DNA from: Thermoplasmatota archaeon
Lineage (GTDB): Archaea > Thermoplasmatota > Poseidoniia > Poseidoniales > Thalassarchaeaceae
DNA: 51,295 nt
Assembly (NCBI GenBank): GCA_036251765.1
Contig: JAZANL010000021.1
Location: 1 to 51,295 of the forward strand
Reading direction: 5' to 3'
Shown here: positions 1 through 51,295 of the stretch, piece after piece
How the letters are laid out: every line of letters starts with the position of its first letter
Numbering within the stretch: the stretch's first letter is position 1
Notes under the pieces: model-generated
What the model was told of the DNA's origin: nothing
Database searches by the model: none
The model's input: only the letters and a program-made list of their open reading frames with translations
Program-made: the position numbers and the translations under genes

Positions 1-1217
1 CCGCTTTCGACTACTACTTCGGAATCCCAAGATAGTTGGAATTGTCCCCCTCCGTAGTCGCCTATCCCTGACTGCTCTGGATTCCATGCAGTTCTGTAGT
101 CAGTAATGGTAACAACTGCTTCTTCACTCCAGACATCGCTCTCTTCCCATGTATTGTCTTCTGACCAGGCTATCTCGACCACCCTCTCCCTCCCACCATC
201 GATGAATGAGACTCCCACTTCGTTGCTGAAGTTTGAGTAACTCGGGAATCTATGCATTCCCGAAATTTCGTATGTCACGAACATCGCATCGAATGTTAGG
301 CTCTGTCCGGCCAGCCTCCTCTCCCACTTGTCGGTTAAACCACCCGAACCCACAACCTCATCTGCCCAGTTTATCGATGAATAAGCCCCTGCTCTGATGT
401 CATGATCATCAGTACTGTTTGAGAATCTAGAATCTCCGCCTAGATTGATTTCCGCGTCGTTGCTGGTCAATAGTATCGGCCCCACCCTGTCAAGGGTTGT
501 GTCATTTATTCGAAGGACTCCAGATGATGAAACCCGCCCTCCAAAGATGGAAGAGGAGTCTGCATGCATAGAGCCATCAATTTCGATTGTGAAACCGGGG
601 GCCCCATTGACCATCATATTTCGATGTGTGAAATCTGCAGCATCGGCCCAGACCCTCTCTTGCCCCTCCCTGTCAACACTGATTTCGCTAAGTGAAATCG
701 GATGGCACTGGGGGCCAGTCAAACCCACCCAAGTATCGACAGGCCCGTTACCGAGGGGAATGAAGTCCTCATCTCCACTAAGGTCCTTAGTTTCGTTTCC
801 AAAATGAGCAACTACTCCGTCCAGCGTGAATCCTTGAATTGGTCGTACGTACATCCTAATATTCTGGTTAGATGACGAAGAAGCCAATACTGCAGATCTG
901 TTACTCTCGTCACAATACCCGAATCCGGCTAATCCAGATGGGGGTTGCATTGCACTTAGCCCAGAATTTTCGATAGTCAAAGAGGACGTCTGATCGACAT
1001 AGATTTCCACTCCATTGGCTATATCCATTTGCGAATTAACAAAGGATAGTGAACCACCGTTCACAACTCTGACATTCTGCGACAGTGTCATGTCGTCCGA
1101 CCAAGTCATATCCGACTCGACGATGATGTCATCCCCTTCCGCTACAGTATTACTTGGAATGAAGGCTACTGAGAGTAATAGTAAGAGGCACAACATTATC
1201 GGATTTCTTCTGCTCAT
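1..1217 (-). CDS. Secreted/surface protein of unknown function, truncated by the left window edge (absent from the ORF track)
   Basis: Read manually on the - strand from ATG at 1217: MSRRNPIMLCLLLLLSVAFIPSNTVAEGDDIIVESDMTW... Basic-hydrophobic signal peptide followed by an acidic beta-rich sequence; I saw no stop before position 1. Confidence 0.8.
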   Translation of the reverse strand, partial: MSRRNPIMLCLLLLLSVAFIPSNTVAEGDDIIVESDMTWSDDMTLSQNVRVVNGGSLSFVNSQMDIANGVEIYVDQTSSLTIENSGLSAMQPPSGLAGFGYCDESNRSAVLASSSSNQNIRMYVRPIQGFTLDGVVAHFGNETKDLSGDEDFIPLGNGPVDTWVGLTGPQCHPISLSEISVDREGQERVWADAADFTHRNMMVNGAPGFTIEIDGSMHADSSSIFGGRVSSSGVLRINDTTLDRVGPILLTSNDAEINLGGDSRFSNSTDDHDIRAGAYSSINWADEVVGSGGLTDKWERRLAGQSLTFDAMFVTYEISGMHRFPSYSNFSNEVGVSFIDGGRERVVEIAWSEDNTWEESDVWSEEAVVTITDYRTAWNPEQSGIGDYGGGQFQLSWDSEVVVES

Positions 1218-1335
1218 TGCCAATCCGTCATGTCAGAGGGCCATGAATATCACCCCTCCGGGCTTAATCTTTCCACAGGTTTTCCACCCTCACAATCGTG
1301 CGAAGGTTCATCCTCCGAATTTCACTGCCAAAGCC

Positions 1336-2019
1336 ATGCCATCGGACTCACTTCCCTGGGATGACCCTCTAATAGCACCACTCCTGGTGCTCTGGCTATA
1401 CCTGCCAGGATATCTTTCCAACACTGCAGCAATGCTGGGGGGTAAGTGGATACCAGATATGACGGGAATACCCGTTTTCACAATCGATGGAGGTAGGGTG
1501 ATGTCGGATGGGAACCGAGTTCTAGGTGATGGAAAGACTTGGAATGGACTAATTGGAGGGACCATAGGAGGTGGCCTTTTGGGCATCCTAACTCATTCAA
1601 TTGCCAATGGAAATACGGTTGACTCTGCTCCATTCCTTGATCCCCTCTCGACATATGGGACGAACTCCTCGGAGATCTCTGATGCGTGGTTCTACTTTGG
1701 AGGAGAATCGGTTACCGCATTCACAATCGGCTGTGTACTTGGATTGGGGTGCATGGTGGGTGACTCAGCAGGTTCTTTCGTAAAACGAAGACTCGGTCAC
1801 AAGAGGGAAGGAAGCGTCAGCTCGAAGGCCCCGTTGCTTGACACAATTCCATTCGCAGCCTCCGCTTTCGTCTTCGGGCAATTCCTGCTAGCACCATCTA
1901 TTGTGGGCAGTTCTGAACTATTGATGGGGATGGTACTCCTACTCTTTGCAACGCCAATTCTTCACAGGTCCTTCAATATCATTGGATATCGATTGGGACT
2001 CAAGTCAGTACCATACTAG
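1336..2019 (+). CDS. carS: CDP-archaeol synthase (CDP-2,3-bis-O-geranylgeranyl-sn-glycerol synthase)
   Basis: Motifs LPGYLSNTAAML, IDGG...GDGKTWNG, GDSAGSFVKRRLG and APLLD are typical of CarS/DUF46. Start moved to ATG 1336 because the upstream part of the ORF overlaps the opposite-strand gene. Confidence 0.88.
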   Translation: MPSDSLPWDDPLIAPLLVLWLYLPGYLSNTAAMLGGKWIPDMTGIPVFTIDGGRVMSDGNRVLGDGKTWNGLIGGTIGGGLLGILTHSIANGNTVDSAPFLDPLSTYGTNSSEISDAWFYFGGESVTAFTIGCVLGLGCMVGDSAGSFVKRRLGHKREGSVSSKAPLLDTIPFAASAFVFGQFLLAPSIVGSSELLMGMVLLLFATPILHRSFNIIGYRLGLKSVPY

Positions 2020-2068
2020 GCAACATCTCATGTGCAATCCATTATCACTAGAATAGGAAGCGCGAGTC

Positions 2069-3340
2069 ATGGCCGGAATGGAAGTATTGGTGGTTGGTTC
2101 CGGTGGCCGAGAACACGCATTGGCGCTAGGGCTATCTCAGAGTGACTCCGTTTCTTCAGTCCACTGCGCTCCTGGAAACGCTGGCACATCGATGGTAGCC
2201 ACCAATCACGATGTACAGGTTTCTGACATCGAGGGAATTGTAAGTCTAGCAAAGGAGTTGATGGTTTCCTTGGTTGTCGTTGGTCCCGAGGCACCACTAG
2301 TGAATGGACTATCAGATAGGCTAAGACAGGAATCAATCCCCAGCTTCGGACCTCATTCTGAGGGGGCAATTCTAGAGGGGTCCAAGACTCATGCAAAGAC
2401 TGTCATGGCGGCACTCGGAGTCCCAACAGGGAGATTTGAAAGAATTGACGAAATCGACTCAATAGGCGCCAGCTTGGAATCATTTGAACCTCCTTGGGTT
2501 ATCAAGAGGGACGTTCTTGCGGGAGGAAAGGGAGTAACTGTCACCTCCTCAAGAAGTGAGGCGTATGAAGCACTAAGAAGCGGAATTGAGACAGATGGTT
2601 TTGTCCTCATGGAAGAGCATCTTTCTGGAGAGGAGGCCTCAGTCCTAGTGATTATGGACGAGTCTGGTTATGTGATGCTTCCAGCAAGCCAGGACCACAA
2701 GAGAGTTGGGAATAATGACCAAGGACCAAACACCGGGGGGATGGGTGCATACGCTCCAGCCCCAGTCGCGACACCATCCGTATTGGCCAGGACAAGGGAA
2801 GAGATAGTAGAACCAATGCATCACCATCTGAGAAACTCGGAGACTCCCTATCGTGGTTGCCTATACGTTGGCCTGATGATCGATGAGGACGGAGCTCCTA
2901 GCGTTGTCGAGTTCAACGTGAGGCTTGGAGACCCCGAGGCTCAGGTGACTATCCCTCTGATTCAGACAGATTTGGGTCTTGTCCTGCTGGCAGCCTCACA
3001 GGGAGAACTCGCAGAAATCGAAGTCGAGTTCAAGAAATTCCACGCAACTACAGTAGTACTGGCATCGGAGGGTTACCCGGGTGACGTGATTTCTGAAAGG
3101 GTGATAGAAGGATGGGATGCAACAATAGAAGAGGGCCAATCTCTCGGTTTTGTCCATCTTGCCGGAGCGAAAAGAAACGACTCCGGAGAACTAATTTCAA
3201 CCGGAGGTAGAGTGCTATCTGCAACTGGAATTGCTCCTAGCCTAGTCGAGGCATTGGAGATCTCATACCAGATAATTGAGGGAATAAATTTGGAAGGTTC
3301 CCACTACAGGGAAGACATCGGTTTTCGCGCTCTTCCGTGA
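2069..3340 (+). CDS. purD: Phosphoribosylamine--glycine ligase
   Basis: VLVVGSGGREHAL, APGNAG, VVGPEAPL, LAGGKGV, QDHKR...GPNTGGMGAY, EFNVRLGDPE, GGRVL and YREDIG motifs. Confidence 0.97.
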   Translation: MAGMEVLVVGSGGREHALALGLSQSDSVSSVHCAPGNAGTSMVATNHDVQVSDIEGIVSLAKELMVSLVVVGPEAPLVNGLSDRLRQESIPSFGPHSEGAILEGSKTHAKTVMAALGVPTGRFERIDEIDSIGASLESFEPPWVIKRDVLAGGKGVTVTSSRSEAYEALRSGIETDGFVLMEEHLSGEEASVLVIMDESGYVMLPASQDHKRVGNNDQGPNTGGMGAYAPAPVATPSVLARTREEIVEPMHHHLRNSETPYRGCLYVGLMIDEDGAPSVVEFNVRLGDPEAQVTIPLIQTDLGLVLLAASQGELAEIEVEFKKFHATTVVLASEGYPGDVISERVIEGWDATIEEGQSLGFVHLAGAKRNDSGELISTGGRVLSATGIAPSLVEALEISYQIIEGINLEGSHYREDIGFRALP

Positions 3341-3390
3341 ACAAAATTCGCCTCAATCTCGGGGTTATCTTTCCAATCCGTTCTACGAAC

Positions 3391-3398
3391 GGTTAAAA
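3391..3398 (+). promoter_or_regulatory. Putative TATA-like promoter element (GGTTAAAA) upstream of giant aglB
   Basis: Starts 28 nt before ATG 3419; a similar GGTTNA motif lies before several other genes in the window. Confidence 0.4.
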
Positions 3399-3418
3399 CA
3401 AGCGTTTTGGTCGGCGCG

Positions 3419-6400
3419 ATGCTGAGTCATTGGCAAATAGGTCCGGTGGATGGGATGGAAGAGGGTAAAGAAAGTCTTCAAGTCGCCCAATTCAACAACC
3501 TAGTCGCCCCTTTGGCGATTACAATAGCACTTCTTGGTTTGACTATCGCAGCTTCTTCCTTTGAAGGCAGAGAAGTTGATGGGGATTTCCTCTCCGCTTC
3601 GATAATAATCTCGCTATCTGTTCTAATTCCAGCTTCCATGGGGAGGTCTTCGTTGCTAGTCCCTCTCGGTTCAGGAGCATTGCGCGTTTCCTCTATCACT
3701 CTCGCGGCCGCTCTCATAGGAATTATCGCTAATTCAGTTGCCCCAGAGCATTTCAACCACATGTTCGTATCCACATTCGTATTCGTCGCATTCGCCTCAG
3801 CAGCATTAAACGAATCAGAACGATTCGAGGAGTCTGCAAGTTTGCTATCGATAGTTCTGGGCATGAGACTAGCAGCATTCTATGCAGGAGGGCTACTAAT
3901 TGCCCAAAGCGACTCACTTTCAGTCATAGACACAGTCAGAGATTCCATCGGCTCCGCTTTCTTCTCATTCTGGCTTTCTTCAATATCACTAGGCTTCCTT
4001 GTGATGGTGTGTCTAAGGGGTTCGATCGAGAATAGGGGCAAAGGGAGGCTCATGGCCAATCTTCCAAACATCAGAGATAAACCAGAGGTTGGAATCTACT
4101 CTTCTCTAGTATTCGCTAGTTTCCTAGTCCCACTTCTCTGGATATGCCAGATTGATTCTATTCAGGAATATTCTCAGCAAAGTCACTTAGGAGTGGCATG
4201 GGCTTGTTTCACTGCGTTGGTCATTTTCATTCACGCATTCTTCAGGGCAGAGGGGTGGCATGTATTGGGTGCACTTCTGGCTGTGAACTGGACTCTTTAC
4301 ACAATTGGCCACATTCATGAGATCGGAAACGAACTACCATCATTATTCGCGGAGGACGGATTCATTGGCTCATTCACATGGTTCTTCCTGTGGTTTTGGA
4401 TGAACTTCTTCGCCATCTTCTTCGCATCCAGGGGGGTTTTCGGAGATATTGCGCCAAAGAGGGAGAGGAGCGGCTTCAGAGTTTGGTGGGACGTCAACTC
4501 CTATTCCGTGATGGTTGCACTTGCATTGTTGGTAGCTCTAATCGTTCGAACTGCATGGAACGTAATCCCGGCAATGAATGCAAACGGGACCGGGCTTTGG
4601 GATATGACCGGTGGTTCTGACCCATGGTACATGAAGAGGGTGGTCGACTATGTAATTGCCGAAAGAAGCCATCTGATTTTCGATCATGACAGGGCCTATC
4701 CAACAGGAGGAATCAATCCAAGGCCTCCACTCTTCTCTTGGTCTCTCGCCCTGGGAGGCTTGGCAATATCTTGGATTCTTGAGATTCCAGCTGATGAAGC
4801 GGTTTGGTGGTCCATGTCCGCCCTTCCAGCAATATACGGCGCACTGATTGTTCTTCCAATTGCTGGCATAGCTTCTCGCGCACACAGTAAGAGGGCAGGC
4901 ATAATTGCAGCTTGGTTGATAGCCCTAATGCCCGGCCACATGAGCCGCTCAACTTTCGCCATGTCGGATCACGACTCCTTCGCGATGCTTTTCCTAGCAA
5001 TCGCATTCTACTATTGGATTACGGCAATAGGGAAGATTGACCACAATAAACTCTTCAAGACAACTAGTACAAACCCGTTGTACATCCTCGCAGGAATGAG
5101 GGAGACATGGAAGAGGAACCCGTCATTGATGGCCAATGCGTCAATGGCTGGAGTAGCATTCTCAATCATGGCCCTTGGGTGGAAAGGATTCGTCTATGGT
5201 CCGGGAATACTATTCCTAGCTTATTCATTCCAAGTAGCGATTAACATATTCAAGGGAAGGGATAGCCTACAATTTACCTCTGCGGCTCTTCAAATGATGC
5301 TCGTGGCCATTCTGGTACCTGCTCCCTTCTACGCATGGCCAGGAATGAACCTACTCTTTGCCCCCAGTGGGATGCAGCCCATGTTCTACATAATCGGCTT
5401 CACATTTGCCGTGGGATGGGTGTCTAGCTCGTTCAGGGACAAGCCTTGGCTGTTGGTAGTGCTGGGTGGAAGCGCATTATTCGGCTCGATACTAGCCCTG
5501 CTATTCATTCTCCAGGAAGCACAGTTGTACAATGGCTGGGACATCCTCTTCACTGGCGGCTTCTACTTCTCAAAGAACAAGATATTCGGCACTATCGGTG
5601 AGGCCCAAGCCCCGGAGCGAGGAGTACTCTTTGCATCCTACGGGCCAATAGTGGCTCTCATCGCAATTTGCTGTGCATTCTTACTATTGTGGAGGGGCAG
5701 CAGGAAGAACAAGTCAGAATTGACCCTATTGGGGCTTTGGACCATTATTGCCACATACATGGCATGGTCAGCAGGACGTTTCATCATCAACGCCACTCCA
5801 GTAATGGCGGTAGTGGGCGGGATTGGAATTTCCATGCTGTGGGGGTCCGCAAGTTTGCCATCTTTCGCTAAGGTGTGGAGGAACTCAGGGATCGGGACCC
5901 CAAGGACCCGATTCAAGTCCCTATGGCCTGCCACCAAGGCTCGTCCCGGCGTCCCGGCCATGGTCATGGTACTGCTACTTATCACGTCTCAACACGCGAC
6001 TTATGGAATTGATGCGGGAATACCGAGAGGGGATCAATCTGCAAGTGAGATAGATCAGAGCCTATATGACATTGTTCCGGACATCTTGAGGCAGGACCTG
6101 CTGGGATTGTTTTCGGTAATGAATAGCGAACCCTACGATCAAAGCGACTCTGGATTATGGTACATGGGAACTTTCGGCCCCAGTTTCAATTCGCAGGGTT
6201 GGAATGAGGCATACGAATGGCTATCACAGCAGGATACCGAGACTCCATTCAGCGAACGTCCAGCTTTCGTCTCTTGGTGGGACTACGGTTTCCAAGCACT
6301 AGTTTCTGGGCAGCATCCTACGGTTGCAGACAACTTCCAGTCAGGAATCCCAAACAGCGGGGCAATGTTGCTCTCTGGAGGCCAGGAAGACACACTCTCG

Positions 6401-9400
6401 CTTTTCATTACAACACTGGCAATGGGCGACAAGAGCATCAATGGCCAACTTGGCGACTCCTTCATATCCGTTCTTAACAACACAATGTCCGAGGACCAGG
6501 TCAAGGAGTTTGAAGCCATTACTTCCAACAACAACAAGGAGTTCCTGCAACATCGCCTTATGGCTGTAGTTGCTGAATATGGCGGTGCAGAATTGCTCCA
6601 GGGCAATCCTCTGGACAGTAATGGGCTAACATGCTTAGACCCTTGTTTGGATACATATGTGGTATTGGTGAATGGGGAACAATTCGGGGAATCAACCACC
6701 AATTCAACAGAGGCAATGTCCCTCTTCGACCAAGCTCGTGGCTCATCATCCTCGTTTGAACTATCAGATTTCGATGAGGCAAGCCACTATGACATGGCTG
6801 GATACAGATATACAAGAGACATCATTGATGACTATGATGATCTCTCGACCGCACTCCACAGGACAAATGCTAGGTTCGGCATGGCCCGTGCATTCCTAAT
6901 CACCGCCTTCTCTCTGGAGGATCTTGTACAGATTTATGATGGAATCTCATCCATCGACTCGTACGAGGTCTCGGATTATGACCAATCCCATGGAAGTACA
7001 ACTTCGAGGAACCACGAGATTCGATACTTCGCAGTAGATAATCGCCTATTCCCACTAGGTGGAAAGTACTATCAGGACTATCAGTCGTATCACAGGGGCC
7101 AGACCACTGGAATCTTCCATGCTCCAACTCATCTATCTGGCCTTGACCTAGACTCTTACATTACTACAACTTACGAAACAAATCAAGGTCCAATGTCACC
7201 TGACGAGTTCCAAACCAGATACATGGAGGATCTGAAGGCTCAAGCCTCAGGAGCATCTACCGGGGAGGACATGATTCAGATGACGGACATGGACTACCAG
7301 CATCTCGACGGCTTCTTCGAAACTATGGTTGCTAGGACATACGTCGGTTATGGGACTTCCACGCTGGGACTGCCATCGATAAGTGGGCAAGAAGGCGATG
7401 CAGACACGCCCTCTACCTGGATTCTTCCAAATTCACTCACAGGGACTCCGGGAAGCTATTTGCAGGGCGCAATGGCACTTCCAGGAGCAATGATGAACCA
7501 CTTTGTACTATCCAACTGGTACGACCCCACAAATGGAACCTCCTGTGAGCAAATCCAGATTTCAGGCTCCGCATCAACAGTAGTTGGGACTCCAAAATTG
7601 TCTAGTGTCTCACTTTATTCAGAAGACAGCCTATCATCAGGGTGGTCTCAACTTCAATCAGGAGGCCCTTGGAAGGTGACCCAGGTGGAAGAAGGAGTCA
7701 TCCCCATTAATGCCTCGACAATAGATTATGACTCCGACGAAGAGACTCTATCACTCAGTTCAGACTCTCTTTCTTCCAGTAATGGCACCGAATTCACCCT
7801 TACTGGAAAGGCAGACAGGTACTGCGGTTCGATTTATGATTCTAACAGAAATGTCAAGATTCTGAAGTATTACAGCGGTGCTAAACTGGAGGGATCCGTC
7901 ACACTCGAGGGAGTTGGCCCGGTACCAAACGCACGGATACTCATAGAGAGAGATGCTTTCAGCGGAGATGAGTCAGCCGACGAAGACGGAAACGTAGTCG
8001 ATAACGACTCCAGAACATACTGGATACCCATCGGAAGCACTCAGGCGGACGAAGATGGCCACTACTCCTTCATCGCTCCAGCCGGAAAGATTCGTGTTTC
8101 TGCTTTCACAGGGGATCCAGACCTCGACTCCGCCAGAACATCTCTGCTCTCGGGTTCAGCCAACCAAATGTCTGAACTATTCTGCAACTCGGACGAACAA
8201 TGGAATCCTTACGTGGCCGATTGCCTCCCTATTGCAGCAGCAGGCTCTCGAACAGTCAATCCGGTAACTGGAATTCTTGGGGGCGTCTATGGGTCTACAT
8301 GGCTCTCTGAGACAATAGTGAACATTTCTGGCTCAGATGGTCACAGCAATGGCCAGTCCGTTATTGAGGCTCCAATATCTGTAACCCCATCAACCGCTTC
8401 AGGAATTCTCTCATGGACCGGAGAACTAGATTTTGACGGAGACCCAGTTGTCTCAGCAAATATCGTCCTCACGCCTTCCTCGGATGACGTGGTAATCCAG
8501 CCTTACGAGGTAATGACCTCTGATGGGAGCATGGTGGGTGAGGACTTGAGATTCACTGGAATTGGAGAGGTAACATTCCTTGGGGGCGGAACAGTTGAGA
8601 GCATGGGTGCAGTATCTGTTCACGACTTCACTGGCACACATACTCAAGCAGTTTTCGACAATCACAGCATTACCGGGGAAGGGCAATTCTCTGGAAAGGG
8701 GATACTTGATGGTACACTTTCAGGCGAGTTCCCAGATTGCTCTGGCCATATTGTCCCAGATGGTTCTGATGCATGCATGAACGAAGATGGAAACTATCTC
8801 TTGGACGGCGTAGCAAACGGATCTGGAAAGTTCACATCATATGGGGTCAGCGAGTTCACTAGGGAACTTTCACAGGCCACATTCATCGGTTCAGGAAACT
8901 TCGCCACGTCCCCTTCGAATGATCTTGACACCTTCGGGACAATAAATGGGACGGGAACCTTCTCTGGTCACGGAACCTTCAGTGGCCCGATGGTAAGACC
9001 AGGCTCATTCCACATAGTAGACGCACTCCCCGGCGAGTACTTGGTTTCGGTTGATTTCGGAACAGGAGATCCGGTGGAGCTAGCGAACCCATTCGTAATC
9101 CCCCTGACTCCTTCAGAAATTCAGACTCCAGTTTCAATTACTGGTGGGGCCGTCAAGGGAACCGTATCGATTTTCACAGGTAGGCCATTGTCGAGTGAGG
9201 TTTCGATTTTCTCGATCAATGGCTCCAGTGACGACTCCAATGAAGAGTGCGCTGGAGTAATCACTCAACCATGTTTCGTCATTCCCGACGAAAGCGGATC
9301 ATTCGAGGTTGGACCAATAGTGCCCGGGTCTTACCTAGCAGAGGTAGATATCGATGAAGACGGCTTCCCAGAGGTCTCACAGGCCTTTACTTTCGAATCC

Positions 9401-12400
9401 GGAATGGTATCTTTGGTTTCATTCCCTTCGGAGGTCCCTCAAACATCAGATATCACATTCACCCTCTTAGATGATGGAGTCAGTGTTGATGGACTCGATT
9501 TACAATTCACTCCCGAGGATCTTTCCAGAAGCGCAGTTTCATCAATTTTCGATAACGACTCAAAGACTTATCACGCCGAATTGGCCCCTGGGATTTGGAT
9601 ACTCAACTATACATTGAGTGATGAGAAGCAGCTGTGGCAGCGTGTTACTGTCGGGGATTTCGATATTACCGAGTCTTTCGATTTCTTGGTCAGTCAAGTT
9701 GTTACGGGTGTTGTGGTAGACAAACCCGCCAAGGGGGATGAGATTTCAGAACCAATTTCCAGAGTATCCAACCAGGAGGTTTTGTTCCAGTGGCAGGGAT
9801 TCACCCTGAAATCAACTACTGACTCATTCGGAGAATTTAGCGTGGTACTGCCTAGAGGGGCCTTTGTCCATGCGACCGTAGAGAGGATGGTAGGGGCAGG
9901 TGGCTTCTTCTCAAACGGCTCCAGCTTCCAAGTAACCGATACGATGGAGAACATCACAATCGAACTCACTGATTCAACAATGGTCCTCGGGGAAGTGAGC
10001 CTAAACCGCGAAGGGAACACGTACAACCAGGGGTTCTCTGGTTGGACTCCTGTTTTCGCAAAGGCAAACAACTTGGATGGAACTACAGACGCCGTCTGGA
10101 GGGAAGAGGTGGATGACCTCGGACGATTCGACATGCTACTACCTCTCGGGAACTGGTCTTTCACATTGGAGGCAGGAAACGAAATGTCCTCCAGCTCTGT
10201 TGTCAAGGAAGTAAACACCTCTTCCGAACCTATGGTCGAACTCCTGGTCCTTCCAACCAACAGTACCGTGGAGATAGATTTCTTCATCGATCATGAAGGA
10301 GATAACAACGCATCAAATGGGACTCCAGTCTCATATCCATTTGAGATTAAGCCCCTGACTCCAAATGGGGCCGGGTTATCCGTCTCAAGAGACGGCCCTG
10401 AGTGGACTCAAACAGGATTAGCAGAAGTTTCGTTAGAACCAGGCAGGTATCGAATAGTGGTTGAGAGGGCCAACTCCTCTGCAGACGAACCCTTCGATAC
10501 CCTGTACGACACAAACGAGATATTCGAAGTTGAGATCGGCTCTTCTACAGTCAAGCGATCCGTAGGTTTCGAGCCAAGATGGTTGCTTAACATCACATTG
10601 AGAAATGAGAGCGGTGAATTACTCAAGAATCATGAAGTAAAACTTGAATCGGCGGAAAATGGCTGGATACAAACTTTCACAACCAACGAAGATGGCATGT
10701 TGGTCGAGTACCTGGAGGAGGGGGACTGGATTGTAATTGTAGAAGAGTTCGAGACCAACACCGGAGTGTACGAGGGCCTCAGGAGAACTATTTCTGCTTC
10801 ACAATCATCTGCAGGATCACGTTTGAACTTCCAGACTGCCGAACTCGCTTCTGTGACCGTTACTCTCCAATCAACATCCGATGTTGCTGCACCGGAGTTG
10901 ATAGATCTAACGATATCTTCGCAGGAAGGTCTTGGATCATTCGTCAGCTCTATTGGAGGTTTAGATCAACCACTTGAAATCAGACTTGTTCCCGGCATGT
11001 GGAATGTTGAGATTAACCAGACCAATCAGGATGGAGTCAGGACGCTCCTGGAGAACACGTCATTGGTCGAATCCGGTGTCACCGTGGGTCCTGACCTGCA
11101 AGTTTTCCTGACAGTCCAGAAACTAGTCAGCGTCAGTGGAAAGGTATTCTGGGACTTGGACGATGACGGCTCTCCTGGTTTCTCGGAGGGACTCTCAAAT
11201 GCCTCGGTAAACATTACTGGTGACTTGGATTCTCCATCCCACCACCTAACCTCGGATGACGACGGCTTCTGGTCAACTTTCCTTCCCGCACAAAGCTCAT
11301 GGAATATTACTGTAGAGAGGGAAGGATTCGGCACAGAGACATCGGAAGTAGAAATTGGAGAAATCTCAGTAACCAATAACATCGAGATTTCAGCTGGTGA
11401 GGTAGAAATTACTGGCAGCATCTCATATCTCGACCAGACTTGTATTTCCAGTGGCGAGTGGCAAGTGCAGATGATCCCATCACATGGGATCTCTAGAGAG
11501 CGCATCACGGTATCCGGAAATTCCATGGGTGAGTGGTCAGTCATGATACAACCAGGTAGTTGGGTCGCTATGGCCACCTCTACATCCGAGGACTCTGACT
11601 GCGCAGACCTGATTTCGATAGAATCTATCGAAGTAGGGGTCGATGGTGGTTCGGTCGAATCAGAACTCACAGTCGGAGGTACACTAAGGCTCGAGACAAG
11701 TTGGTTGGACTTCGATGGCGACCCACACGATCTTACCGAGATTGATGATTATGACCTGGTCATAGAGTATGGTCAAATTTCATGGTCCGAGGAATTAGGA
11801 AGTGATGGGGTCCTGACACTATTGGTATTGCCTGGTACGGTACAAACCTCCAGTAGCTTCGAATTGGACGAGGGAGTTCGTAACGTTTCATACTCTGGGG
11901 GCAAGGGGATATCCATCAGAGCAGGGCAGGTAAGCCCGATGCACACTCTGAGCATCGATAGGGTCTCCAAGCAAAGCGTTGTTGCAACAGTCCTGGGACT
12001 TGAAAGAGTGGAGGTTCAAGAGGTCGATACCGCTTGTACCAATGACAACGACGGCGACGGCGTAATCAATGGAGATGATGCTTTCCCGAACGACCCTGAC
12101 GAATGGAACGACAACGATGGAGACGGTACCGGCGACAACGCCGACCCGGACGACGATCAAGACGGGGATCTTGACGAGGATGATGAATTCCCGATGGGGC
12201 AGGGCCTACCAACAAACTCCGCTGAGGGGTGCAAATACCAGAACGCAGCTTTCACACTCTCAATTGAGTATGAAGGGCACAACTCGTTCGACGAATATAC
12301 CGCCGTTGGAACGGTACCCGGTGCCGATGGTCTGGATTGGGATGTCCAATTCCAGAACTCATCCGGCGAATGGGTGAATTCCCTGACATTCGATTTGGGA

Positions 12401-13381
12401 TTAACAAATTCGGACATTAGTGAACAAATCAACGCCCGAGTCATCCCTGCCAATGTTGGTGTGGCACACCACTTCCCAGACGGACACATGGTCCTAATCA
12501 AGATGTCAACCGAACAAGGATACTCAACCCAGGTAGAGTTGAGGGTCGACGTGCCCGAATACAACGGGCTTGAGATCAGTGAACCAGAAAACGTGTTCTT
12601 CGATAGGGAGGAAACTGCAGTTACTCTCGAGATCCCGTTCAGGAACACCGGCAACTCGGACGAGTTGTTCTACTTCGAATTCGACAGTTCTGAGTGGTGG
12701 GAGTTTGCAGGCCCAACGACACAACCTGTGCCTCCGTTCTCCGATGGGACAGCGACCTTCACACTTGTTCGCGCATCTGAACCAGAACTGCCCGCATCAT
12801 ATGCTGAAGAAATTACCTTCACCGTTTATGATCAGGATAATAATTCGTACTCGGGCTCAACGGTAATGGAAACCGACTCCCCGGAACTTTCCATAGTGGG
12901 GGATTCGGCAAGGATTCTCGGAGGGAATCGATTCGCTTCCTTTGGTCAAGTAGAGAGTTATTCTGTCAACATTTCCAACGATGGTAACGTTGACGCCCAA
13001 GACGTGACCTTGGTGGCAACTCTGTGCTCCGACATCGCCTGTCAAAATGAGTTAGGGGTTAACTCCACATCAACCGAATCCGTCTCAGCAATGAGCGAGA
13101 CAACATTCTACATCTCAATGGATTACACCCAGTTTACCGAGGCAAAGACGTATTGGATAGTCTTCTCGATAGAGGGTGAAACGCTAGACGAGAAGTCGGA
13201 GTCTTGCACTTCCCCTAGATCAGAAGGAAAGCCATCCTGCGTGTTCGAGGCTCAGCTATGGACAAGCTCTGATGAGAATGACAGTCTGAAGTATCTGGCA
13301 TACGCATTCCTGATTATGCTGCTGGCAGCTCTCCTCTACTTTACCAGACGACCAGGTAGACGAGTCAGCGCCCCGTTCTAA
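3419..13381 (+). CDS. aglB: Giant AglB/STT3 oligosaccharyltransferase with extra N-terminal membrane domain, long Ig/carboxypeptidase-regulatory-like ectodomain, TSP3-type Ca repeat, CARDB-like domain and C-terminal TM anchor
   Basis: STT3 motifs SDPWY (~4616), DHD (4967), TIGE (5591), WWDYG (6275-6289) and ADNFQ. C-terminal hydrophobic helix followed by RRPGRR. Start uncertain (3407/3419/3455). Confidence 0.88.
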   Translation: MLSHWQIGPVDGMEEGKESLQVAQFNNLVAPLAITIALLGLTIAASSFEGREVDGDFLSASIIISLSVLIPASMGRSSLLVPLGSGALRVSSITLAAALIGIIANSVAPEHFNHMFVSTFVFVAFASAALNESERFEESASLLSIVLGMRLAAFYAGGLLIAQSDSLSVIDTVRDSIGSAFFSFWLSSISLGFLVMVCLRGSIENRGKGRLMANLPNIRDKPEVGIYSSLVFASFLVPLLWICQIDSIQEYSQQSHLGVAWACFTALVIFIHAFFRAEGWHVLGALLAVNWTLYTIGHIHEIGNELPSLFAEDGFIGSFTWFFLWFWMNFFAIFFASRGVFGDIAPKRERSGFRVWWDVNSYSVMVALALLVALIVRTAWNVIPAMNANGTGLWDMTGGSDPWYMKRVVDYVIAERSHLIFDHDRAYPTGGINPRPPLFSWSLALGGLAISWILEIPADEAVWWSMSALPAIYGALIVLPIAGIASRAHSKRAGIIAAWLIALMPGHMSRSTFAMSDHDSFAMLFLAIAFYYWITAIGKIDHNKLFKTTSTNPLYILAGMRETWKRNPSLMANASMAGVAFSIMALGWKGFVYGPGILFLAYSFQVAINIFKGRDSLQFTSAALQMMLVAILVPAPFYAWPGMNLLFAPSGMQPMFYIIGFTFAVGWVSSSFRDKPWLLVVLGGSALFGSILALLFILQEAQLYNGWDILFTGGFYFSKNKIFGTIGEAQAPERGVLFASYGPIVALIAICCAFLLLWRGSRKNKSELTLLGLWTIIATYMAWSAGRFIINATPVMAVVGGIGISMLWGSASLPSFAKVWRNSGIGTPRTRFKSLWPATKARPGVPAMVMVLLLITSQHATYGIDAGIPRGDQSASEIDQSLYDIVPDILRQDLLGLFSVMNSEPYDQSDSGLWYMGTFGPSFNSQGWNEAYEWLSQQDTETPFSERPAFVSWWDYGFQALVSGQHPTVADNFQSGIPNSGAMLLSGGQEDTLSLFITTLAMGDKSINGQLGDSFISVLNNTMSEDQVKEFEAITSNNNKEFLQHRLMAVVAEYGGAELLQGNPLDSNGLTCLDPCLDTYVVLVNGEQFGESTTNSTEAMSLFDQARGSSSSFELSDFDEASHYDMAGYRYTRDIIDDYDDLSTALHRTNARFGMARAFLITAFSLEDLVQIYDGISSIDSYEVSDYDQSHGSTTSRNHEIRYFAVDNRLFPLGGKYYQDYQSYHRGQTTGIFHAPTHLSGLDLDSYITTTYETNQGPMSPDEFQTRYMEDLKAQASGASTGEDMIQMTDMDYQHLDGFFETMVARTYVGYGTSTLGLPSISGQEGDADTPSTWILPNSLTGTPGSYLQGAMALPGAMMNHFVLSNWYDPTNGTSCEQIQISGSASTVVGTPKLSSVSLYSEDSLSSGWSQLQSGGPWKVTQVEEGVIPINASTIDYDSDEETLSLSSDSLSSSNGTEFTLTGKADRYCGSIYDSNRNVKILKYYSGAKLEGSVTLEGVGPVPNARILIERDAFSGDESADEDGNVVDNDSRTYWIPIGSTQADEDGHYSFIAPAGKIRVSAFTGDPDLDSARTSLLSGSANQMSELFCNSDEQWNPYVADCLPIAAAGSRTVNPVTGILGGVYGSTWLSETIVNISGSDGHSNGQSVIEAPISVTPSTASGILSWTGELDFDGDPVVSANIVLTPSSDDVVIQPYEVMTSDGSMVGEDLRFTGIGEVTFLGGGTVESMGAVSVHDFTGTHTQAVFDNHSITGEGQFSGKGILDGTLSGEFPDCSGHIVPDGSDACMNEDGNYLLDGVANGSGKFTSYGVSEFTRELSQATFIGSGNFATSPSNDLDTFGTINGTGTFSGHGTFSGPMVRPGSFHIVDALPGEYLVSVDFGTGDPVELANPFVIPLTPSEIQTPVSITGGAVKGTVSIFTGRPLSSEVSIFSINGSSDDSNEECAGVITQPCFVIPDESGSFEVGPIVPGSYLAEVDIDEDGFPEVSQAFTFESGMVSLVSFPSEVPQTSDITFTLLDDGVSVDGLDLQFTPEDLSRSAVSSIFDNDSKTYHAELAPGIWILNYTLSDEKQLWQRVTVGDFDITESFDFLVSQVVTGVVVDKPAKGDEISEPISRVSNQEVLFQWQGFTLKSTTDSFGEFSVVLPRGAFVHATVERMVGAGGFFSNGSSFQVTDTMENITIELTDSTMVLGEVSLNREGNTYNQGFSGWTPVFAKANNLDGTTDAVWREEVDDLGRFDMLLPLGNWSFTLEAGNEMSSSSVVKEVNTSSEPMVELLVLPTNSTVEIDFFIDHEGDNNASNGTPVSYPFEIKPLTPNGAGLSVSRDGPEWTQTGLAEVSLEPGRYRIVVERANSSADEPFDTLYDTNEIFEVEIGSSTVKRSVGFEPRWLLNITLRNESGELLKNHEVKLESAENGWIQTFTTNEDGMLVEYLEEGDWIVIVEEFETNTGVYEGLRRTISASQSSAGSRLNFQTAELASVTVTLQSTSDVAAPELIDLTISSQEGLGSFVSSIGGLDQPLEIRLVPGMWNVEINQTNQDGVRTLLENTSLVESGVTVGPDLQVFLTVQKLVSVSGKVFWDLDDDGSPGFSEGLSNASVNITGDLDSPSHHLTSDDDGFWSTFLPAQSSWNITVEREGFGTETSEVEIGEISVTNNIEISAGEVEITGSISYLDQTCISSGEWQVQMIPSHGISRERITVSGNSMGEWSVMIQPGSWVAMATSTSEDSDCADLISIESIEVGVDGGSVESELTVGGTLRLETSWLDFDGDPHDLTEIDDYDLVIEYGQISWSEELGSDGVLTLLVLPGTVQTSSSFELDEGVRNVSYSGGKGISIRAGQVSPMHTLSIDRVSKQSVVATVLGLERVEVQEVDTACTNDNDGDGVINGDDAFPNDPDEWNDNDGDGTGDNADPDDDQDGDLDEDDEFPMGQGLPTNSAEGCKYQNAAFTLSIEYEGHNSFDEYTAVGTVPGADGLDWDVQFQNSSGEWVNSLTFDLGLTNSDISEQINARVIPANVGVAHHFPDGHMVLIKMSTEQGYSTQVELRVDVPEYNGLEISEPENVFFDREETAVTLEIPFRNTGNSDELFYFEFDSSEWWEFAGPTTQPVPPFSDGTATFTLVRASEPELPASYAEEITFTVYDQDNNSYSGSTVMETDSPELSIVGDSARILGGNRFASFGQVESYSVNISNDGNVDAQDVTLVATLCSDIACQNELGVNSTSTESVSAMSETTFYISMDYTQFTEAKTYWIVFSIEGETLDEKSESCTSPRSEGKPSCVFEAQLWTSSDENDSLKYLAYAFLIMLLAALLYFTRRPGRRVSAPF
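12040..12193 (+). repeat. Thrombospondin type-3-like Ca-binding repeats inside AglB
   Basis: NDNDGDGVINGDDAFPNDPDEWNDNDGDGTGDNADPDDDQDGDLDEDDEFP. Confidence 0.8.
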
Positions 13382-13414
13382 TACTACTTGTCACAGCGCA
13401 CACTGGTAGCCATC

Positions 13415-14653
13415 ATGCGTGGAGTCTCGCGTTTCGAACTGATGCCCGAGCCAGAGGACCCCAGTCTACTTACGGCAGTGGACATAGATGCTCCAGGATA
13501 TCCAGGAGAAGCTTATGGCACCACTGACGAAGACGCTAGGATGCAAAGGCGAACTATGGGCCTAATAATGAGATTCTTATGGCCATGGGGTGCAGTAGGA
13601 TTCTCCGCAATAGTCGTCTCCATCCTCCTACTCTACCCCTCGATTTATTCCTTGATCGGGGAGGTACTGGATTCCGAGTGGGCCTTCGAAGATAGCGGCA
13701 TCAGGGATCTGCAAGAGGGCGGTAACCTGGGCGAGGGAGTAAGAGTGTGCATGGTAGACACCGGAATCGACATCTCCCATCCAGACCTATCCCACCTCAC
13801 TCTGTCCGGGTTCCGTGATTTCTATAGCGAACAAGAGGCCATTCGGGATATCGGGACAAATAGTCATGGGACTTTGATGGCAGGACTTCTCGCTGCGAAT
13901 GGGTCATTCATCGGTGCTGCTCCCGAGGTTTCACTTTCCATCGCTATTTCTCTTGGCCCGGATGGAAAGTCTGCAAATGAGCGGATGGTCTCACAAGCGA
14001 TTAGGTGGTGTAGAATTTCCCAGGATTCTGACATCATTTCCCTAAGCCTAGGAACATCTCCCGGCTCTGTCTTCTCGCCATCATCTGATACCCTTGATGC
14101 CGTTAGGGAGGCATTGGAAGATGGAATTTTCGTGATTGCAGCTGCCGGAAACCGCGACCCGCAACAGAACTTTTCTGATGTCTCATCCCCTGCTAGTCTA
14201 TCGGGCGTTATCGCCGTTGGGGCCCATGATAGGAATGGCGACCCATGGGCCGACAGTGCGGTGGGTGCAAAAGTAGATCCAGAAACCGGGGAGGAACGAA
14301 GATTCCCCAATCAGAAACCGGAGATTACGGCCCCAGGAGTTGACCTATGGTCTTGCAGAGACAGTGACAGAGACCCTCCATACGCATTCTCAACGGGTAC
14401 TAGCGACTCTACGGTATTGGTTACAGGCGCACTGGCCTTGATACTCTCTGAATACAAGGGCCAAATAGCAGGAGAAAACGGAATTATCGATCAACATGAG
14501 ATGGACTTGATCAAGGTTGCACTTGCAAACTCGGCCCAGACCGAACAACAATCTGAAACTCACGACCCGAAGAAGGGATACGGCCTCTTAGATGCCAAAG
14601 AATGGTCTAGACAAGTAGAAATTGAATTTGGAATCGGGCAAGATAACAGTTGA
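13415..14653 (+). CDS. Membrane-anchored S8 (subtilisin-like) serine peptidase
   Basis: Triad motifs VDTG, HGTLMAG and GTSD; oxyanion AAGN; KPEITAPG; one N-terminal TM. Start 13415 (ATG) or 13388 (TTG). Confidence 0.88.
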   Translation: MRGVSRFELMPEPEDPSLLTAVDIDAPGYPGEAYGTTDEDARMQRRTMGLIMRFLWPWGAVGFSAIVVSILLLYPSIYSLIGEVLDSEWAFEDSGIRDLQEGGNLGEGVRVCMVDTGIDISHPDLSHLTLSGFRDFYSEQEAIRDIGTNSHGTLMAGLLAANGSFIGAAPEVSLSIAISLGPDGKSANERMVSQAIRWCRISQDSDIISLSLGTSPGSVFSPSSDTLDAVREALEDGIFVIAAAGNRDPQQNFSDVSSPASLSGVIAVGAHDRNGDPWADSAVGAKVDPETGEERRFPNQKPEITAPGVDLWSCRDSDRDPPYAFSTGTSDSTVLVTGALALILSEYKGQIAGENGIIDQHEMDLIKVALANSAQTEQQSETHDPKKGYGLLDAKEWSRQVEIEFGIGQDNS

Positions 14654-14687
14654 ATCCGCGATAATTGACTAAACCCGTTGGCCCTAT

Positions 14688-14695
14688 GGTTAAAT
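14688..14695 (+). promoter_or_regulatory. Putative TATA-like element (GGTTAAAT)
   Basis: Starts 32 nt upstream of ATG 14720; same motif class as at 3391. Confidence 0.4.
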
Positions 14696-14719
14696 TGTCT
14701 AGATGTAGTCCGATGGATT

Positions 14720-17700
14720 ATGGCGCGGGAGGAAAAATTGCGGTCAATCTCCTTAACGGGCCTATTCATGTTTAGCATATTACTTTCATTGGCCTTGCCA
14801 GCTGGAACTGTTTCCGCTTCAAATGAGACGACCACGGGGACGATTACCGGTACTGAGACTTGGGCAGGCGTACATACCCTGACCGGAGACGTCACAATAG
14901 CACCAGGTGCCAAATTAATCATCAATCCAGGAGCCACGATTGAGTTCCCAAACGGTACGCATCTGGACGTAAGGGGAAGCCTGTGTGCCGGCGTCTCTTC
15001 ATGCGGGGCATCCTCCAACGCAGGCCCTGCAATGAGAATAACCCTGAGATGGAGCGAACCCCTCAATTCTAGTGCAACTGGAGAATGCTATGGCATGAGC
15101 GCAGGAAACCAAGAGATATGGATAGACGATCCCTCATGCAGCGAGGGAGTCCTCATGAGAAGCTCCATAGATCTCTCCGAAACAGGTCTGAGATACGTCA
15201 CATTCGATAGCGCATGGGGAATACCCCAGTACGTCTCTGCAGTGGGTGAATTTCGCTACGGCGCTCTCGTTCTAGATGGTGCCAGTCCAACCCTTACCGA
15301 ACTCTCATTCAACCAGATTAACACCTCAAGCGTCTTGACAACAAACCTCGCCCAACCGACTTTCAATGGAGGGGAATTCGTTGTGGGGGCCGATGCAAGC
15401 ACTAGCATAGTTGGAGCAGCACTGCAGATTTACTCATCTGGGTCATCAGTTAGCCCATTCACTCTTTCTGATATCACGCTGACCGGCACGAACAACGGAT
15501 GCGGAAATAGGGATGGTGGAAGGCATACAATTTGGGCCGAGGACTCATTTATCGAGATTGACAACGCCGACATTTCATCAGGAGACTTCGGAATAGGCCT
15601 CTGGACATCTGCCGGCAGCGTCACTAACACGCAAATAAATGTGAATTGTAACGGCATCGATCTCAATGGAAAGAAGGCAGTAGGAGGGACCTCGTTCAGC
15701 TTTGATCTCTCCGACAATGAGATAATTACTGCTGAGGGGGCTGGAGTTTTTGCATCAGCAGGGGCATTGGTCTCGTTGACAAACAGCGAAATCAGCGGTG
15801 CTTCATCAGGCTCCGGAATTGCGGTTTACAATAGCGAGGCACATATTCACGAAAACGAAATCGGGCCAATAGGTGGTTACTTCGGGTTATGGCTAGGTGG
15901 CTCGTACGATGTAATAGCCGAAAATAACTCGATCTTTGACACCACACTGACTCCAGTCGTGGCTGGAATGTACTCATACGCCATTCAAGCCGCTTCAAGG
16001 CTATACCTGGCCAACAACTCAATCTCATACGATGGAACTGGCACCTGCAGCAGCGATACAAATTGGGGAGGGCAGTTTTCTTGTCCCGTGCTGCATGCAT
16101 ACGTCACAGGAGTGACGATGTATGACAACATCATCACCGCCGGTGGTACTGCTGATGGGATTAGGGCAGTGGGCTCGTTGTTAGATATTCAGAGAAATTC
16201 ATTCGACGTTCAGAAGACCGGTGCCGTGATCAAGAATTACGATAGCGGTTACGCAGAGTCGCAACAATTCGGCTCTCTCGCATACTTCTCTGAGAACGAC
16301 TGGAACCAAGCCGAGACAGTATACAATGTGACTAAAAGCTCAGTAACAGCCCAATCCGAGTATATCCCATCTCCTCCCAGTGGCGAATATCCTGTTCGGC
16401 TATCTTGGCCAGATCAGGAGGCATGGCCTGACAATGAATTCCAGGGTGCGATAATTCCTACCCCTGTCAAGGACTGCAACAACTGCCAGAACATGACGCC
16501 TCGGAACTTCCCGTTGGGTGTCAGCATGGATAACAACTCAACAGTTTTCACATTTGCAGATTTGACAAATCTGGACCTGTCTAAAGTCAAGATAGCAACA
16601 CAACCAACCCATTTCGCAGTACAGGTCAGCAGAGCGGAACTAGTTAGGTTCCAGACACTGATCGGCGGTGAAAAGGTAAGCGATGCATTGGTAATTGTAG
16701 AGGATGCACTGGGTAATGACCTATATCGAGTCAATACTGGTGGTGACGGATTCACTCCTTGGATAGCCCTTCCTTCAAACTTCCACCTAGACTTTAGAGG
16801 CCTAGGAGGAGGAGACAACCCCGATGGATTTGCAGATGATGAGTATGAAGACTCTTGCTCAGATGGGATTGACAACGATGGCGATCTAACTATTGACACA
16901 GCAGATTCCAGTTGCAACTATTCTGCAGGTACCAGGGAACTATCGCTCTACAGATATACCGCCTATAGATTTGGATACGGATACTACTCAGGACAGTTCA
17001 CCCTTGAGGAGAGCTCTCTGGAGGAGACTGCCCATCTGGAGAACGAGGCTCCAACTGTGATAGTCACTGAGAATGAAGGGCACTCATTCAGAAGGGTCGT
17101 AAACATCACCGGCAGCGCTCATGATGGAACATTGGCTAATAGCTACCTGACCGATGAACGGGCCCAATGGGACCAAGGAGGATATGTTCATGCGGTACAA
17201 GTTAGGAATCCATTCACAGGTTCTTGGGAGGATGCAGAATACGCCGTCGATACAAGCGGTGCGGACGAGGGTTCGGTAACTCGATTCAACAGGCCATTCA
17301 GCTCTTGGTACTACAGCATTGACATGAGCGGCCTTGCAGGGGAAGGAGATTACATATTCGAATTCAGAGCCTTTGACGGGATCGACTACAGTCCAGTGGT
17401 TACAAGGTCAATCAAACTCAACACCCAACCACCCAGCATTTTCGTAACCACGCCTAGTTCATTCTCCTCGCACGACGAAGGCTCTGTAGCCTTCGATGGG
17501 TACTCCCAGGACCCATATGGGTGTCCCGACAACTGCAATACCGACATAGGATTGGTGTACATGCAGATTTCAGGACCAAATTATCAAGTCACCAGCCCAG
17601 TGGAAACCAACTCCGATGGTACTTGGAATTGGGAATGGGACTTCAGCACCCGGCCCAGGGAACTAACAACATACACATTTACAATATGGGCATCGGATTC

Positions 17701-19000
17701 AGATTTCTGCAATGGGGATGTGGACGAGTGCCAGCCTGTAATACTGACACTGACAATTGATAATAGGAATAGCCAACCTACAATTAGTGTCAATCAACCC
17801 GTCTCCGGTACCAGAATTTCCTCTTCATTGGACACTCTCCTCACAGGGGTGGCTCGAGACTTCGATGGCGGTGTTACCAGAGTCGATTTAGAAGTAAAGG
17901 ACGTATCAAATGACTATGTCTCAGTTTTCGAAACGAGTACGAGCGAATTCTCTGAAGATGGAGTCTGGGAGATAGAGTGGGACACAACGCAACTTCGTCA
18001 CGATGCAGAATATCTTCTAAGATTCAGATCCTATGACGGTATTGACTACAGCAGCTGGACCGAAGTAAGCATAATTGCCGACAACCCACCAAATGCAGGA
18101 AATAATCAACCTGAATTCGACTCATCCAATTGGCAAAGCGAAATAACCCTTTATTGCGACTCTGAGTCAAATTCTGTTGACAAGTGCACCACTGTTGAGA
18201 TAGATCTGAAGGAATATTTCTCCGACTTGGACAATGATATTCAGTTCATCTCAGTTTACAATGACACATCAATAGACTCGGACGACAGACATCCCCTTGT
18301 CGTAGGGGTTGGAACAGATGGGGTAGCCCGTTACGACCCTGCTGACATGCTGTTTTTCGACGATGACATGGAGTCATGGACTCTTAACAACGTGATATTC
18401 ATCGCCACCGATGCATGGGACTCTCGAGTCAACTCAGACCCCGTCACCTTCAGGGTCATACCTCTTCAATTCACGATTCAGGAGCCCGAGCAATCTTGGG
18501 TTGAAGAAGATCAAATGGCGATTTATTCAGGAATAGGGCTTCCCGGAAAGCAGGTTTCAGTTCTGATCGGCGGAAACCCGGTCAACAACACAATCGTCTC
18601 TGAAGACGGCACATGGGAGTTGGGAATTCCAGCATCAAGAATCAAGGGCGACTCGTCAATACCCAAATTCACATATGCAGGGCAAACCACAGAAGTATCT
18701 GAAATCAGCAAGGGTGAGCCAACTACTGACTCAACTAGCTGGGTGTTGATTGGTGTATCTGTTTTCGTAGTGATACTGAGTTTGGCCTTCCTTGCATATT
18801 TCACTGGCTTCATAGGCATCGAAATCGATGAAGAGGAAGATTACAACAAGACTCCGGCCCAACTACCGAAGAACTACTGGGAAGGCGGAGAAGAGGAGGA
18901 AGAGGAAGAAAGCACACTTGAGAAGTATGATGACCACCCGGGTTGGCTTTGGGATTCAACTTCTGAGGAATGGGTACCTGATCCAGATTTTCAAAGATAA
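14720..19000 (+). CDS. Large cell-surface glycoprotein: signal peptide, parallel beta-helix repeats, tandem Ig-like domains, C-terminal TM and acidic Trp-ended cytoplasmic tail
   Basis: Signal peptide; TLTGDVTIAPGAKLIINPG start and ENNSI/DNEI-type beta-helix repeats; Ig-like repeats (FRAFDGIDYS, FRSYDGIDYS); CSDGIDNDGD Ca motif; TM WVLIGVSVFVVILSLAFLAYF. Confidence 0.8.
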   Translation: MAREEKLRSISLTGLFMFSILLSLALPAGTVSASNETTTGTITGTETWAGVHTLTGDVTIAPGAKLIINPGATIEFPNGTHLDVRGSLCAGVSSCGASSNAGPAMRITLRWSEPLNSSATGECYGMSAGNQEIWIDDPSCSEGVLMRSSIDLSETGLRYVTFDSAWGIPQYVSAVGEFRYGALVLDGASPTLTELSFNQINTSSVLTTNLAQPTFNGGEFVVGADASTSIVGAALQIYSSGSSVSPFTLSDITLTGTNNGCGNRDGGRHTIWAEDSFIEIDNADISSGDFGIGLWTSAGSVTNTQINVNCNGIDLNGKKAVGGTSFSFDLSDNEIITAEGAGVFASAGALVSLTNSEISGASSGSGIAVYNSEAHIHENEIGPIGGYFGLWLGGSYDVIAENNSIFDTTLTPVVAGMYSYAIQAASRLYLANNSISYDGTGTCSSDTNWGGQFSCPVLHAYVTGVTMYDNIITAGGTADGIRAVGSLLDIQRNSFDVQKTGAVIKNYDSGYAESQQFGSLAYFSENDWNQAETVYNVTKSSVTAQSEYIPSPPSGEYPVRLSWPDQEAWPDNEFQGAIIPTPVKDCNNCQNMTPRNFPLGVSMDNNSTVFTFADLTNLDLSKVKIATQPTHFAVQVSRAELVRFQTLIGGEKVSDALVIVEDALGNDLYRVNTGGDGFTPWIALPSNFHLDFRGLGGGDNPDGFADDEYEDSCSDGIDNDGDLTIDTADSSCNYSAGTRELSLYRYTAYRFGYGYYSGQFTLEESSLEETAHLENEAPTVIVTENEGHSFRRVVNITGSAHDGTLANSYLTDERAQWDQGGYVHAVQVRNPFTGSWEDAEYAVDTSGADEGSVTRFNRPFSSWYYSIDMSGLAGEGDYIFEFRAFDGIDYSPVVTRSIKLNTQPPSIFVTTPSSFSSHDEGSVAFDGYSQDPYGCPDNCNTDIGLVYMQISGPNYQVTSPVETNSDGTWNWEWDFSTRPRELTTYTFTIWASDSDFCNGDVDECQPVILTLTIDNRNSQPTISVNQPVSGTRISSSLDTLLTGVARDFDGGVTRVDLEVKDVSNDYVSVFETSTSEFSEDGVWEIEWDTTQLRHDAEYLLRFRSYDGIDYSSWTEVSIIADNPPNAGNNQPEFDSSNWQSEITLYCDSESNSVDKCTTVEIDLKEYFSDLDNDIQFISVYNDTSIDSDDRHPLVVGVGTDGVARYDPADMLFFDDDMESWTLNNVIFIATDAWDSRVNSDPVTFRVIPLQFTIQEPEQSWVEEDQMAIYSGIGLPGKQVSVLIGGNPVNNTIVSEDGTWELGIPASRIKGDSSIPKFTYAGQTTEVSEISKGEPTTDSTSWVLIGVSVFVVILSLAFLAYFTGFIGIEIDEEEDYNKTPAQLPKNYWEGGEEEEEEESTLEKYDDHPGWLWDSTSEEWVPDPDFQR

Positions 19001-19056
19001 TGTAGATTACAAGTTCTACTAACATTTGTATATTGAGTGAGATTAGTGTTGGGTAT

Positions 19057-21582
19057 ATGGTAGCCTCCGCGTCATCACGTCCAGGAGTCCAAGAGAGGAT
19101 TTTCCTACACCTTAGTGACTATGTAGACCATAGCGACAAGGTCGAGGTTCCATTTGCATTGTCTCAGATGGGAATTGCCAATGCAGTGTCAATTGCCCGC
19201 TCTAACGTACCACGTGCAATTTCTGGAATGAAGGAGGCTGGACACCTTATCGAGAGGCAGGCACACGTAACTGGCGTATCTAGGAAAAGGAAGGCTTACT
19301 TCCTCACTGACGAGGGGGCCAAGGTTGCAGACGAGATATGGGGCAGGGTTTCAGAGACAAATGTGAGGGTTGTTTTCTCTGACGGCCGTTCCGAGAAAAC
19401 ATCTCTGGCCGAAGCAATAGAATCTACAGAGCTCCCTCTAAGGCATGTTGACATGTTGCGATATATGGATGACTCCGGAACTATCGACCTATCTGGGCTG
19501 ACTCCTGAGTTAGTTGAGAGGGACTTATCCAAACACATCGAGAAGCAATTGGTATCTTACCTCAACGACCTTCCAAGAACAAGAAGATTCTACGGTCGAG
19601 AGAAGGAACTAGATGTAATGGCGAACCTCCTGGAAGCGAAGTCTGCTTCAATCCTAGTACCAGGAATAGCAGGCATCGGAAAGACCTCTCTTTCGACCAA
19701 AATCCTCGATCGATTTACACATAGGAGAAATTTACTCTATCACCGTTGCCAGGACTGGGAAGGCTCCCGGGCATTCCTGGAGGCATGTGCAGAATGGCTC
19801 TCTGCAGTGGGAAATAACGACCTTTCCGACTATCTTGCTTCATCCCCGGTACCCCAAACAAACATGGCCGTCAACCTAATTGCGAACGGTTTGTCTGAGT
19901 CACCGTCTTTGATTGTGATAGACGATTTGCATAAAGTTGGTGACGAAACCCTCTATTCAATCCTGAGGGAGCTCACTTTGAGGATTAACACGTTGAAGGA
20001 AGTCGGTTTAGTCATGTTCTCCCGCTCATTCAGGATGGTTGTACCAGAATCCGACCAATCAGGAAATATCGTAACATTAGTGATGCCACTTCAGGGATTG
20101 GATGCTGAGTCTAGTAGACAGATTCTGACAGCCATGCCAAAAATGGACTCAGATCAGTTCACTCACATCTATTCCCTATCCAGAGGGCACCCATTGATTC
20201 TAGAGTTGATCAATAGGGGAAACGTTGCAGAGACATTCCATGCCACACTGGAGGCCTTCGTTGAGAAGGAGATCTTCAGTAGACTATCCGGTTCGGAGAA
20301 ACGGCTATTGGGGGCAATAGCAGTTTTCCGGGAACCTATTCCAGTACAAGCAATTCACCAAGTAGAGGGCAGTGTGGACCTTCTGGACGACCTAGTAGAG
20401 AAAGGTTTGGCACGACAATCCGATGCGGAGAATTTCGATGTCCACGACCTAGTCCGTGAATTCTTGTTAAGGTCGATGGATGAGGAAATGAAGAATTCTC
20501 TACATTCGTCCGCTGTTAATTGGTACAGGGACAAGAATGACCCTGCAGATCGAATCGAGTTCATTTACCACCTTAGCCACACTGGCGATGAGGATGGAAT
20601 TGCCGAGGTTCTAATTGCCGAGGGCCATGGTTTGGTTAGCTCTGGTCACACTGAGTTGCTTACGATTCTAAATTCTCTTGAAAGCAGCGATTTTGATTCC
20701 AAAAGCAGAGGCCTAATTAGGGAACTAAAGGGGGATATTTTGACTATTCAGGGGAGATGGGATGAGGCCGAAGAAGAATATGACGCCGCTACAAAGCACA
20801 TTGGTGGCGGTTCAGCCGGTCATGAGCTCGCTCGCCTTCTTTCTGCAAGGGCCGATATTGCAGTTAAGAGAGGAGCAATGGATGATTCACTCGAGCTACA
20901 TAGAAAGGCGCTGGAGATACAGATTTCCATCAGGGATGCAGTCGGAGCCGCAAGAAGCTACAACAATATGGGGCACATCTTCCGTAGGAGGAGGGATACT
21001 CGTAGAGCATTGGAGGTGTACGGCAATGTCGAGGATCTTTTGGAAAAGGAGAAAGATCAAGGTTTGAACGATGCCAGAATTAGACTAGCATCGGCATTCA
21101 TAGAAATGGGGGAGCTAGACAGGGCAAGGGAACACGCGCTTTCTGCTTATGAGAATACTAAGGAATCAGACCAAGACTTCCTCCATGCAAGGTCAAGAGC
21201 AGTGCTAGGGAGGTACTATGCTAAGATTTCAGATAACGACCTCGCACTGTTCCATTACTCGGGTGCGCTGGATACTCTCTCGGATCAAAACGACCCCCAA
21301 AGTACAGTGGAGGTCGAGATGCTCCTGGGACAGGTACTTATCGACGCAGGACGCAGGGAGGAGGCGGCAGAGCACTATCTAAATGGCTTAGCCGTGGCCG
21401 AATCGAACGACTTCAGAATGCTCCAAGGAGAATTGCTAGCAAGGCTAGGTGAGGTCGAATCAGATCGCTCCCAGAGGATGGATTACCTTCAGAGGTCCCT
21501 TTCCCTATTCAGAGACCTAGGCGCTGTAGGCAGGATGAAGGAAGTACAGAATTCTGTTCACAGAGCAGTAATGGGGAGATAG
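19057..21582 (+). CDS. Winged-HTH + STAND (NB-ARC-like) ATPase + TPR protein, probable transcriptional regulator/sensor
   Basis: N-terminal SQMGIANAVSIARSNVPRAI...KAYFLTDEG (wHTH); FYGREKEL; Walker A GIAGIGKT (19663-19686); Walker B LIVIDD; GHPL (20185); VHD (20440); C-terminal TPR repeats (e.g. ARSYNNMG). Confidence 0.85.
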   Translation: MVASASSRPGVQERIFLHLSDYVDHSDKVEVPFALSQMGIANAVSIARSNVPRAISGMKEAGHLIERQAHVTGVSRKRKAYFLTDEGAKVADEIWGRVSETNVRVVFSDGRSEKTSLAEAIESTELPLRHVDMLRYMDDSGTIDLSGLTPELVERDLSKHIEKQLVSYLNDLPRTRRFYGREKELDVMANLLEAKSASILVPGIAGIGKTSLSTKILDRFTHRRNLLYHRCQDWEGSRAFLEACAEWLSAVGNNDLSDYLASSPVPQTNMAVNLIANGLSESPSLIVIDDLHKVGDETLYSILRELTLRINTLKEVGLVMFSRSFRMVVPESDQSGNIVTLVMPLQGLDAESSRQILTAMPKMDSDQFTHIYSLSRGHPLILELINRGNVAETFHATLEAFVEKEIFSRLSGSEKRLLGAIAVFREPIPVQAIHQVEGSVDLLDDLVEKGLARQSDAENFDVHDLVREFLLRSMDEEMKNSLHSSAVNWYRDKNDPADRIEFIYHLSHTGDEDGIAEVLIAEGHGLVSSGHTELLTILNSLESSDFDSKSRGLIRELKGDILTIQGRWDEAEEEYDAATKHIGGGSAGHELARLLSARADIAVKRGAMDDSLELHRKALEIQISIRDAVGAARSYNNMGHIFRRRRDTRRALEVYGNVEDLLEKEKDQGLNDARIRLASAFIEMGELDRAREHALSAYENTKESDQDFLHARSRAVLGRYYAKISDNDLALFHYSGALDTLSDQNDPQSTVEVEMLLGQVLIDAGRREEAAEHYLNGLAVAESNDFRMLQGELLARLGEVESDRSQRMDYLQRSLSLFRDLGAVGRMKEVQNSVHRAVMGR

Positions 21583-22389
21583 TCACACTGCTACGATGCT
21601 ATTTGGCTCAGCCTGCCCAGTCAAATAGCTAAATTCAGGTCCAAGTTGCTTGGAAATTGAGATATTGCCCTCGAACTCGTCGCCAATTGCCATAAGAACC
21701 TCGCTCTCGGCTAGGTGTGGTGCGTTATTCTTCTCCGAAAGGTGGCATAGGACAATACTCTCCAGGTCATCATGCATCACTTCCAGGAGTATTTCTCCAG
21801 CTTGTCTATTTGATAGGTGGCCCCCCCTTCCTGATATCCTCCTCTTTAGGGAGTCCGGATAAGGCCCGCTAACCAATCTCTGATGGTCATAGTTCGCCTC
21901 AATAGAAATGTGATTACATCCCGATAAATGTTTGATGAGGTCTTTCGGCGCTTCACCCAGATCTGTGACAATTGCAGCCCTATCTCCATTTCCATCACTG
22001 GCGATTAGGGCGACATTATCTGCATCATCATGAGGGACAGAGACCGGAAGCATGCTGAGATTTGATGAGAATTGAACCCGTTCTAGATTCCCAAATGTCA
22101 CACATTCATCTTCCAATTCCCAGCCCATTTTGGATGCAGTCACTAGATTACAGTGTAGGCTAGATCCCCACTTCTTCGAGGCCCTTAGTGCGGAGCCCGA
22201 GTGATCCTTGTGATGATGAGTAACCACTATTGAATCAATAGAATTGGGTTCGAATCCAGCTATTCCGAGCCTCTTCTCTGTCTGTTTTAGACTGAACCCA
22301 CAATCGACTAGAACATTACAACCGCCCGAACTGACAATAGTGGCATTTCCACGACTACCGGATCCCAAGTGAGTTATCCCAATCCCCAT
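21583..22389 (-). CDS. Metallo-beta-lactamase-fold hydrolase, YycJ/WalJ-like (putative exonuclease)
   Basis: LGSGSRGNA, VDCG, THHHKDH, VPHD, TDLG, IEANYD, GHLSN and LCHLSEKNN motifs. Confidence 0.88.
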   Translation of the reverse strand: MGIGITHLGSGSRGNATIVSSGGCNVLVDCGFSLKQTEKRLGIAGFEPNSIDSIVVTHHHKDHSGSALRASKKWGSSLHCNLVTASKMGWELEDECVTFGNLERVQFSSNLSMLPVSVPHDDADNVALIASDGNGDRAAIVTDLGEAPKDLIKHLSGCNHISIEANYDHQRLVSGPYPDSLKRRISGRGGHLSNRQAGEILLEVMHDDLESIVLCHLSEKNNAPHLAESEVLMAIGDEFEGNISISKQLGPEFSYLTGQAEPNSIVAV

Positions 22390-22560
22390 CAGTAGTACGC
22401 GGATTCAGACGCCCTTTCAACAAATCCATTCTCATTCCCAGATAATCCCAGTTTTCACACATCTAGATTTATTCTAGGCCCCTCTAACGGCAAATGTCCG
22501 AACGACGCTCCATCACCATGATAAATCTCTGAACTCGGGATTTTGCATAGAGGTGTGCGG

Positions 22561-25500
22561 ATGCGCCGAAAGCAAACAGCGTTGCTAGTTACATTGTTGA
22601 TTTTTTCAAGCCTAGCATTCGTTTCCCAGACCCGCCCACAATCTCCAGTTTCTTCAACTGACCCAAATTTAGCAGAGGGGACAGAATCTCCAGTTACCGA
22701 CCAGGATGGGGATCTAATGCCGGACCTATTTGAGGTAATCTTTGGAGAATCTGTTGATATCGAAACTGCAACATTCCAAGGCACAATCCCAGGCCTCGAT
22801 CCTTCCGACTCCACTGACAATTCAACTGATTACGACAGAGATGGATTAACTGCTTTGCAAGAGTACTGCTGGCCATATACTTTGGACAGTTGCTTTGAAG
22901 AAAGAAATACCCTGACAGGAAAATCCCCCGAAGAAAGTGAATCTGGGTTGAGGGAGTATCTCGACCCCAGATCTTCGGATACCGATGGAGATGGCCTACC
23001 AGATGGTTACGAAGTGCATATGTGTACGTTGGGGGGATTGTACAAAAAAGATCCAAACGACCCTCTAAATCCAAACAATTTCTGGGAATGTAGATATTTC
23101 GATCCACTCGATTCCAGTGATATTAACATCGATTTCGATAGATGTGAGGCCGATTTCAGCTGGGGTTGTGGAGATGGATTCGATTTCAATAGTGATGGGG
23201 AAATTGACCTTGGAGAAATGTTCACCAATGTGGAGGAATACTCGCTGGGAACTCCTGATGATTGGATAACCGAGAGAGACGGGCTCTGGTGCTGGGGGTC
23301 GATCGAAGGACTAACCGAAGACTCATGCCAGACTCAGTTTGAGAGGCCTACCGGAGAGTCTGGATGGATGGGCTCAGATCCCAGATTCTCTGACTCAGAC
23401 TACTTCTTCTGGGATGAAATCTCACCAGCACCACTGGATGTATTGGGGGATGGAATTCCGGATGGATGGGAGGCTCAATACGGCCTTGACCCTTTGAATT
23501 CCAGCGATGCGATAATTGACAGCGATTTGGATGGTTGGGACAAAGACAAGGACGGCTTCATTACTGAGGATGTTACAATTGGGACGTCCCAATGGGGCGA
23601 ATCGTTCAGCAATTACGAAGAGTACTCAGTTGATTTTGATCAAAACTCAGGAGTAATACCCGGGGTTAGGGGGATTGAGGTTTCTTCAAATTCAGAGAAT
23701 ATAATAAATATCGATCACTCAACTGCAATTAGGCTAGTGGACTCATCTATTCACAGCATAATCCCAGACCAACCAAGAGAGAGGTTGTTGGTTGGGAGTA
23801 AATACGGAATTACAGCCTTAGACCCGTTCAGGGGAATTTCCACTGAATTCGAATTCCCCCCGGGAGTAGAATTGTTCACAATGAAAAGGAACTCAGTCGG
23901 AAACATCGACTTCCTAATGTTGGGCTCAAACATAGGTCTACACACGATAATTCTGGAGAACGGCCTCCCAGTCATGGATACTCTGGCTACTCATGAGATT
24001 GGCGAGGCGGCTGTATTGTTTCAGCTCGAATCAGACTCATTTGATCCAGGAATTCTGATAATGGGTGGTAATGGGGTCTGGCGAACAACATTCTCCGAAG
24101 CCGAACAATCACTTTCCACTTCCGAAATTATTTTCGTAGAATCACTCTCTTCAATGCTGAGAAAATCTAACGCAACGGCAACTTCTGCAGGACACGCCAA
24201 GATATTCGGCAGAACCCCAATTCTACTAATCGGTACTGATTACGGCCTAATTGCGTGGAATTCTACTGATGGCTCCGATAACAATGGCATGCCGTGGTGG
24301 GTTTTCACAAGAAATAACGCCGACGAATTCGTTAGCCCCGACATCTTGGATGCAACCAAGACCGCAATCGTCAATTCCATCGTGGTTGAAGTTTCCGAGC
24401 AGGGTTCAGACGATGTGTGGTTGGGGATGGGCGGGGGTCTCCACCTAATCACAATGGACCTATTTATCTCCCAACCCAAGGAAGCTATCGACAACGAGAG
24501 GATGCTCAACATCGGAGGCCTACTAACTGGGGCTAATGATGTCCATTCTATACTTCCCTTGGAAGGGATGATCGTACTAGGCTCTTCAGATGGAACCTGG
24601 TGTCTTGAGGGGGATTCAGATGGGATTCTGGATATTCGCCAGAATCAGACAGAGATCCCTGGTCTGGTTACCTCACTCACTACTTTGGAAAAGGAGGGTC
24701 AGATATGGGTTTTCGCCGGCGTTTCGCCAGGGAGATTCATGAACATAGCCCCCATGAATCCTCATTCCCACGATTCAGATCTTGATGGGATTCCAGATGG
24801 TTGGGAGTTCGCATACGGGCTAGACCCAACCGATCCATTCGATGCAGCTCGAGATAATGACGCCGATGGCGTCTCAATCGGCGGTGGCAGCGGCCATGGT
24901 TTCGATAGATTGTGGACCAACCTAGAAGAGTATAGGTTCGTCACCCCTTCAGATTTCGGACAAAACGGAACCGACCCCAGGGTCGCAGACACAGACGGTG
25001 ACGGACTAACCGATGGCGAGGAATATTGGGGTTGGTTCCTCGACTCAACATCATTCGAATGTTACTACCTAAATCAGCAGTACCTTTGTGACTCTGCAGT
25101 CGGCATTTCTGCAGAAGAGGTACACCTCGGTGGTTGGACGGGGACGGGTTCTAGTGGCGGTAGCGATCTGCCGACAGATCCGACTAATCCCGATTCAGAT
25201 GGAGATGGCATGCCCGATGGATGGGAAATCAAACATCGTCGCTGGATAGGGGACATCTACACCGGAGGCAATGAATGGACATTGGACCCAAATAATCCCA
25301 ACGACGCTTCTGGCGATGCAGATGGAGATGGGCTATCCAACTTATGCGAGTATGAGTGGGAAAGACTACTGGAAAGATCTATTTCCACGGGGATTATTTC
25401 ACACGGAGAATCTCCCGAGTCAGTCCAAAATTGGATTCCAACAGATCCCAATTCTGTAGATTCAGACTCGGACTCACTTCCCGATGGATGGGAAGCCCGA

Positions 25501-28272
25501 TATTCCTGCAATTGGCCATCTTCAGATTCAGGAATCAACCCTATGAATGGCTCTGACGCATTGAACAATCCGGATGGGGATGGTTTCGATGTCAACAATA
25601 ATGGGATCATTGAATCAGAAGAAGCATTCGTTAATTGGATGGAGTATCACATCAAATCCGACATCTTGCTATCTGACTCAATTCATTCGGGAACGATATA
25701 CCCTGATAACCACACATCAACACTGCCTCACCATTCATGGCAGGGACTGGCAGACGAATCTTTCGGAGAAAGAACCGGTGAATACTACCTGTCTCTTTGG
25801 ACAGGATTGCCTAGCGAAGACATAGGCTCGTCAGATCCGTTGAATTCAGACTCTGATAACGACGGAATGCCCGATGGCTGGGAGGTCTTTCACGCAAGAT
25901 GGAGTCTTTTCGATAATGATTGGACGCTTAATCCAGTCAATGGCGGGGACGGGCTAGGCGATCCTGATTTGGATGGGATGTCTAATTGGGAGGAATACAA
26001 TGCAATAGATAGTGTCATTAGCGAATCAGACCCTACAATCTCATCGCCCCAGTTCTACCTTACCGATGCGGCCGGAGCACTCCTTGAGACTCCATGGATT
26101 GGTGCAGAATCTTCACTTTCTTTCGGACACTTCTTGACCGATGAACAATCAAATTTGACTGGAACTTCCGCCGACCCAAATAATCCAGATACCGACGGAG
26201 ATGGCCTGCTAGATGGGATCGAAGTAATTTTCACCACTTGGAACTCAAGTGCTGGTGTTTGGACCCTAAATCCATTAATTCCCAATCAAGGAGGATTCGA
26301 CTCAGATGGTGATGGGATTGGCGACCTTGTAGAGCTTAACCTTACATCAAACCTGCCAATAAATGGGGAATCATACCCCTTGGGGGCTCCAACATTTGGC
26401 ATCGAATCTAGGGATATAGACGAGACGGCTTTCGAAAACAGGGTTTTCCGGATTCTTTTCAGCAAGGAAGGAAGGGCCGAACTAGGGATGGAACAATACC
26501 TCGAGTGGAAATCAGGTTTGCCCGCAAAGCCAATGCTACAGGCAATCTTTGGCATCACCGACCCAAAGGATCCGGATACAGATCGGGACGGTATGAGCGA
26601 TGGATACGAATATTGGTTCTCCGAGTGGGATTTAGAGGAAAACAAGTGGACAATGAATCCTTTAACCGATTCGGACGTAGACATTGACTCGGACGGTGAC
26701 TCTTTCGATTGTAACGGAGATGGAGAGATTTCTGACTCCGAATCTTTCGATAATCTAGCCGAATACGACTCGAGGTGGTATGGTAAGAGGCTAGAGGTTG
26801 GCAATGTTCCAAATGGGACTTCAGCTGTATCGTATGGCGAAGATGCAGCCAAAGCCTTCATTGAAGAGGATGGCCTTTCCAACAAATCCGCTTGGGGGCA
26901 ACTTTACTCCTTGTTCTCATCGAAAAGCCTCAGATCATCCGAAAAGATTGGCCTGATTAACCAGGTAGATCCAGACAACTTCAACAAATCCCTAATCGGA
27001 ATCAGCGACCCCACAAACGATGATTCGGACGGCGATGGGATGCCAGACGGTTGGGAATACTGCTACTCAATTTATGCCGAGGTATTGCCTGTAAACTCAT
27101 TCCGTTGGACGTTAAACCCTCTCAATCCCCTGGACGTCGATTATGATCCAGATGCAGATGGTTGGTTGGACAGGGAAATATTAGATACGCCAGCAGTGCA
27201 AGGAAATTGGGACTCCAGAATATTCACCCCACTACCACAAGATCAGCAATTTGAGAACGGTGCCAGCTCACTTTATTTCACAAATATAATGGAATATGAT
27301 AATGGAACCGGGCCCCTAGATCCCGATTCAGATTCCGACTCTATTCTGATGATTCCAGTTATTGTTGATGGCGTAGTCATTGATTATCGTCAAGACATGA
27401 GCCTCTCGGATGGTAGAGAGATGTTCAAGTATGGTACGAATCCGCTCGACAATGACTCCGATGGAGACATGATGCCCGATTTCTATGAGTATTATCGGGG
27501 CTGGAACGAGACCAATGATAACTGGTCTTCGTTCATGAAGATCAAAGTTCAGTGGACAGAGGTAACGCCTCAGAACTGGAAGCCGATTAAATTCTCAGAT
27601 GGCGATATTACAAGGCCAGATTTGGACTGGAATTGGTTTACTCATGACCCAACAGACCCATCAGATGCGACTCAAGACGCAGATAACGACGGAGAGTGGG
27701 ATTGTACGGGAAGCATTTGTGAATACGTTCCGTACAACAATTTCCAAGAGTATTACGCTGTAGTCAACGCCACACTCTCATCTCCGTCGATTGTCCGAGC
27801 CTCCACTCTGTTCGACTGTTCGGGGAATGACGTGGAAGAATGGTGGCAACTTCGAGAGACCCTCCTAGGGACCTGCTCAGGTTCTAACTCGGTTTCTTCC
27901 AACTATTTGCGTATTAACAAAATTAATGACGACGACCAACTCTATGCTTTGGTAATTCAAGATAATGACTTGACGTACCTGGATGTAAATTCTAGTGATG
28001 ATATTATTCACGTAAACGGCGAATGGACGGATGAATACAATAGACTAGCAGGAGATAGGAACCACTTGCCCAATCCGGGACTAGGGGAATATGCATTCGG
28101 ATGGTGGATTCTAGATATTGACGGAGACTTGGTCGCAGACGGCACTGATCCAACAAATTGGGATACCGATGGCGACTGGTTGAATGACTTCTTCGAGATA
28201 GATGATGACCTTCTCGACGGAATTAGAGGGAATAGCGGCTCCCCCATTCGATACGATGACAGGACTTCATGA
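22561..28272 (+). CDS. Very large secreted acidic protein with ~25 DxDxDG Ca-binding (TSP3-like) repeats and an inserted beta-propeller-like domain
   Basis: N-terminal MRRKQ + hydrophobic segment; repeated DSDGDGMPDGWE / DxDxDGxSNxEEY units; repeat-free beta-rich insert at ~23630-24765; no C-terminal TM. Confidence 0.8.
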   Translation: MRRKQTALLVTLLIFSSLAFVSQTRPQSPVSSTDPNLAEGTESPVTDQDGDLMPDLFEVIFGESVDIETATFQGTIPGLDPSDSTDNSTDYDRDGLTALQEYCWPYTLDSCFEERNTLTGKSPEESESGLREYLDPRSSDTDGDGLPDGYEVHMCTLGGLYKKDPNDPLNPNNFWECRYFDPLDSSDINIDFDRCEADFSWGCGDGFDFNSDGEIDLGEMFTNVEEYSLGTPDDWITERDGLWCWGSIEGLTEDSCQTQFERPTGESGWMGSDPRFSDSDYFFWDEISPAPLDVLGDGIPDGWEAQYGLDPLNSSDAIIDSDLDGWDKDKDGFITEDVTIGTSQWGESFSNYEEYSVDFDQNSGVIPGVRGIEVSSNSENIINIDHSTAIRLVDSSIHSIIPDQPRERLLVGSKYGITALDPFRGISTEFEFPPGVELFTMKRNSVGNIDFLMLGSNIGLHTIILENGLPVMDTLATHEIGEAAVLFQLESDSFDPGILIMGGNGVWRTTFSEAEQSLSTSEIIFVESLSSMLRKSNATATSAGHAKIFGRTPILLIGTDYGLIAWNSTDGSDNNGMPWWVFTRNNADEFVSPDILDATKTAIVNSIVVEVSEQGSDDVWLGMGGGLHLITMDLFISQPKEAIDNERMLNIGGLLTGANDVHSILPLEGMIVLGSSDGTWCLEGDSDGILDIRQNQTEIPGLVTSLTTLEKEGQIWVFAGVSPGRFMNIAPMNPHSHDSDLDGIPDGWEFAYGLDPTDPFDAARDNDADGVSIGGGSGHGFDRLWTNLEEYRFVTPSDFGQNGTDPRVADTDGDGLTDGEEYWGWFLDSTSFECYYLNQQYLCDSAVGISAEEVHLGGWTGTGSSGGSDLPTDPTNPDSDGDGMPDGWEIKHRRWIGDIYTGGNEWTLDPNNPNDASGDADGDGLSNLCEYEWERLLERSISTGIISHGESPESVQNWIPTDPNSVDSDSDSLPDGWEARYSCNWPSSDSGINPMNGSDALNNPDGDGFDVNNNGIIESEEAFVNWMEYHIKSDILLSDSIHSGTIYPDNHTSTLPHHSWQGLADESFGERTGEYYLSLWTGLPSEDIGSSDPLNSDSDNDGMPDGWEVFHARWSLFDNDWTLNPVNGGDGLGDPDLDGMSNWEEYNAIDSVISESDPTISSPQFYLTDAAGALLETPWIGAESSLSFGHFLTDEQSNLTGTSADPNNPDTDGDGLLDGIEVIFTTWNSSAGVWTLNPLIPNQGGFDSDGDGIGDLVELNLTSNLPINGESYPLGAPTFGIESRDIDETAFENRVFRILFSKEGRAELGMEQYLEWKSGLPAKPMLQAIFGITDPKDPDTDRDGMSDGYEYWFSEWDLEENKWTMNPLTDSDVDIDSDGDSFDCNGDGEISDSESFDNLAEYDSRWYGKRLEVGNVPNGTSAVSYGEDAAKAFIEEDGLSNKSAWGQLYSLFSSKSLRSSEKIGLINQVDPDNFNKSLIGISDPTNDDSDGDGMPDGWEYCYSIYAEVLPVNSFRWTLNPLNPLDVDYDPDADGWLDREILDTPAVQGNWDSRIFTPLPQDQQFENGASSLYFTNIMEYDNGTGPLDPDSDSDSILMIPVIVDGVVIDYRQDMSLSDGREMFKYGTNPLDNDSDGDMMPDFYEYYRGWNETNDNWSSFMKIKVQWTEVTPQNWKPIKFSDGDITRPDLDWNWFTHDPTDPSDATQDADNDGEWDCTGSICEYVPYNNFQEYYAVVNATLSSPSIVRASTLFDCSGNDVEEWWQLRETLLGTCSGSNSVSSNYLRINKINDDDQLYALVIQDNDLTYLDVNSSDDIIHVNGEWTDEYNRLAGDRNHLPNPGLGEYAFGWWILDIDGDLVADGTDPTNWDTDGDWLNDFFEIDDDLLDGIRGNSGSPIRYDDRTS

Positions 28273-28310
28273 CCTCCACAGTTCATTTGCTTCCTTGCCC
28301 TCAGATATTC

Positions 28311-28790
28311 ATGGCCGAGGGTACGCGAAACGTTCCCGGGCCTGAAGCGCCAGTGAATGAAAAACTACTATTTCTCAGAGAGAACATGGTGCACTTGACA
28401 AATCAACTTAGCATGCCAATAATAGAAGTAGCTCTCGTAATCTCGAAGTACATCCGAATCGTTTTGGACTCGCTCCAGAAAGCAGCTTCCGAAGAGGGAG
28501 AAGAATTGCCAGAAATGCTACTCAAACCCATCCCAAACAAATCTTCACAGTCCGCAGAGGATCACGGGTTAGCCTCATTCCCACTTGAAAAGTTAATTGA
28601 CAGGGTAGACCAGGATCGGATGGACATCTTGGATACTCTTGTGAGGACAATTCTTAATCAGAGCCAATTGGAATTCGTTTCAGCACTTAGCGAGTTTAGA
28701 GATTGGGAATTTGAGATTCGAAACCAACTATCAGAGGTTTCAAGCCCCGGTGGACTATTCAGCCCACTCTCGCTAGATGATGATTTCTAA
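28311..28790 (+). CDS. Hypothetical helical cytoplasmic protein
   Basis: ORF with natural acidic/helical composition; stop interlocks with the convergent gene (CTAA). Start 28311, or 28269 which would overlap the upstream stop (ATGA). Confidence 0.7.
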   Translation: MAEGTRNVPGPEAPVNEKLLFLRENMVHLTNQLSMPIIEVALVISKYIRIVLDSLQKAASEEGEELPEMLLKPIPNKSSQSAEDHGLASFPLEKLIDRVDQDRMDILDTLVRTILNQSQLEFVSALSEFRDWEFEIRNQLSEVSSPGGLFSPLSLDDDF

Positions 28791-29119
28791 GCATTCATTG
28801 ACTCTGAAGATGCTACTATCCCACTGGAAACCCACCAAGCATCTGCTATCGACCATACGAATAGAAATGGCCATAGAAATGCTGGAATTAGTGGCAATTG
28901 AATCAGAAACCACTCCGCCCCCTTCCTATGTTGGCGATTGAAATGCTGGCCTAGGAAGAGAAAGGGAACAAGGGAAAGTGCAACGGCGAAAAGTGGCCGT
29001 ATCGCACCCCATGGCCCTACTCCTCCGCTCAACTCCCCCCAAATAGCAGAAACCACTCCAAGAGGTCTGAAACCATCGTCTTCTACAGGCTCGACTTTGA
29101 CTACGAACTCCTCTCCCAC
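28787..29119 (-). CDS. Small membrane protein of unknown function
   Basis: 110 aa, GTG start, 2-3 hydrophobic segments, SIADAWW motif near the C-terminus. Confidence 0.7.
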   Translation of the reverse strand: MGEEFVVKVEPVEDDGFRPLGVVSAIWGELSGGVGPWGAIRPLFAVALSLVPFLFLGQHFNRQHRKGAEWFLIQLPLIPAFLWPFLFVWSIADAWWVSSGIVASSESMNA

Positions 29120-29204
29120 ATCGTTTGCGGTTATTGTGAGCGGATGAATTTGCCGACCAAAATATCATAGAAAACGAGAACAATGGACATCCTTTGCCAA
29201 AACC

Positions 29205-29792
29205 ATGCATGACGGAATCATGGTTACTGGATTTGAGCCGTTTTCAATTTTCAAGAGAAACATTTCACAGCAGGTGGTAGAGTTAATTTCTTCAGAAGGT
29301 GTTTTTGATTTCAATGTCAGGACTTCAATACTATCCGTTGACGAAACCGGCTCTAGGAAAATATCCGATCAGATTGAAGGTGGTGAGAAAATCGGTGCAG
29401 TTCTGCACCTCGGTTTCTCAGAAAATGCTAATGAAATATTGCTTGAGAGATTCGCTAAAAACCGTTTCCAAATGAGAATCGCAGACAACTCTGGGAGGAA
29501 GATAACTTCTGGTAGGATTTCCTTGGGAAAACCAATTCTCGAAACAAGAGTTCCAAGAAACCTAATCGAAAAAAATCTAACGGGGATTTCAAAGATCAGG
29601 TGGAACGAAGACGCTGGTGGTTTTGTATGCAACGAGACATACTTCCGATCACTACTGGCCTCTGAAGAAAGACCACTCCCAGTCGTACTTTTCATTCATC
29701 TTCCGAGCGAGAATATCATCCCTCTTGAAGAACAATTTGCAATTATCTCGCTGATATGCGAATCCTTGAACAAAACACTCATTTCGGACTAA
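29205..29792 (+). CDS. pcp: Pyroglutamyl-peptidase I (peptidase C15)
   Basis: VTGFEPF, LHLG, LERFAKN (Glu), DAGGFVCN (Cys), FIHLP (His). Confidence 0.9.
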   Translation: MHDGIMVTGFEPFSIFKRNISQQVVELISSEGVFDFNVRTSILSVDETGSRKISDQIEGGEKIGAVLHLGFSENANEILLERFAKNRFQMRIADNSGRKITSGRISLGKPILETRVPRNLIEKNLTGISKIRWNEDAGGFVCNETYFRSLLASEERPLPVVLFIHLPSENIIPLEEQFAIISLICESLNKTLISD

Positions 29793-30292
29793 CTTCTCTT
29801 TCCCTTTCTCGATTCGAACCATTCTGTAGCTTCTCCAGTTTCGGACATCGCTAACTCGTCGCCTACCTCCCTTGGGACGATGTCCCTTCCATTGTGCCAA
29901 GTAGCCTGCTCCAGCCAGAGGATGATTTCACTTCCATTAAGAGAAATTTCCATAGTACCGCCAAGGGGGCTTTCTTCTAAAACAAAGGAGACCTTGCCAA
30001 TCGAAGCAGATTGCCTGGAGAGGCTGAAAAAGGTCCCTTCTTCGTCAGCATTCATTGCCATTGCGTCGAGCGCAGTATCGAGAACCCTGCTCTCCCTCAA
30101 AATCGACATAAGATTATCTAGGGATTTCGCACTCCCACTAATTCGGACAGAATCTCTCTCTACCGGGAAATGTGATTGTTTCGGCTTATTTTCCGGAATC
30201 CACTCTGGAAAAATTGAACGAACCGACTCGACAACTTTGTCTGGATCGTCATGACTTCTGACCACCGTAGAAACTAAGATCTCTGGTTCCAC
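29789..30292 (-). CDS. UPF0201/DUF54 family putative RNA-binding protein
   Basis: DPDKVVESVRSIFP, RESRVLDTA, LSRQSASIGKVSF and PLGG patterns of this archaeal family. Confidence 0.75.
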   Translation of the reverse strand: MEPEILVSTVVRSHDDPDKVVESVRSIFPEWIPENKPKQSHFPVERDSVRISGSAKSLDNLMSILRESRVLDTALDAMAMNADEEGTFFSLSRQSASIGKVSFVLEESPLGGTMEISLNGSEIILWLEQATWHNGRDIVPREVGDELAMSETGEATEWFESRKGKRS

Positions 30293-30382
30293 ATCGCTTC
30301 CAACAAATGGGAACTAATAGTGCTAACCTGTAAGCAATCGGTTTGCACGAAAATTCAAACCACTAACAATCGACGATTAGAT

Positions 30383-31123
30383 GTGACACAGCGTTCTGGG
30401 ATGATTTCATTAGCCCTTGTTTTGATCCCCAATCTATTGCTATTTTCTTTCAGAATCCTTTCTCCCGAACTTCATGAAGCCCTATCAAATGACAATCTAG
30501 AACAAACATTAGCCCATTCAATAGCACTGGTTATTGGTCTTATTATGGCATATCGATATTCTGTAGTCCATGATCACGAATTTCGCCGCTCCAAGGCAAT
30601 CAGCGCCCTATCTAAGACTTACAGATTGGAGGATAGAGGGCTCTGGGATAAGGGCGAAGTAGCGATTCAGAAATTAGAAGCTAGAGCATATTCCGATTTC
30701 AAAGGTAGAAAGGCCAACGTTTCTAGGAGGAGGATGCAGGGCAATATCGGCGAAATAAACAGAGAATATCCGGAATTAGAACAAAGGCCTGATGATCATT
30801 CAGAGTTCACAGTCACAGTAGATGGAATCGAGCAAAAAAAGGAAACTATCGAAGAACCACCAAAAGAAAAACTCACCCCTTTCTCACGAATTTCTGAGTT
30901 CTTTTCAAATTCGATAGAAAGAACCGCGAGCAGAAGGAACGAAAGAAGGAAGAAAGAAGAACTCAAGAAAAGAGAGTCTCTACAGCATTACGAGGAAGAT
31001 TCGGAATCTAGATGGCAAATTCCGCAAGGGACTCAGATGAAAGCTAAGTTATGCCAGAGTTGTTCAACATACAATGAAGCAGAATCAAATTATTGCTCAT
31101 CCTGCGGGTCATTAATCTCCTGA
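30383..31123 (+). CDS. Membrane protein with two N-terminal TMs, charged linker and C-terminal zinc ribbon
   Basis: Two hydrophobic helices; C-terminal CQSC-x10-CSSCG. Start GTG 30383 or ATG 30401. Confidence 0.75.
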   Translation: MTQRSGMISLALVLIPNLLLFSFRILSPELHEALSNDNLEQTLAHSIALVIGLIMAYRYSVVHDHEFRRSKAISALSKTYRLEDRGLWDKGEVAIQKLEARAYSDFKGRKANVSRRRMQGNIGEINREYPELEQRPDDHSEFTVTVDGIEQKKETIEEPPKEKLTPFSRISEFFSNSIERTASRRNERRKKEELKKRESLQHYEEDSESRWQIPQGTQMKAKLCQSCSTYNEAESNYCSSCGSLIS

Positions 31124-31172
31124 TTGGGGAACGGTTGATATGACTCCTTCAGGAGCCTAAGCCGGGAACGTT

Positions 31173-32315
31173 ATGGCCAGTAAGCGAGACTATTACGAGA
31201 TTCTCGGAGTTGACAATGACGCCTCAGAGGACCAAATAAAACAGTCTTTCCGATCCCTTGCACGAAAGTATCACCCAGACAAGAATCCAAACGATGCAGA
31301 AGCAGAGACAAAATTCAAGGAAATTCAAGAGGCATATGCAATCCTATCTAACCCGGAAGAAAGGAGGAAGTACGATGTCTTTGGTCATGAAAGACCCGGT
31401 GGCTCCCCATTTGGCTCTAGAGGTTTCCAAGGGGTAGACATTAGTTTTGACGATCTATTCGGAGGAGGATTCGAGTCGATCTTCAGCCAGTTTTTCGGTG
31501 GACAACAAAGTGATAGGACACGAGGTTCAGATTTATTGGTTAGACACACGGTTCCTTTTCAGGCTTCAATGGACGGCATGGACGATGAAATAGAAATTGA
31601 GGCTCTGAAAGGCTGTGATACCTGCCATGGCTCCGGTTCCTCCAAGGATGGGGGGTCGCGCCAATGTCCTTCATGCGACGGCCGAGGGAGGATAGATGAG
31701 ATCTCTATGATCGGCCCATTCCGACAACGAGTGAGGAAGGATTGCGCCTCATGCAGGGGTTCGGGAAGATTGATTTCCGACCCATGTCATGACTGCGATG
31801 GCGATGGGAGGGCCATACAAACGAATCGTGTCAAGTTCTCAATAATGCCTGGAATAGCTTCTGGAAACCGACTTAGGATGCGTGGACAAGGGGAAGCTTC
31901 GACATCACTCAATGGAAGTCCCGGAGACTTATACATAGAAATTGATGTCGAACCACATCCATGGTTCGAAAGAGACGGTGCGGATCTGCTAATGGCTCTG
32001 CCACTAAACTTCGCCGACCTGACTCTTGGGGCAACTATCGAGATTCCACATATAGACTCCGATGATCTTAGGATTGCAATTCCCCCTGGTTCCAATCCAG
32101 GAGAAACAATTTCCATTCCTGGCAGGGGTTTGCCATACAATAATCAAGGATCGAGAAGAGGCTCAGTAACCGTTGTACTCAGACTTCTTTCACCAACTAA
32201 GCCGTCTAAAAAGCTGAAGAAGAAAATCGACGAAATTAGGATGGAGTTGGAGGATGCTATCCCATCCATAGAGGATAGGATCCGGGACGAAGCAAGATCT
32301 AGAAGAGGACGCTGA
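31173..32315 (+). CDS. dnaJ: Chaperone DnaJ (type I)
   Basis: DYYEILGV, HPD, G/F-rich linker, four CxxCxGxG motifs, GDLYI and FERDGADL. Confidence 0.95.
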   Translation: MASKRDYYEILGVDNDASEDQIKQSFRSLARKYHPDKNPNDAEAETKFKEIQEAYAILSNPEERRKYDVFGHERPGGSPFGSRGFQGVDISFDDLFGGGFESIFSQFFGGQQSDRTRGSDLLVRHTVPFQASMDGMDDEIEIEALKGCDTCHGSGSSKDGGSRQCPSCDGRGRIDEISMIGPFRQRVRKDCASCRGSGRLISDPCHDCDGDGRAIQTNRVKFSIMPGIASGNRLRMRGQGEASTSLNGSPGDLYIEIDVEPHPWFERDGADLLMALPLNFADLTLGATIEIPHIDSDDLRIAIPPGSNPGETISIPGRGLPYNNQGSRRGSVTVVLRLLSPTKPSKKLKKKIDEIRMELEDAIPSIEDRIRDEARSRRGR

Positions 32316-32318
32316 TCC

Positions 32319-33416
32319 TCACTCTTCTCCCATTTCTATCAGATTGGTTGGGACTGCTGCTACTGGTTTTCCATCTACTAATCCCGAAATCTGCATATTG
32401 ACTGCCGGAGGATTTCCCATAGTATCTATTTGCACGAATGTAGTAGTCCCTTCCTCCAAATCACCCAAGAAAACTTCATCATCTTGAAAAATCATCTCTG
32501 GAACAACTCTCTGTATTGTAGAAACCTGACCTAGCGGGGAGAAGATTCTGATAGCAGCCATTTCCCAGCTAAATGACTTAGTCCTTACTCCAACAAGAAG
32601 TGAATTACTAGAATCCTCAAATCTCCAGGCGCATATGTCGATATTTTCAGTAAAATGCCTTATTTCCGGAACTCCCAGTTCTTCCGTAACAGAATTCCAT
32701 GACCCCTCTCCTAGAACGGAGAGGGCCGAAGCAACTTCTCCGCCTTTTGAAAGGTCTTTTTTGGTGAACCTATCTCTCAGGGTATTCAATACGTGCTTCT
32801 CAGTCTCTTCTATGCCCTCCTTCTTAGAAGGTAATAAATCACCCCTATTCCACCATAAAACGACTATCAAGGGGAAAATTAGGAACAGCCCAGCAATTAC
32901 ATAGAACGGCGTAAACATCCATGCCAGATTTACAAATTCTGACTCGTCATCGAAAGAACCTCGATTTTCCAGAGTAAATCGATATTCCACCTCATCTTCG
33001 AATTCACCGTTTCTCTCTAGTCTGATCGCATGAGTCCCAGGATCGAGGCCCAACTCGCCGTCGGACCCATCTGCAAACTCTTCAATCGTCCAAGTGGTTT
33101 GATTTAGTCTCTGTACAGTAATTCTTACTGATTCGTTATCGGAGACCCAGAATCCCACCATTGTCCAATTTGTTGAAGTTATTTGCAGCGCAAACACATC
33201 GACCGAATCATTCAACGAGAAGGCACCTACGGTGGTGGTATTGTTCGGCGAGATTATCTGCCACTGTTCGTTAAATCCAGTAGAATCCCACAATTTCCCA
33301 GGCGCATCACCTGACTCCTCTACTACCGATTTCTGATGATTTTCCCCAGCACAAGAAAACGAGAAAATTGAGACCAAAATTAGCGTAGTAATGGCCAGGC
33401 TGACTCCTCGCATCAT
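32319..33416 (-). CDS. Single-pass membrane protein with extracellular beta-sandwich (PPC-like) and cytoplasmic domain
   Basis: Signal peptide, GAFSLNDSVDVFAL (PPC-like pattern), central TM FYVIAGLFLIFPLIVVLWW, ~175-aa C-terminal domain. Confidence 0.7.
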   Translation of the reverse strand: MMRGVSLAITTLILVSIFSFSCAGENHQKSVVEESGDAPGKLWDSTGFNEQWQIISPNNTTTVGAFSLNDSVDVFALQITSTNWTMVGFWVSDNESVRITVQRLNQTTWTIEEFADGSDGELGLDPGTHAIRLERNGEFEDEVEYRFTLENRGSFDDESEFVNLAWMFTPFYVIAGLFLIFPLIVVLWWNRGDLLPSKKEGIEETEKHVLNTLRDRFTKKDLSKGGEVASALSVLGEGSWNSVTEELGVPEIRHFTENIDICAWRFEDSSNSLLVGVRTKSFSWEMAAIRIFSPLGQVSTIQRVVPEMIFQDDEVFLGDLEEGTTTFVQIDTMGNPPAVNMQISGLVDGKPVAAVPTNLIEMGEE

Positions 33417-33474
33417 GCTTGGCAAGACTACTGGGTTTAGAATCCTTCAAGCGAAATGCTTCCATGGGCAGACA

Positions 33475-35256
33475 ATGAGTGAGCGGCCAATAGGTAGGAG
33501 CGTAATCTCCAGAGATAGGTTCTCCAGGCTATTTTCTCTCGGGGACCGAAATGACCCTTCTTCATTTGCTCCGGGATTAATTATTTGCGATGATGACCCT
33601 GATTTCCCTGTTTCAATTGCTCCATTTTATTCTACCATGGATAACTCCTCTATTCCATCAAAGATGAAGGTGTCAACTCGGGCTAATCTCTGTTTCCCAT
33701 TTGACTCTCTAGACACTTGGGAATCTACCCAGGGATTGGTACTCCCGCCCAGCCTAGTAGAATCAAATTCAGGAGAGTTTGGTTCAGGAATCGAGTTAGT
33801 CCCCGTAACTTGGAACTCATTGCACCACGACCCTTCACTTCTCACAACCGGGCTACAACCATCGGTAATAGTTTTGACAGACTCGCCCCAATTGTCAAAC
33901 AGCCCAGGTTTGTTAGAAAAGGCCCTATTGACTATCAGGTCCAATTTCCCGTCTTCTCTAATCTGGACCCCAGGAATCGGCGGTCCCGATAATTGTGCCT
34001 TACTTTCTTGGATGGGGGTGGACATTTTCGACCTGGCTCGTTCCAGACAATCCTCGTCCCTCGGTGTAATACTTTCTGAAACAGGCCCCAGGATTCCTGA
34101 GCAATCAACAAATGAAGACTCATCAATGGAGTCTCAGAAGGAGATGTGGATTCGTGCAATTTCGGCAACAAGATCCGCAATCAGGGACGGAACTCTAAGG
34201 GATCTAGCCGAGAGGCAGAGTACATCCAGCCCCCGTTCTGTAGAACACCTCCGGAGACACGATCAACTCTCATTCGAGTTGTCCAAAGAAATCGGTTTGA
34301 CAAAAAGCTCAGTAGATTCCGGAAAAAAACTCCACTGCCATTCATTCGAGAGTAGGAACGATGTCACCATCAGGAAGTGGAGAGAAGACATTTCAGAGAA
34401 ATATGAGCCTCCCTCAAGACAACGGGATGTGCTCGTTCTACTTCCTTGCTCAGCAAAGAAGCCATACAGACTCTCTCAAAGCCATTCACGATTCCGTCGT
34501 GCAATTGGGAATTCACGTGCTCATGAGGTAATGGTAACGGCACCTTTGGGATTAGTTCCAAGAGAATTGGAAGATTTGTGGCCTGCTGCACACTACGACA
34601 TCCCTGTGACTGGGGACTGGGACCGGGACGAATTGTCGATAATAAGGAAAATGCTGGGTAGACTCGTAGAAAGGGTTGACTACTCCACAATCGTGAATCA
34701 CTCCGGAATCGACATCCTTCTAGAAGATAGAGTCGTAATTGATTCGCGGGCCGGTGGGAGCGCGGGTTCTAGCGAATCTCTGGGAAGGCTACGGGATGCA
34801 ATCGCTTCTTCATTCCCGGAAGGCGAAGGCGAGGAGATCGATTTCAGTGTTAGGCAGGAGAAGATGAAATCAATTTCCCGATTCCAGTTTGGCTCTGACG
34901 AATGGCTTGATGGCTGCCAGATTAGAGGAAGACCTCCAATTTTCACGGTCACAAAGGATGGCGTTCAAATGGCAAAATGGGACCCTCGCAGGGGGAGATT
35001 CTTGCTTTCCAAGGCAAGCCTTGAAACTATGAGGGAGCTAAACCTCCTAAAGTCGGTGGAAATCCATCCTGGATTAGACTGGGTTGGGGACCTATTCCCA
35101 AGCATGATTGCTCATCATGACGCTTCAATATTGGCTGGAGACGAGATTCTGGTGTTGCAGGAAGGGAAGCTATTGGGCTCTGCAAGATCAATCGCCCCGG
35201 GATGGGAATGGCCCCTAGGTCCCGGTAAACTGGCAAAATCGAGACACCGACTCTGA
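33475..35256 (+). CDS. arcS: Archaeosine synthase ArcS-like (degenerate TGT barrel + DUF5591 + PUA)
   Basis: LSWMGVDIFD, AIRDGTLRDLAE, LLPCSAKKPYRLSQSH, PLGLVPRELE, YDIPVTGDW, C-terminal PUA-like ILAGDEILV. Confidence 0.85.
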   Translation: MSERPIGRSVISRDRFSRLFSLGDRNDPSSFAPGLIICDDDPDFPVSIAPFYSTMDNSSIPSKMKVSTRANLCFPFDSLDTWESTQGLVLPPSLVESNSGEFGSGIELVPVTWNSLHHDPSLLTTGLQPSVIVLTDSPQLSNSPGLLEKALLTIRSNFPSSLIWTPGIGGPDNCALLSWMGVDIFDLARSRQSSSLGVILSETGPRIPEQSTNEDSSMESQKEMWIRAISATRSAIRDGTLRDLAERQSTSSPRSVEHLRRHDQLSFELSKEIGLTKSSVDSGKKLHCHSFESRNDVTIRKWREDISEKYEPPSRQRDVLVLLPCSAKKPYRLSQSHSRFRRAIGNSRAHEVMVTAPLGLVPRELEDLWPAAHYDIPVTGDWDRDELSIIRKMLGRLVERVDYSTIVNHSGIDILLEDRVVIDSRAGGSAGSSESLGRLRDAIASSFPEGEGEEIDFSVRQEKMKSISRFQFGSDEWLDGCQIRGRPPIFTVTKDGVQMAKWDPRRGRFLLSKASLETMRELNLLKSVEIHPGLDWVGDLFPSMIAHHDASILAGDEILVLQEGKLLGSARSIAPGWEWPLGPGKLAKSRHRL

Positions 35257-35319
35257 TTGTTTGTATGCAATTGGAATGGCGTAGCGGTTAAAGAGGGAGA
35301 GCAGGTCGCCCGGCTGCAC

Positions 35320-35324
35320 GAGGT
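35320..35324 (+). promoter_or_regulatory. Shine-Dalgarno GAGGT before the TTG start of rps15
   Basis: GAGGT-ATACAT-TTG; a GGTTAAAG element lies at 35286-35293. Confidence 0.6.
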
Positions 35325-35330
35325 ATACAT

Positions 35331-35786
35331 TTGTCAAGGATGCACAGTAAAGGCAAGGGTTCTAGCGGCTCTACAAAGCCCCATTCAAATGCCCCACCCG
35401 AATGGTCAAATTCTGATAAGAAAGAGATTGAGGAATTAATCGTACAGCTTTCAGATGAAGGACATACAAACGCCTCTATTGGGACGGTGCTAAGGGACAA
35501 ACACGGAGTTCCAGACGTCAGGCTTGTCACTGGTGAGAGGATATCTCAGACATTGAATAGGCTAGGAAAGTCTGCTGGACTACCCGAGGATCTAATGAGC
35601 CTAATGAGGCGGGCCCTTCGATTGATAGATCACCTTTCTCAGAATTCCAAAGACATTCACAACAGGAGGCAACTGGAACTGTGCGAGTCAAAGATTAGGA
35701 GACTCTCTAGATATTACAAAGAAAACAACCAGATTGACTCTGATTGGACATACAAGAGAGACCAACTAAGGCTGATGGTCGAATAA
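35331..35786 (+). CDS. rps15: 30S ribosomal protein uS15 (archaeal S15P/S13e)
   Basis: SRMHSKGKGSSGS, IGTVLRDKHG, LPEDL, ESKIRRLSRYYK; TTG start. Confidence 0.96.
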   Translation: MSRMHSKGKGSSGSTKPHSNAPPEWSNSDKKEIEELIVQLSDEGHTNASIGTVLRDKHGVPDVRLVTGERISQTLNRLGKSAGLPEDLMSLMRRALRLIDHLSQNSKDIHNRRQLELCESKIRRLSRYYKENNQIDSDWTYKRDQLRLMVE

Positions 35787-35823
35787 TCAGTAGTGATTTG
35801 TACTCGTCTCCAATGGAGGAAGG

Positions 35824-36717
35824 GTGGAACCACTAGTCGACAAGGATATTTTCTCCCCTGTTCGGGACTCAATCCAAATTTTTGCAAATGATATTATTCG
35901 CAGAAGAAGTCCGATTTTACTAATCTCGAAACCAGATCTCGAAGGATCTCTTTCCTTAGCACCACTCGAAGCAGCCCTTCTAGATGCAAGAGTTCCATAC
36001 AAGCGTAGATTTACAAATTCTGAACCCGATTTCGAACCATTCATCCAAATTACTAACAATTCGGTAACCAAAAAATCAGGACTCTCGGGTTTGTCAGTTT
36101 CTACAGTGATTGTCGACGGTTTAAGGGGGAGTTCGGGTGATCTGCGAAAGGGTCCACTTAGTGCCGTTGCACAGTCACACTTACTCGCTATGGCGATAAA
36201 TCCTCATAGCCACCGACTTAGAAGAATGCGACCGTGGATACTGTCTGGAAATTGGATTAACGAAGCATTGGACACAACATATGATCCAGTTTTTTCCTCC
36301 CTTAGGGATCATCTCTCTGCGGAGGGTTCAATCAGGGTAATCCCTGTGACAGAGGTTCCAAATGTCCATTTCAATAACTATCCATGGCTAGAGAGAAGCG
36401 AGTTAGAGGAAGCCAACAGTAAGTGGGGAAACTCGGAGTTAGAAAATCGTGAAAGAATTATGGAAAAACTGGTTAGACCGATCCTCAATCGTAACTCACC
36501 TTCAACAGCAAGAACAGAGGAATTGCTTTGGCACTGCGTAATCGGTCCTGGCTGGGCTTCCGATATTGCGTCTCAAATAAGTGTGGCCCAGTATCTTTGG
36601 GAAAGCAAGCCTCCCATCGAAGCTGCATCGATAGTTGCAGACTCTCTTGTCTCTTCGGGAGAGATAGGATTACTCGATTCTGAGCGTGCTGCTGCATCCG
36701 ACGCATTCAATCCTTAG
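35824..36717 (+). CDS. Degenerate DHH/RecJ-like phosphoesterase homologue
   Basis: Sits directly after rps15, where archaea commonly encode a DHH protein. ILLISKPDLEG resembles DHH motif I (HxDxDG), but no DHH motif is visible. GGAGG SD before GTG. Confidence 0.55.
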   Translation: MEPLVDKDIFSPVRDSIQIFANDIIRRRSPILLISKPDLEGSLSLAPLEAALLDARVPYKRRFTNSEPDFEPFIQITNNSVTKKSGLSGLSVSTVIVDGLRGSSGDLRKGPLSAVAQSHLLAMAINPHSHRLRRMRPWILSGNWINEALDTTYDPVFSSLRDHLSAEGSIRVIPVTEVPNVHFNNYPWLERSELEEANSKWGNSELENRERIMEKLVRPILNRNSPSTARTEELLWHCVIGPGWASDIASQISVAQYLWESKPPIEAASIVADSLVSSGEIGLLDSERAAASDAFNP

Positions 36718-38694
36718 CGGCCTTATGTCTGACTCAACTGCATTCCTTTTCCCGCATGAAGGACACTTTACTCTCCCACCCCTCTTCGCATTTCTCTGAC
36801 TATCGCCATCTTCAATCACCGGCGAAATGACAGCAGCAGGGAAAACCAGCAAAACACTTGAACCGACTACTCCCAGAACAATTGGCATTGGAAGTCCAAA
36901 CCAATAGATGGAGAGTGAAAGAACCCCTAACACGCCAATCATGATCATGCTTGGTACTCTGCTTCTTCTTTTCGTTAGGGCCATCCCTATTCCCAGAGCC
37001 AAGCATAGAGCGAATACAGAGATCATTGCTGAAATCAGAGGGCTGAATAGTAGTGCATTTCTCGCTTCGAAATCAAGTCTAAAATCGGTATCGGACTCTA
37101 TACTGGATTCCTCCAAGGTTAGTATCTCCATGATAATCCATCTTCTATGAGTGTAATCGACATCTCCATTGTCCAGATTAACCCCATCGAAACCAGACAG
37201 CATTCCTGTCCGAATCTCAAAAGAAAGATCCACTTCTTCCCAGTAATCATATCCATCGTGCCTGATAAAATCCTCAATCAGAGTCTGTCTCGAATCCCTC
37301 TCTACAGGGTAACTAGATTCAACATATATCGAGATATCGTCAGAGTTGAATGCCCTAGATGGCCCCAGGTCTATACTCACGACCAGAGGTCCTGTGTGAT
37401 CTATCGGATCTAACCCGAAGAGCGATTCCGAGTCGATCTTTAAGCCGTCCGAAAGAAATGACTTCAGATTAGACCTTGCTCCCTTGAGGTGACTCTCCAG
37501 TACCGACAACTCTGAGTTGTCTACTCTGGCATTTGACTTCTCAGATGCGCTTACAGAATCTGAAAGTGTATTCAGGTTCCTCCACCAGCTTTTCGAACCT
37601 AGACTCTTATTCCCAATATTGTCGAGACCCCATCTCATCCACTGCGACATAGCGCCATCCAGGGTTATGGTCGTCTTCCTCTCTATGTTGTTGCCGTCAT
37701 ACTCGCAATTCACTTCAACCATTAGATCAGAACCGCCAGTCCGAGGTGGCTCCTCTTCCGGATACCAACTATTGTCGCCAGTGTCCTGGCCGAGAGTGAT
37801 TTCGTGAATCTTATCCGCCGTGATGACCAATGAATCCTGCAGCGAAATCTGGAAGTCAGTTCTTACTGTACCAACACTGGATCCGCTTGGCTCCCACACA
37901 AATGTTACATCTACCCAGTCCTCATTCGAGTTCACAATAGGACTTTCAGAAATCTCTACGTTCTGAACCATTAGACCTCCTGTGGAACCCGTCCAAATCT
38001 TGTCGCCGAATCCAGAAGTCAGCCTAATTGGAAAGAATACCAGGTCTCCTTTTACACTAGCCTCTCTAATTACCACGTTCACCAATGGGAATGAAATTGA
38101 TATTGCAGCATCAACATCCTTCTCACCCCAATGGAAAACTATTCCAGACTCGCTACCAGGATTGGAAAAAATCAGACTCCTAACCGAAAATGTAACCTCT
38201 ATTTTCTCGTTTTTTGAGATTTCACCATTTTGTACTTCCACATCAACTTGCAACTCTCCAGATTCAGAAAGATAGACTGCGGGCAATTGGGAGGAACTTT
38301 CGTATGTATTCCCACCTACCTTTACGACTACGGTTGCATTGGCCGAAACACCAGTAGAATCAGAAACTTCGTATGGAATTGAGAATGTCCATGTTCCGGA
38401 TGAGTAACTTCCAGCCTCTCCCCACTCGATCATCCATGAACCAATCTCAACCTCCCCTAGGAGTGACGAGGTAACTTCGACGGACTTCCTTTCCTCTAAG
38501 TCCGATTCGAAAGGAGTAAGCTGTCCGTTGTCCGGGTCCCCTATTAGGAATAGATCGAACTTGTCAGGGTCCTCGCAGCAGTTATTGCTCTCTCCAGCAT
38601 TGGCAGTAATAGGGGAAAAAATGACCACCACTAGCATCGATGAAAATATCGCTACTTGCCTTGCTCGGGAACGGTCCACGACGCTCTGATTCAT
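36670..38694 (-). CDS. Exported membrane protein: signal peptide, ~520-aa ectodomain, 3 C-terminal TMs, cytoplasmic zinc ribbon
   Basis: Signal peptide ending ANA; three hydrophobic helices; C-terminal CPSCG...ECVGC. Confidence 0.8.
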   Translation of the reverse strand: MNQSVVDRSRARQVAIFSSMLVVVIFSPITANAGESNNCCEDPDKFDLFLIGDPDNGQLTPFESDLEERKSVEVTSSLLGEVEIGSWMIEWGEAGSYSSGTWTFSIPYEVSDSTGVSANATVVVKVGGNTYESSSQLPAVYLSESGELQVDVEVQNGEISKNEKIEVTFSVRSLIFSNPGSESGIVFHWGEKDVDAAISISFPLVNVVIREASVKGDLVFFPIRLTSGFGDKIWTGSTGGLMVQNVEISESPIVNSNEDWVDVTFVWEPSGSSVGTVRTDFQISLQDSLVITADKIHEITLGQDTGDNSWYPEEEPPRTGGSDLMVEVNCEYDGNNIERKTTITLDGAMSQWMRWGLDNIGNKSLGSKSWWRNLNTLSDSVSASEKSNARVDNSELSVLESHLKGARSNLKSFLSDGLKIDSESLFGLDPIDHTGPLVVSIDLGPSRAFNSDDISIYVESSYPVERDSRQTLIEDFIRHDGYDYWEEVDLSFEIRTGMLSGFDGVNLDNGDVDYTHRRWIIMEILTLEESSIESDTDFRLDFEARNALLFSPLISAMISVFALCLALGIGMALTKRRSRVPSMIMIGVLGVLSLSIYWFGLPMPIVLGVVGSSVLLVFPAAVISPVIEDGDSQRNAKRGGRVKCPSCGKRNAVESDIRPLRIECVGCSSTLRIE

Positions 38695-38764
38695 ATCGTG
38701 CCCTTCAATGCGACGCAATTATTGGGCATAATGGTGCTCTTGTGGCCAATAATCCAAATCTCCA

Positions 38765-40474
38765 CTAACCATGAAGCCATACTAACTCTGCCACTTCGCC
38801 ATTAATTCTCTCGAGCTTTGCGAAACCGATTCTCTCGAACTGGTAGACTTCTCCTATATTCAGTTCAAAATCTTCAATGAAACCCACCAATTCCCTAATT
38901 TCTTCACCCTCTGGGACGAACATCTTAGCCTCTCTAGAGACTTCCTTAGGAAGCCAGTGGATGATTGGCCTCCCATCGCTCCTACCTTCGCCCTCGATAT
39001 CTGCATCAAAACCTGTAATTTGTATATCCGCATAGTCTTTCAGGCGCAACTTTCCTTGTGTGTAATCGCTCTCTTGGATGAAAATCTTACTCCCAACAAC
39101 CCATTCTCTATTTCCACCTATTGCCCCATCTGGGTGTCTAGGAATCTTAGCATCCGATGCGATGTCTTCACCTTTAATCTCAATTTCAATTGGTTCACTA
39201 ACGAAAAACCTCCTCTCACAATATGCATCAATATTCTTTGAGTTGAGTGTCTCAAGTGTTTGCATTGAAACTGATATATCCTTCTGAGTAAGCCCGATCT
39301 CACCCCAAAGAGAAATTAGTGATTTTGCCTCAAAACCCCTTCTTCGTAGAGCTCTCAGAGTAGGCAGGCGAGGATCATCCCATCCGGCATACTCCCCAGT
39401 CGAGATTGACGATGCCATCCCAGATGTGGAGAATCCGCCAAACTCGTGAAGCTTGACCCTGCCCCAGTAAAGAGTCTCAGGATAATCCCAACCGAAGTGT
39501 TCGTACAACAACGTCTGTTTCCTGGTACTGTCCATGAGGTCCTTTCCCCTGATTATGTGTGTAACTCGTTGCTCATGATCTTCAATGGCACTCTGGAAAT
39601 CCAACAGGGGCCAAACCTTGTATTCGTCTCCGACTAGTGGGTGGGGGGAGTGCTGGATCCTAAGTGCAGGCCAGTCCCTAAGTGCGGGATTAGGCATGTC
39701 CATGCTAGTCTTTACACGTACAACCGCGCCGCCTTCCAATATTTCTCCAGATCTCATCTGGCCCCACTCTTCTAGATTAGTAGAAACACTCCTAGATCTG
39801 CACGGGCAGCTTCTTTTCTCCTCTCGAAATATTCGAAACTCTTCCGCCTCACACCTACAAACATATCCATGGCCATCAGAAATCATTCTCTCTGCATGCT
39901 CGAGATAAATGGGCATTCTCTCACTCGCTCTAATTACTACATCGGCTGCTCTTCCCGCCAACCACTCGAAGTCTTCCTCCACCCATCCGTATGCTTCGAT
40001 CATCGGAGGCTTCACTCTGGTATCTGTGTCATCAAACCTGAGTACAATTCTTCCATCGTATTTATCCGCATAACTGGAATTGATTACGATCCCTCTAGAA
40101 TGCCCAATTGACAGCGGCCCATTCGGATTGGGTGCAAATCTAAGTACGACCTCAGATGTATCTCCGGGTAGATCACGCAAACCTATCCTCTTCTTGTGCT
40201 TCTCTCTTTCCAAGGCTTCAGGATCGATATTTTCTAACTCTTCTCTAACTACTCCAAAGCCCTCATTATTTGCCAATGAGTTGGCTCGCTGAACTTCCTG
40301 CTCGATCAGGCCCATCAGCCTCTTCGCATGGGGTCGAAGATCGGATCTTTCTGCTAGCACCCTTCCTAGGACACTTCCCGCCTTCCCTTCTCCATCATAT
40401 TCTATTGCATTCTGCAAGGAATATTTCCTAACGGTTTGAATATCCTCGGGGTCAAAACCTTCTGCATCCCCCAT
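38765..40474 (-). CDS. gltX: Glutamate--tRNA ligase (archaeal type)
   Basis: RFAPNPNGPLSIGH, LRFDDTD, YVCRC, THIIRGKD, WDDPRLPT, QFERIGF. Confidence 0.95.
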   Translation of the reverse strand: MGDAEGFDPEDIQTVRKYSLQNAIEYDGEGKAGSVLGRVLAERSDLRPHAKRLMGLIEQEVQRANSLANNEGFGVVREELENIDPEALEREKHKKRIGLRDLPGDTSEVVLRFAPNPNGPLSIGHSRGIVINSSYADKYDGRIVLRFDDTDTRVKPPMIEAYGWVEEDFEWLAGRAADVVIRASERMPIYLEHAERMISDGHGYVCRCEAEEFRIFREEKRSCPCRSRSVSTNLEEWGQMRSGEILEGGAVVRVKTSMDMPNPALRDWPALRIQHSPHPLVGDEYKVWPLLDFQSAIEDHEQRVTHIIRGKDLMDSTRKQTLLYEHFGWDYPETLYWGRVKLHEFGGFSTSGMASSISTGEYAGWDDPRLPTLRALRRRGFEAKSLISLWGEIGLTQKDISVSMQTLETLNSKNIDAYCERRFFVSEPIEIEIKGEDIASDAKIPRHPDGAIGGNREWVVGSKIFIQESDYTQGKLRLKDYADIQITGFDADIEGEGRSDGRPIIHWLPKEVSREAKMFVPEGEEIRELVGFIEDFELNIGEVYQFERIGFAKLERINGEVAELVWLHG

Positions 40475-40518
40475 GTTTATCGAACAGACCAGCCAATGAT
40501 TGCATTTCACCGTTCTTG

Positions 40519-41256
40519 CTAATTCCATTCATCAAGAGCGGATTGGACTCCACTGGGAACTCCCGTGGCCCTTGACGGAATCGGCTTTCTATGGTGCTTC
40601 AACCATGCCCTCTCGACATTCTTCCATTTCCTTCTAAGGCAATCTTTGGGGGAGTTTTCTCTGCAAAGGCCATCAATTGCAGCCTTTGTCTTTGGATCAG
40701 ATGGATATCCGGAGCCCAGATCAATGCCCAATTCTTCAGATAGGTCCTCTATTGCTTGATCCCTGTTCACCTTGGCAATAATGCTCGCAGCACCAGTAAC
40801 TACATCTTCAGAATCCATCCCATGCCTGGAATAGATTTTCCATCCACCTCCTCCACGACCCAAGTTAGAGGCGACATTCCTGCCAAAACGGCCTGCATCT
40901 ACATCACAAGCATCTAGGAAGAGGCTGAATTCTGCTGAACTATCTGTGACTCTCAAAATTGCATCGGCAAAGGCCCTGACTTCCAATGAATTCAGAGTAC
41001 CCGATTCCATCCATAAATCAATGCTCTTCGCATCGCAATGTATCAGCCCTATTCCCCAATCCCTAGATTCTGCAATGTCCATAATTTCAGAATGAATGTT
41101 TTCCCTCTTGATTTTGGATAGCTTCTTCGAATCATCCACTCCCAATTCTGTTAGAATCGACCTATCCTCAATCGGTATAGAAAGTGCACATACTACCAAG
41201 GGCCCAATGGCAGGCCCCCTTCCTGCCTCGTCTACGCCCACGTGAACAACGCCCAT
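40519..41256 (-). CDS. rnhB: Ribonuclease HII
   Basis: GVDEAGRGP, DDSKKL, LDACD, AASIIAKV, GSGYPSDP. Confidence 0.95.
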   Translation of the reverse strand: MGVVHVGVDEAGRGPAIGPLVVCALSIPIEDRSILTELGVDDSKKLSKIKRENIHSEIMDIAESRDWGIGLIHCDAKSIDLWMESGTLNSLEVRAFADAILRVTDSSAEFSLFLDACDVDAGRFGRNVASNLGRGGGGWKIYSRHGMDSEDVVTGAASIIAKVNRDQAIEDLSEELGIDLGSGYPSDPKTKAAIDGLCRENSPKDCLRRKWKNVERAWLKHHRKPIPSRATGVPSGVQSALDEWN

Positions 41257-41348
41257 ATCACTGCCAGCGATGATAATGTCCATGAAAACTACTGTTAATT
41301 CGCACGAAATGGGGAAAGTATCATTCGTACACCCGTCGCTCACAGGAC

Positions 41349-41543
41349 ATGGGACCGATATGGCCCTTCAAGAAGAAGAAACCGGCAAAACCGGCTATTT
41401 CACGAACAAATTACATGAAGAATGTGGTAGAGTACGAGAAGAAATCCGGAAAGAAAGAAAGTAAGCATGAAGATAAAAGTCACCTCGAGAGCAAGAAGTT
41501 CTTGGACGCAAAGAAGCTTTTGTCAAAGGATAAGGATGACTAG
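41349..41543 (+). CDS. Small Lys-rich protein of unknown function
   Basis: 64-aa ORF filling the gap between rnhB and pheT; its stop interlocks with the pheT stop (CTAG, 41540-41543). Confidence 0.55.
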   Translation: MGPIWPFKKKKPAKPAISRTNYMKNVVEYEKKSGKKESKHEDKSHLESKKFLDAKKLLSKDKDD

Positions 41544-43294
41544 GAGACGGGATCAGGAATCAGGGAACTAACTACTTCCAGATCGATTTCACCCGCTTGA
41601 ATTGGAGACTTAATTCCGAATTCACCACTCACCTCGGGGGAAATTTCTCCAAACTCCCCGATGCTCTCCCCCTTGACCATAATTTGACTCCCTCTTCCGG
41701 TAATCCATGGTCCGTGTCCGGGCGGGGTGGATACGAATTCTACATCACCAGGATCTGCACCTAGGTCCCTAAGTAGGGCCTGCACTATCCCCTTCGAGGC
41801 AGTGAAACCACTACCAACCTCTGCACACGTCCAAGCGCCTCTACGGCAATTACTGAAACCCTTCACAACGGTGCCCAATTCATACACCCTCTGAGGCAAT
41901 TCGTGATGCCTATTTGCAGCAAGCAATCTCAGCAGTGAAGGGAGGATGTATTGCCTCAATACAGTGTGGTCAGATGTTATCGGATTGGAAATTAAAGCCA
42001 TGCCTTGCTCTTGTGGCCACCTAACGATTTCGAATTGATCCCTCTCATTTGAAAGAGTCAGGCCCTGAACCTCCTGAAGTCCGCATGCCCTCATACTTTC
42101 GCCAAACCGCCTATCTAGATTAGAAGACGCCAGAGGAATCGCATCTAGATGCGTTTTTGACAGTATTTCTGGTAGATTTTCAAAACCATGCCCTATTGCA
42201 ATGTCCTCCACAATATCAACGGGGTGCATTATGTCACTTCTCCAACGAGGCATCGAAACAATATGCTCAATCTCCCCCACAACACAGTCAGCCCATCTTC
42301 CACGTTCATTGGGACCGTCAGTAACGGTTTGGCTCCCTTCCAATACGCCACCCATTCTTCCTATTGCACGAGATAACTCCTCTGGCCCCAACTCTAAACC
42401 CAGAATTTTACTAATCAGACTTTCTGGAACCCTGTGCTTCCTGGCTCCCCCATTGGGCACTCTAAATGCCTCGTCATTCGAATCAGTCAATTCGATACTC
42501 TCAACCATGCCTCCTCTTTCCGACATTGATAGGCAAACAAGTAGCAGACAAGATTCGCAGGCCCTAACATCCCAACCAGTTACATCGATGAAGAAATCAC
42601 TAGTCCCCTCGTGAACGGTTGTGTGAGCCCCATTGATAATTGGTGGAAATGAAAGAACCTTGTCTTCCGAATCCAAAATCACGGGAAAACGACTCATTCC
42701 ATCCATTAGGTGGGCATACTCGGCTCCTTTCGGATGCTCTTCCAGTATCTGCTCTATTGACATCTCCTCTGAACAGGCGAGAGGAATGAATGAGAAATTA
42801 GACGGTACCGTTGTCACTTTGAAAGGAGGCTTCAGGGAGTTCAGGTCGTGGACTCCTATGGATGCGAATTTCCTCTTCCTCCCCAATGTCATGTGTAGCT
42901 TTTCCTGGTGATCCATCAGAGATTGAATAAACTCCTCTTTTTCTTCTGGACTAGATCCGGTGTCAACCCCCCTAACCACCGCACCCAAAACTACAGGCCT
43001 GACGTCTTCTAATTCAGGTTCTACTGAGACTCTGACATCTCCTTGAGACACCGGTAAGATAACCTCTACTTCCTTGCTTGAAAGGAACGATCGAGAAGCC
43101 CTCGCAATATTCTCATGACTCAGTAGGTCAGGCCGATCCGGAAAGACTTCCACTTCTATTGACTCGTCGCTATTGCTATCTACCGGGCATCCCAATTCCG
43201 GCAACCACTCGGACCAATAATCGGCCCTATGCTCGATCCCGTGAATTTTCTGGATGTAACTGAGTATTGAGTGTTTGAAATCTAGAGTAGGAAT
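41540..43294 (-). CDS. pheT: Phenylalanine--tRNA ligase beta subunit (archaeal type), probable ATT start
   Basis: DRPDLLS, QEKLHMTLGRKRK, SFPPIING, RSDIMHPVDIVEDIAIGHG, NPITSD, LPQRVYE. The frame extends upstream of TTG 43204 to ATT-CCT-ACT (I/M-P-T) at 43294. Confidence 0.93.
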   Translation of the reverse strand: MPTLDFKHSILSYIQKIHGIEHRADYWSEWLPELGCPVDSNSDESIEVEVFPDRPDLLSHENIARASRSFLSSKEVEVILPVSQGDVRVSVEPELEDVRPVVLGAVVRGVDTGSSPEEKEEFIQSLMDHQEKLHMTLGRKRKFASIGVHDLNSLKPPFKVTTVPSNFSFIPLACSEEMSIEQILEEHPKGAEYAHLMDGMSRFPVILDSEDKVLSFPPIINGAHTTVHEGTSDFFIDVTGWDVRACESCLLLVCLSMSERGGMVESIELTDSNDEAFRVPNGGARKHRVPESLISKILGLELGPEELSRAIGRMGGVLEGSQTVTDGPNERGRWADCVVGEIEHIVSMPRWRSDIMHPVDIVEDIAIGHGFENLPEILSKTHLDAIPLASSNLDRRFGESMRACGLQEVQGLTLSNERDQFEIVRWPQEQGMALISNPITSDHTVLRQYILPSLLRLLAANRHHELPQRVYELGTVVKGFSNCRRGAWTCAEVGSGFTASKGIVQALLRDLGADPGDVEFVSTPPGHGPWITGRGSQIMVKGESIGEFGEISPEVSGEFGIKSPIQAGEIDLEVVSSLIPDPVS

Positions 43295-43298
43295 TTTC

Positions 43299-43305
43299 TC
43301 ACCTC
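43299..43305 (-). promoter_or_regulatory. Shine-Dalgarno GAGGTGA for pheT, overlapping the upstream TGA stop
   Basis: - strand reads GAGGTGA-GAAA-ATTCCTACT. Confidence 0.75.
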
Positions 43306-44840
43306 AGATCTAACCACATCTTCAGGGGGCGATCATATCCAACCAGCCTAAGGCCAGAAATTGCAGCGGTATCAAAATCATTGGCTCGCAGGTTCCTCCT
43401 CCCTATCCTCTCGATCCTATCCACCCCTATTTCCCTCATCCAACTGCGAATTCCCACGGATAATTCGCTAATCTTCGAAGCCAAGTCACTTTCGGGACAT
43501 GGTGAAACCAATGCAGTACATCCGGAAGCAACTGCTACAATCAGGTCCTTGGCATCGGGTTCGTGCAATACCTCAATCATCACAAATTTGCCAGTTTCCG
43601 CAATTCCCATTGCCTTGGCAGCTAAACCAATCTTAGGAAGTGAGGAGGCTAGACGGGAACCGCTTCTGGTTGCACAGTTAACTACGGCACCATCCAACTC
43701 TAAGTCCATTACTAGTCTGAAAAGACGCTCTATTCTGTCAATTCGCCCTCTAAGTAAAATTATCGAATTTTCAGACATCCTGCTGCGAAGTGAAATTAGC
43801 ATAGCTTCTATCTCTGCGTCATTCAGTCCCGGGAAATCACTGATATCGAAAACAATGCCAGAACAGTTTCCAGCACTATCAATTGCTTCGCAGAACTCAT
43901 TTTTTCCTACCAATAGAAAATCGCAACTCCTTGTTTTTGTTCTGACAATTGCCGGGGAATCTACGCCTTCCCAATTTTCAGATCCTATTGTTGTCTCACA
44001 ACTAATCATCCAGGGTATTTTCAATAGCGATCCCCCTGAATCTGATCCATCTTGAACTAGAAGTGTGTAGTGATCGAGAGGTGCATTATTGGATAACGAA
44101 TCCTCATTTGGGTATAGTGAAATATTCTCAAAACCCTCAGAGATGAAATCTTCCGATTTCTCAATTCTCGTTGAAGTGTCATCCCCTGGTTCTAGAACTA
44201 AAGCATCATCATTGAGGCTCAATCCCATTGGATCTAGCAATTTAGCGAATTCAGAAATCTCAGATTTCTTTATCGATCTCATATCCACACCATCGGGCGG
44301 AGGCGGACAACTGCCAGAGATGATTATCCTGCCTCCTGTCATACCTATGCCGGGCTCAGAACCAACCGAACCCATGACTACTATCGAACCCCCCGACATC
44401 CCTGATCCTAGGCGATCACCTGAATGCCCTCTAACTAGGAGGGTGCCTCCCGTCATGGATGAACCCGACTCATCCCCGGTCGATCCTTGGATAGATATCT
44501 CTCCACCAGCCATAGAGAATCCTGCCTTGTCCCCCACGTCTTTCTCTACTACTGTTTTTCCAGATAGCTGAAAGGCTCCGAGCATAGAACCAGCATCTCC
44601 CCTAATCGTCAAAGTTCCTCCTCTGTTTGCGGCTCCAACACAATCGCCAAATGACCCTAGGCAGAGTACTCTTGCCCCATCAGGCAAATGAGTCATTACT
44701 CCAAATTCTCCGTCCTTGGGTCTCTCATCACCGGCTCTCCCCCATCCAATCTTGACTGGACGATTCTGCTCTAATGCCTGCTCGACATACCTGTCTAGGT
44801 CATTGTTGAGTTTCAAACTCTTATTGACAATATCCCTCAA
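43299..44840 (-). CDS. Glutamate-synthase-like fusion: GXGXG beta-helix domain + degenerate FMN-binding domain
   Basis: Repeats GDxxGxxMxGGxI; C-terminal RRNLRA...AAISGLRLVGY resembling ends of GltB2/GlxD-type FMN subunits; TTG start. Confidence 0.75.
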   Translation of the reverse strand: MRDIVNKSLKLNNDLDRYVEQALEQNRPVKIGWGRAGDERPKDGEFGVMTHLPDGARVLCLGSFGDCVGAANRGGTLTIRGDAGSMLGAFQLSGKTVVEKDVGDKAGFSMAGGEISIQGSTGDESGSSMTGGTLLVRGHSGDRLGSGMSGGSIVVMGSVGSEPGIGMTGGRIIISGSCPPPPDGVDMRSIKKSEISEFAKLLDPMGLSLNDDALVLEPGDDTSTRIEKSEDFISEGFENISLYPNEDSLSNNAPLDHYTLLVQDGSDSGGSLLKIPWMISCETTIGSENWEGVDSPAIVRTKTRSCDFLLVGKNEFCEAIDSAGNCSGIVFDISDFPGLNDAEIEAMLISLRSRMSENSIILLRGRIDRIERLFRLVMDLELDGAVVNCATRSGSRLASSLPKIGLAAKAMGIAETGKFVMIEVLHEPDAKDLIVAVASGCTALVSPCPESDLASKISELSVGIRSWMREIGVDRIERIGRRNLRANDFDTAAISGLRLVGYDRPLKMWLDLR

Positions 44841-44970
44841 ACCGTTGCCCCCTGCATTACTCTAGTATCCAGAAAGAGGCGACTCATTATTGACTCTTGC
44901 CGAATTCGCTATGTTCATAGGCATCCTTCAGACGCCGGTTTACCAAAGGCAAAGACATGGGGATTTGAAA

Positions 44971-46011
44971 ATGGGAACCATTAAGGTGGCAATAAACGGT
45001 TTTGGGACCATAGGAAAGCGCGTTGCAGACGCCATAGATGCACAAGAAGACATGGAAGTCTCTGGCGTGACCAAAACCGGTCCAAGTTTTGGCTGTGAAC
45101 TAGCAATCAAGAAAGGATTCCCCCTCTATTGTACATTCGACGATAAGGATCGGATTGAACAGTTTTCGAAGAAGGGATACCCATGCTCGGGAGGACTTTC
45201 TGACCTGCTTGCTATTTCTGATGTAGTTGTAGATTGCGCACCAGGAAAATTAGGGGCTGAAAACCTCGAGAAATACCAGTCAGCTGGAATAAAGCACATT
45301 TTCCAAGGCGGAGAAAAGCACGAACTTACGGGGTTGTCCTATACTTCATCGGCCAACCACTCTGAGAATATGAATGCGATTGGGACAAGGGTGGTTTCCT
45401 GCAACACAACAGGACTTTCCAGAACCCTAGTCCCACTCTACGAGCACTGTGGCTCATTGAAGGTCGAATGTACGATGATTAGGAGGGCAGCAGATCCGGG
45501 AGACTCAGGAAAGGGGCCAATAAACGCAATCAAACCTGTTCTGAAAGTTCCAAGCCACCATGGTCCAGATGTGATGACAGTAAAACCCGAGATTGACATC
45601 AACAGCCTCGCCGTAGCAGTCCCAACAACGATAATGCACGTCCATAGCATAATCGCCGATCTACCAGAGGGGCACGGGCTAACTACTGATTCGATAATTG
45701 AAATGTGGACGGCTACTCCTCGAGTAATTATCATGAATGGAACTGAGGATAGGATTCCAACTACTGCAGAGGTAATGGAGATGGCTAGGGACATAGGTAG
45801 GAAGTGGGGCGACCTACACGAGATCTTCGTTTGGGAAGACGGTGTAAAACTAGTCGGAGACCGGCTTTACTATTTCCAAGCAATCCACCAGGAGAGCGAC
45901 GTGATCCCCGAGAATGTTGATTGCATCAGGGCACTGATGGGGGTGGAGGGCGACTGGCGCAAGTCAGTAGCCAAGACAGACGAGTCAATCAGCAGGTACT
46001 ATTCCACTTAG
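44971..46011 (+). CDS. gap: Glyceraldehyde-3-phosphate dehydrogenase, archaeal type II
   Basis: VAINGFGTIGKRVADA, FQGGEKH, VVSCNTTGL, RRAADP, SHHGPDV, QAIHQES. Confidence 0.95.
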   Translation: MGTIKVAINGFGTIGKRVADAIDAQEDMEVSGVTKTGPSFGCELAIKKGFPLYCTFDDKDRIEQFSKKGYPCSGGLSDLLAISDVVVDCAPGKLGAENLEKYQSAGIKHIFQGGEKHELTGLSYTSSANHSENMNAIGTRVVSCNTTGLSRTLVPLYEHCGSLKVECTMIRRAADPGDSGKGPINAIKPVLKVPSHHGPDVMTVKPEIDINSLAVAVPTTIMHVHSIIADLPEGHGLTTDSIIEMWTATPRVIIMNGTEDRIPTTAEVMEMARDIGRKWGDLHEIFVWEDGVKLVGDRLYYFQAIHQESDVIPENVDCIRALMGVEGDWRKSVAKTDESISRYYST

Positions 46012-46071
46012 TGTGAAAAGCCAATCGCATAGTGTCAATAGTCAAAAGAGACTCTAGTCTCGGAATGACGA

Positions 46072-49000
46072 ATGACTACCACAAAAGCAGTCTGTTCTGT
46101 CATTGCACTCTTTTTCTTCTCCACTTTCGCCAATTCGTTTTCTTTGGAACAAGAAATCGAAGAAGACTCACTTCACTACGCCTCAGATTTGCCCGTCGAT
46201 GAAAAATGGCTTATGTTTCAGAATCCAATTCCTAGTCATTACCCAATCTCGGAATCATCTGGAAAGATCCATTCTCCATTCGGCATATCAGACCCCTTGG
46301 TAGAGGGTCTGCCATTGGGCCCGTGGCAGACTATTGGGATTAACAGGCCGTATGATGACAGATTACATGTTGTTCAGTCGACTACTCCGGATTTGTCCGA
46401 ACTTCAGAATGAGCTTTTATCCATTGGAATTGAAATTATTGACCATGTTCCCGATGATTCAGTAGTCATCAGCCTCTCAGAAGACGATTCGGGTGCTGAA
46501 ATTTCTCGAGTACAGAATCTATCCAAAGTTCGCTGGGCTGGTCCTATGCCATCAGCGTGGAAGGTCTCTAACTCATTACTAGAATTTATGCAGTTTGAAG
46601 ACTTGCTATTAGACCTTGATGTGACGCCATCACCAACAAATTCACTAGAGGATCACATCGATCTAAACCGAATGATAAACTCTCTCACAGGTACGATGCA
46701 CGAATCTTCTCATTGCGATTCACATCTATGCCAGATAAAATCTGCAAAACCTTCCTTGATTATTTCCTTAGCTTCCGACCACAGAGTCAGCAGGGTAGAA
46801 TCAGGACCGTCCCTTTCCATTCAGAACTCAAATGCCAGCATTATTTCAGGAGCCGATTTCGCTAGATCAATTTCAGGGTTGAACCTAAGTGGTTCAGGAG
46901 AAGTTATCGGTATATCTGACACTGGCCTCGATTCGGATCATGGTGACTTCGAAGGTAGACTTAGGAGTCCCGTATTCAACTTGTTCGGGCCGGATAATTC
47001 TGGGGCCGATTCAAACAGCGGCCACGGTACTCACGTAACATCGACTCTACTGGGAGATGGTTCCGGAGACCCCAATTCCACTGGAATTGTACCCCAAGCG
47101 ACTTTCCACTTTTACCAATTAGAGGTTGACAGCTCCGGAATATTGGCAAGATGGGGCTCACTGTACGAAATGTTCGAGCACTCGCTGATCAACGATGCAT
47201 ACATTCACACAAATAGCTGGGGTAGTGAAAGCCTAGTTGGCGACTATACCTCGGACTCCCGCTCAGTTGACTGGTTTTCAAATGACTACCCTGAGTTCCT
47301 AGTAATTTTCTCTGCCGGCGATATGGGAGTTTCAGGAGTCACATCACCAAGCACTGCAAAAAACGCTCTTTCCGTGGGCGCTTCAACAACAGGAGCGTTT
47401 GGCTCCGAGCAGATTGGTCAGATATACAACGACTCATCCTCAGGTCCTACTTCGGATGGTCGAATTAAGCCAGATTTGGTTGCCCCAGGGGTAATGATTT
47501 GCTCTGCTCGTGCACAAGAAGCAGACTTTGCCACCGGAGGAAACTGTTCTAATTCGCTGCATCCGGATGGTTCGACCCCGCTTTACATGACAATGAGCGG
47601 TAGTTCGATGGCTACACCAGTGGTGGCAGGGGCTTCTGCCATGGCCAGAGAATTCCTCAGGGAGGAAGTCGGGATAGGTGCTCCAAGGTCCGATCTTATC
47701 AGGGCATTATTGGTCAATGGGGCAGATGATATCGGTGTGCCTGACGTGCCAAACCCCAGTGAAGGATGGGGGCAACTCAATATCTCAAATAGCCTCTTCC
47801 CGAGAAGTAACGGTGTAAATCAGTCGGTATTCTACGATCAAGAAAGACAACTCATGCCCGGTCACAGTTTCATCTATACTTTCGAGGTCTCTGGCGGTAG
47901 CGGCATAGATGTTACCCTTGCATGGAATGATTTGGAGGGATCTGCTTCCGCGGATCAGAACGCAAGCCGTCTTGTAAACAACCTAGATCTGGTTGTAACA
48001 TCTCCAACTGGGGAGGTTTACAATGGAAACAACTTTGCAAACGGAATTAGCCAAGCAGCAGGGGCAAATGACCAACTGAATAACCTCGAGAGGGTTCGCC
48101 TCCCATCTGCCCAATCTGGAACATGGTCCATTCAGGTCGGACATGCTGGAGGGTTCGTTCAAGACTTCTCGTTGGTCTTATCCGCGGACGCAGAAGAACG
48201 TCAAGAGGCAGACCTAACTGTTGTTCCGAACTCTATATTCACTTCAGAAACCAGTCCTTTGAAGGGCGACACAATATCCGTGCAACTTTCATGGATCAAT
48301 CAAGCAGCTTCGCCTACAGGAACGTACTCAATTTCCCTACAGGATACCACGGATGGTACAGATATTGGAACGTATTCGATGCCTTCACTGGTGGGAGGCG
48401 GGATTGAGACATTTTCGATATACCATTCTTTCTCAACCACCGGCTCACACATTGTGCGACTGACTCTTGATTACTTTTCTGAGGTTGACGAACTAAATGA
48501 CGAAAACTCTGGAACAAATAACAACGTGTACGAACTGGAACTGGACGTTACAGAGATAGGGGTCCGAATAACCCCACTACTGGCTGATGGGTCTCATCCC
48601 TCAGACTTCCAGGAATTAGAATCCGCCAAGTCTCAGAATATCGACCCGAGCTTAGTAAGTTGGGCCGTATTCCAACTAGAACTATTGAATGAGGGAACCT
48701 CGGAGATCACAGTAGAACTCTCGACGTCCGCCGTACAAGTCATCGACGAATCTGGAATAATGAACACTCCCCAGGACGAGTGGTCCCGCTCCCTAAGTGA
48801 GACAGGGCCATGGGTGCTTTCCCCATTCGGAGAGGAGGGGGACAGAGTGGTAATTTCACTGAATCTTACAGATGAAGATGCAGATTTGGAAAGCAGATTC
48901 GCACTTCCAGGTCTTTTCGTTACCGATGTCACCCTTAGGGATAAGATGTCACCAACTATATTCCATTCAATTCGACTTTCGGTTGACATTGATCGAGTAG

Positions 49001-50838
49001 AGGGACTATTCACAGTCCCCGCTGGTACCGAGAGTCTGGGTTCTGAACCAAACACATTCGCCCTATTCACTCTCTCAGTGAGAAATATCGGAAACGGACC
49101 AACCGAATACAGCATTTCCTGCGAAACAACAGACCGTTGGATAGTCCATGTAGGGAGTAGTCAAACTTCTGAAATTACAATCGGTCCACTTAGCAGGCTT
49201 CAGTTCGTACCTGTGCAGATTCGGGTCAAAGTTCCACCAGCCTCGTCTGGCCTATCTGCAGGAGATACCAACCAAGTGACATGTGTCACTACTTCTGTTA
49301 ACGACCCAACCCTGTTCACAATCGAGACAGCTATGGTTGAAGTTCTAGAAAGCACGGAGTTCACCACTCAGATTTCAGACTCTAACGGAATCGAGTTTGG
49401 TCCTGCAGCCATATCTGAATCACGAGCAGTTCTGAACGGCGAAACGGTGACCACGATCTTATCGATCTCGAATAGGGGCAACATTCCTCTCGATTTCCAG
49501 GTTCGAGCCCTTTCCTCAAGTAATTCATGGCCGATACAGGTATACCTCTTCAACGAAGAACCACCTTCTGGAGAAGAAACAAACGTCGAGTTAGAAGTGG
49601 ACCCAGGTGATGAATCAATGGTGATGATTCGCACCATAGTGCCTCTCCCAGCAGAGAAGGGAGATAGGAACACCATAACCATCAAGACAACATTGGGAGA
49701 AACCACAATCACGAATGCAACGGTGTTAGAAGTAAAGGAAATTACCACTCTGGACGTACAGAGCGAAGAAGGATTCTCAATCGCACTAGGACGTGACGGG
49801 AACTCCAATATTTTCCTACACAATTCTGGAAACGTGCCGCTACTAATCGACCTTACAATGGGCACGCTCCCTGATGGGTGGTCTGGCGGATTCTTGACCG
49901 GAAAAACATTCTCAATGGACATGAATAGGGACTCTATGATCACAATCGCCCTACAGCTGCCCAGTGGGACTCCGGTAGGAACACTGTCTGAGAAGGTTCC
50001 AGTAATCATCGAATCAACATCTCCGAGCCTATCCAAGGAAACAATAACGGTCGAGATTGAGGTCACGGTTCTGCCATCTGTGTGGATCGACGTCCAGTCT
50101 GAATCTGTGAACTTCCAAGGGATTGCCGAAGGTAAAGAGTCGCAGTTCACTATGGAAGTTCATAATCTAGGAAATTCTCCTTCTGGAGTGTGGCTAGATT
50201 ACGATGGCTTGGATGGATGGACGATATCATTCACCCCCTCTGCAATAGAAGAACTAAGTCCAGGTGAGAAAGCAGAAATTACGGTAACACTCAAGCCTAG
50301 AAAATCTGCAGAAGACGGCCTCAACCAACTCCAAATCTATGCAAACTCAACATCTGAGGCTGGACAAGTTACAGTTACCGAGTCTGCATTGACTATCGAT
50401 GTCAGCAAGGCGAAGTCAGCCAACAGCGGTGGTATCTCTGGGATTTTCGAAGCATTGGGCCTTCCTGCGTGGACAATCTCAGTAGTCTTTTTCGCCGCTC
50501 TTGCCGGCATCGTCTCATATGGCATTAGGGCGAGAAAAGAGTTCCAGCCAGTTGGCTCCGAAGAGCAATTGATTCCAAGGGGTTCGGCTCTCCAAGCTGG
50601 AACTAAGGAAGAGAGGAGGGCTGCAGCACTGGACACATCAACCACTGGTGATGTGGTGACCGGAGAGGTCTCAAAAAATGAAATTCAAGATGCATTACAG
50701 TCTACAGTACCCACCCTGCCCACTCATCAAGTTCCGGAGGGGGCACTGCCACTACCACTGACGGGACTTCCCGATGGATGGACTATGGAACAATGGGTGG
50801 CATACGGGCACCTCTGGTGGGAGCAGAACGGTCCTTAA
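46072..50838 (+). CDS. Large cell-surface S8 peptidase (KP-43-like) with PPC, CARDB and tandem Ig-like domains, TM and Trp-rich tail
   Basis: Signal peptide and prodomain; ISDTG, HGTHV, GSSMATP; DGRIKPDLVAPG; NNLDLVV...NNLERV; VDELNDEN; N-x-GN repeats; TM; C-terminal GLPDGWTMEQW. Confidence 0.9.
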   Translation: MTTTKAVCSVIALFFFSTFANSFSLEQEIEEDSLHYASDLPVDEKWLMFQNPIPSHYPISESSGKIHSPFGISDPLVEGLPLGPWQTIGINRPYDDRLHVVQSTTPDLSELQNELLSIGIEIIDHVPDDSVVISLSEDDSGAEISRVQNLSKVRWAGPMPSAWKVSNSLLEFMQFEDLLLDLDVTPSPTNSLEDHIDLNRMINSLTGTMHESSHCDSHLCQIKSAKPSLIISLASDHRVSRVESGPSLSIQNSNASIISGADFARSISGLNLSGSGEVIGISDTGLDSDHGDFEGRLRSPVFNLFGPDNSGADSNSGHGTHVTSTLLGDGSGDPNSTGIVPQATFHFYQLEVDSSGILARWGSLYEMFEHSLINDAYIHTNSWGSESLVGDYTSDSRSVDWFSNDYPEFLVIFSAGDMGVSGVTSPSTAKNALSVGASTTGAFGSEQIGQIYNDSSSGPTSDGRIKPDLVAPGVMICSARAQEADFATGGNCSNSLHPDGSTPLYMTMSGSSMATPVVAGASAMAREFLREEVGIGAPRSDLIRALLVNGADDIGVPDVPNPSEGWGQLNISNSLFPRSNGVNQSVFYDQERQLMPGHSFIYTFEVSGGSGIDVTLAWNDLEGSASADQNASRLVNNLDLVVTSPTGEVYNGNNFANGISQAAGANDQLNNLERVRLPSAQSGTWSIQVGHAGGFVQDFSLVLSADAEERQEADLTVVPNSIFTSETSPLKGDTISVQLSWINQAASPTGTYSISLQDTTDGTDIGTYSMPSLVGGGIETFSIYHSFSTTGSHIVRLTLDYFSEVDELNDENSGTNNNVYELELDVTEIGVRITPLLADGSHPSDFQELESAKSQNIDPSLVSWAVFQLELLNEGTSEITVELSTSAVQVIDESGIMNTPQDEWSRSLSETGPWVLSPFGEEGDRVVISLNLTDEDADLESRFALPGLFVTDVTLRDKMSPTIFHSIRLSVDIDRVEGLFTVPAGTESLGSEPNTFALFTLSVRNIGNGPTEYSISCETTDRWIVHVGSSQTSEITIGPLSRLQFVPVQIRVKVPPASSGLSAGDTNQVTCVTTSVNDPTLFTIETAMVEVLESTEFTTQISDSNGIEFGPAAISESRAVLNGETVTTILSISNRGNIPLDFQVRALSSSNSWPIQVYLFNEEPPSGEETNVELEVDPGDESMVMIRTIVPLPAEKGDRNTITIKTTLGETTITNATVLEVKEITTLDVQSEEGFSIALGRDGNSNIFLHNSGNVPLLIDLTMGTLPDGWSGGFLTGKTFSMDMNRDSMITIALQLPSGTPVGTLSEKVPVIIESTSPSLSKETITVEIEVTVLPSVWIDVQSESVNFQGIAEGKESQFTMEVHNLGNSPSGVWLDYDGLDGWTISFTPSAIEELSPGEKAEITVTLKPRKSAEDGLNQLQIYANSTSEAGQVTVTESALTIDVSKAKSANSGGISGIFEALGLPAWTISVVFFAALAGIVSYGIRARKEFQPVGSEEQLIPRGSALQAGTKEERRAAALDTSTTGDVVTGEVSKNEIQDALQSTVPTLPTHQVPEGALPLPLTGLPDGWTMEQWVAYGHLWWEQNGP

Positions 50839-50877
50839 GGCGGTTCATTTTTCCGTACCATCCCACGCCCTCGACTC

Positions 50878-51295
50878 ATGACGGGTTCAATCGTGTTATT
50901 CGGACCGCCCGGTGCCGGCAAAGGGACTCAGGCAGAAATTATCGTAGAGATGACTGGAAAACCACAGATTTCTACAGGGGACATGCTTCGGTCTGCAGTC
51001 TCCCTTGGGACAGAACTTGGCTTGGAAGCGAAGGGTTACATGGAAGCTGGGAAACTCGTTCCGGACGAGGTTATAATCGGATTGATCGAAGATAGATTAG
51101 GTCGATCAGACGCATCAAATGGTGTCTTATTCGATGGTTTCCCGAGAACAATTCCTCAAGCCGAAGCCCTCTCTGAGATTACCGAGGTTTCAGCTGTGAT
51201 ATCCATTGAAGTCCCGGATGAAGAAATTGTAAACAGAATCGTAGGAAGGAGGATGGATCCTGAGACGGGTGAGATATACCATGTTTCATTCAAAC
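50878..51295 (+). CDS. adk: Adenylate kinase (bacterial type), truncated by the right edge
   Basis: Manual translation: [19 protein letters not shown]...ISTGDMLR...LVPDE...FDGFPRT...[13 protein letters not shown]. Confidence 0.93.

What the first reader, a model, noticed from the sequence alone, without database searches (positions are those of the whole stretch)
3419..13381. 3320-aa AglB whose ectodomain is re-anchored at the C-terminus
Seen: intact STT3 catalytic motifs (DPWY, DHD, TIGE, WWDYG at about aa 957), then ~2300 more residues of tandem beta-sandwich repeats, a Ca repeat, a CARDB-like domain and a terminal TM + RRPGRR. Known: characterised AglB/PglB/STT3 enzymes are roughly 600-1000 aa with a free C-terminal domain. 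Inference: the enzyme is fused to a doubly tethered scaffold that may capture substrates, replace accessory OST subunits or itself be an envelope component. Long AglBs may already be annotated in Thermoplasmata, but I know of no functional explanation.
Basis: partly seen in the sequence, partly recalled or inferred. Interest (0 to 1): 0.72.

Follow-up and report, generated by a model that had tools for sequence, protein, structure and literature searches.

The report
Giant doubly anchored archaeal glycosylation enzyme
This is a real 3,320-residue version of AglB, the enzyme that attaches sugars to archaeal surface proteins, in a marine group II archaeon; the normal catalytic core sits between an unknown ten-helix membrane module and a long chain of beta-sandwich domains that re-enters the membrane, and I found no paper describing this design.

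Summary
Window 3419-13381 (+) is one uninterrupted 3,320-aa frame with intact STT3/AglB motifs, an all-beta ectodomain and a last TM helix plus basic tail. It is not a misassembly. The same 3,000-3,500-aa frame is present in 40 of 41 related genomes, and contigs from independent DNA and RNA libraries bridge its junctions.

- The STT3 core starts only at aa 364. In front lies a 10-helix membrane module with no sequence or fold relative, confined to this order (56 of 56 genomes; 0 of 24 in sister families).
- The "Ca repeat" is a recent insertion, seen in 2 of 33 relatives.
- The C-terminal anchor is general: 26 of 26 complete giant AglBs (over 2,000 aa) sampled across Thermoplasmatota have it, and 0 of 9 medium-sized ones do.

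New here: in this order the protein always ends in Phe (33 of 33 genomes; 113 of 113 database proteins end in PF).

Function is inferred. The likeliest role is a built-in, fixed-length accessory and envelope scaffold around the cell's only oligosaccharyltransferase.

This scan has reported the same architecture on other genomes at least 15 times. Databases hold hundreds of copies under generic names, and six literature searches found no description.

The parts
3419..13381 (+). Whole gene: 3,320-aa AglB/STT3 fusion protein with its stop codon. An alternative start at Met13 (3455) gives the 3,308-aa form held in the public collection.
3419..4507 (+). N-terminal module, aa 1-363. It has ten predicted TM helices (aa 29-337, nt 3503-4429) and then a K/R-rich cytoplasmic linker. 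It is specific to this order and has no known family or fold.
   Evidence: KD scan. AF2 pLDDT 85.8, pTM 0.83. No Pfam or NCBIfam hit. 36 phmmer hits in 1.84 billion representatives, all giant AglBs or fragments of them. Foldseek found nothing at E<=0.001. VIA best Z 7.5, generic helical. hhalign against the STT3 TM domain gave probability 0.13%.
4508..5908 (+). STT3 membrane domain, aa 364-830, with DPWY (4619-4630), DHD (4967-4975) and TIGE (5591-5602).
   Evidence: Pfam STT3 at 399-801. TIGR04154 at 364-986. Alignment to 3waj. D401, D517/H518/D519, T725 and E728 are invariant in 13 of 13 sequences. Motif positions.
5909..7318 (+). Extracellular catalytic part and proximal domains, aa 831-1300, with WWDYG at aa 953-957 (6275-6289).
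   Evidence: Collinear matches to giants outside the order up to about aa 1330.
7319..9778 (+). Middle ectodomain, aa 1301-2120, not modelled. It gives weak CarboxypepD_reg and DUF4198 (beta-sandwich) hits. About aa 1380-1500 is a lineage-variable, Ser-rich insertion. Aa 1500-1900 is as conserved as the core.
9779..12037 (+). Modelled chain of beta-sandwich domains, aa 2121-2873. It includes the CarboxypepD_reg domain at 2590-2650, which carries a conserved DxDxDG-type motif at about aa 2579.
12038..12226 (+). D-rich TSP3-like 'Ca repeat', aa 2874-2936. It is a recent insertion and has low confidence in the model.
   Evidence: present in 2 of 33 sequences
12227..13282 (+). Distal beta-sandwich domains, aa 2937-3288, including two DUF11/CARDB-like domains with invariant N-x-G-N motifs.
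13283..13345 (+). C-terminal TM helix, aa 3289-3309: the second membrane anchor.
   Evidence: Conserved in 26 of 26 complete giant AglBs sampled.
13346..13378 (+). Short basic cytoplasmic tail RRPGRRVSAPF, ending in an invariant Phe.
   Evidence: F invariant in 33 of 33; 113 of 113 end in PF; the only such ending in the own genome
13388..14653 (+). Neighbour gene, 6 nt downstream: a 421-aa S8 subtilase with one N-terminal TM helix. It follows AglB in all 13 loci of the order that were examined.

Best explanation
SHOWN
- One intact gene encodes the only STT3-family enzyme found in this genome.
- The protein has three parts.
  (1) aa 1-363: an order-specific bundle of ten TM helices, of unknown family.
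  (2) aa 364 to about 1330: a canonical AglB core with every catalytic motif conserved.
  (3) about aa 1330-3288: a collinear, fixed-length chain of beta-sandwich domains, closed by a TM helix and a short basic tail.
- The modelled 1,100 residues hold roughly 10-12 beta-sandwich domains.

INFERRED FROM TOPOLOGY
STT3 places its C-terminal domain outside the cell. The ten extra helices keep that parity, and the K/R-rich linker and tail lie inside. The roughly 2,450 extracellular residues would therefore form an arch or loop tethered to the membrane at both ends.

INFERRED FUNCTION
- The core transfers the lipid-linked glycan to Asn in sequons, as other AglBs do.
- The arch is a built-in non-catalytic accessory and envelope scaffold. 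It would hold the active site in a defined space above the membrane, is probably N-glycosylated itself, and may organise or form part of the surface coat.
- In this it would play in cis the kind of role that single-TM, beta-sandwich accessory subunits play for eukaryotic STT3.
- The N-module would be a membrane adaptor, for example for the lipid-linked donor, the translocon or the C-terminal anchor.
For: Reality of the gene:
- Open frame.
- The same frame in 40 of 41 genomes of the order and matches in 146 of 151 genomes of the class.
- The stretch is held by runs of 13 studies.
- Contigs of two DNA runs and two metatranscriptomic libraries cover 1000-19500 without indels or joints. Single RNA-library contigs span 3649-5307 and 5739-8997.
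- One STT3 match in the own genome.
- A preprint lists the oligosaccharyltransferase among genes with higher transcript abundance in a Poseidoniales MAG (10.1101/2020.09.16.299958, passages read).

Catalysis: motifs aligned to 3waj and invariant in 13 of 13 sequences.

Arch:
- All-beta model plus terminal helix.
- Tandem beta-sandwich matches.
- C-terminal TM plus basic tail in 18 of 18 complete giants and 8 of 8.
- No such anchor in the 9 of 9 medium AglBs (1,033-1,646 aa).

Fixed architecture:
- The ectodomain aligns end to end across three families with few gaps.
- Aa 1500-1900 is 40-50% identical, like the core.
- Weak collinear matches to giants outside the order.

Self-glycosylation is plausible: 32 sequons in aa 1301-3289 against 18 expected from composition, while other surface proteins of the window sit at expectation.

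N-module:
- 10 helices, confident model.
- Always fused and single-copy in 56 of 56 genomes of the order.
Against: - No experiment and no structure of the whole protein. The arch geometry, the self-glycosylation and any scaffold role are inferences.
- Aa 1301-2120 was not modelled.
- Sequon enrichment is modest, about 1.75-fold.
- RNA-library contigs do not prove transcription, because DNA can be present in such libraries (warning).
- The own genome is 84.6% complete, so a second OST cannot be excluded.
- Nine medium-sized Thermoplasmatota AglBs work without the second anchor, so the arch is not needed for catalysis as such.
- No structural match links any arch domain specifically to ribophorin- or OST48-type subunits. 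The top Foldseek rows are generic.
Confidence: 0.45

Rival explanations
1. Polyprotein reading. The fusion is a precursor. After co-translational self-glycosylation, the membrane-anchored S8 subtilase encoded 6 nt downstream cuts the ectodomain from the core. This releases a separate, C-terminally anchored surface glycoprotein (S-layer-like or coat protein) beside a normal-sized AglB.
For: - The subtilase follows AglB in 13 of 13 loci of the order, at 38-86% identity.
- The subtilase has one N-terminal TM helix and an outward-facing S8 domain.
- The tail is enriched in sequons.
- Many archaeal S-layer glycoproteins are anchored by a C-terminal TM helix (own knowledge).
Against: - No cleavage site or linker is evident. 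Conservation is continuous across the core-to-tail boundary.
- No subtilase match in the 7 loci outside the order, though these had only short downstream flanks, while the anchored tail is present there.
- Earlier scan notes judged this gene block a conserved neighbourhood rather than a machine (unchecked notes).
Confidence: 0.15
2. Closed-clasp reading. The order-specific N-module and the order-specific tail ending in Phe are partners. The C-terminal helix and tail dock on the N-module, at conserved charged residues on its cytoplasmic face, and close the ectodomain into a ring beside the active site.
For: - Both features are confined to the same order. N-module: 56 of 56 genomes against 0 of 24 in sister families. 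Terminal Phe: 33 of 33 in the order against 0 of 14 giants outside it.
- Nearly invariant E137, R200 and E278 lie at predicted helix ends facing the cytoplasm.
- No other protein of the genome has this ending.
Against: The co-occurrence is a single evolutionary event, so it is weak evidence. No direct evidence of contact exists.
Confidence: 0.1
3. Adhesin or capture reading. The ectodomain is an adhesin or substrate-capture arm, for particles, polymers or secreted proteins, that merely shares a polypeptide with AglB.
For: - Tandem beta-sandwich arrays are typical of adhesins (Foldseek rows).
- Relatives carry the Pfam families SdrD_B, SpaA, Big_1 and DUF11.
- The D-rich Ca-type insertion shows that the arm can acquire new modules.
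Against: - Domain number and order are fixed across an order, and the length varies by only a few percent.
- Both ends are anchored, so there is no free tip.
- No recognisable lectin or binding head was found.
Confidence: 0.1
4. Artefact: two or three genes fused by misassembly or by a sequencing error.
For: None found. One relative (G026) has a frame break.
Against: - The same frame in 40 of 41 genomes, across the class, and in 113 C-terminally complete database proteins.
- Independent contigs bridge all junctions.
- The G026 break is a frameshift at about aa 1549, not at a module boundary.
Confidence: 0.01

Closest known systems
Archaeoglobus fulgidus AglB-L (PDB 3WAJ, 3WAK, 5GMY, 7E9S; 875 aa) and other characterised AglB/PglB/STT3 catalytic subunits
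   Same: - The STT3 membrane domain.
- The acidic motif after TM1 (DPWY), the DH(D) motif, TIxE and WWDYG, aligned residue by residue.
- It is the sole catalytic OST subunit found in the genome.
   Different: - Solved chains are 696-935 aa and end in a free globular domain (lengths).
- This protein has 363 extra residues with ten helices in front, and about 2,000 extra residues plus a second TM anchor behind.
- Sequence similarity is low (E 3.9e-10), and it scores far below the TIGR04154 cut-off (164.9 against 450).
Giant (2,000-2,850 aa) doubly anchored AglBs of other Thermoplasmatota. Examples carry the source names Aciduliprofundum sp. MAR08-339 'putative membrane protein, required for N-linked glycosylation', Methanomassiliicoccales, Thermoplasmata and Ca. 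Saliniplasma.
   Same: - Core plus beta-sandwich chain plus C-terminal TM and basic tail.
- Weak collinear similarity in the arm.
   Different: They lack the 10-helix N-module (0 of 24 in the sister families; WWDYG at aa 567-925 instead of about 950). They do not end in Phe (0 of 14), and they are about 800-1,200 aa shorter.
Accessory subunits of the eukaryotic OST complex (ribophorin I/Ost1, OST48/Wbp1, ribophorin II/Swp1). This comparison is from my own knowledge and was not tested here.
   Same: Lumenal or extracellular beta-sandwich domains held beside STT3 by a single C-terminal TM helix and a short cytosolic tail.
   Different: They are separate polypeptides and far shorter. No specific sequence or fold match was found here, so this is an analogy only.
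C-terminally anchored archaeal surface (S-layer) glycoproteins and PGF-CTERM/archaeosortase substrates
   Same: A large glycosylatable ectodomain followed by a TM helix and a basic tail.
   Different: There is no PGF motif and no sorting-domain model hit on the last 60 aa. The protein is fused to an enzyme at its other end.

Membership tests
STT3/AglB oligosaccharyltransferase (GT66) | STT3 membrane-domain profile match above the curated cut-off | tested here: met
   PF02516 at aa 399-801, 43 bits against 24.5. In the genome search, 45.3 bits, over the cut-off.
STT3/AglB oligosaccharyltransferase (GT66) | First acidic residue in the loop after TM1 (D in G-x-D-P-W-Y) | tested here: met
   GGSDPWY aligns to GGNDPWY of 3waj. 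D401 is invariant in 13 of 13 (A5 D38).
STT3/AglB oligosaccharyltransferase (GT66) | Second acidic motif (DxD / DxH type) | tested here: met
   SDHD at 516-519 aligns to NDHH of 3waj. D517/H518/D519 are invariant.
STT3/AglB oligosaccharyltransferase (GT66) | TIxE/SVSE motif in the long external loop (motif name recalled, from no call) | tested here: met
   TIGE at 725-728. T725 and E728 are invariant in 13 of 13 (A5 T362, E365).
STT3/AglB oligosaccharyltransferase (GT66) | WWDYG motif in the extracellular domain | tested here: met
   aa 953-957, aligned to the WWDYG of 3waj. Present in 12 of 12 complete ORFs of the order.
STT3/AglB oligosaccharyltransferase (GT66) | DK or MI motif after WWDYG (recalled) | not tested
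   No structure-based alignment of aa 960-1100 was made.
STT3/AglB oligosaccharyltransferase (GT66) | Transfer of a lipid-linked glycan to Asn | not testable with these tools
   Needs an enzyme assay.
TIGR04154 'oligosaccharyl transferase, archaeosortase A system-associated' | Score at or above the curated cut-off of 450 bits | tested here: not met
   164.9 bits over aa 364-986. It is therefore a relative of this subfamily, not a member.
PGF-CTERM or other archaeosortase/exosortase sorting signal | Signature motif plus TM plus basic tail recognised by a sorting-domain model | tested here: not met
   No NCBIfam hit on the last 60 aa at E<=10. There is no PGF motif in ...SLKYLAYAFLIMLLAALLYFTRRPGRRVSAPF.
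PGF-CTERM or other archaeosortase/exosortase sorting signal | An archaeosortase in the genome | tested here: inconclusive
   PF09721 was not found in G000, which is 84.6% complete. The control rang in only 1 of 14 control genomes, so the model is insensitive.
TSP3-type calcium-binding repeats | Profile match to the TSP3 repeat | tested here: inconclusive
   No PF18884 hit. NF047638 at E 0.025, 13.5 bits. Three DxDxDG motifs at about aa 2876-2911.
CARDB / DUF11 beta-sandwich domains | Profile match above the cut-off | tested here: inconclusive
   DUF11 E 0.22-0.25, DUF7507 E 0.02, TIGR01451 E 0.03, all below their cut-offs. The region is beta-sandwich in the model.
CarboxypepD_reg-like (transthyretin-like) beta-sandwich | Profile match above the cut-off | tested here: met
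   PF13620 at aa 2590-2650, 38.2 bits against 32.3. Further sub-threshold copies at about 1491-1562 and 2393-2441.

The most novel reading that the evidence does not exclude
The giant AglB is not just an enzyme with decoration but a self-glycosylating envelope-building machine. Its roughly 2,000-residue arm would be the cell's own coat or spacer element. The arm would either stay as a closed loop, clasped by the order-specific N-module and the invariant Phe tail, or be cut free by the co-conserved membrane subtilase. If so, the most abundant planktonic archaea would build part of their surface from their oligosaccharyltransferase gene.
Probability: 0.12. Interest if true: 0.85.

Novelty: new variant of a known kind. 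Interest (0 to 1): 0.62.

Why it matters
AglB is treated as a single-subunit enzyme of about 600-1,000 residues with a free C-terminal domain. Here a whole phylum carries a form two to three times larger with a second membrane anchor. That phylum includes Marine Group II, one of the most abundant archaeal groups of the surface ocean, and cultured genera such as Aciduliprofundum.

The form is fixed in architecture and is apparently the only OST of the cell. This suggests that archaeal N-glycosylation can have built-in accessory parts, which bears on how the multi-subunit eukaryotic OST arose.

It also points to an unstudied component of the envelope of uncultured marine archaea. The order-specific 10-helix module and the invariant terminal Phe are concrete handles for experiments.

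Tried and rejected
- Complex prediction, aa 1-830 (alignment A3) against the last 60 aa (A4): score 0.00 in both runs and the controls were not run. This gives no verdict either way.
- Protein Atlas look-up of the N-module: best score 0.81, to unnamed archaeal clusters of 410-422 aa. This is below the level that means anything.
- Free-standing N-module. The only hit of about the right length (P0130, 359 aa) ends in an adapter-like artefact and is a truncated AglB. The profile search found no copy outside the AglB frame.
- N-module as a diverged duplicate of the STT3 membrane domain: hhalign probability 0.13%.
- Fold of the N-module. Foldseek found nothing at E<=0.001. VIA-align gave a best Z of 7.5, to soluble prenyl-diphosphate synthases, and Z 6.2 to a small human OST subunit chain. 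Both are within the range of chance for helical bundles.
- The terminal ...PF tail as a general sorting tag. Of 34 frames in the genome with a C-terminal TM and basic tail, only AglB ends this way.
- Pfam on 300-aa slices of the ectodomain gave only sub-threshold beta-sandwich families.
- Depth in the laid runs cannot rank expression, because the runs are contigs only.
- Literature. Six searches found no paper on a giant or doubly anchored AglB in the held library: AglB + Thermoplasmat + oligosaccharyltransferase; AglB + Marine Group II; oligosaccharyltransferase + Poseidoniales; AglB + Thermoplasma acidophilum; a six-term search on architecture; STT3 + Marine Group II. Subscription-only papers, such as phylogenetic surveys of AglB, were not searchable.
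- The 'small partner gene' reported by earlier scan notes for relatives outside the order was not tested here. My loci there had flanks that were too short.
Full report
**The observation**

Window 3419-13378 (+) is one frame of 3,320 codons without a stop. GC content is even across it. The public protein collection holds the same gene called from Met13, at 3,308 aa.

- DPWY 401-404
- DHD 517-519
- TIGE 725-728
- WWDYG 953-957

Family and structure matches agree:
- Pfam STT3 matches aa 399-801 above its cut-off.
- NCBIfam TIGR04154 matches aa 364-986, but far below its cut-off: 164.9 against 450 bits.
- The closest solved structure by sequence is A. fulgidus AglB-L (3waj/5gmy, E 3.9e-10), with DPWY, the DH motif and WWDYG aligned.

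The gene lies in an archaeal genome. Its neighbours include CDP-archaeol synthase, PurD, archaeal-type S15, GluRS and PheRS. Close homologues are named by their sources as Candidatus Poseidoniales or uncultured marine group II/III.

**Not a misassembly**

A search with aa 364-1300 found a match in 40 of 41 related genomes: three families and six genera of one order. The open frames are nearly always 3,000-3,540 aa. Shorter frames lie on short or cut contigs, and the one genome without a match is 62% complete.

At class level 146 of 151 genomes match. Frames are about 3,100-3,300 aa in the order and about 2,300-2,390 aa in two sister families.

One complete genome (G026) shows 1,603 + 1,646 aa. 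This is a frameshift at about aa 1549, in the middle of the ectodomain, and both halves are 93-94% identical to a sister species. It is not a natural split at a module boundary.

The stretch is held by runs of 13 studies. Contigs of two DNA runs and two metatranscriptomic libraries, laid on 1000-19500, show no indels or joints. Single RNA-library contigs span 3649-5307 (N-module into core), 5739-8997 (core into arm) and 8561-18709. Such contigs show presence in RNA libraries, not proof of transcription.

A preprint on Poseidoniales metatranscriptomes lists 'oligosaccharyltransferase' among genes with higher transcript abundance in one genus (10.1101/2020.09.16.299958, passages read).

Only one STT3-family match exists in the own genome, which is 84.6% complete.

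The STT3 profile begins at aa 364. Before it a hydropathy scan finds eight to ten extra TM peaks.

An AlphaFold2 model built on 31 sequences is confident (pLDDT 85.8, pTM 0.83). It shows ten long helices between aa 29 and 337. Ten helices keep the N-in topology that STT3's first helix needs, and the linker (aa 338-364) is rich in K and R.

The module has no recognisable relative:
- No Pfam or NCBIfam hit.
- phmmer against 1.84 billion representatives found 36 proteins, all giant AglBs or fragments of them. The one 359-aa 'stand-alone' hit ends in an adapter-like artefact.
- A profile of the module found it once per genome, always inside the AglB frame, in 56 of 56 other genomes of the order (f1 19/19, f3 37/37). 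It was found in 0 of 24 genomes of the sister families. The third family of the order (f2) has it by tblastn.
- Foldseek found nothing at E<=0.001.
- VIA-align's best Z was 7.5, to soluble helical enzymes, which is within chance for helical bundles.
- It is not a recognisable duplicate of the STT3 membrane domain (hhalign probability 0.13%).

Nearly invariant E137, R200 and E278 sit at predicted cytoplasmic helix ends.

**The ectodomain**

The model of aa 2121-3320 (33 sequences, pLDDT 82.1) is all-beta, with 77 strands. It has one low-confidence stretch at aa 2874-2936, then a helix at 3289-3309 and a disordered tail. Foldseek returns tandem beta-sandwich proteins such as alpha-2-macroglobulins, ciliary Ig arrays and a bacterial 'grappling hook' neck. 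TM-scores are very low, so this is a shared building block and not a shared architecture.

One CarboxypepD_reg domain passes Pfam's cut-off (aa 2590-2650). Slices give further sub-threshold CarboxypepD_reg, DUF4198 and DUF11/DUF7507 hits. Relatives carry SdrD_B, SpaA, Big_1, DUF11 and similar families.

From 77 strands I estimate 10-12 domains in the modelled 1,100 residues. The 820 residues at 1301-2120 were not modelled.

Across 13 full-length sequences of three families the arm aligns end to end with few gaps. Aa 1500-1900 is as conserved as the core, at 40-50% identity. This is a fixed architecture, unlike the variable repeat numbers of adhesins.

Two segments are lineage-variable:
- a Ser-rich stretch at about aa 1380-1500;
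- the D-rich 'Ca repeat', which occurs in the window and only 1 of the 32 relatives compared.

Sequons are moderately enriched in the arm: 32 against 18 expected. Other surface proteins of the window are at expectation.

**The second anchor**

A C-terminal TM helix with a basic tail was present in all complete giants I fetched.

| Group | With C-terminal TM |
|---|---|
| Giants of the order | 12 of 12 |
| Giants outside the order | 6 of 6, then 8 of 8 |
| Medium AglBs (1,033-1,646 aa) of the same phylum | 0 of 9 |

Rows left out: L028 was cut at a contig end and L024 is the frameshifted gene. In one search, three loci were dropped because their longest frame was not the AglB.

So the phylum has two classes: medium with a free end, and giant with two anchors. 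Named giants include an Aciduliprofundum strain, Methanomassiliicoccales, Thermoplasmata and Ca. Saliniplasma. They are annotated variously as STT3, 'carboxypeptidase regulatory-like domain-containing protein', 'glycosyltransferase family 39' or 'peptide transporter'.

**A new detail: the invariant terminal Phe**

In the window's order the last residue is Phe in 33 of 33 genomes, with endings APF, TPF, MPF, QPF, RF, KF, SF and AF. All 113 C-terminally complete database homologues among the best 120 end in PF. None of the 14 giants outside the order ends in Phe.

In the own genome, 34 frames have a C-terminal TM and basic tail, but only AglB ends this way. The last 60 aa hit no sorting-signal model. 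So the ending is a family-specific cytoplasmic feature, not a general tag.

It appears in the same lineage as the N-module. That suggests, but does not show, that the two interact. A complex prediction gave no verdict.

**Neighbourhood**

Six bases downstream lies a 421-aa S8 subtilase with one N-terminal TM helix. It follows AglB in 13 of 13 loci of the order. Its best NCBIfam similarity is to mycosin-type proteases, below the cut-off.

Earlier scan notes describe the same block (AglB, subtilase, beta-helix protein, STAND-type regulator) as a conserved neighbourhood.

**How it most likely works**

Shown: the architecture, its conservation, intact catalytic motifs, and a single OST gene.

Inferred from the established STT3 topology: about 2,450 residues lie outside the cell and are tethered at both ends, that is, an arch or loop.

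Inferred function (confidence about 0.45): the core glycosylates as any AglB does. The arm is a built-in accessory or envelope scaffold of fixed length, probably itself glycosylated. The N-module is a membrane adaptor.

Rivals:
- cleavage by the subtilase into an enzyme and a separate anchored coat protein (0.15);
- a closed clasp between the N-module and the Phe tail (0.10);
- an adhesin or capture arm (0.10);
- an artefact (0.01).

**Comparison and novelty**

The protein meets every sequence criterion of the STT3/AglB family that I could test, but not the TIGR04154 subfamily threshold. It differs from all characterised members in size, in the N-module and in the second anchor.

Six literature searches found no description. 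Subscription-only surveys of AglB could not be searched.

The scan itself has reported this architecture on other genomes at least 15 times. I re-derived the main points independently. I add the giant-versus-medium anchor dichotomy, the invariant terminal Phe, and the recent origin of the Ca repeat.

I rate it a new variant of a known kind, interest 0.62.

Noticed in passing
window 13388-14653 (+): A membrane-anchored S8 subtilase lies 6 nt after AglB and is conserved in that position in 13 of 13 loci of the order (38-86% identity). Its best NCBIfam similarity is to type VII secretion mycosin (116.7 bits, below the cut-off). Its role relative to AglB is unknown.
   Followed up: partly
own genome G000, contigs C57 and C26 (C-termini listed): Two proteins end in PGF-CTERM-like signals (…PGFIPGF… and …LPGF…, then a TM helix and a basic tail). 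However, Pfam Exosortase_EpsH found no archaeosortase in the 84.6%-complete genome. The control shows that this model is insensitive.
   Followed up: partly
L024 (G026:C1:1439000-1450900): In a one-contig, 96%-complete relative the AglB frame is broken by a frameshift at about aa 1549, while both halves stay 93-94% identical to a sister species. This is a sequencing error or a very recent lesion.
   Followed up: yes
P0130, P0144 (database proteins): Public predicted proteins that look like free-standing N-modules end in adapter-like translations (…LLYTSPSPRD, …SYTHLTLPTTPYV). They are truncated artefacts, not separate genes.
   Followed up: yes
L025, L026 (family f2 of the order): In this family WWDYG lies at aa 1125-1169 rather than about 950, so the N-terminal part carries roughly 150-200 further residues in front of the shared module.
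   Followed up: no
window 14678-19000, 22543-28272, 46072-50838 (+): Three further large secreted proteins: one of 1,440 aa with a beta-helix, one of 1,909 aa with TSP3 repeats, and one of 1,588 aa with S8 subtilase, CARDB and NPCBM_assoc domains. None has a C-terminal TM anchor. The TSP3 repeats of the 1,909-aa protein resemble the D-rich insertion in AglB and might be its source.
   Followed up: no
window 19033-21582 (+): An 849-aa protein with an HTH, an AAA_16 ATPase domain and TPR repeats (STAND-like regulator), with no sequons at all. Earlier scan notes say it belongs to the conserved block.
   Followed up: no

Follow-up and report, generated by a model that had tools for sequence, protein, structure and literature searches.

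Probable Translation of pheT From an AUU Start Codon in a Marine Group IIb Archaeon of the Family Thalassarchaeaceae

The pheT gene of a Thalassarchaeaceae (Marine Group IIb) archaeon is probably translated from an AUU codon located at positions 43294-43292 on the minus strand of the window, the whole stretch of 51,295 nucleotides that was analyzed. A genuine AUU start had been proposed in an initial annotation of this DNA and is well supported by comparison with relatives, which revealed a conserved near-cognate codon at the homologous position, selection on codons 2-30, and the lack of a canonical alternative. The initiator Met-tRNA, with its CAU anticodon, would pair with AUU with a mismatch at the third position, so that PheT would begin with Met-Pro-Thr-Leu, like that of relatives using AUG. 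A strong Shine-Dalgarno (SD) sequence, GAGGUGA, which lies 4 nt upstream of AUU, would position the 30S subunit. This element is formed by the final codons of an upstream gene encoding a GXGXG-domain protein together with that gene's UGA stop, and ribosomes terminating at the UGA within it would probably re-initiate 4 nt downstream, or the SD sequence would recruit a 30S subunit anew. Such a tight, SD-anchored context may render a near-cognate start codon tolerable.

AUU start codons are known from bacterial infC, which encodes IF3, and from pcnB of Escherichia coli. The infC codon is conserved very widely and gives rise to a feedback loop, since IF3 itself discriminates against AUU. The pheT case resembles these genes in that an AUU, putatively read by the initiator tRNA, stands behind an SD sequence where homologues have AUG. 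Unlike that of infC, the AUU of pheT does not extend beyond a subclade within a single archaeal genus; pheT encodes a subunit of a tRNA synthetase, and the pertinent fidelity factor would be aIF1 rather than IF3. In E. coli, an AUU start amounts to ~0.3% of AUG (Hecht, 2017, as quoted in PMC10666635), and a codon this weak where it was measured implies that an essential gene using it needs a compensating context. Ribosome profiling of Haloferax volcanii placed ~30% of putative alternative initiation sites at near-cognate codons (PMC7261190), which suggests that archaeal ribosomes are able to sit on such codons for initiation. Because they might be false positives, these sites were put to one side in that study, and most of them are alternative or internal (PMC7261190), whereas the near-cognate codon of pheT, an essential and conserved gene, would be its sole start and appears to have been kept across species. 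NCBI translation table 11 permits ATT, ATA, ATC, and CTG as rare starts, and the pheT open reading frame is then found, but the table is silent on which genes or lineages use them. A literature search for AUU starts returned no paper dealing with Poseidoniales or with pheT, and the terms "AUU," "non-AUG," and "near-cognate" are all absent from the main text of a 2020 review of archaeal initiation (PMC7531240).

The pheT Reading Frame and Its Start Site

The features of the pheT locus are as follows.

41540..43294, minus strand: pheT coding sequence, archaeal phenylalanine--tRNA ligase beta subunit, 584 codons plus stop
43202..43204, minus strand: TTG, the nearest canonical codon in frame 3' of ATT, not accepted as the start
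43292..43294, minus strand: proposed pheT start codon ATT, at profile position 1 of TIGR00471; the homologous codon is near-cognate or ATG in relatives
43295..43298, minus strand: 4-nt spacer GAAA between the SD sequence with the upstream stop and ATT
43299..43301, minus strand: TGA stop of the upstream GXGXG-domain gene, within the SD sequence
43299..43305, minus strand: SD sequence GAGGTGA, 7-nt complement of the 16S rRNA 3' end
43304..43306, minus strand: in-frame TGA closing the pheT frame 4 codons 5' of ATT
43299..44840, minus strand: upstream co-directional gene for a GXGXG-domain protein (FwdC/GltB-domain-like), 513 aa, PF01493 at 2e-11

The identity of the gene is clear from a full-length match to the archaeal model TIGR00471 (pheT_arch; 400.1 bits, cut-off 282.65, E 1.4e-119) and from the domains PF03483 (B3_4), PF03484 (B5), and PF17759 (tRNA_synthFbeta), all of which exceed their gathering scores. 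It is the sole match in the 1.20-Mb assembly, which is 84.6% complete, so that a second copy is conceivable. On the minus strand the frame reads TGA (43306-43304) GGT GAG AAA ATT (43294-43292) CCT ACT CTA GAT TTC, and the next ATG, GTG, or TTG lies 30 codons 3' of ATT, at TTG 43204. The sequence thus agrees with the initial annotation, according to which the in-frame TGA shuts the frame upstream and no canonical start precedes that TTG. Open reading frames listed with canonical starts give a pheT of 554 aa beginning at TTG (41540..43204), while table-11 starts give one of 584 aa beginning at ATT (41540..43294). TIGR00471 aligns residues 2-574 of the latter protein with profile positions 2-549 of 551, which places ATT at the Met position of the model; when the stop-to-stop translation was used instead, residue 5 aligned with profile position 2. 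An N-terminus of the MPTL/MPTI type had been expected, and those relatives whose codon here is ATG do start that way. Local alignments to solved structures began at query residues 17-47 and were uninformative on the N-terminus.

The upstream gene is not pheS. Its product is a protein of the PF01493 (GXGXG) type that scores under the cut-off of TIGR03122, and its 3' end and adjacency to pheT are kept across the order. pheS itself sits on another contig (G000:C71:4181-5110; TIGR00468, 348.3 bits) and has a canonical start (GTG/ATG).

Start Codons of pheT Among Relatives

A survey of the genus, in which 40 of 44 genomes were matched, yielded 41 loci with an N-terminus. Their start codons were ATG (17 loci), ATT (11), TTG (9), CTG (3), and ATA (1), and all eight loci from other families carried ATG. 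Those of 80 named Thalassarchaeaceae/Poseidoniales loci were ATG (45), TTG (14), CTG (11), ATT (9), and ATA (1). No other codon occurred at this position in the genus or the family set, and all of the variants are one mismatch from AUG, a restriction that a start codon, unlike a sense codon, should show. In a PheT tree of 47 rows, nine ATT loci and the ATA locus formed one clade (SH-aLRT 99), sister to a clade with ATG, and one ATT locus (G046) fell outside it. Judged from these alignments, the AUU start appears to be conserved over about ten species, and the pheT start codon is evolutionarily labile in the family, ranging over AUG, UUG, CUG, AUU, and AUA. Lability of this kind is better accounted for by drift or dosage tuning than by a dedicated regulatory device.

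An error in the sequence, or a private mutation of ATG, would need only a single G-to-T change, and the window derives from a metagenome-assembled genome. Read support at 43292, which was taken from assembled contigs and hence loses rare variants, nevertheless agrees on ATT: contigs from four of four runs, belonging to four studies (three DNA libraries and one RNA library), contained no other letter at 43292-43294, and one DNA contig covers all of 42700-43900. Ten further loci of the genus have ATT and one has ATA, and independently deposited records include nine with ATT and one with ATA. The recurrence of ATT/ATA at the homologous position, seen when the pheT 5' ends of relatives were aligned, makes it scarcely credible that ATT arose through faulty sequencing or assembly or as a mutation private to this genome, and this explanation is refuted as far as contigs can tell.

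A start at TTG 43204 would remove 30 N-terminal residues from PheT and turn the ATT region into an untranslated leader. It is the only choice if starts are limited to ATG, GTG, and TTG, and gene callers restricted to those codons would report it. Against it stands the pattern of substitution over codons 2-30, where the 11 sequences of the ATT/ATA clade (55 pairs) gave a dN of 0.141, a dS of 0.863, and a ratio of 0.16, with purely synonymous variation at codons 2, 4, 7, 9, 13, and 14; these values indicate that the region is under purifying selection. The TIGR00471 alignment, moreover, already begins at residue 2. Members of the ATT/ATA clade have their first canonical codon at varying distances, 22, 30, 33, or 37 codons 3' of the start position, and therefore share no conserved alternative start. 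Initiation at the TTG is very unlikely on this evidence. Recoding is a further means of dispensing with initiation at ATT, either by a +1 shift at AGG-UGA that fuses the upstream protein to PheT, or by a -1 slip on A-AAA after ribosomes have started on the out-of-frame GTG (43302-43300) within the SD sequence. The letters of this genome offer some encouragement, in that the +1 frame continues past the stop with GAG AAA ATT, and ATT is preceded by GTG AGA AAA with its AAAA run. An SD sequence directly 5' of a stop also resembles the frameshift site of prfB. The AAAA run, however, is missing in loci L031, L032, and L042 (GAGAAC ATT) and in L045 (GAGCAA ATT), and AGG would presumably fail to re-pair on GGU after a +1 slip. 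Recoding would also make ATT a sense codon, which the restricted set of codons at this position contradicts. Both the GTG start with a -1 slip and the +1 fusion were rejected on these comparative grounds, and recoding of any kind is highly improbable here.

The Shine-Dalgarno Sequence and the Upstream Junction

Initiation at AUU would take place at a compact intergenic junction. The frame of the upstream gene ends in GAT CTG AGG TGA, its stop at 43301-43299 is separated from the pheT ATT by 4 nt, and the two genes are co-directional. The 16S rRNA of the same genome ends in ...GGATCACCTCCT, with which GAGGTGA pairs over 7 nt. A spacing of 4 nt is the modal one in this genome, found at 73 of 221 SD-led starts, and the spacer takes the forms GAAA, GAAC, or GCAA in the ATT/ATA clade. 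Every ATT, ATA, and CTG locus has a stop in the pheT frame 3-5 codons 5' of the start codon. SD sequences of at least 7 nt accompany 21 of 23 non-ATG loci versus 11 of 24 ATG loci among the 47 rows, though phylogenetically independent comparisons of this compensation number only four pairs (sign test, p 0.125-1). The association of stronger SD sequences with non-AUG pheT starts, as read from these alignments, is thus a trend only.

Coupling of translation to the upstream gene had been suggested on account of the stop lying inside the SD sequence, 4 nt before ATT, and this geometry was confirmed. Termination-reinitiation coupling has been described for gene pairs of H. volcanii and E. coli (PMC6728339; PMC10666635), and a stop-start distance of -8 to +10 nt is treated as predictive of it in PMC10666635. 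At +4 nt, the pheT junction lies within this distance of at most about 10 nt, and it resembles the H. volcanii and E. coli pairs described there in its co-directional genes, in a stop and start only a few nucleotides apart, and in an SD sequence within the 3' end of the upstream gene. It differs in that those pairs start with ATG, GTG, or TTG, mostly in ATGA or TGATG overlaps, and show an enrichment for proteins that belong to a common complex as its subunits; pheT has ATT at +4 nt and an unrelated GXGXG-domain protein as its partner. ATT is raised there only as a possible explanation of rare -5 overlaps (PMC10666635). A contig from the RNA library spans 42700-43650 and hence the junction, although a contig is not equivalent to a single transcript and the library may contain DNA. 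Termination-reinitiation at the pheT junction is a candidate mechanism that agrees with its geometry.

The Initiation Machinery and a Possible Regulatory Role

Neither of two peculiarities of the initiation machinery that were considered as a cause of the AUU start was borne out. The initiator tRNA is ordinary, having a CAT anticodon, A1, and the GGG/CCC pairs of the anticodon stem, and an unusual initiator was rejected. Loss of aIF1 (SUI1) was rejected as well; the gene was found in 35 of 41 genomes, comprising the window's own, 18 of 24 incomplete genomes of the genus besides it, and 16 of 16 genomes of other families.

The initial annotation had drawn an analogy with infC and suggested that PheRS levels sense the fidelity of initiation through aIF1. 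Under a regulatory reading, AUU would be a selected device and the stringency of aIF1 would set the output of PheRS, and of ArgRS too. Aminoacyl-tRNA synthetase genes do account for two of the three near-cognate starts identified in the genome, and ATT has persisted in a clade whose members differ by a pairwise dS near 0.86. Furthermore, aIF1 proofreads archaeal initiation complexes (PMC7531240). The analogy nonetheless fails at the level of the comparison, as AUU is confined to a subclade whose sister pheT lineages have ATG, TTG, or CTG; instead of AUU throughout the orthologues, as in infC, ATT/ATA was found at 12 of the 41 loci surveyed in the genus and at 10 of the 80 surveyed in the family. 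argS, for its part, carries ATG in three of 30 loci, and no loss of aIF1 is apparent in the genus. PheRS is not an initiation factor and is not known to have a role in initiation or start-codon selection, so that no feedback loop would follow. Sensitivity to aIF1 is general to any near-cognate start, and the sensing of aIF1 fidelity by PheRS levels is unsupported. Nothing points to a regulatory loop through the AUU of pheT, and a selected device of the infC kind is unlikely.

Other Near-Cognate Starts in the Genome

Two other genes of the genome have putative near-cognate starts. In argS, an upstream TGA leads straight into the SD sequence GGTGAT and is followed after 11 nt by ATT. This arrangement recurs in 30 of 30 genus loci, where the start is ATT (25), ATC (2), or ATG (3). 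N-terminal alignments of argS from the sister family began at residues 4-30 and were too weak to place the start. A gene for a DUF373 protein has a putative ATA start. These genes and pheT were the three in which a family alignment started 5' of the first canonical codon, out of 214 open reading frames with at least 15 codons before the first ATG, GTG, or TTG that were drawn from 939 gene-like ones; the screen took in long-leader frames only, and three is a lower bound. Pfam models, applied to both halves of the long-leader set, matched 81/107 and 56/107 frames, with two flagged, and NCBIfam models, applied to the first half only, matched 56/107 at 1e-25, again with two flagged. Ten rows of the screen marked as close were ambiguous, and the single one inspected proved to be an asparaginase gene with an ordinary TTG start. 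Ranking of leaders by codon-usage log-odds surfaced DUF373 and argS and left pheT outside the top 30, so that the method is too insensitive.

Near-cognate codons stood behind strong SD sequences at 77 of 1176 in-frame versus 93 of 2337 out-of-frame positions across the genome, an excess of only 1.6-fold that codon usage could account for, and in a genome-wide scan with 5-mer SD sequences ATT (25) was not more frequent than unrelated codons, AGA (31) among them. Since the in-frame excess is so weak, near-cognate initiation is not a general habit of the genome.

Implications for Archaeal Translation

A broader proposal, tentative and somewhat doubtful at present, is that in Thalassarchaeaceae ribosomes terminating at a UGA in or abutting a strong SD sequence are kept tethered and initiate again 4-11 nt further downstream, under a loosened requirement for the start codon. 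AUU, AUA, AUC, and CUG would then be regular, and the only, starts of essential genes such as pheT and argS, and start-codon identity and SD strength would co-evolve, setting synthetase dosage. If true, this would give Archaea their first natural, conserved example of SD-tethered re-initiation at near-cognate codons. Archaeal essential genes with natural, conserved near-cognate starts have hardly been documented. The pheT junction of ~20 nt, with its ATG, TTG, CTG, ATT, and ATA variants in close relatives, is a natural test substrate and could be used to learn how SD pairing, termination-reinitiation, and aIF1 set the stringency of start-codon selection in archaea. Gene callers restricted to ATG, GTG, and TTG would trim PheT by 22-88 residues in the ATT, ATA, and CTG lineages and would truncate ArgRS and the DUF373 protein likewise, and the lineages so affected are very abundant archaea of the ocean.

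Structure and Identity of the pheT Locus

Sequence comparisons argue that the AUU of pheT is a real, conserved start of an essential archaeal gene, located in a junction where the upstream gene's stop codon falls within the Shine-Dalgarno (SD) sequence. The initial annotation had described this 5' end correctly to the base, as was found on reading the minus strand of the window. The features of the junction are:

41540..43294, minus strand: pheT coding sequence with ATT start, 584 aa once table 11 start codons are allowed
43294-43292, minus strand: ATT, proposed pheT start, followed by CCT ACT CTA GAT TTC
43306-43304, minus strand: in-frame TGA closing the pheT frame, followed by GGT GAG AAA ATT
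43204, minus strand: TTG, the first ATG/GTG/TTG in the pheT frame, 30 codons past ATT
43299-44840, minus strand: upstream ORF of 513 aa encoding a GXGXG-domain protein (PF01493), 3' end GAT CTG AGG TGA

The gene is archaeal pheT. Its product, which contains Pfam B3_4 and B5 and a beta-chain CLM domain, matches TIGR00471 at 400.1 bits (cut-off, 282.65), and residues 2-574 align with profile positions 2-549 of 551, placing ATT exactly at the first residue of the family model. Nowhere else in the 1.20-Mb assembly (84.6% complete) is pheT matched. The gene upstream of pheT is not pheS, which is found on another contig with a canonical start (ATG, GTG, or TTG).

One search found 20 public sequencing runs containing the pheT-junction stretch. 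Contigs from four runs in four studies (three DNA libraries and one RNA library) were compared over 42700-43900, and none of the four carried an alternative letter at 43292-43294, in a comparison of contigs rather than reads, to which minority alleles would be invisible. One DNA contig spanned the interval entirely, and the RNA-library contig covered 42700-43650, crossing the gene junction. These contigs and the start codons of relatives, which include ATT within the genus, contradict an error; as far as contigs can show, the ATT is neither a sequencing artifact nor a private mutation.

The unitigs of two metagenome runs end and begin exactly at the 31-mer 43283-43313, which spans the SD and ATT and is itself present without differences. 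Short contigs with three to six differences overlap this 31-mer, which indicates several co-occurring strains with a common junction sequence.

Start Codon Turnover Among Relatives

The N-terminal 120 residues of PheT were matched in 40 of 44 genomes of the genus, and several searches together gave 41 loci with an N-terminus, two of them from one genome, G023. A wider survey drew 80 loci from named public genomes titled Candidatus Poseidoniales, Thalassarchaeaceae, Thalassarchaeum, or Marine Group II.

Table. Codon at the pheT start position in the genus and family surveys, which share species.
Codon: genus loci; family loci
ATT: 11/41; 9/80
ATA: 1/41; 1/80
CTG: 3/41; 11/80
TTG: 9/41; 14/80
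ATG: 17/41; 45/80

No other codon occurred at this position among the 80 family loci, and the eight loci retrieved from two further families in the order all have ATG. At every genus locus with ATT, ATA, or CTG, an in-frame stop is found 3-5 codons upstream and no canonical codon separates it from the start position; the distance downstream to the next canonical codon varies over 16-88 codons.

In a quick maximum-likelihood PheT tree of 47 rows, in which the first residue of each row was set to M, nine ATT rows and the one ATA row form a single clade (SH-aLRT 99) whose sister is an ATG clade of nine rows. A separate clade (100) contains the three CTG rows, the TTG rows fall into two or three groups, and one more ATT (genome G046) is isolated at the end of a long branch. 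The tree excludes two short rows as well as L022, a fragment covering only the C terminus that the N-terminal search had already eliminated. CTG occurs in two unrelated groups of the 80 family loci and thus arose at least twice at this junction. Taken together, the surveys point to start-codon turnover at the pheT junction as a family-wide pattern, to which the AUU belongs.

The second CTG group of Thalassarchaeaceae (loci L240, L243, L245-L247, L249, L250, and L289) reads LPTITLSH... behind CTGAGGTGTTAAT, with a canonical codon just five codons downstream in most loci. The two pheT 5' ends of G023 (L021 on contig C223 and L033 on C22), one ATG and the other ATT, fall in different tree clades, and this bin therefore probably mixes two species.

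Selection on the Codons Following ATT

Pairwise comparison of 11 sequences from the ATT/ATA clade (55 pairs) gave a dN of 0.141 and a dS of 0.863 for codons 2-30, a ratio of 0.16; the ratio for codons 31-200 in the same sequences was 0.085. Within this clade the amino acids of codons 2-18 are almost constant, and codons 2, 4, 7, 9, 13, and 14 exhibit synonymous variation only. Such constraint requires that translation start after the TGA but before codon 2, and it contradicts a start at TTG 43204. The codons available there are GGT, GAG, AAA/AAC/CAA, and ATT/ATA, of which the last alone is one mismatch from AUG.

Probable Initiation at AUU and Its Alternatives

The 3' end of the 16S rRNA of the same genome is ...GGATCACCTCCT, with which GAGGTGA (43305-43299, minus strand) pairs over seven bases, leaving a 4-nt spacer to ATT. 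This spacer is the mode (73/221) for first-canonical starts of this genome with an SD of at least 5 nt. The SD ends with the TGA of the upstream gene, so that its stop and the ATT are 4 nt apart. The longest SD match averaged 6.6-7.4 nt in non-ATG loci vs. 6.0 nt in ATG loci, a difference that is not significant, with only four independent contrasts.

This arrangement is best read as SD-positioned initiation in which the ordinary initiator tRNA decodes the AUU; in this genome that tRNA carries a CAT anticodon along with A1 and a GGG/CCC stem. The strong SD at optimal spacing would position initiation at the AUU, and ribosomes terminating inside the SD would probably feed it. An excerpt of a study of native gene pairs in Haloferax volcanii and E. 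coli reports that re-initiation drops steeply with distance, and takes distances of -8 to +10 nt as predictive of termination-reinitiation (PMC10666635). The geometry proposed in the initial annotation fits this range, and pheT may be translationally coupled to the upstream gene. The only mention of ATT in the same excerpt is as a rare, non-canonical start with ~0.3% of ATG efficiency in E. coli (PMC10666635, quoting Hecht 2017).

Recoding is possible on paper in this genome, either as a +1 fusion at AGG-UGA or by way of GTG 43302, with ribosomes then slipping -1 on A-AAA. However, four clade members lack the slippery run, and recoding leaves unexplained why the codon is always a one-mismatch neighbor of AUG. 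A regulatory role of the AUU, in the forms suggested by the initial annotation, infC-like control or sensing of the initiation-fidelity factor aIF1 (SUI1), is not supported, given that AUU is limited to a subclade, no feedback logic is known for PheRS, and aIF1 is present, as it is in relatives. The genome contains two aIF1 matches with equal scores (G000:C14:20793-21008 and G000:C66:155-370), either a true duplication or one region assembled twice.

Apparent Near-Cognate Starts Elsewhere in the Genome

Among 939 non-overlapping, gene-like ORFs, 214 have at least 15 codons from the upstream stop to the first ATG/GTG/TTG; these were translated from the stop and searched with family models. Pfam matches were obtained for 81/107 and 56/107 in the two halves of the set, and the alignment began upstream of the first canonical codon in two ORFs, argS and a DUF373 gene. 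NCBIfam, applied to the first half only, matched 56/107 and flagged argS and pheT. SD-anchored scans of the genome found no clear excess of near-cognate codons. Near-cognate starts are thus rare in this genome, with three found (pheT, argS, and the DUF373 gene), a lower bound, as the screen covered ORFs with leaders of at least 15 codons. Two ORFs on different contigs (G000:C73:12093-12929 and G000:C30:38697-39539) have identical N-terminal translations, a sign that contig ends may be redundant in the assembly.

G000:C62:29336-31096, minus strand: argS (arginine--tRNA ligase), apparent ATT start (loci L054, L140; relatives L141-L169)
G000:C34:11510-12631, minus strand: DUF373 membrane-protein gene, apparent ATA start (loci L053, L170; relatives L171-L199, L321-L350)

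The argS gene appears to start at an ATT two codons past an in-frame TGA and 15 codons before the next ATG. In its translation from stop to stop, the TIGR00456 alignment begins at residue 10, and the first ATG is residue 18. The start codon is ATT in 25, ATC in two, and ATG in three of 30 genus loci. In all 30, the TGA of an upstream ORF of ~420 codons leads directly into GGTG..., and the start lies 9-11 nt past that stop (11 nt, with GGTGAT, in the window's genome). The 27 ATT/ATC loci retain TGAGGTG(A/G)T, while in the three with ATG the SD is degraded, reading TGAGGTTTG or TGAGGCTG. In many ATT loci a GTG within the SD, in frame three codons upstream, could serve as an alternative start; in three genomes, the window's own among them, a stop separates it from the ATT.

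The DUF373 gene appears to start at ATA, two codons before Pfam position 1, with the next canonical codon 60 codons on and the upstream stop 38 nt away. The 30 genus loci have ATA (16), ATG (13), or GTG (1), and an in-frame GTG two codons upstream is present in eight of the 16 ATA loci and absent in the other eight. Most sister-family loci of the gene start with ATG or GTG; a near-cognate codon occupies the position in two, G060 (L336), which lacks any upstream canonical codon, and G076 (L325), which has one four codons upstream.

Implications for Archaeal Start Codon Selection

AUU starts are established in bacteria, in infC and pcnB. NCBI table 11 lists ATT, ATA, ATC, and CTG among starts. 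The terms "AUU," "non-AUG," and "near-cognate" are absent from the main text of a review of archaeal initiation (PMC7531240), and an excerpt on H. volcanii ribosome profiling states that near-cognate sites, which were set aside, made up ~30% of the putative alternative initiation sites (PMC7261190). Searches for literature on AUU/ATT starts in archaea, pheT with AUU, or Poseidoniales start codons found nothing on this case. The pheT AUU is a systematic annotation trap, and the pheT junction offers natural material for testing how archaea select start codons.
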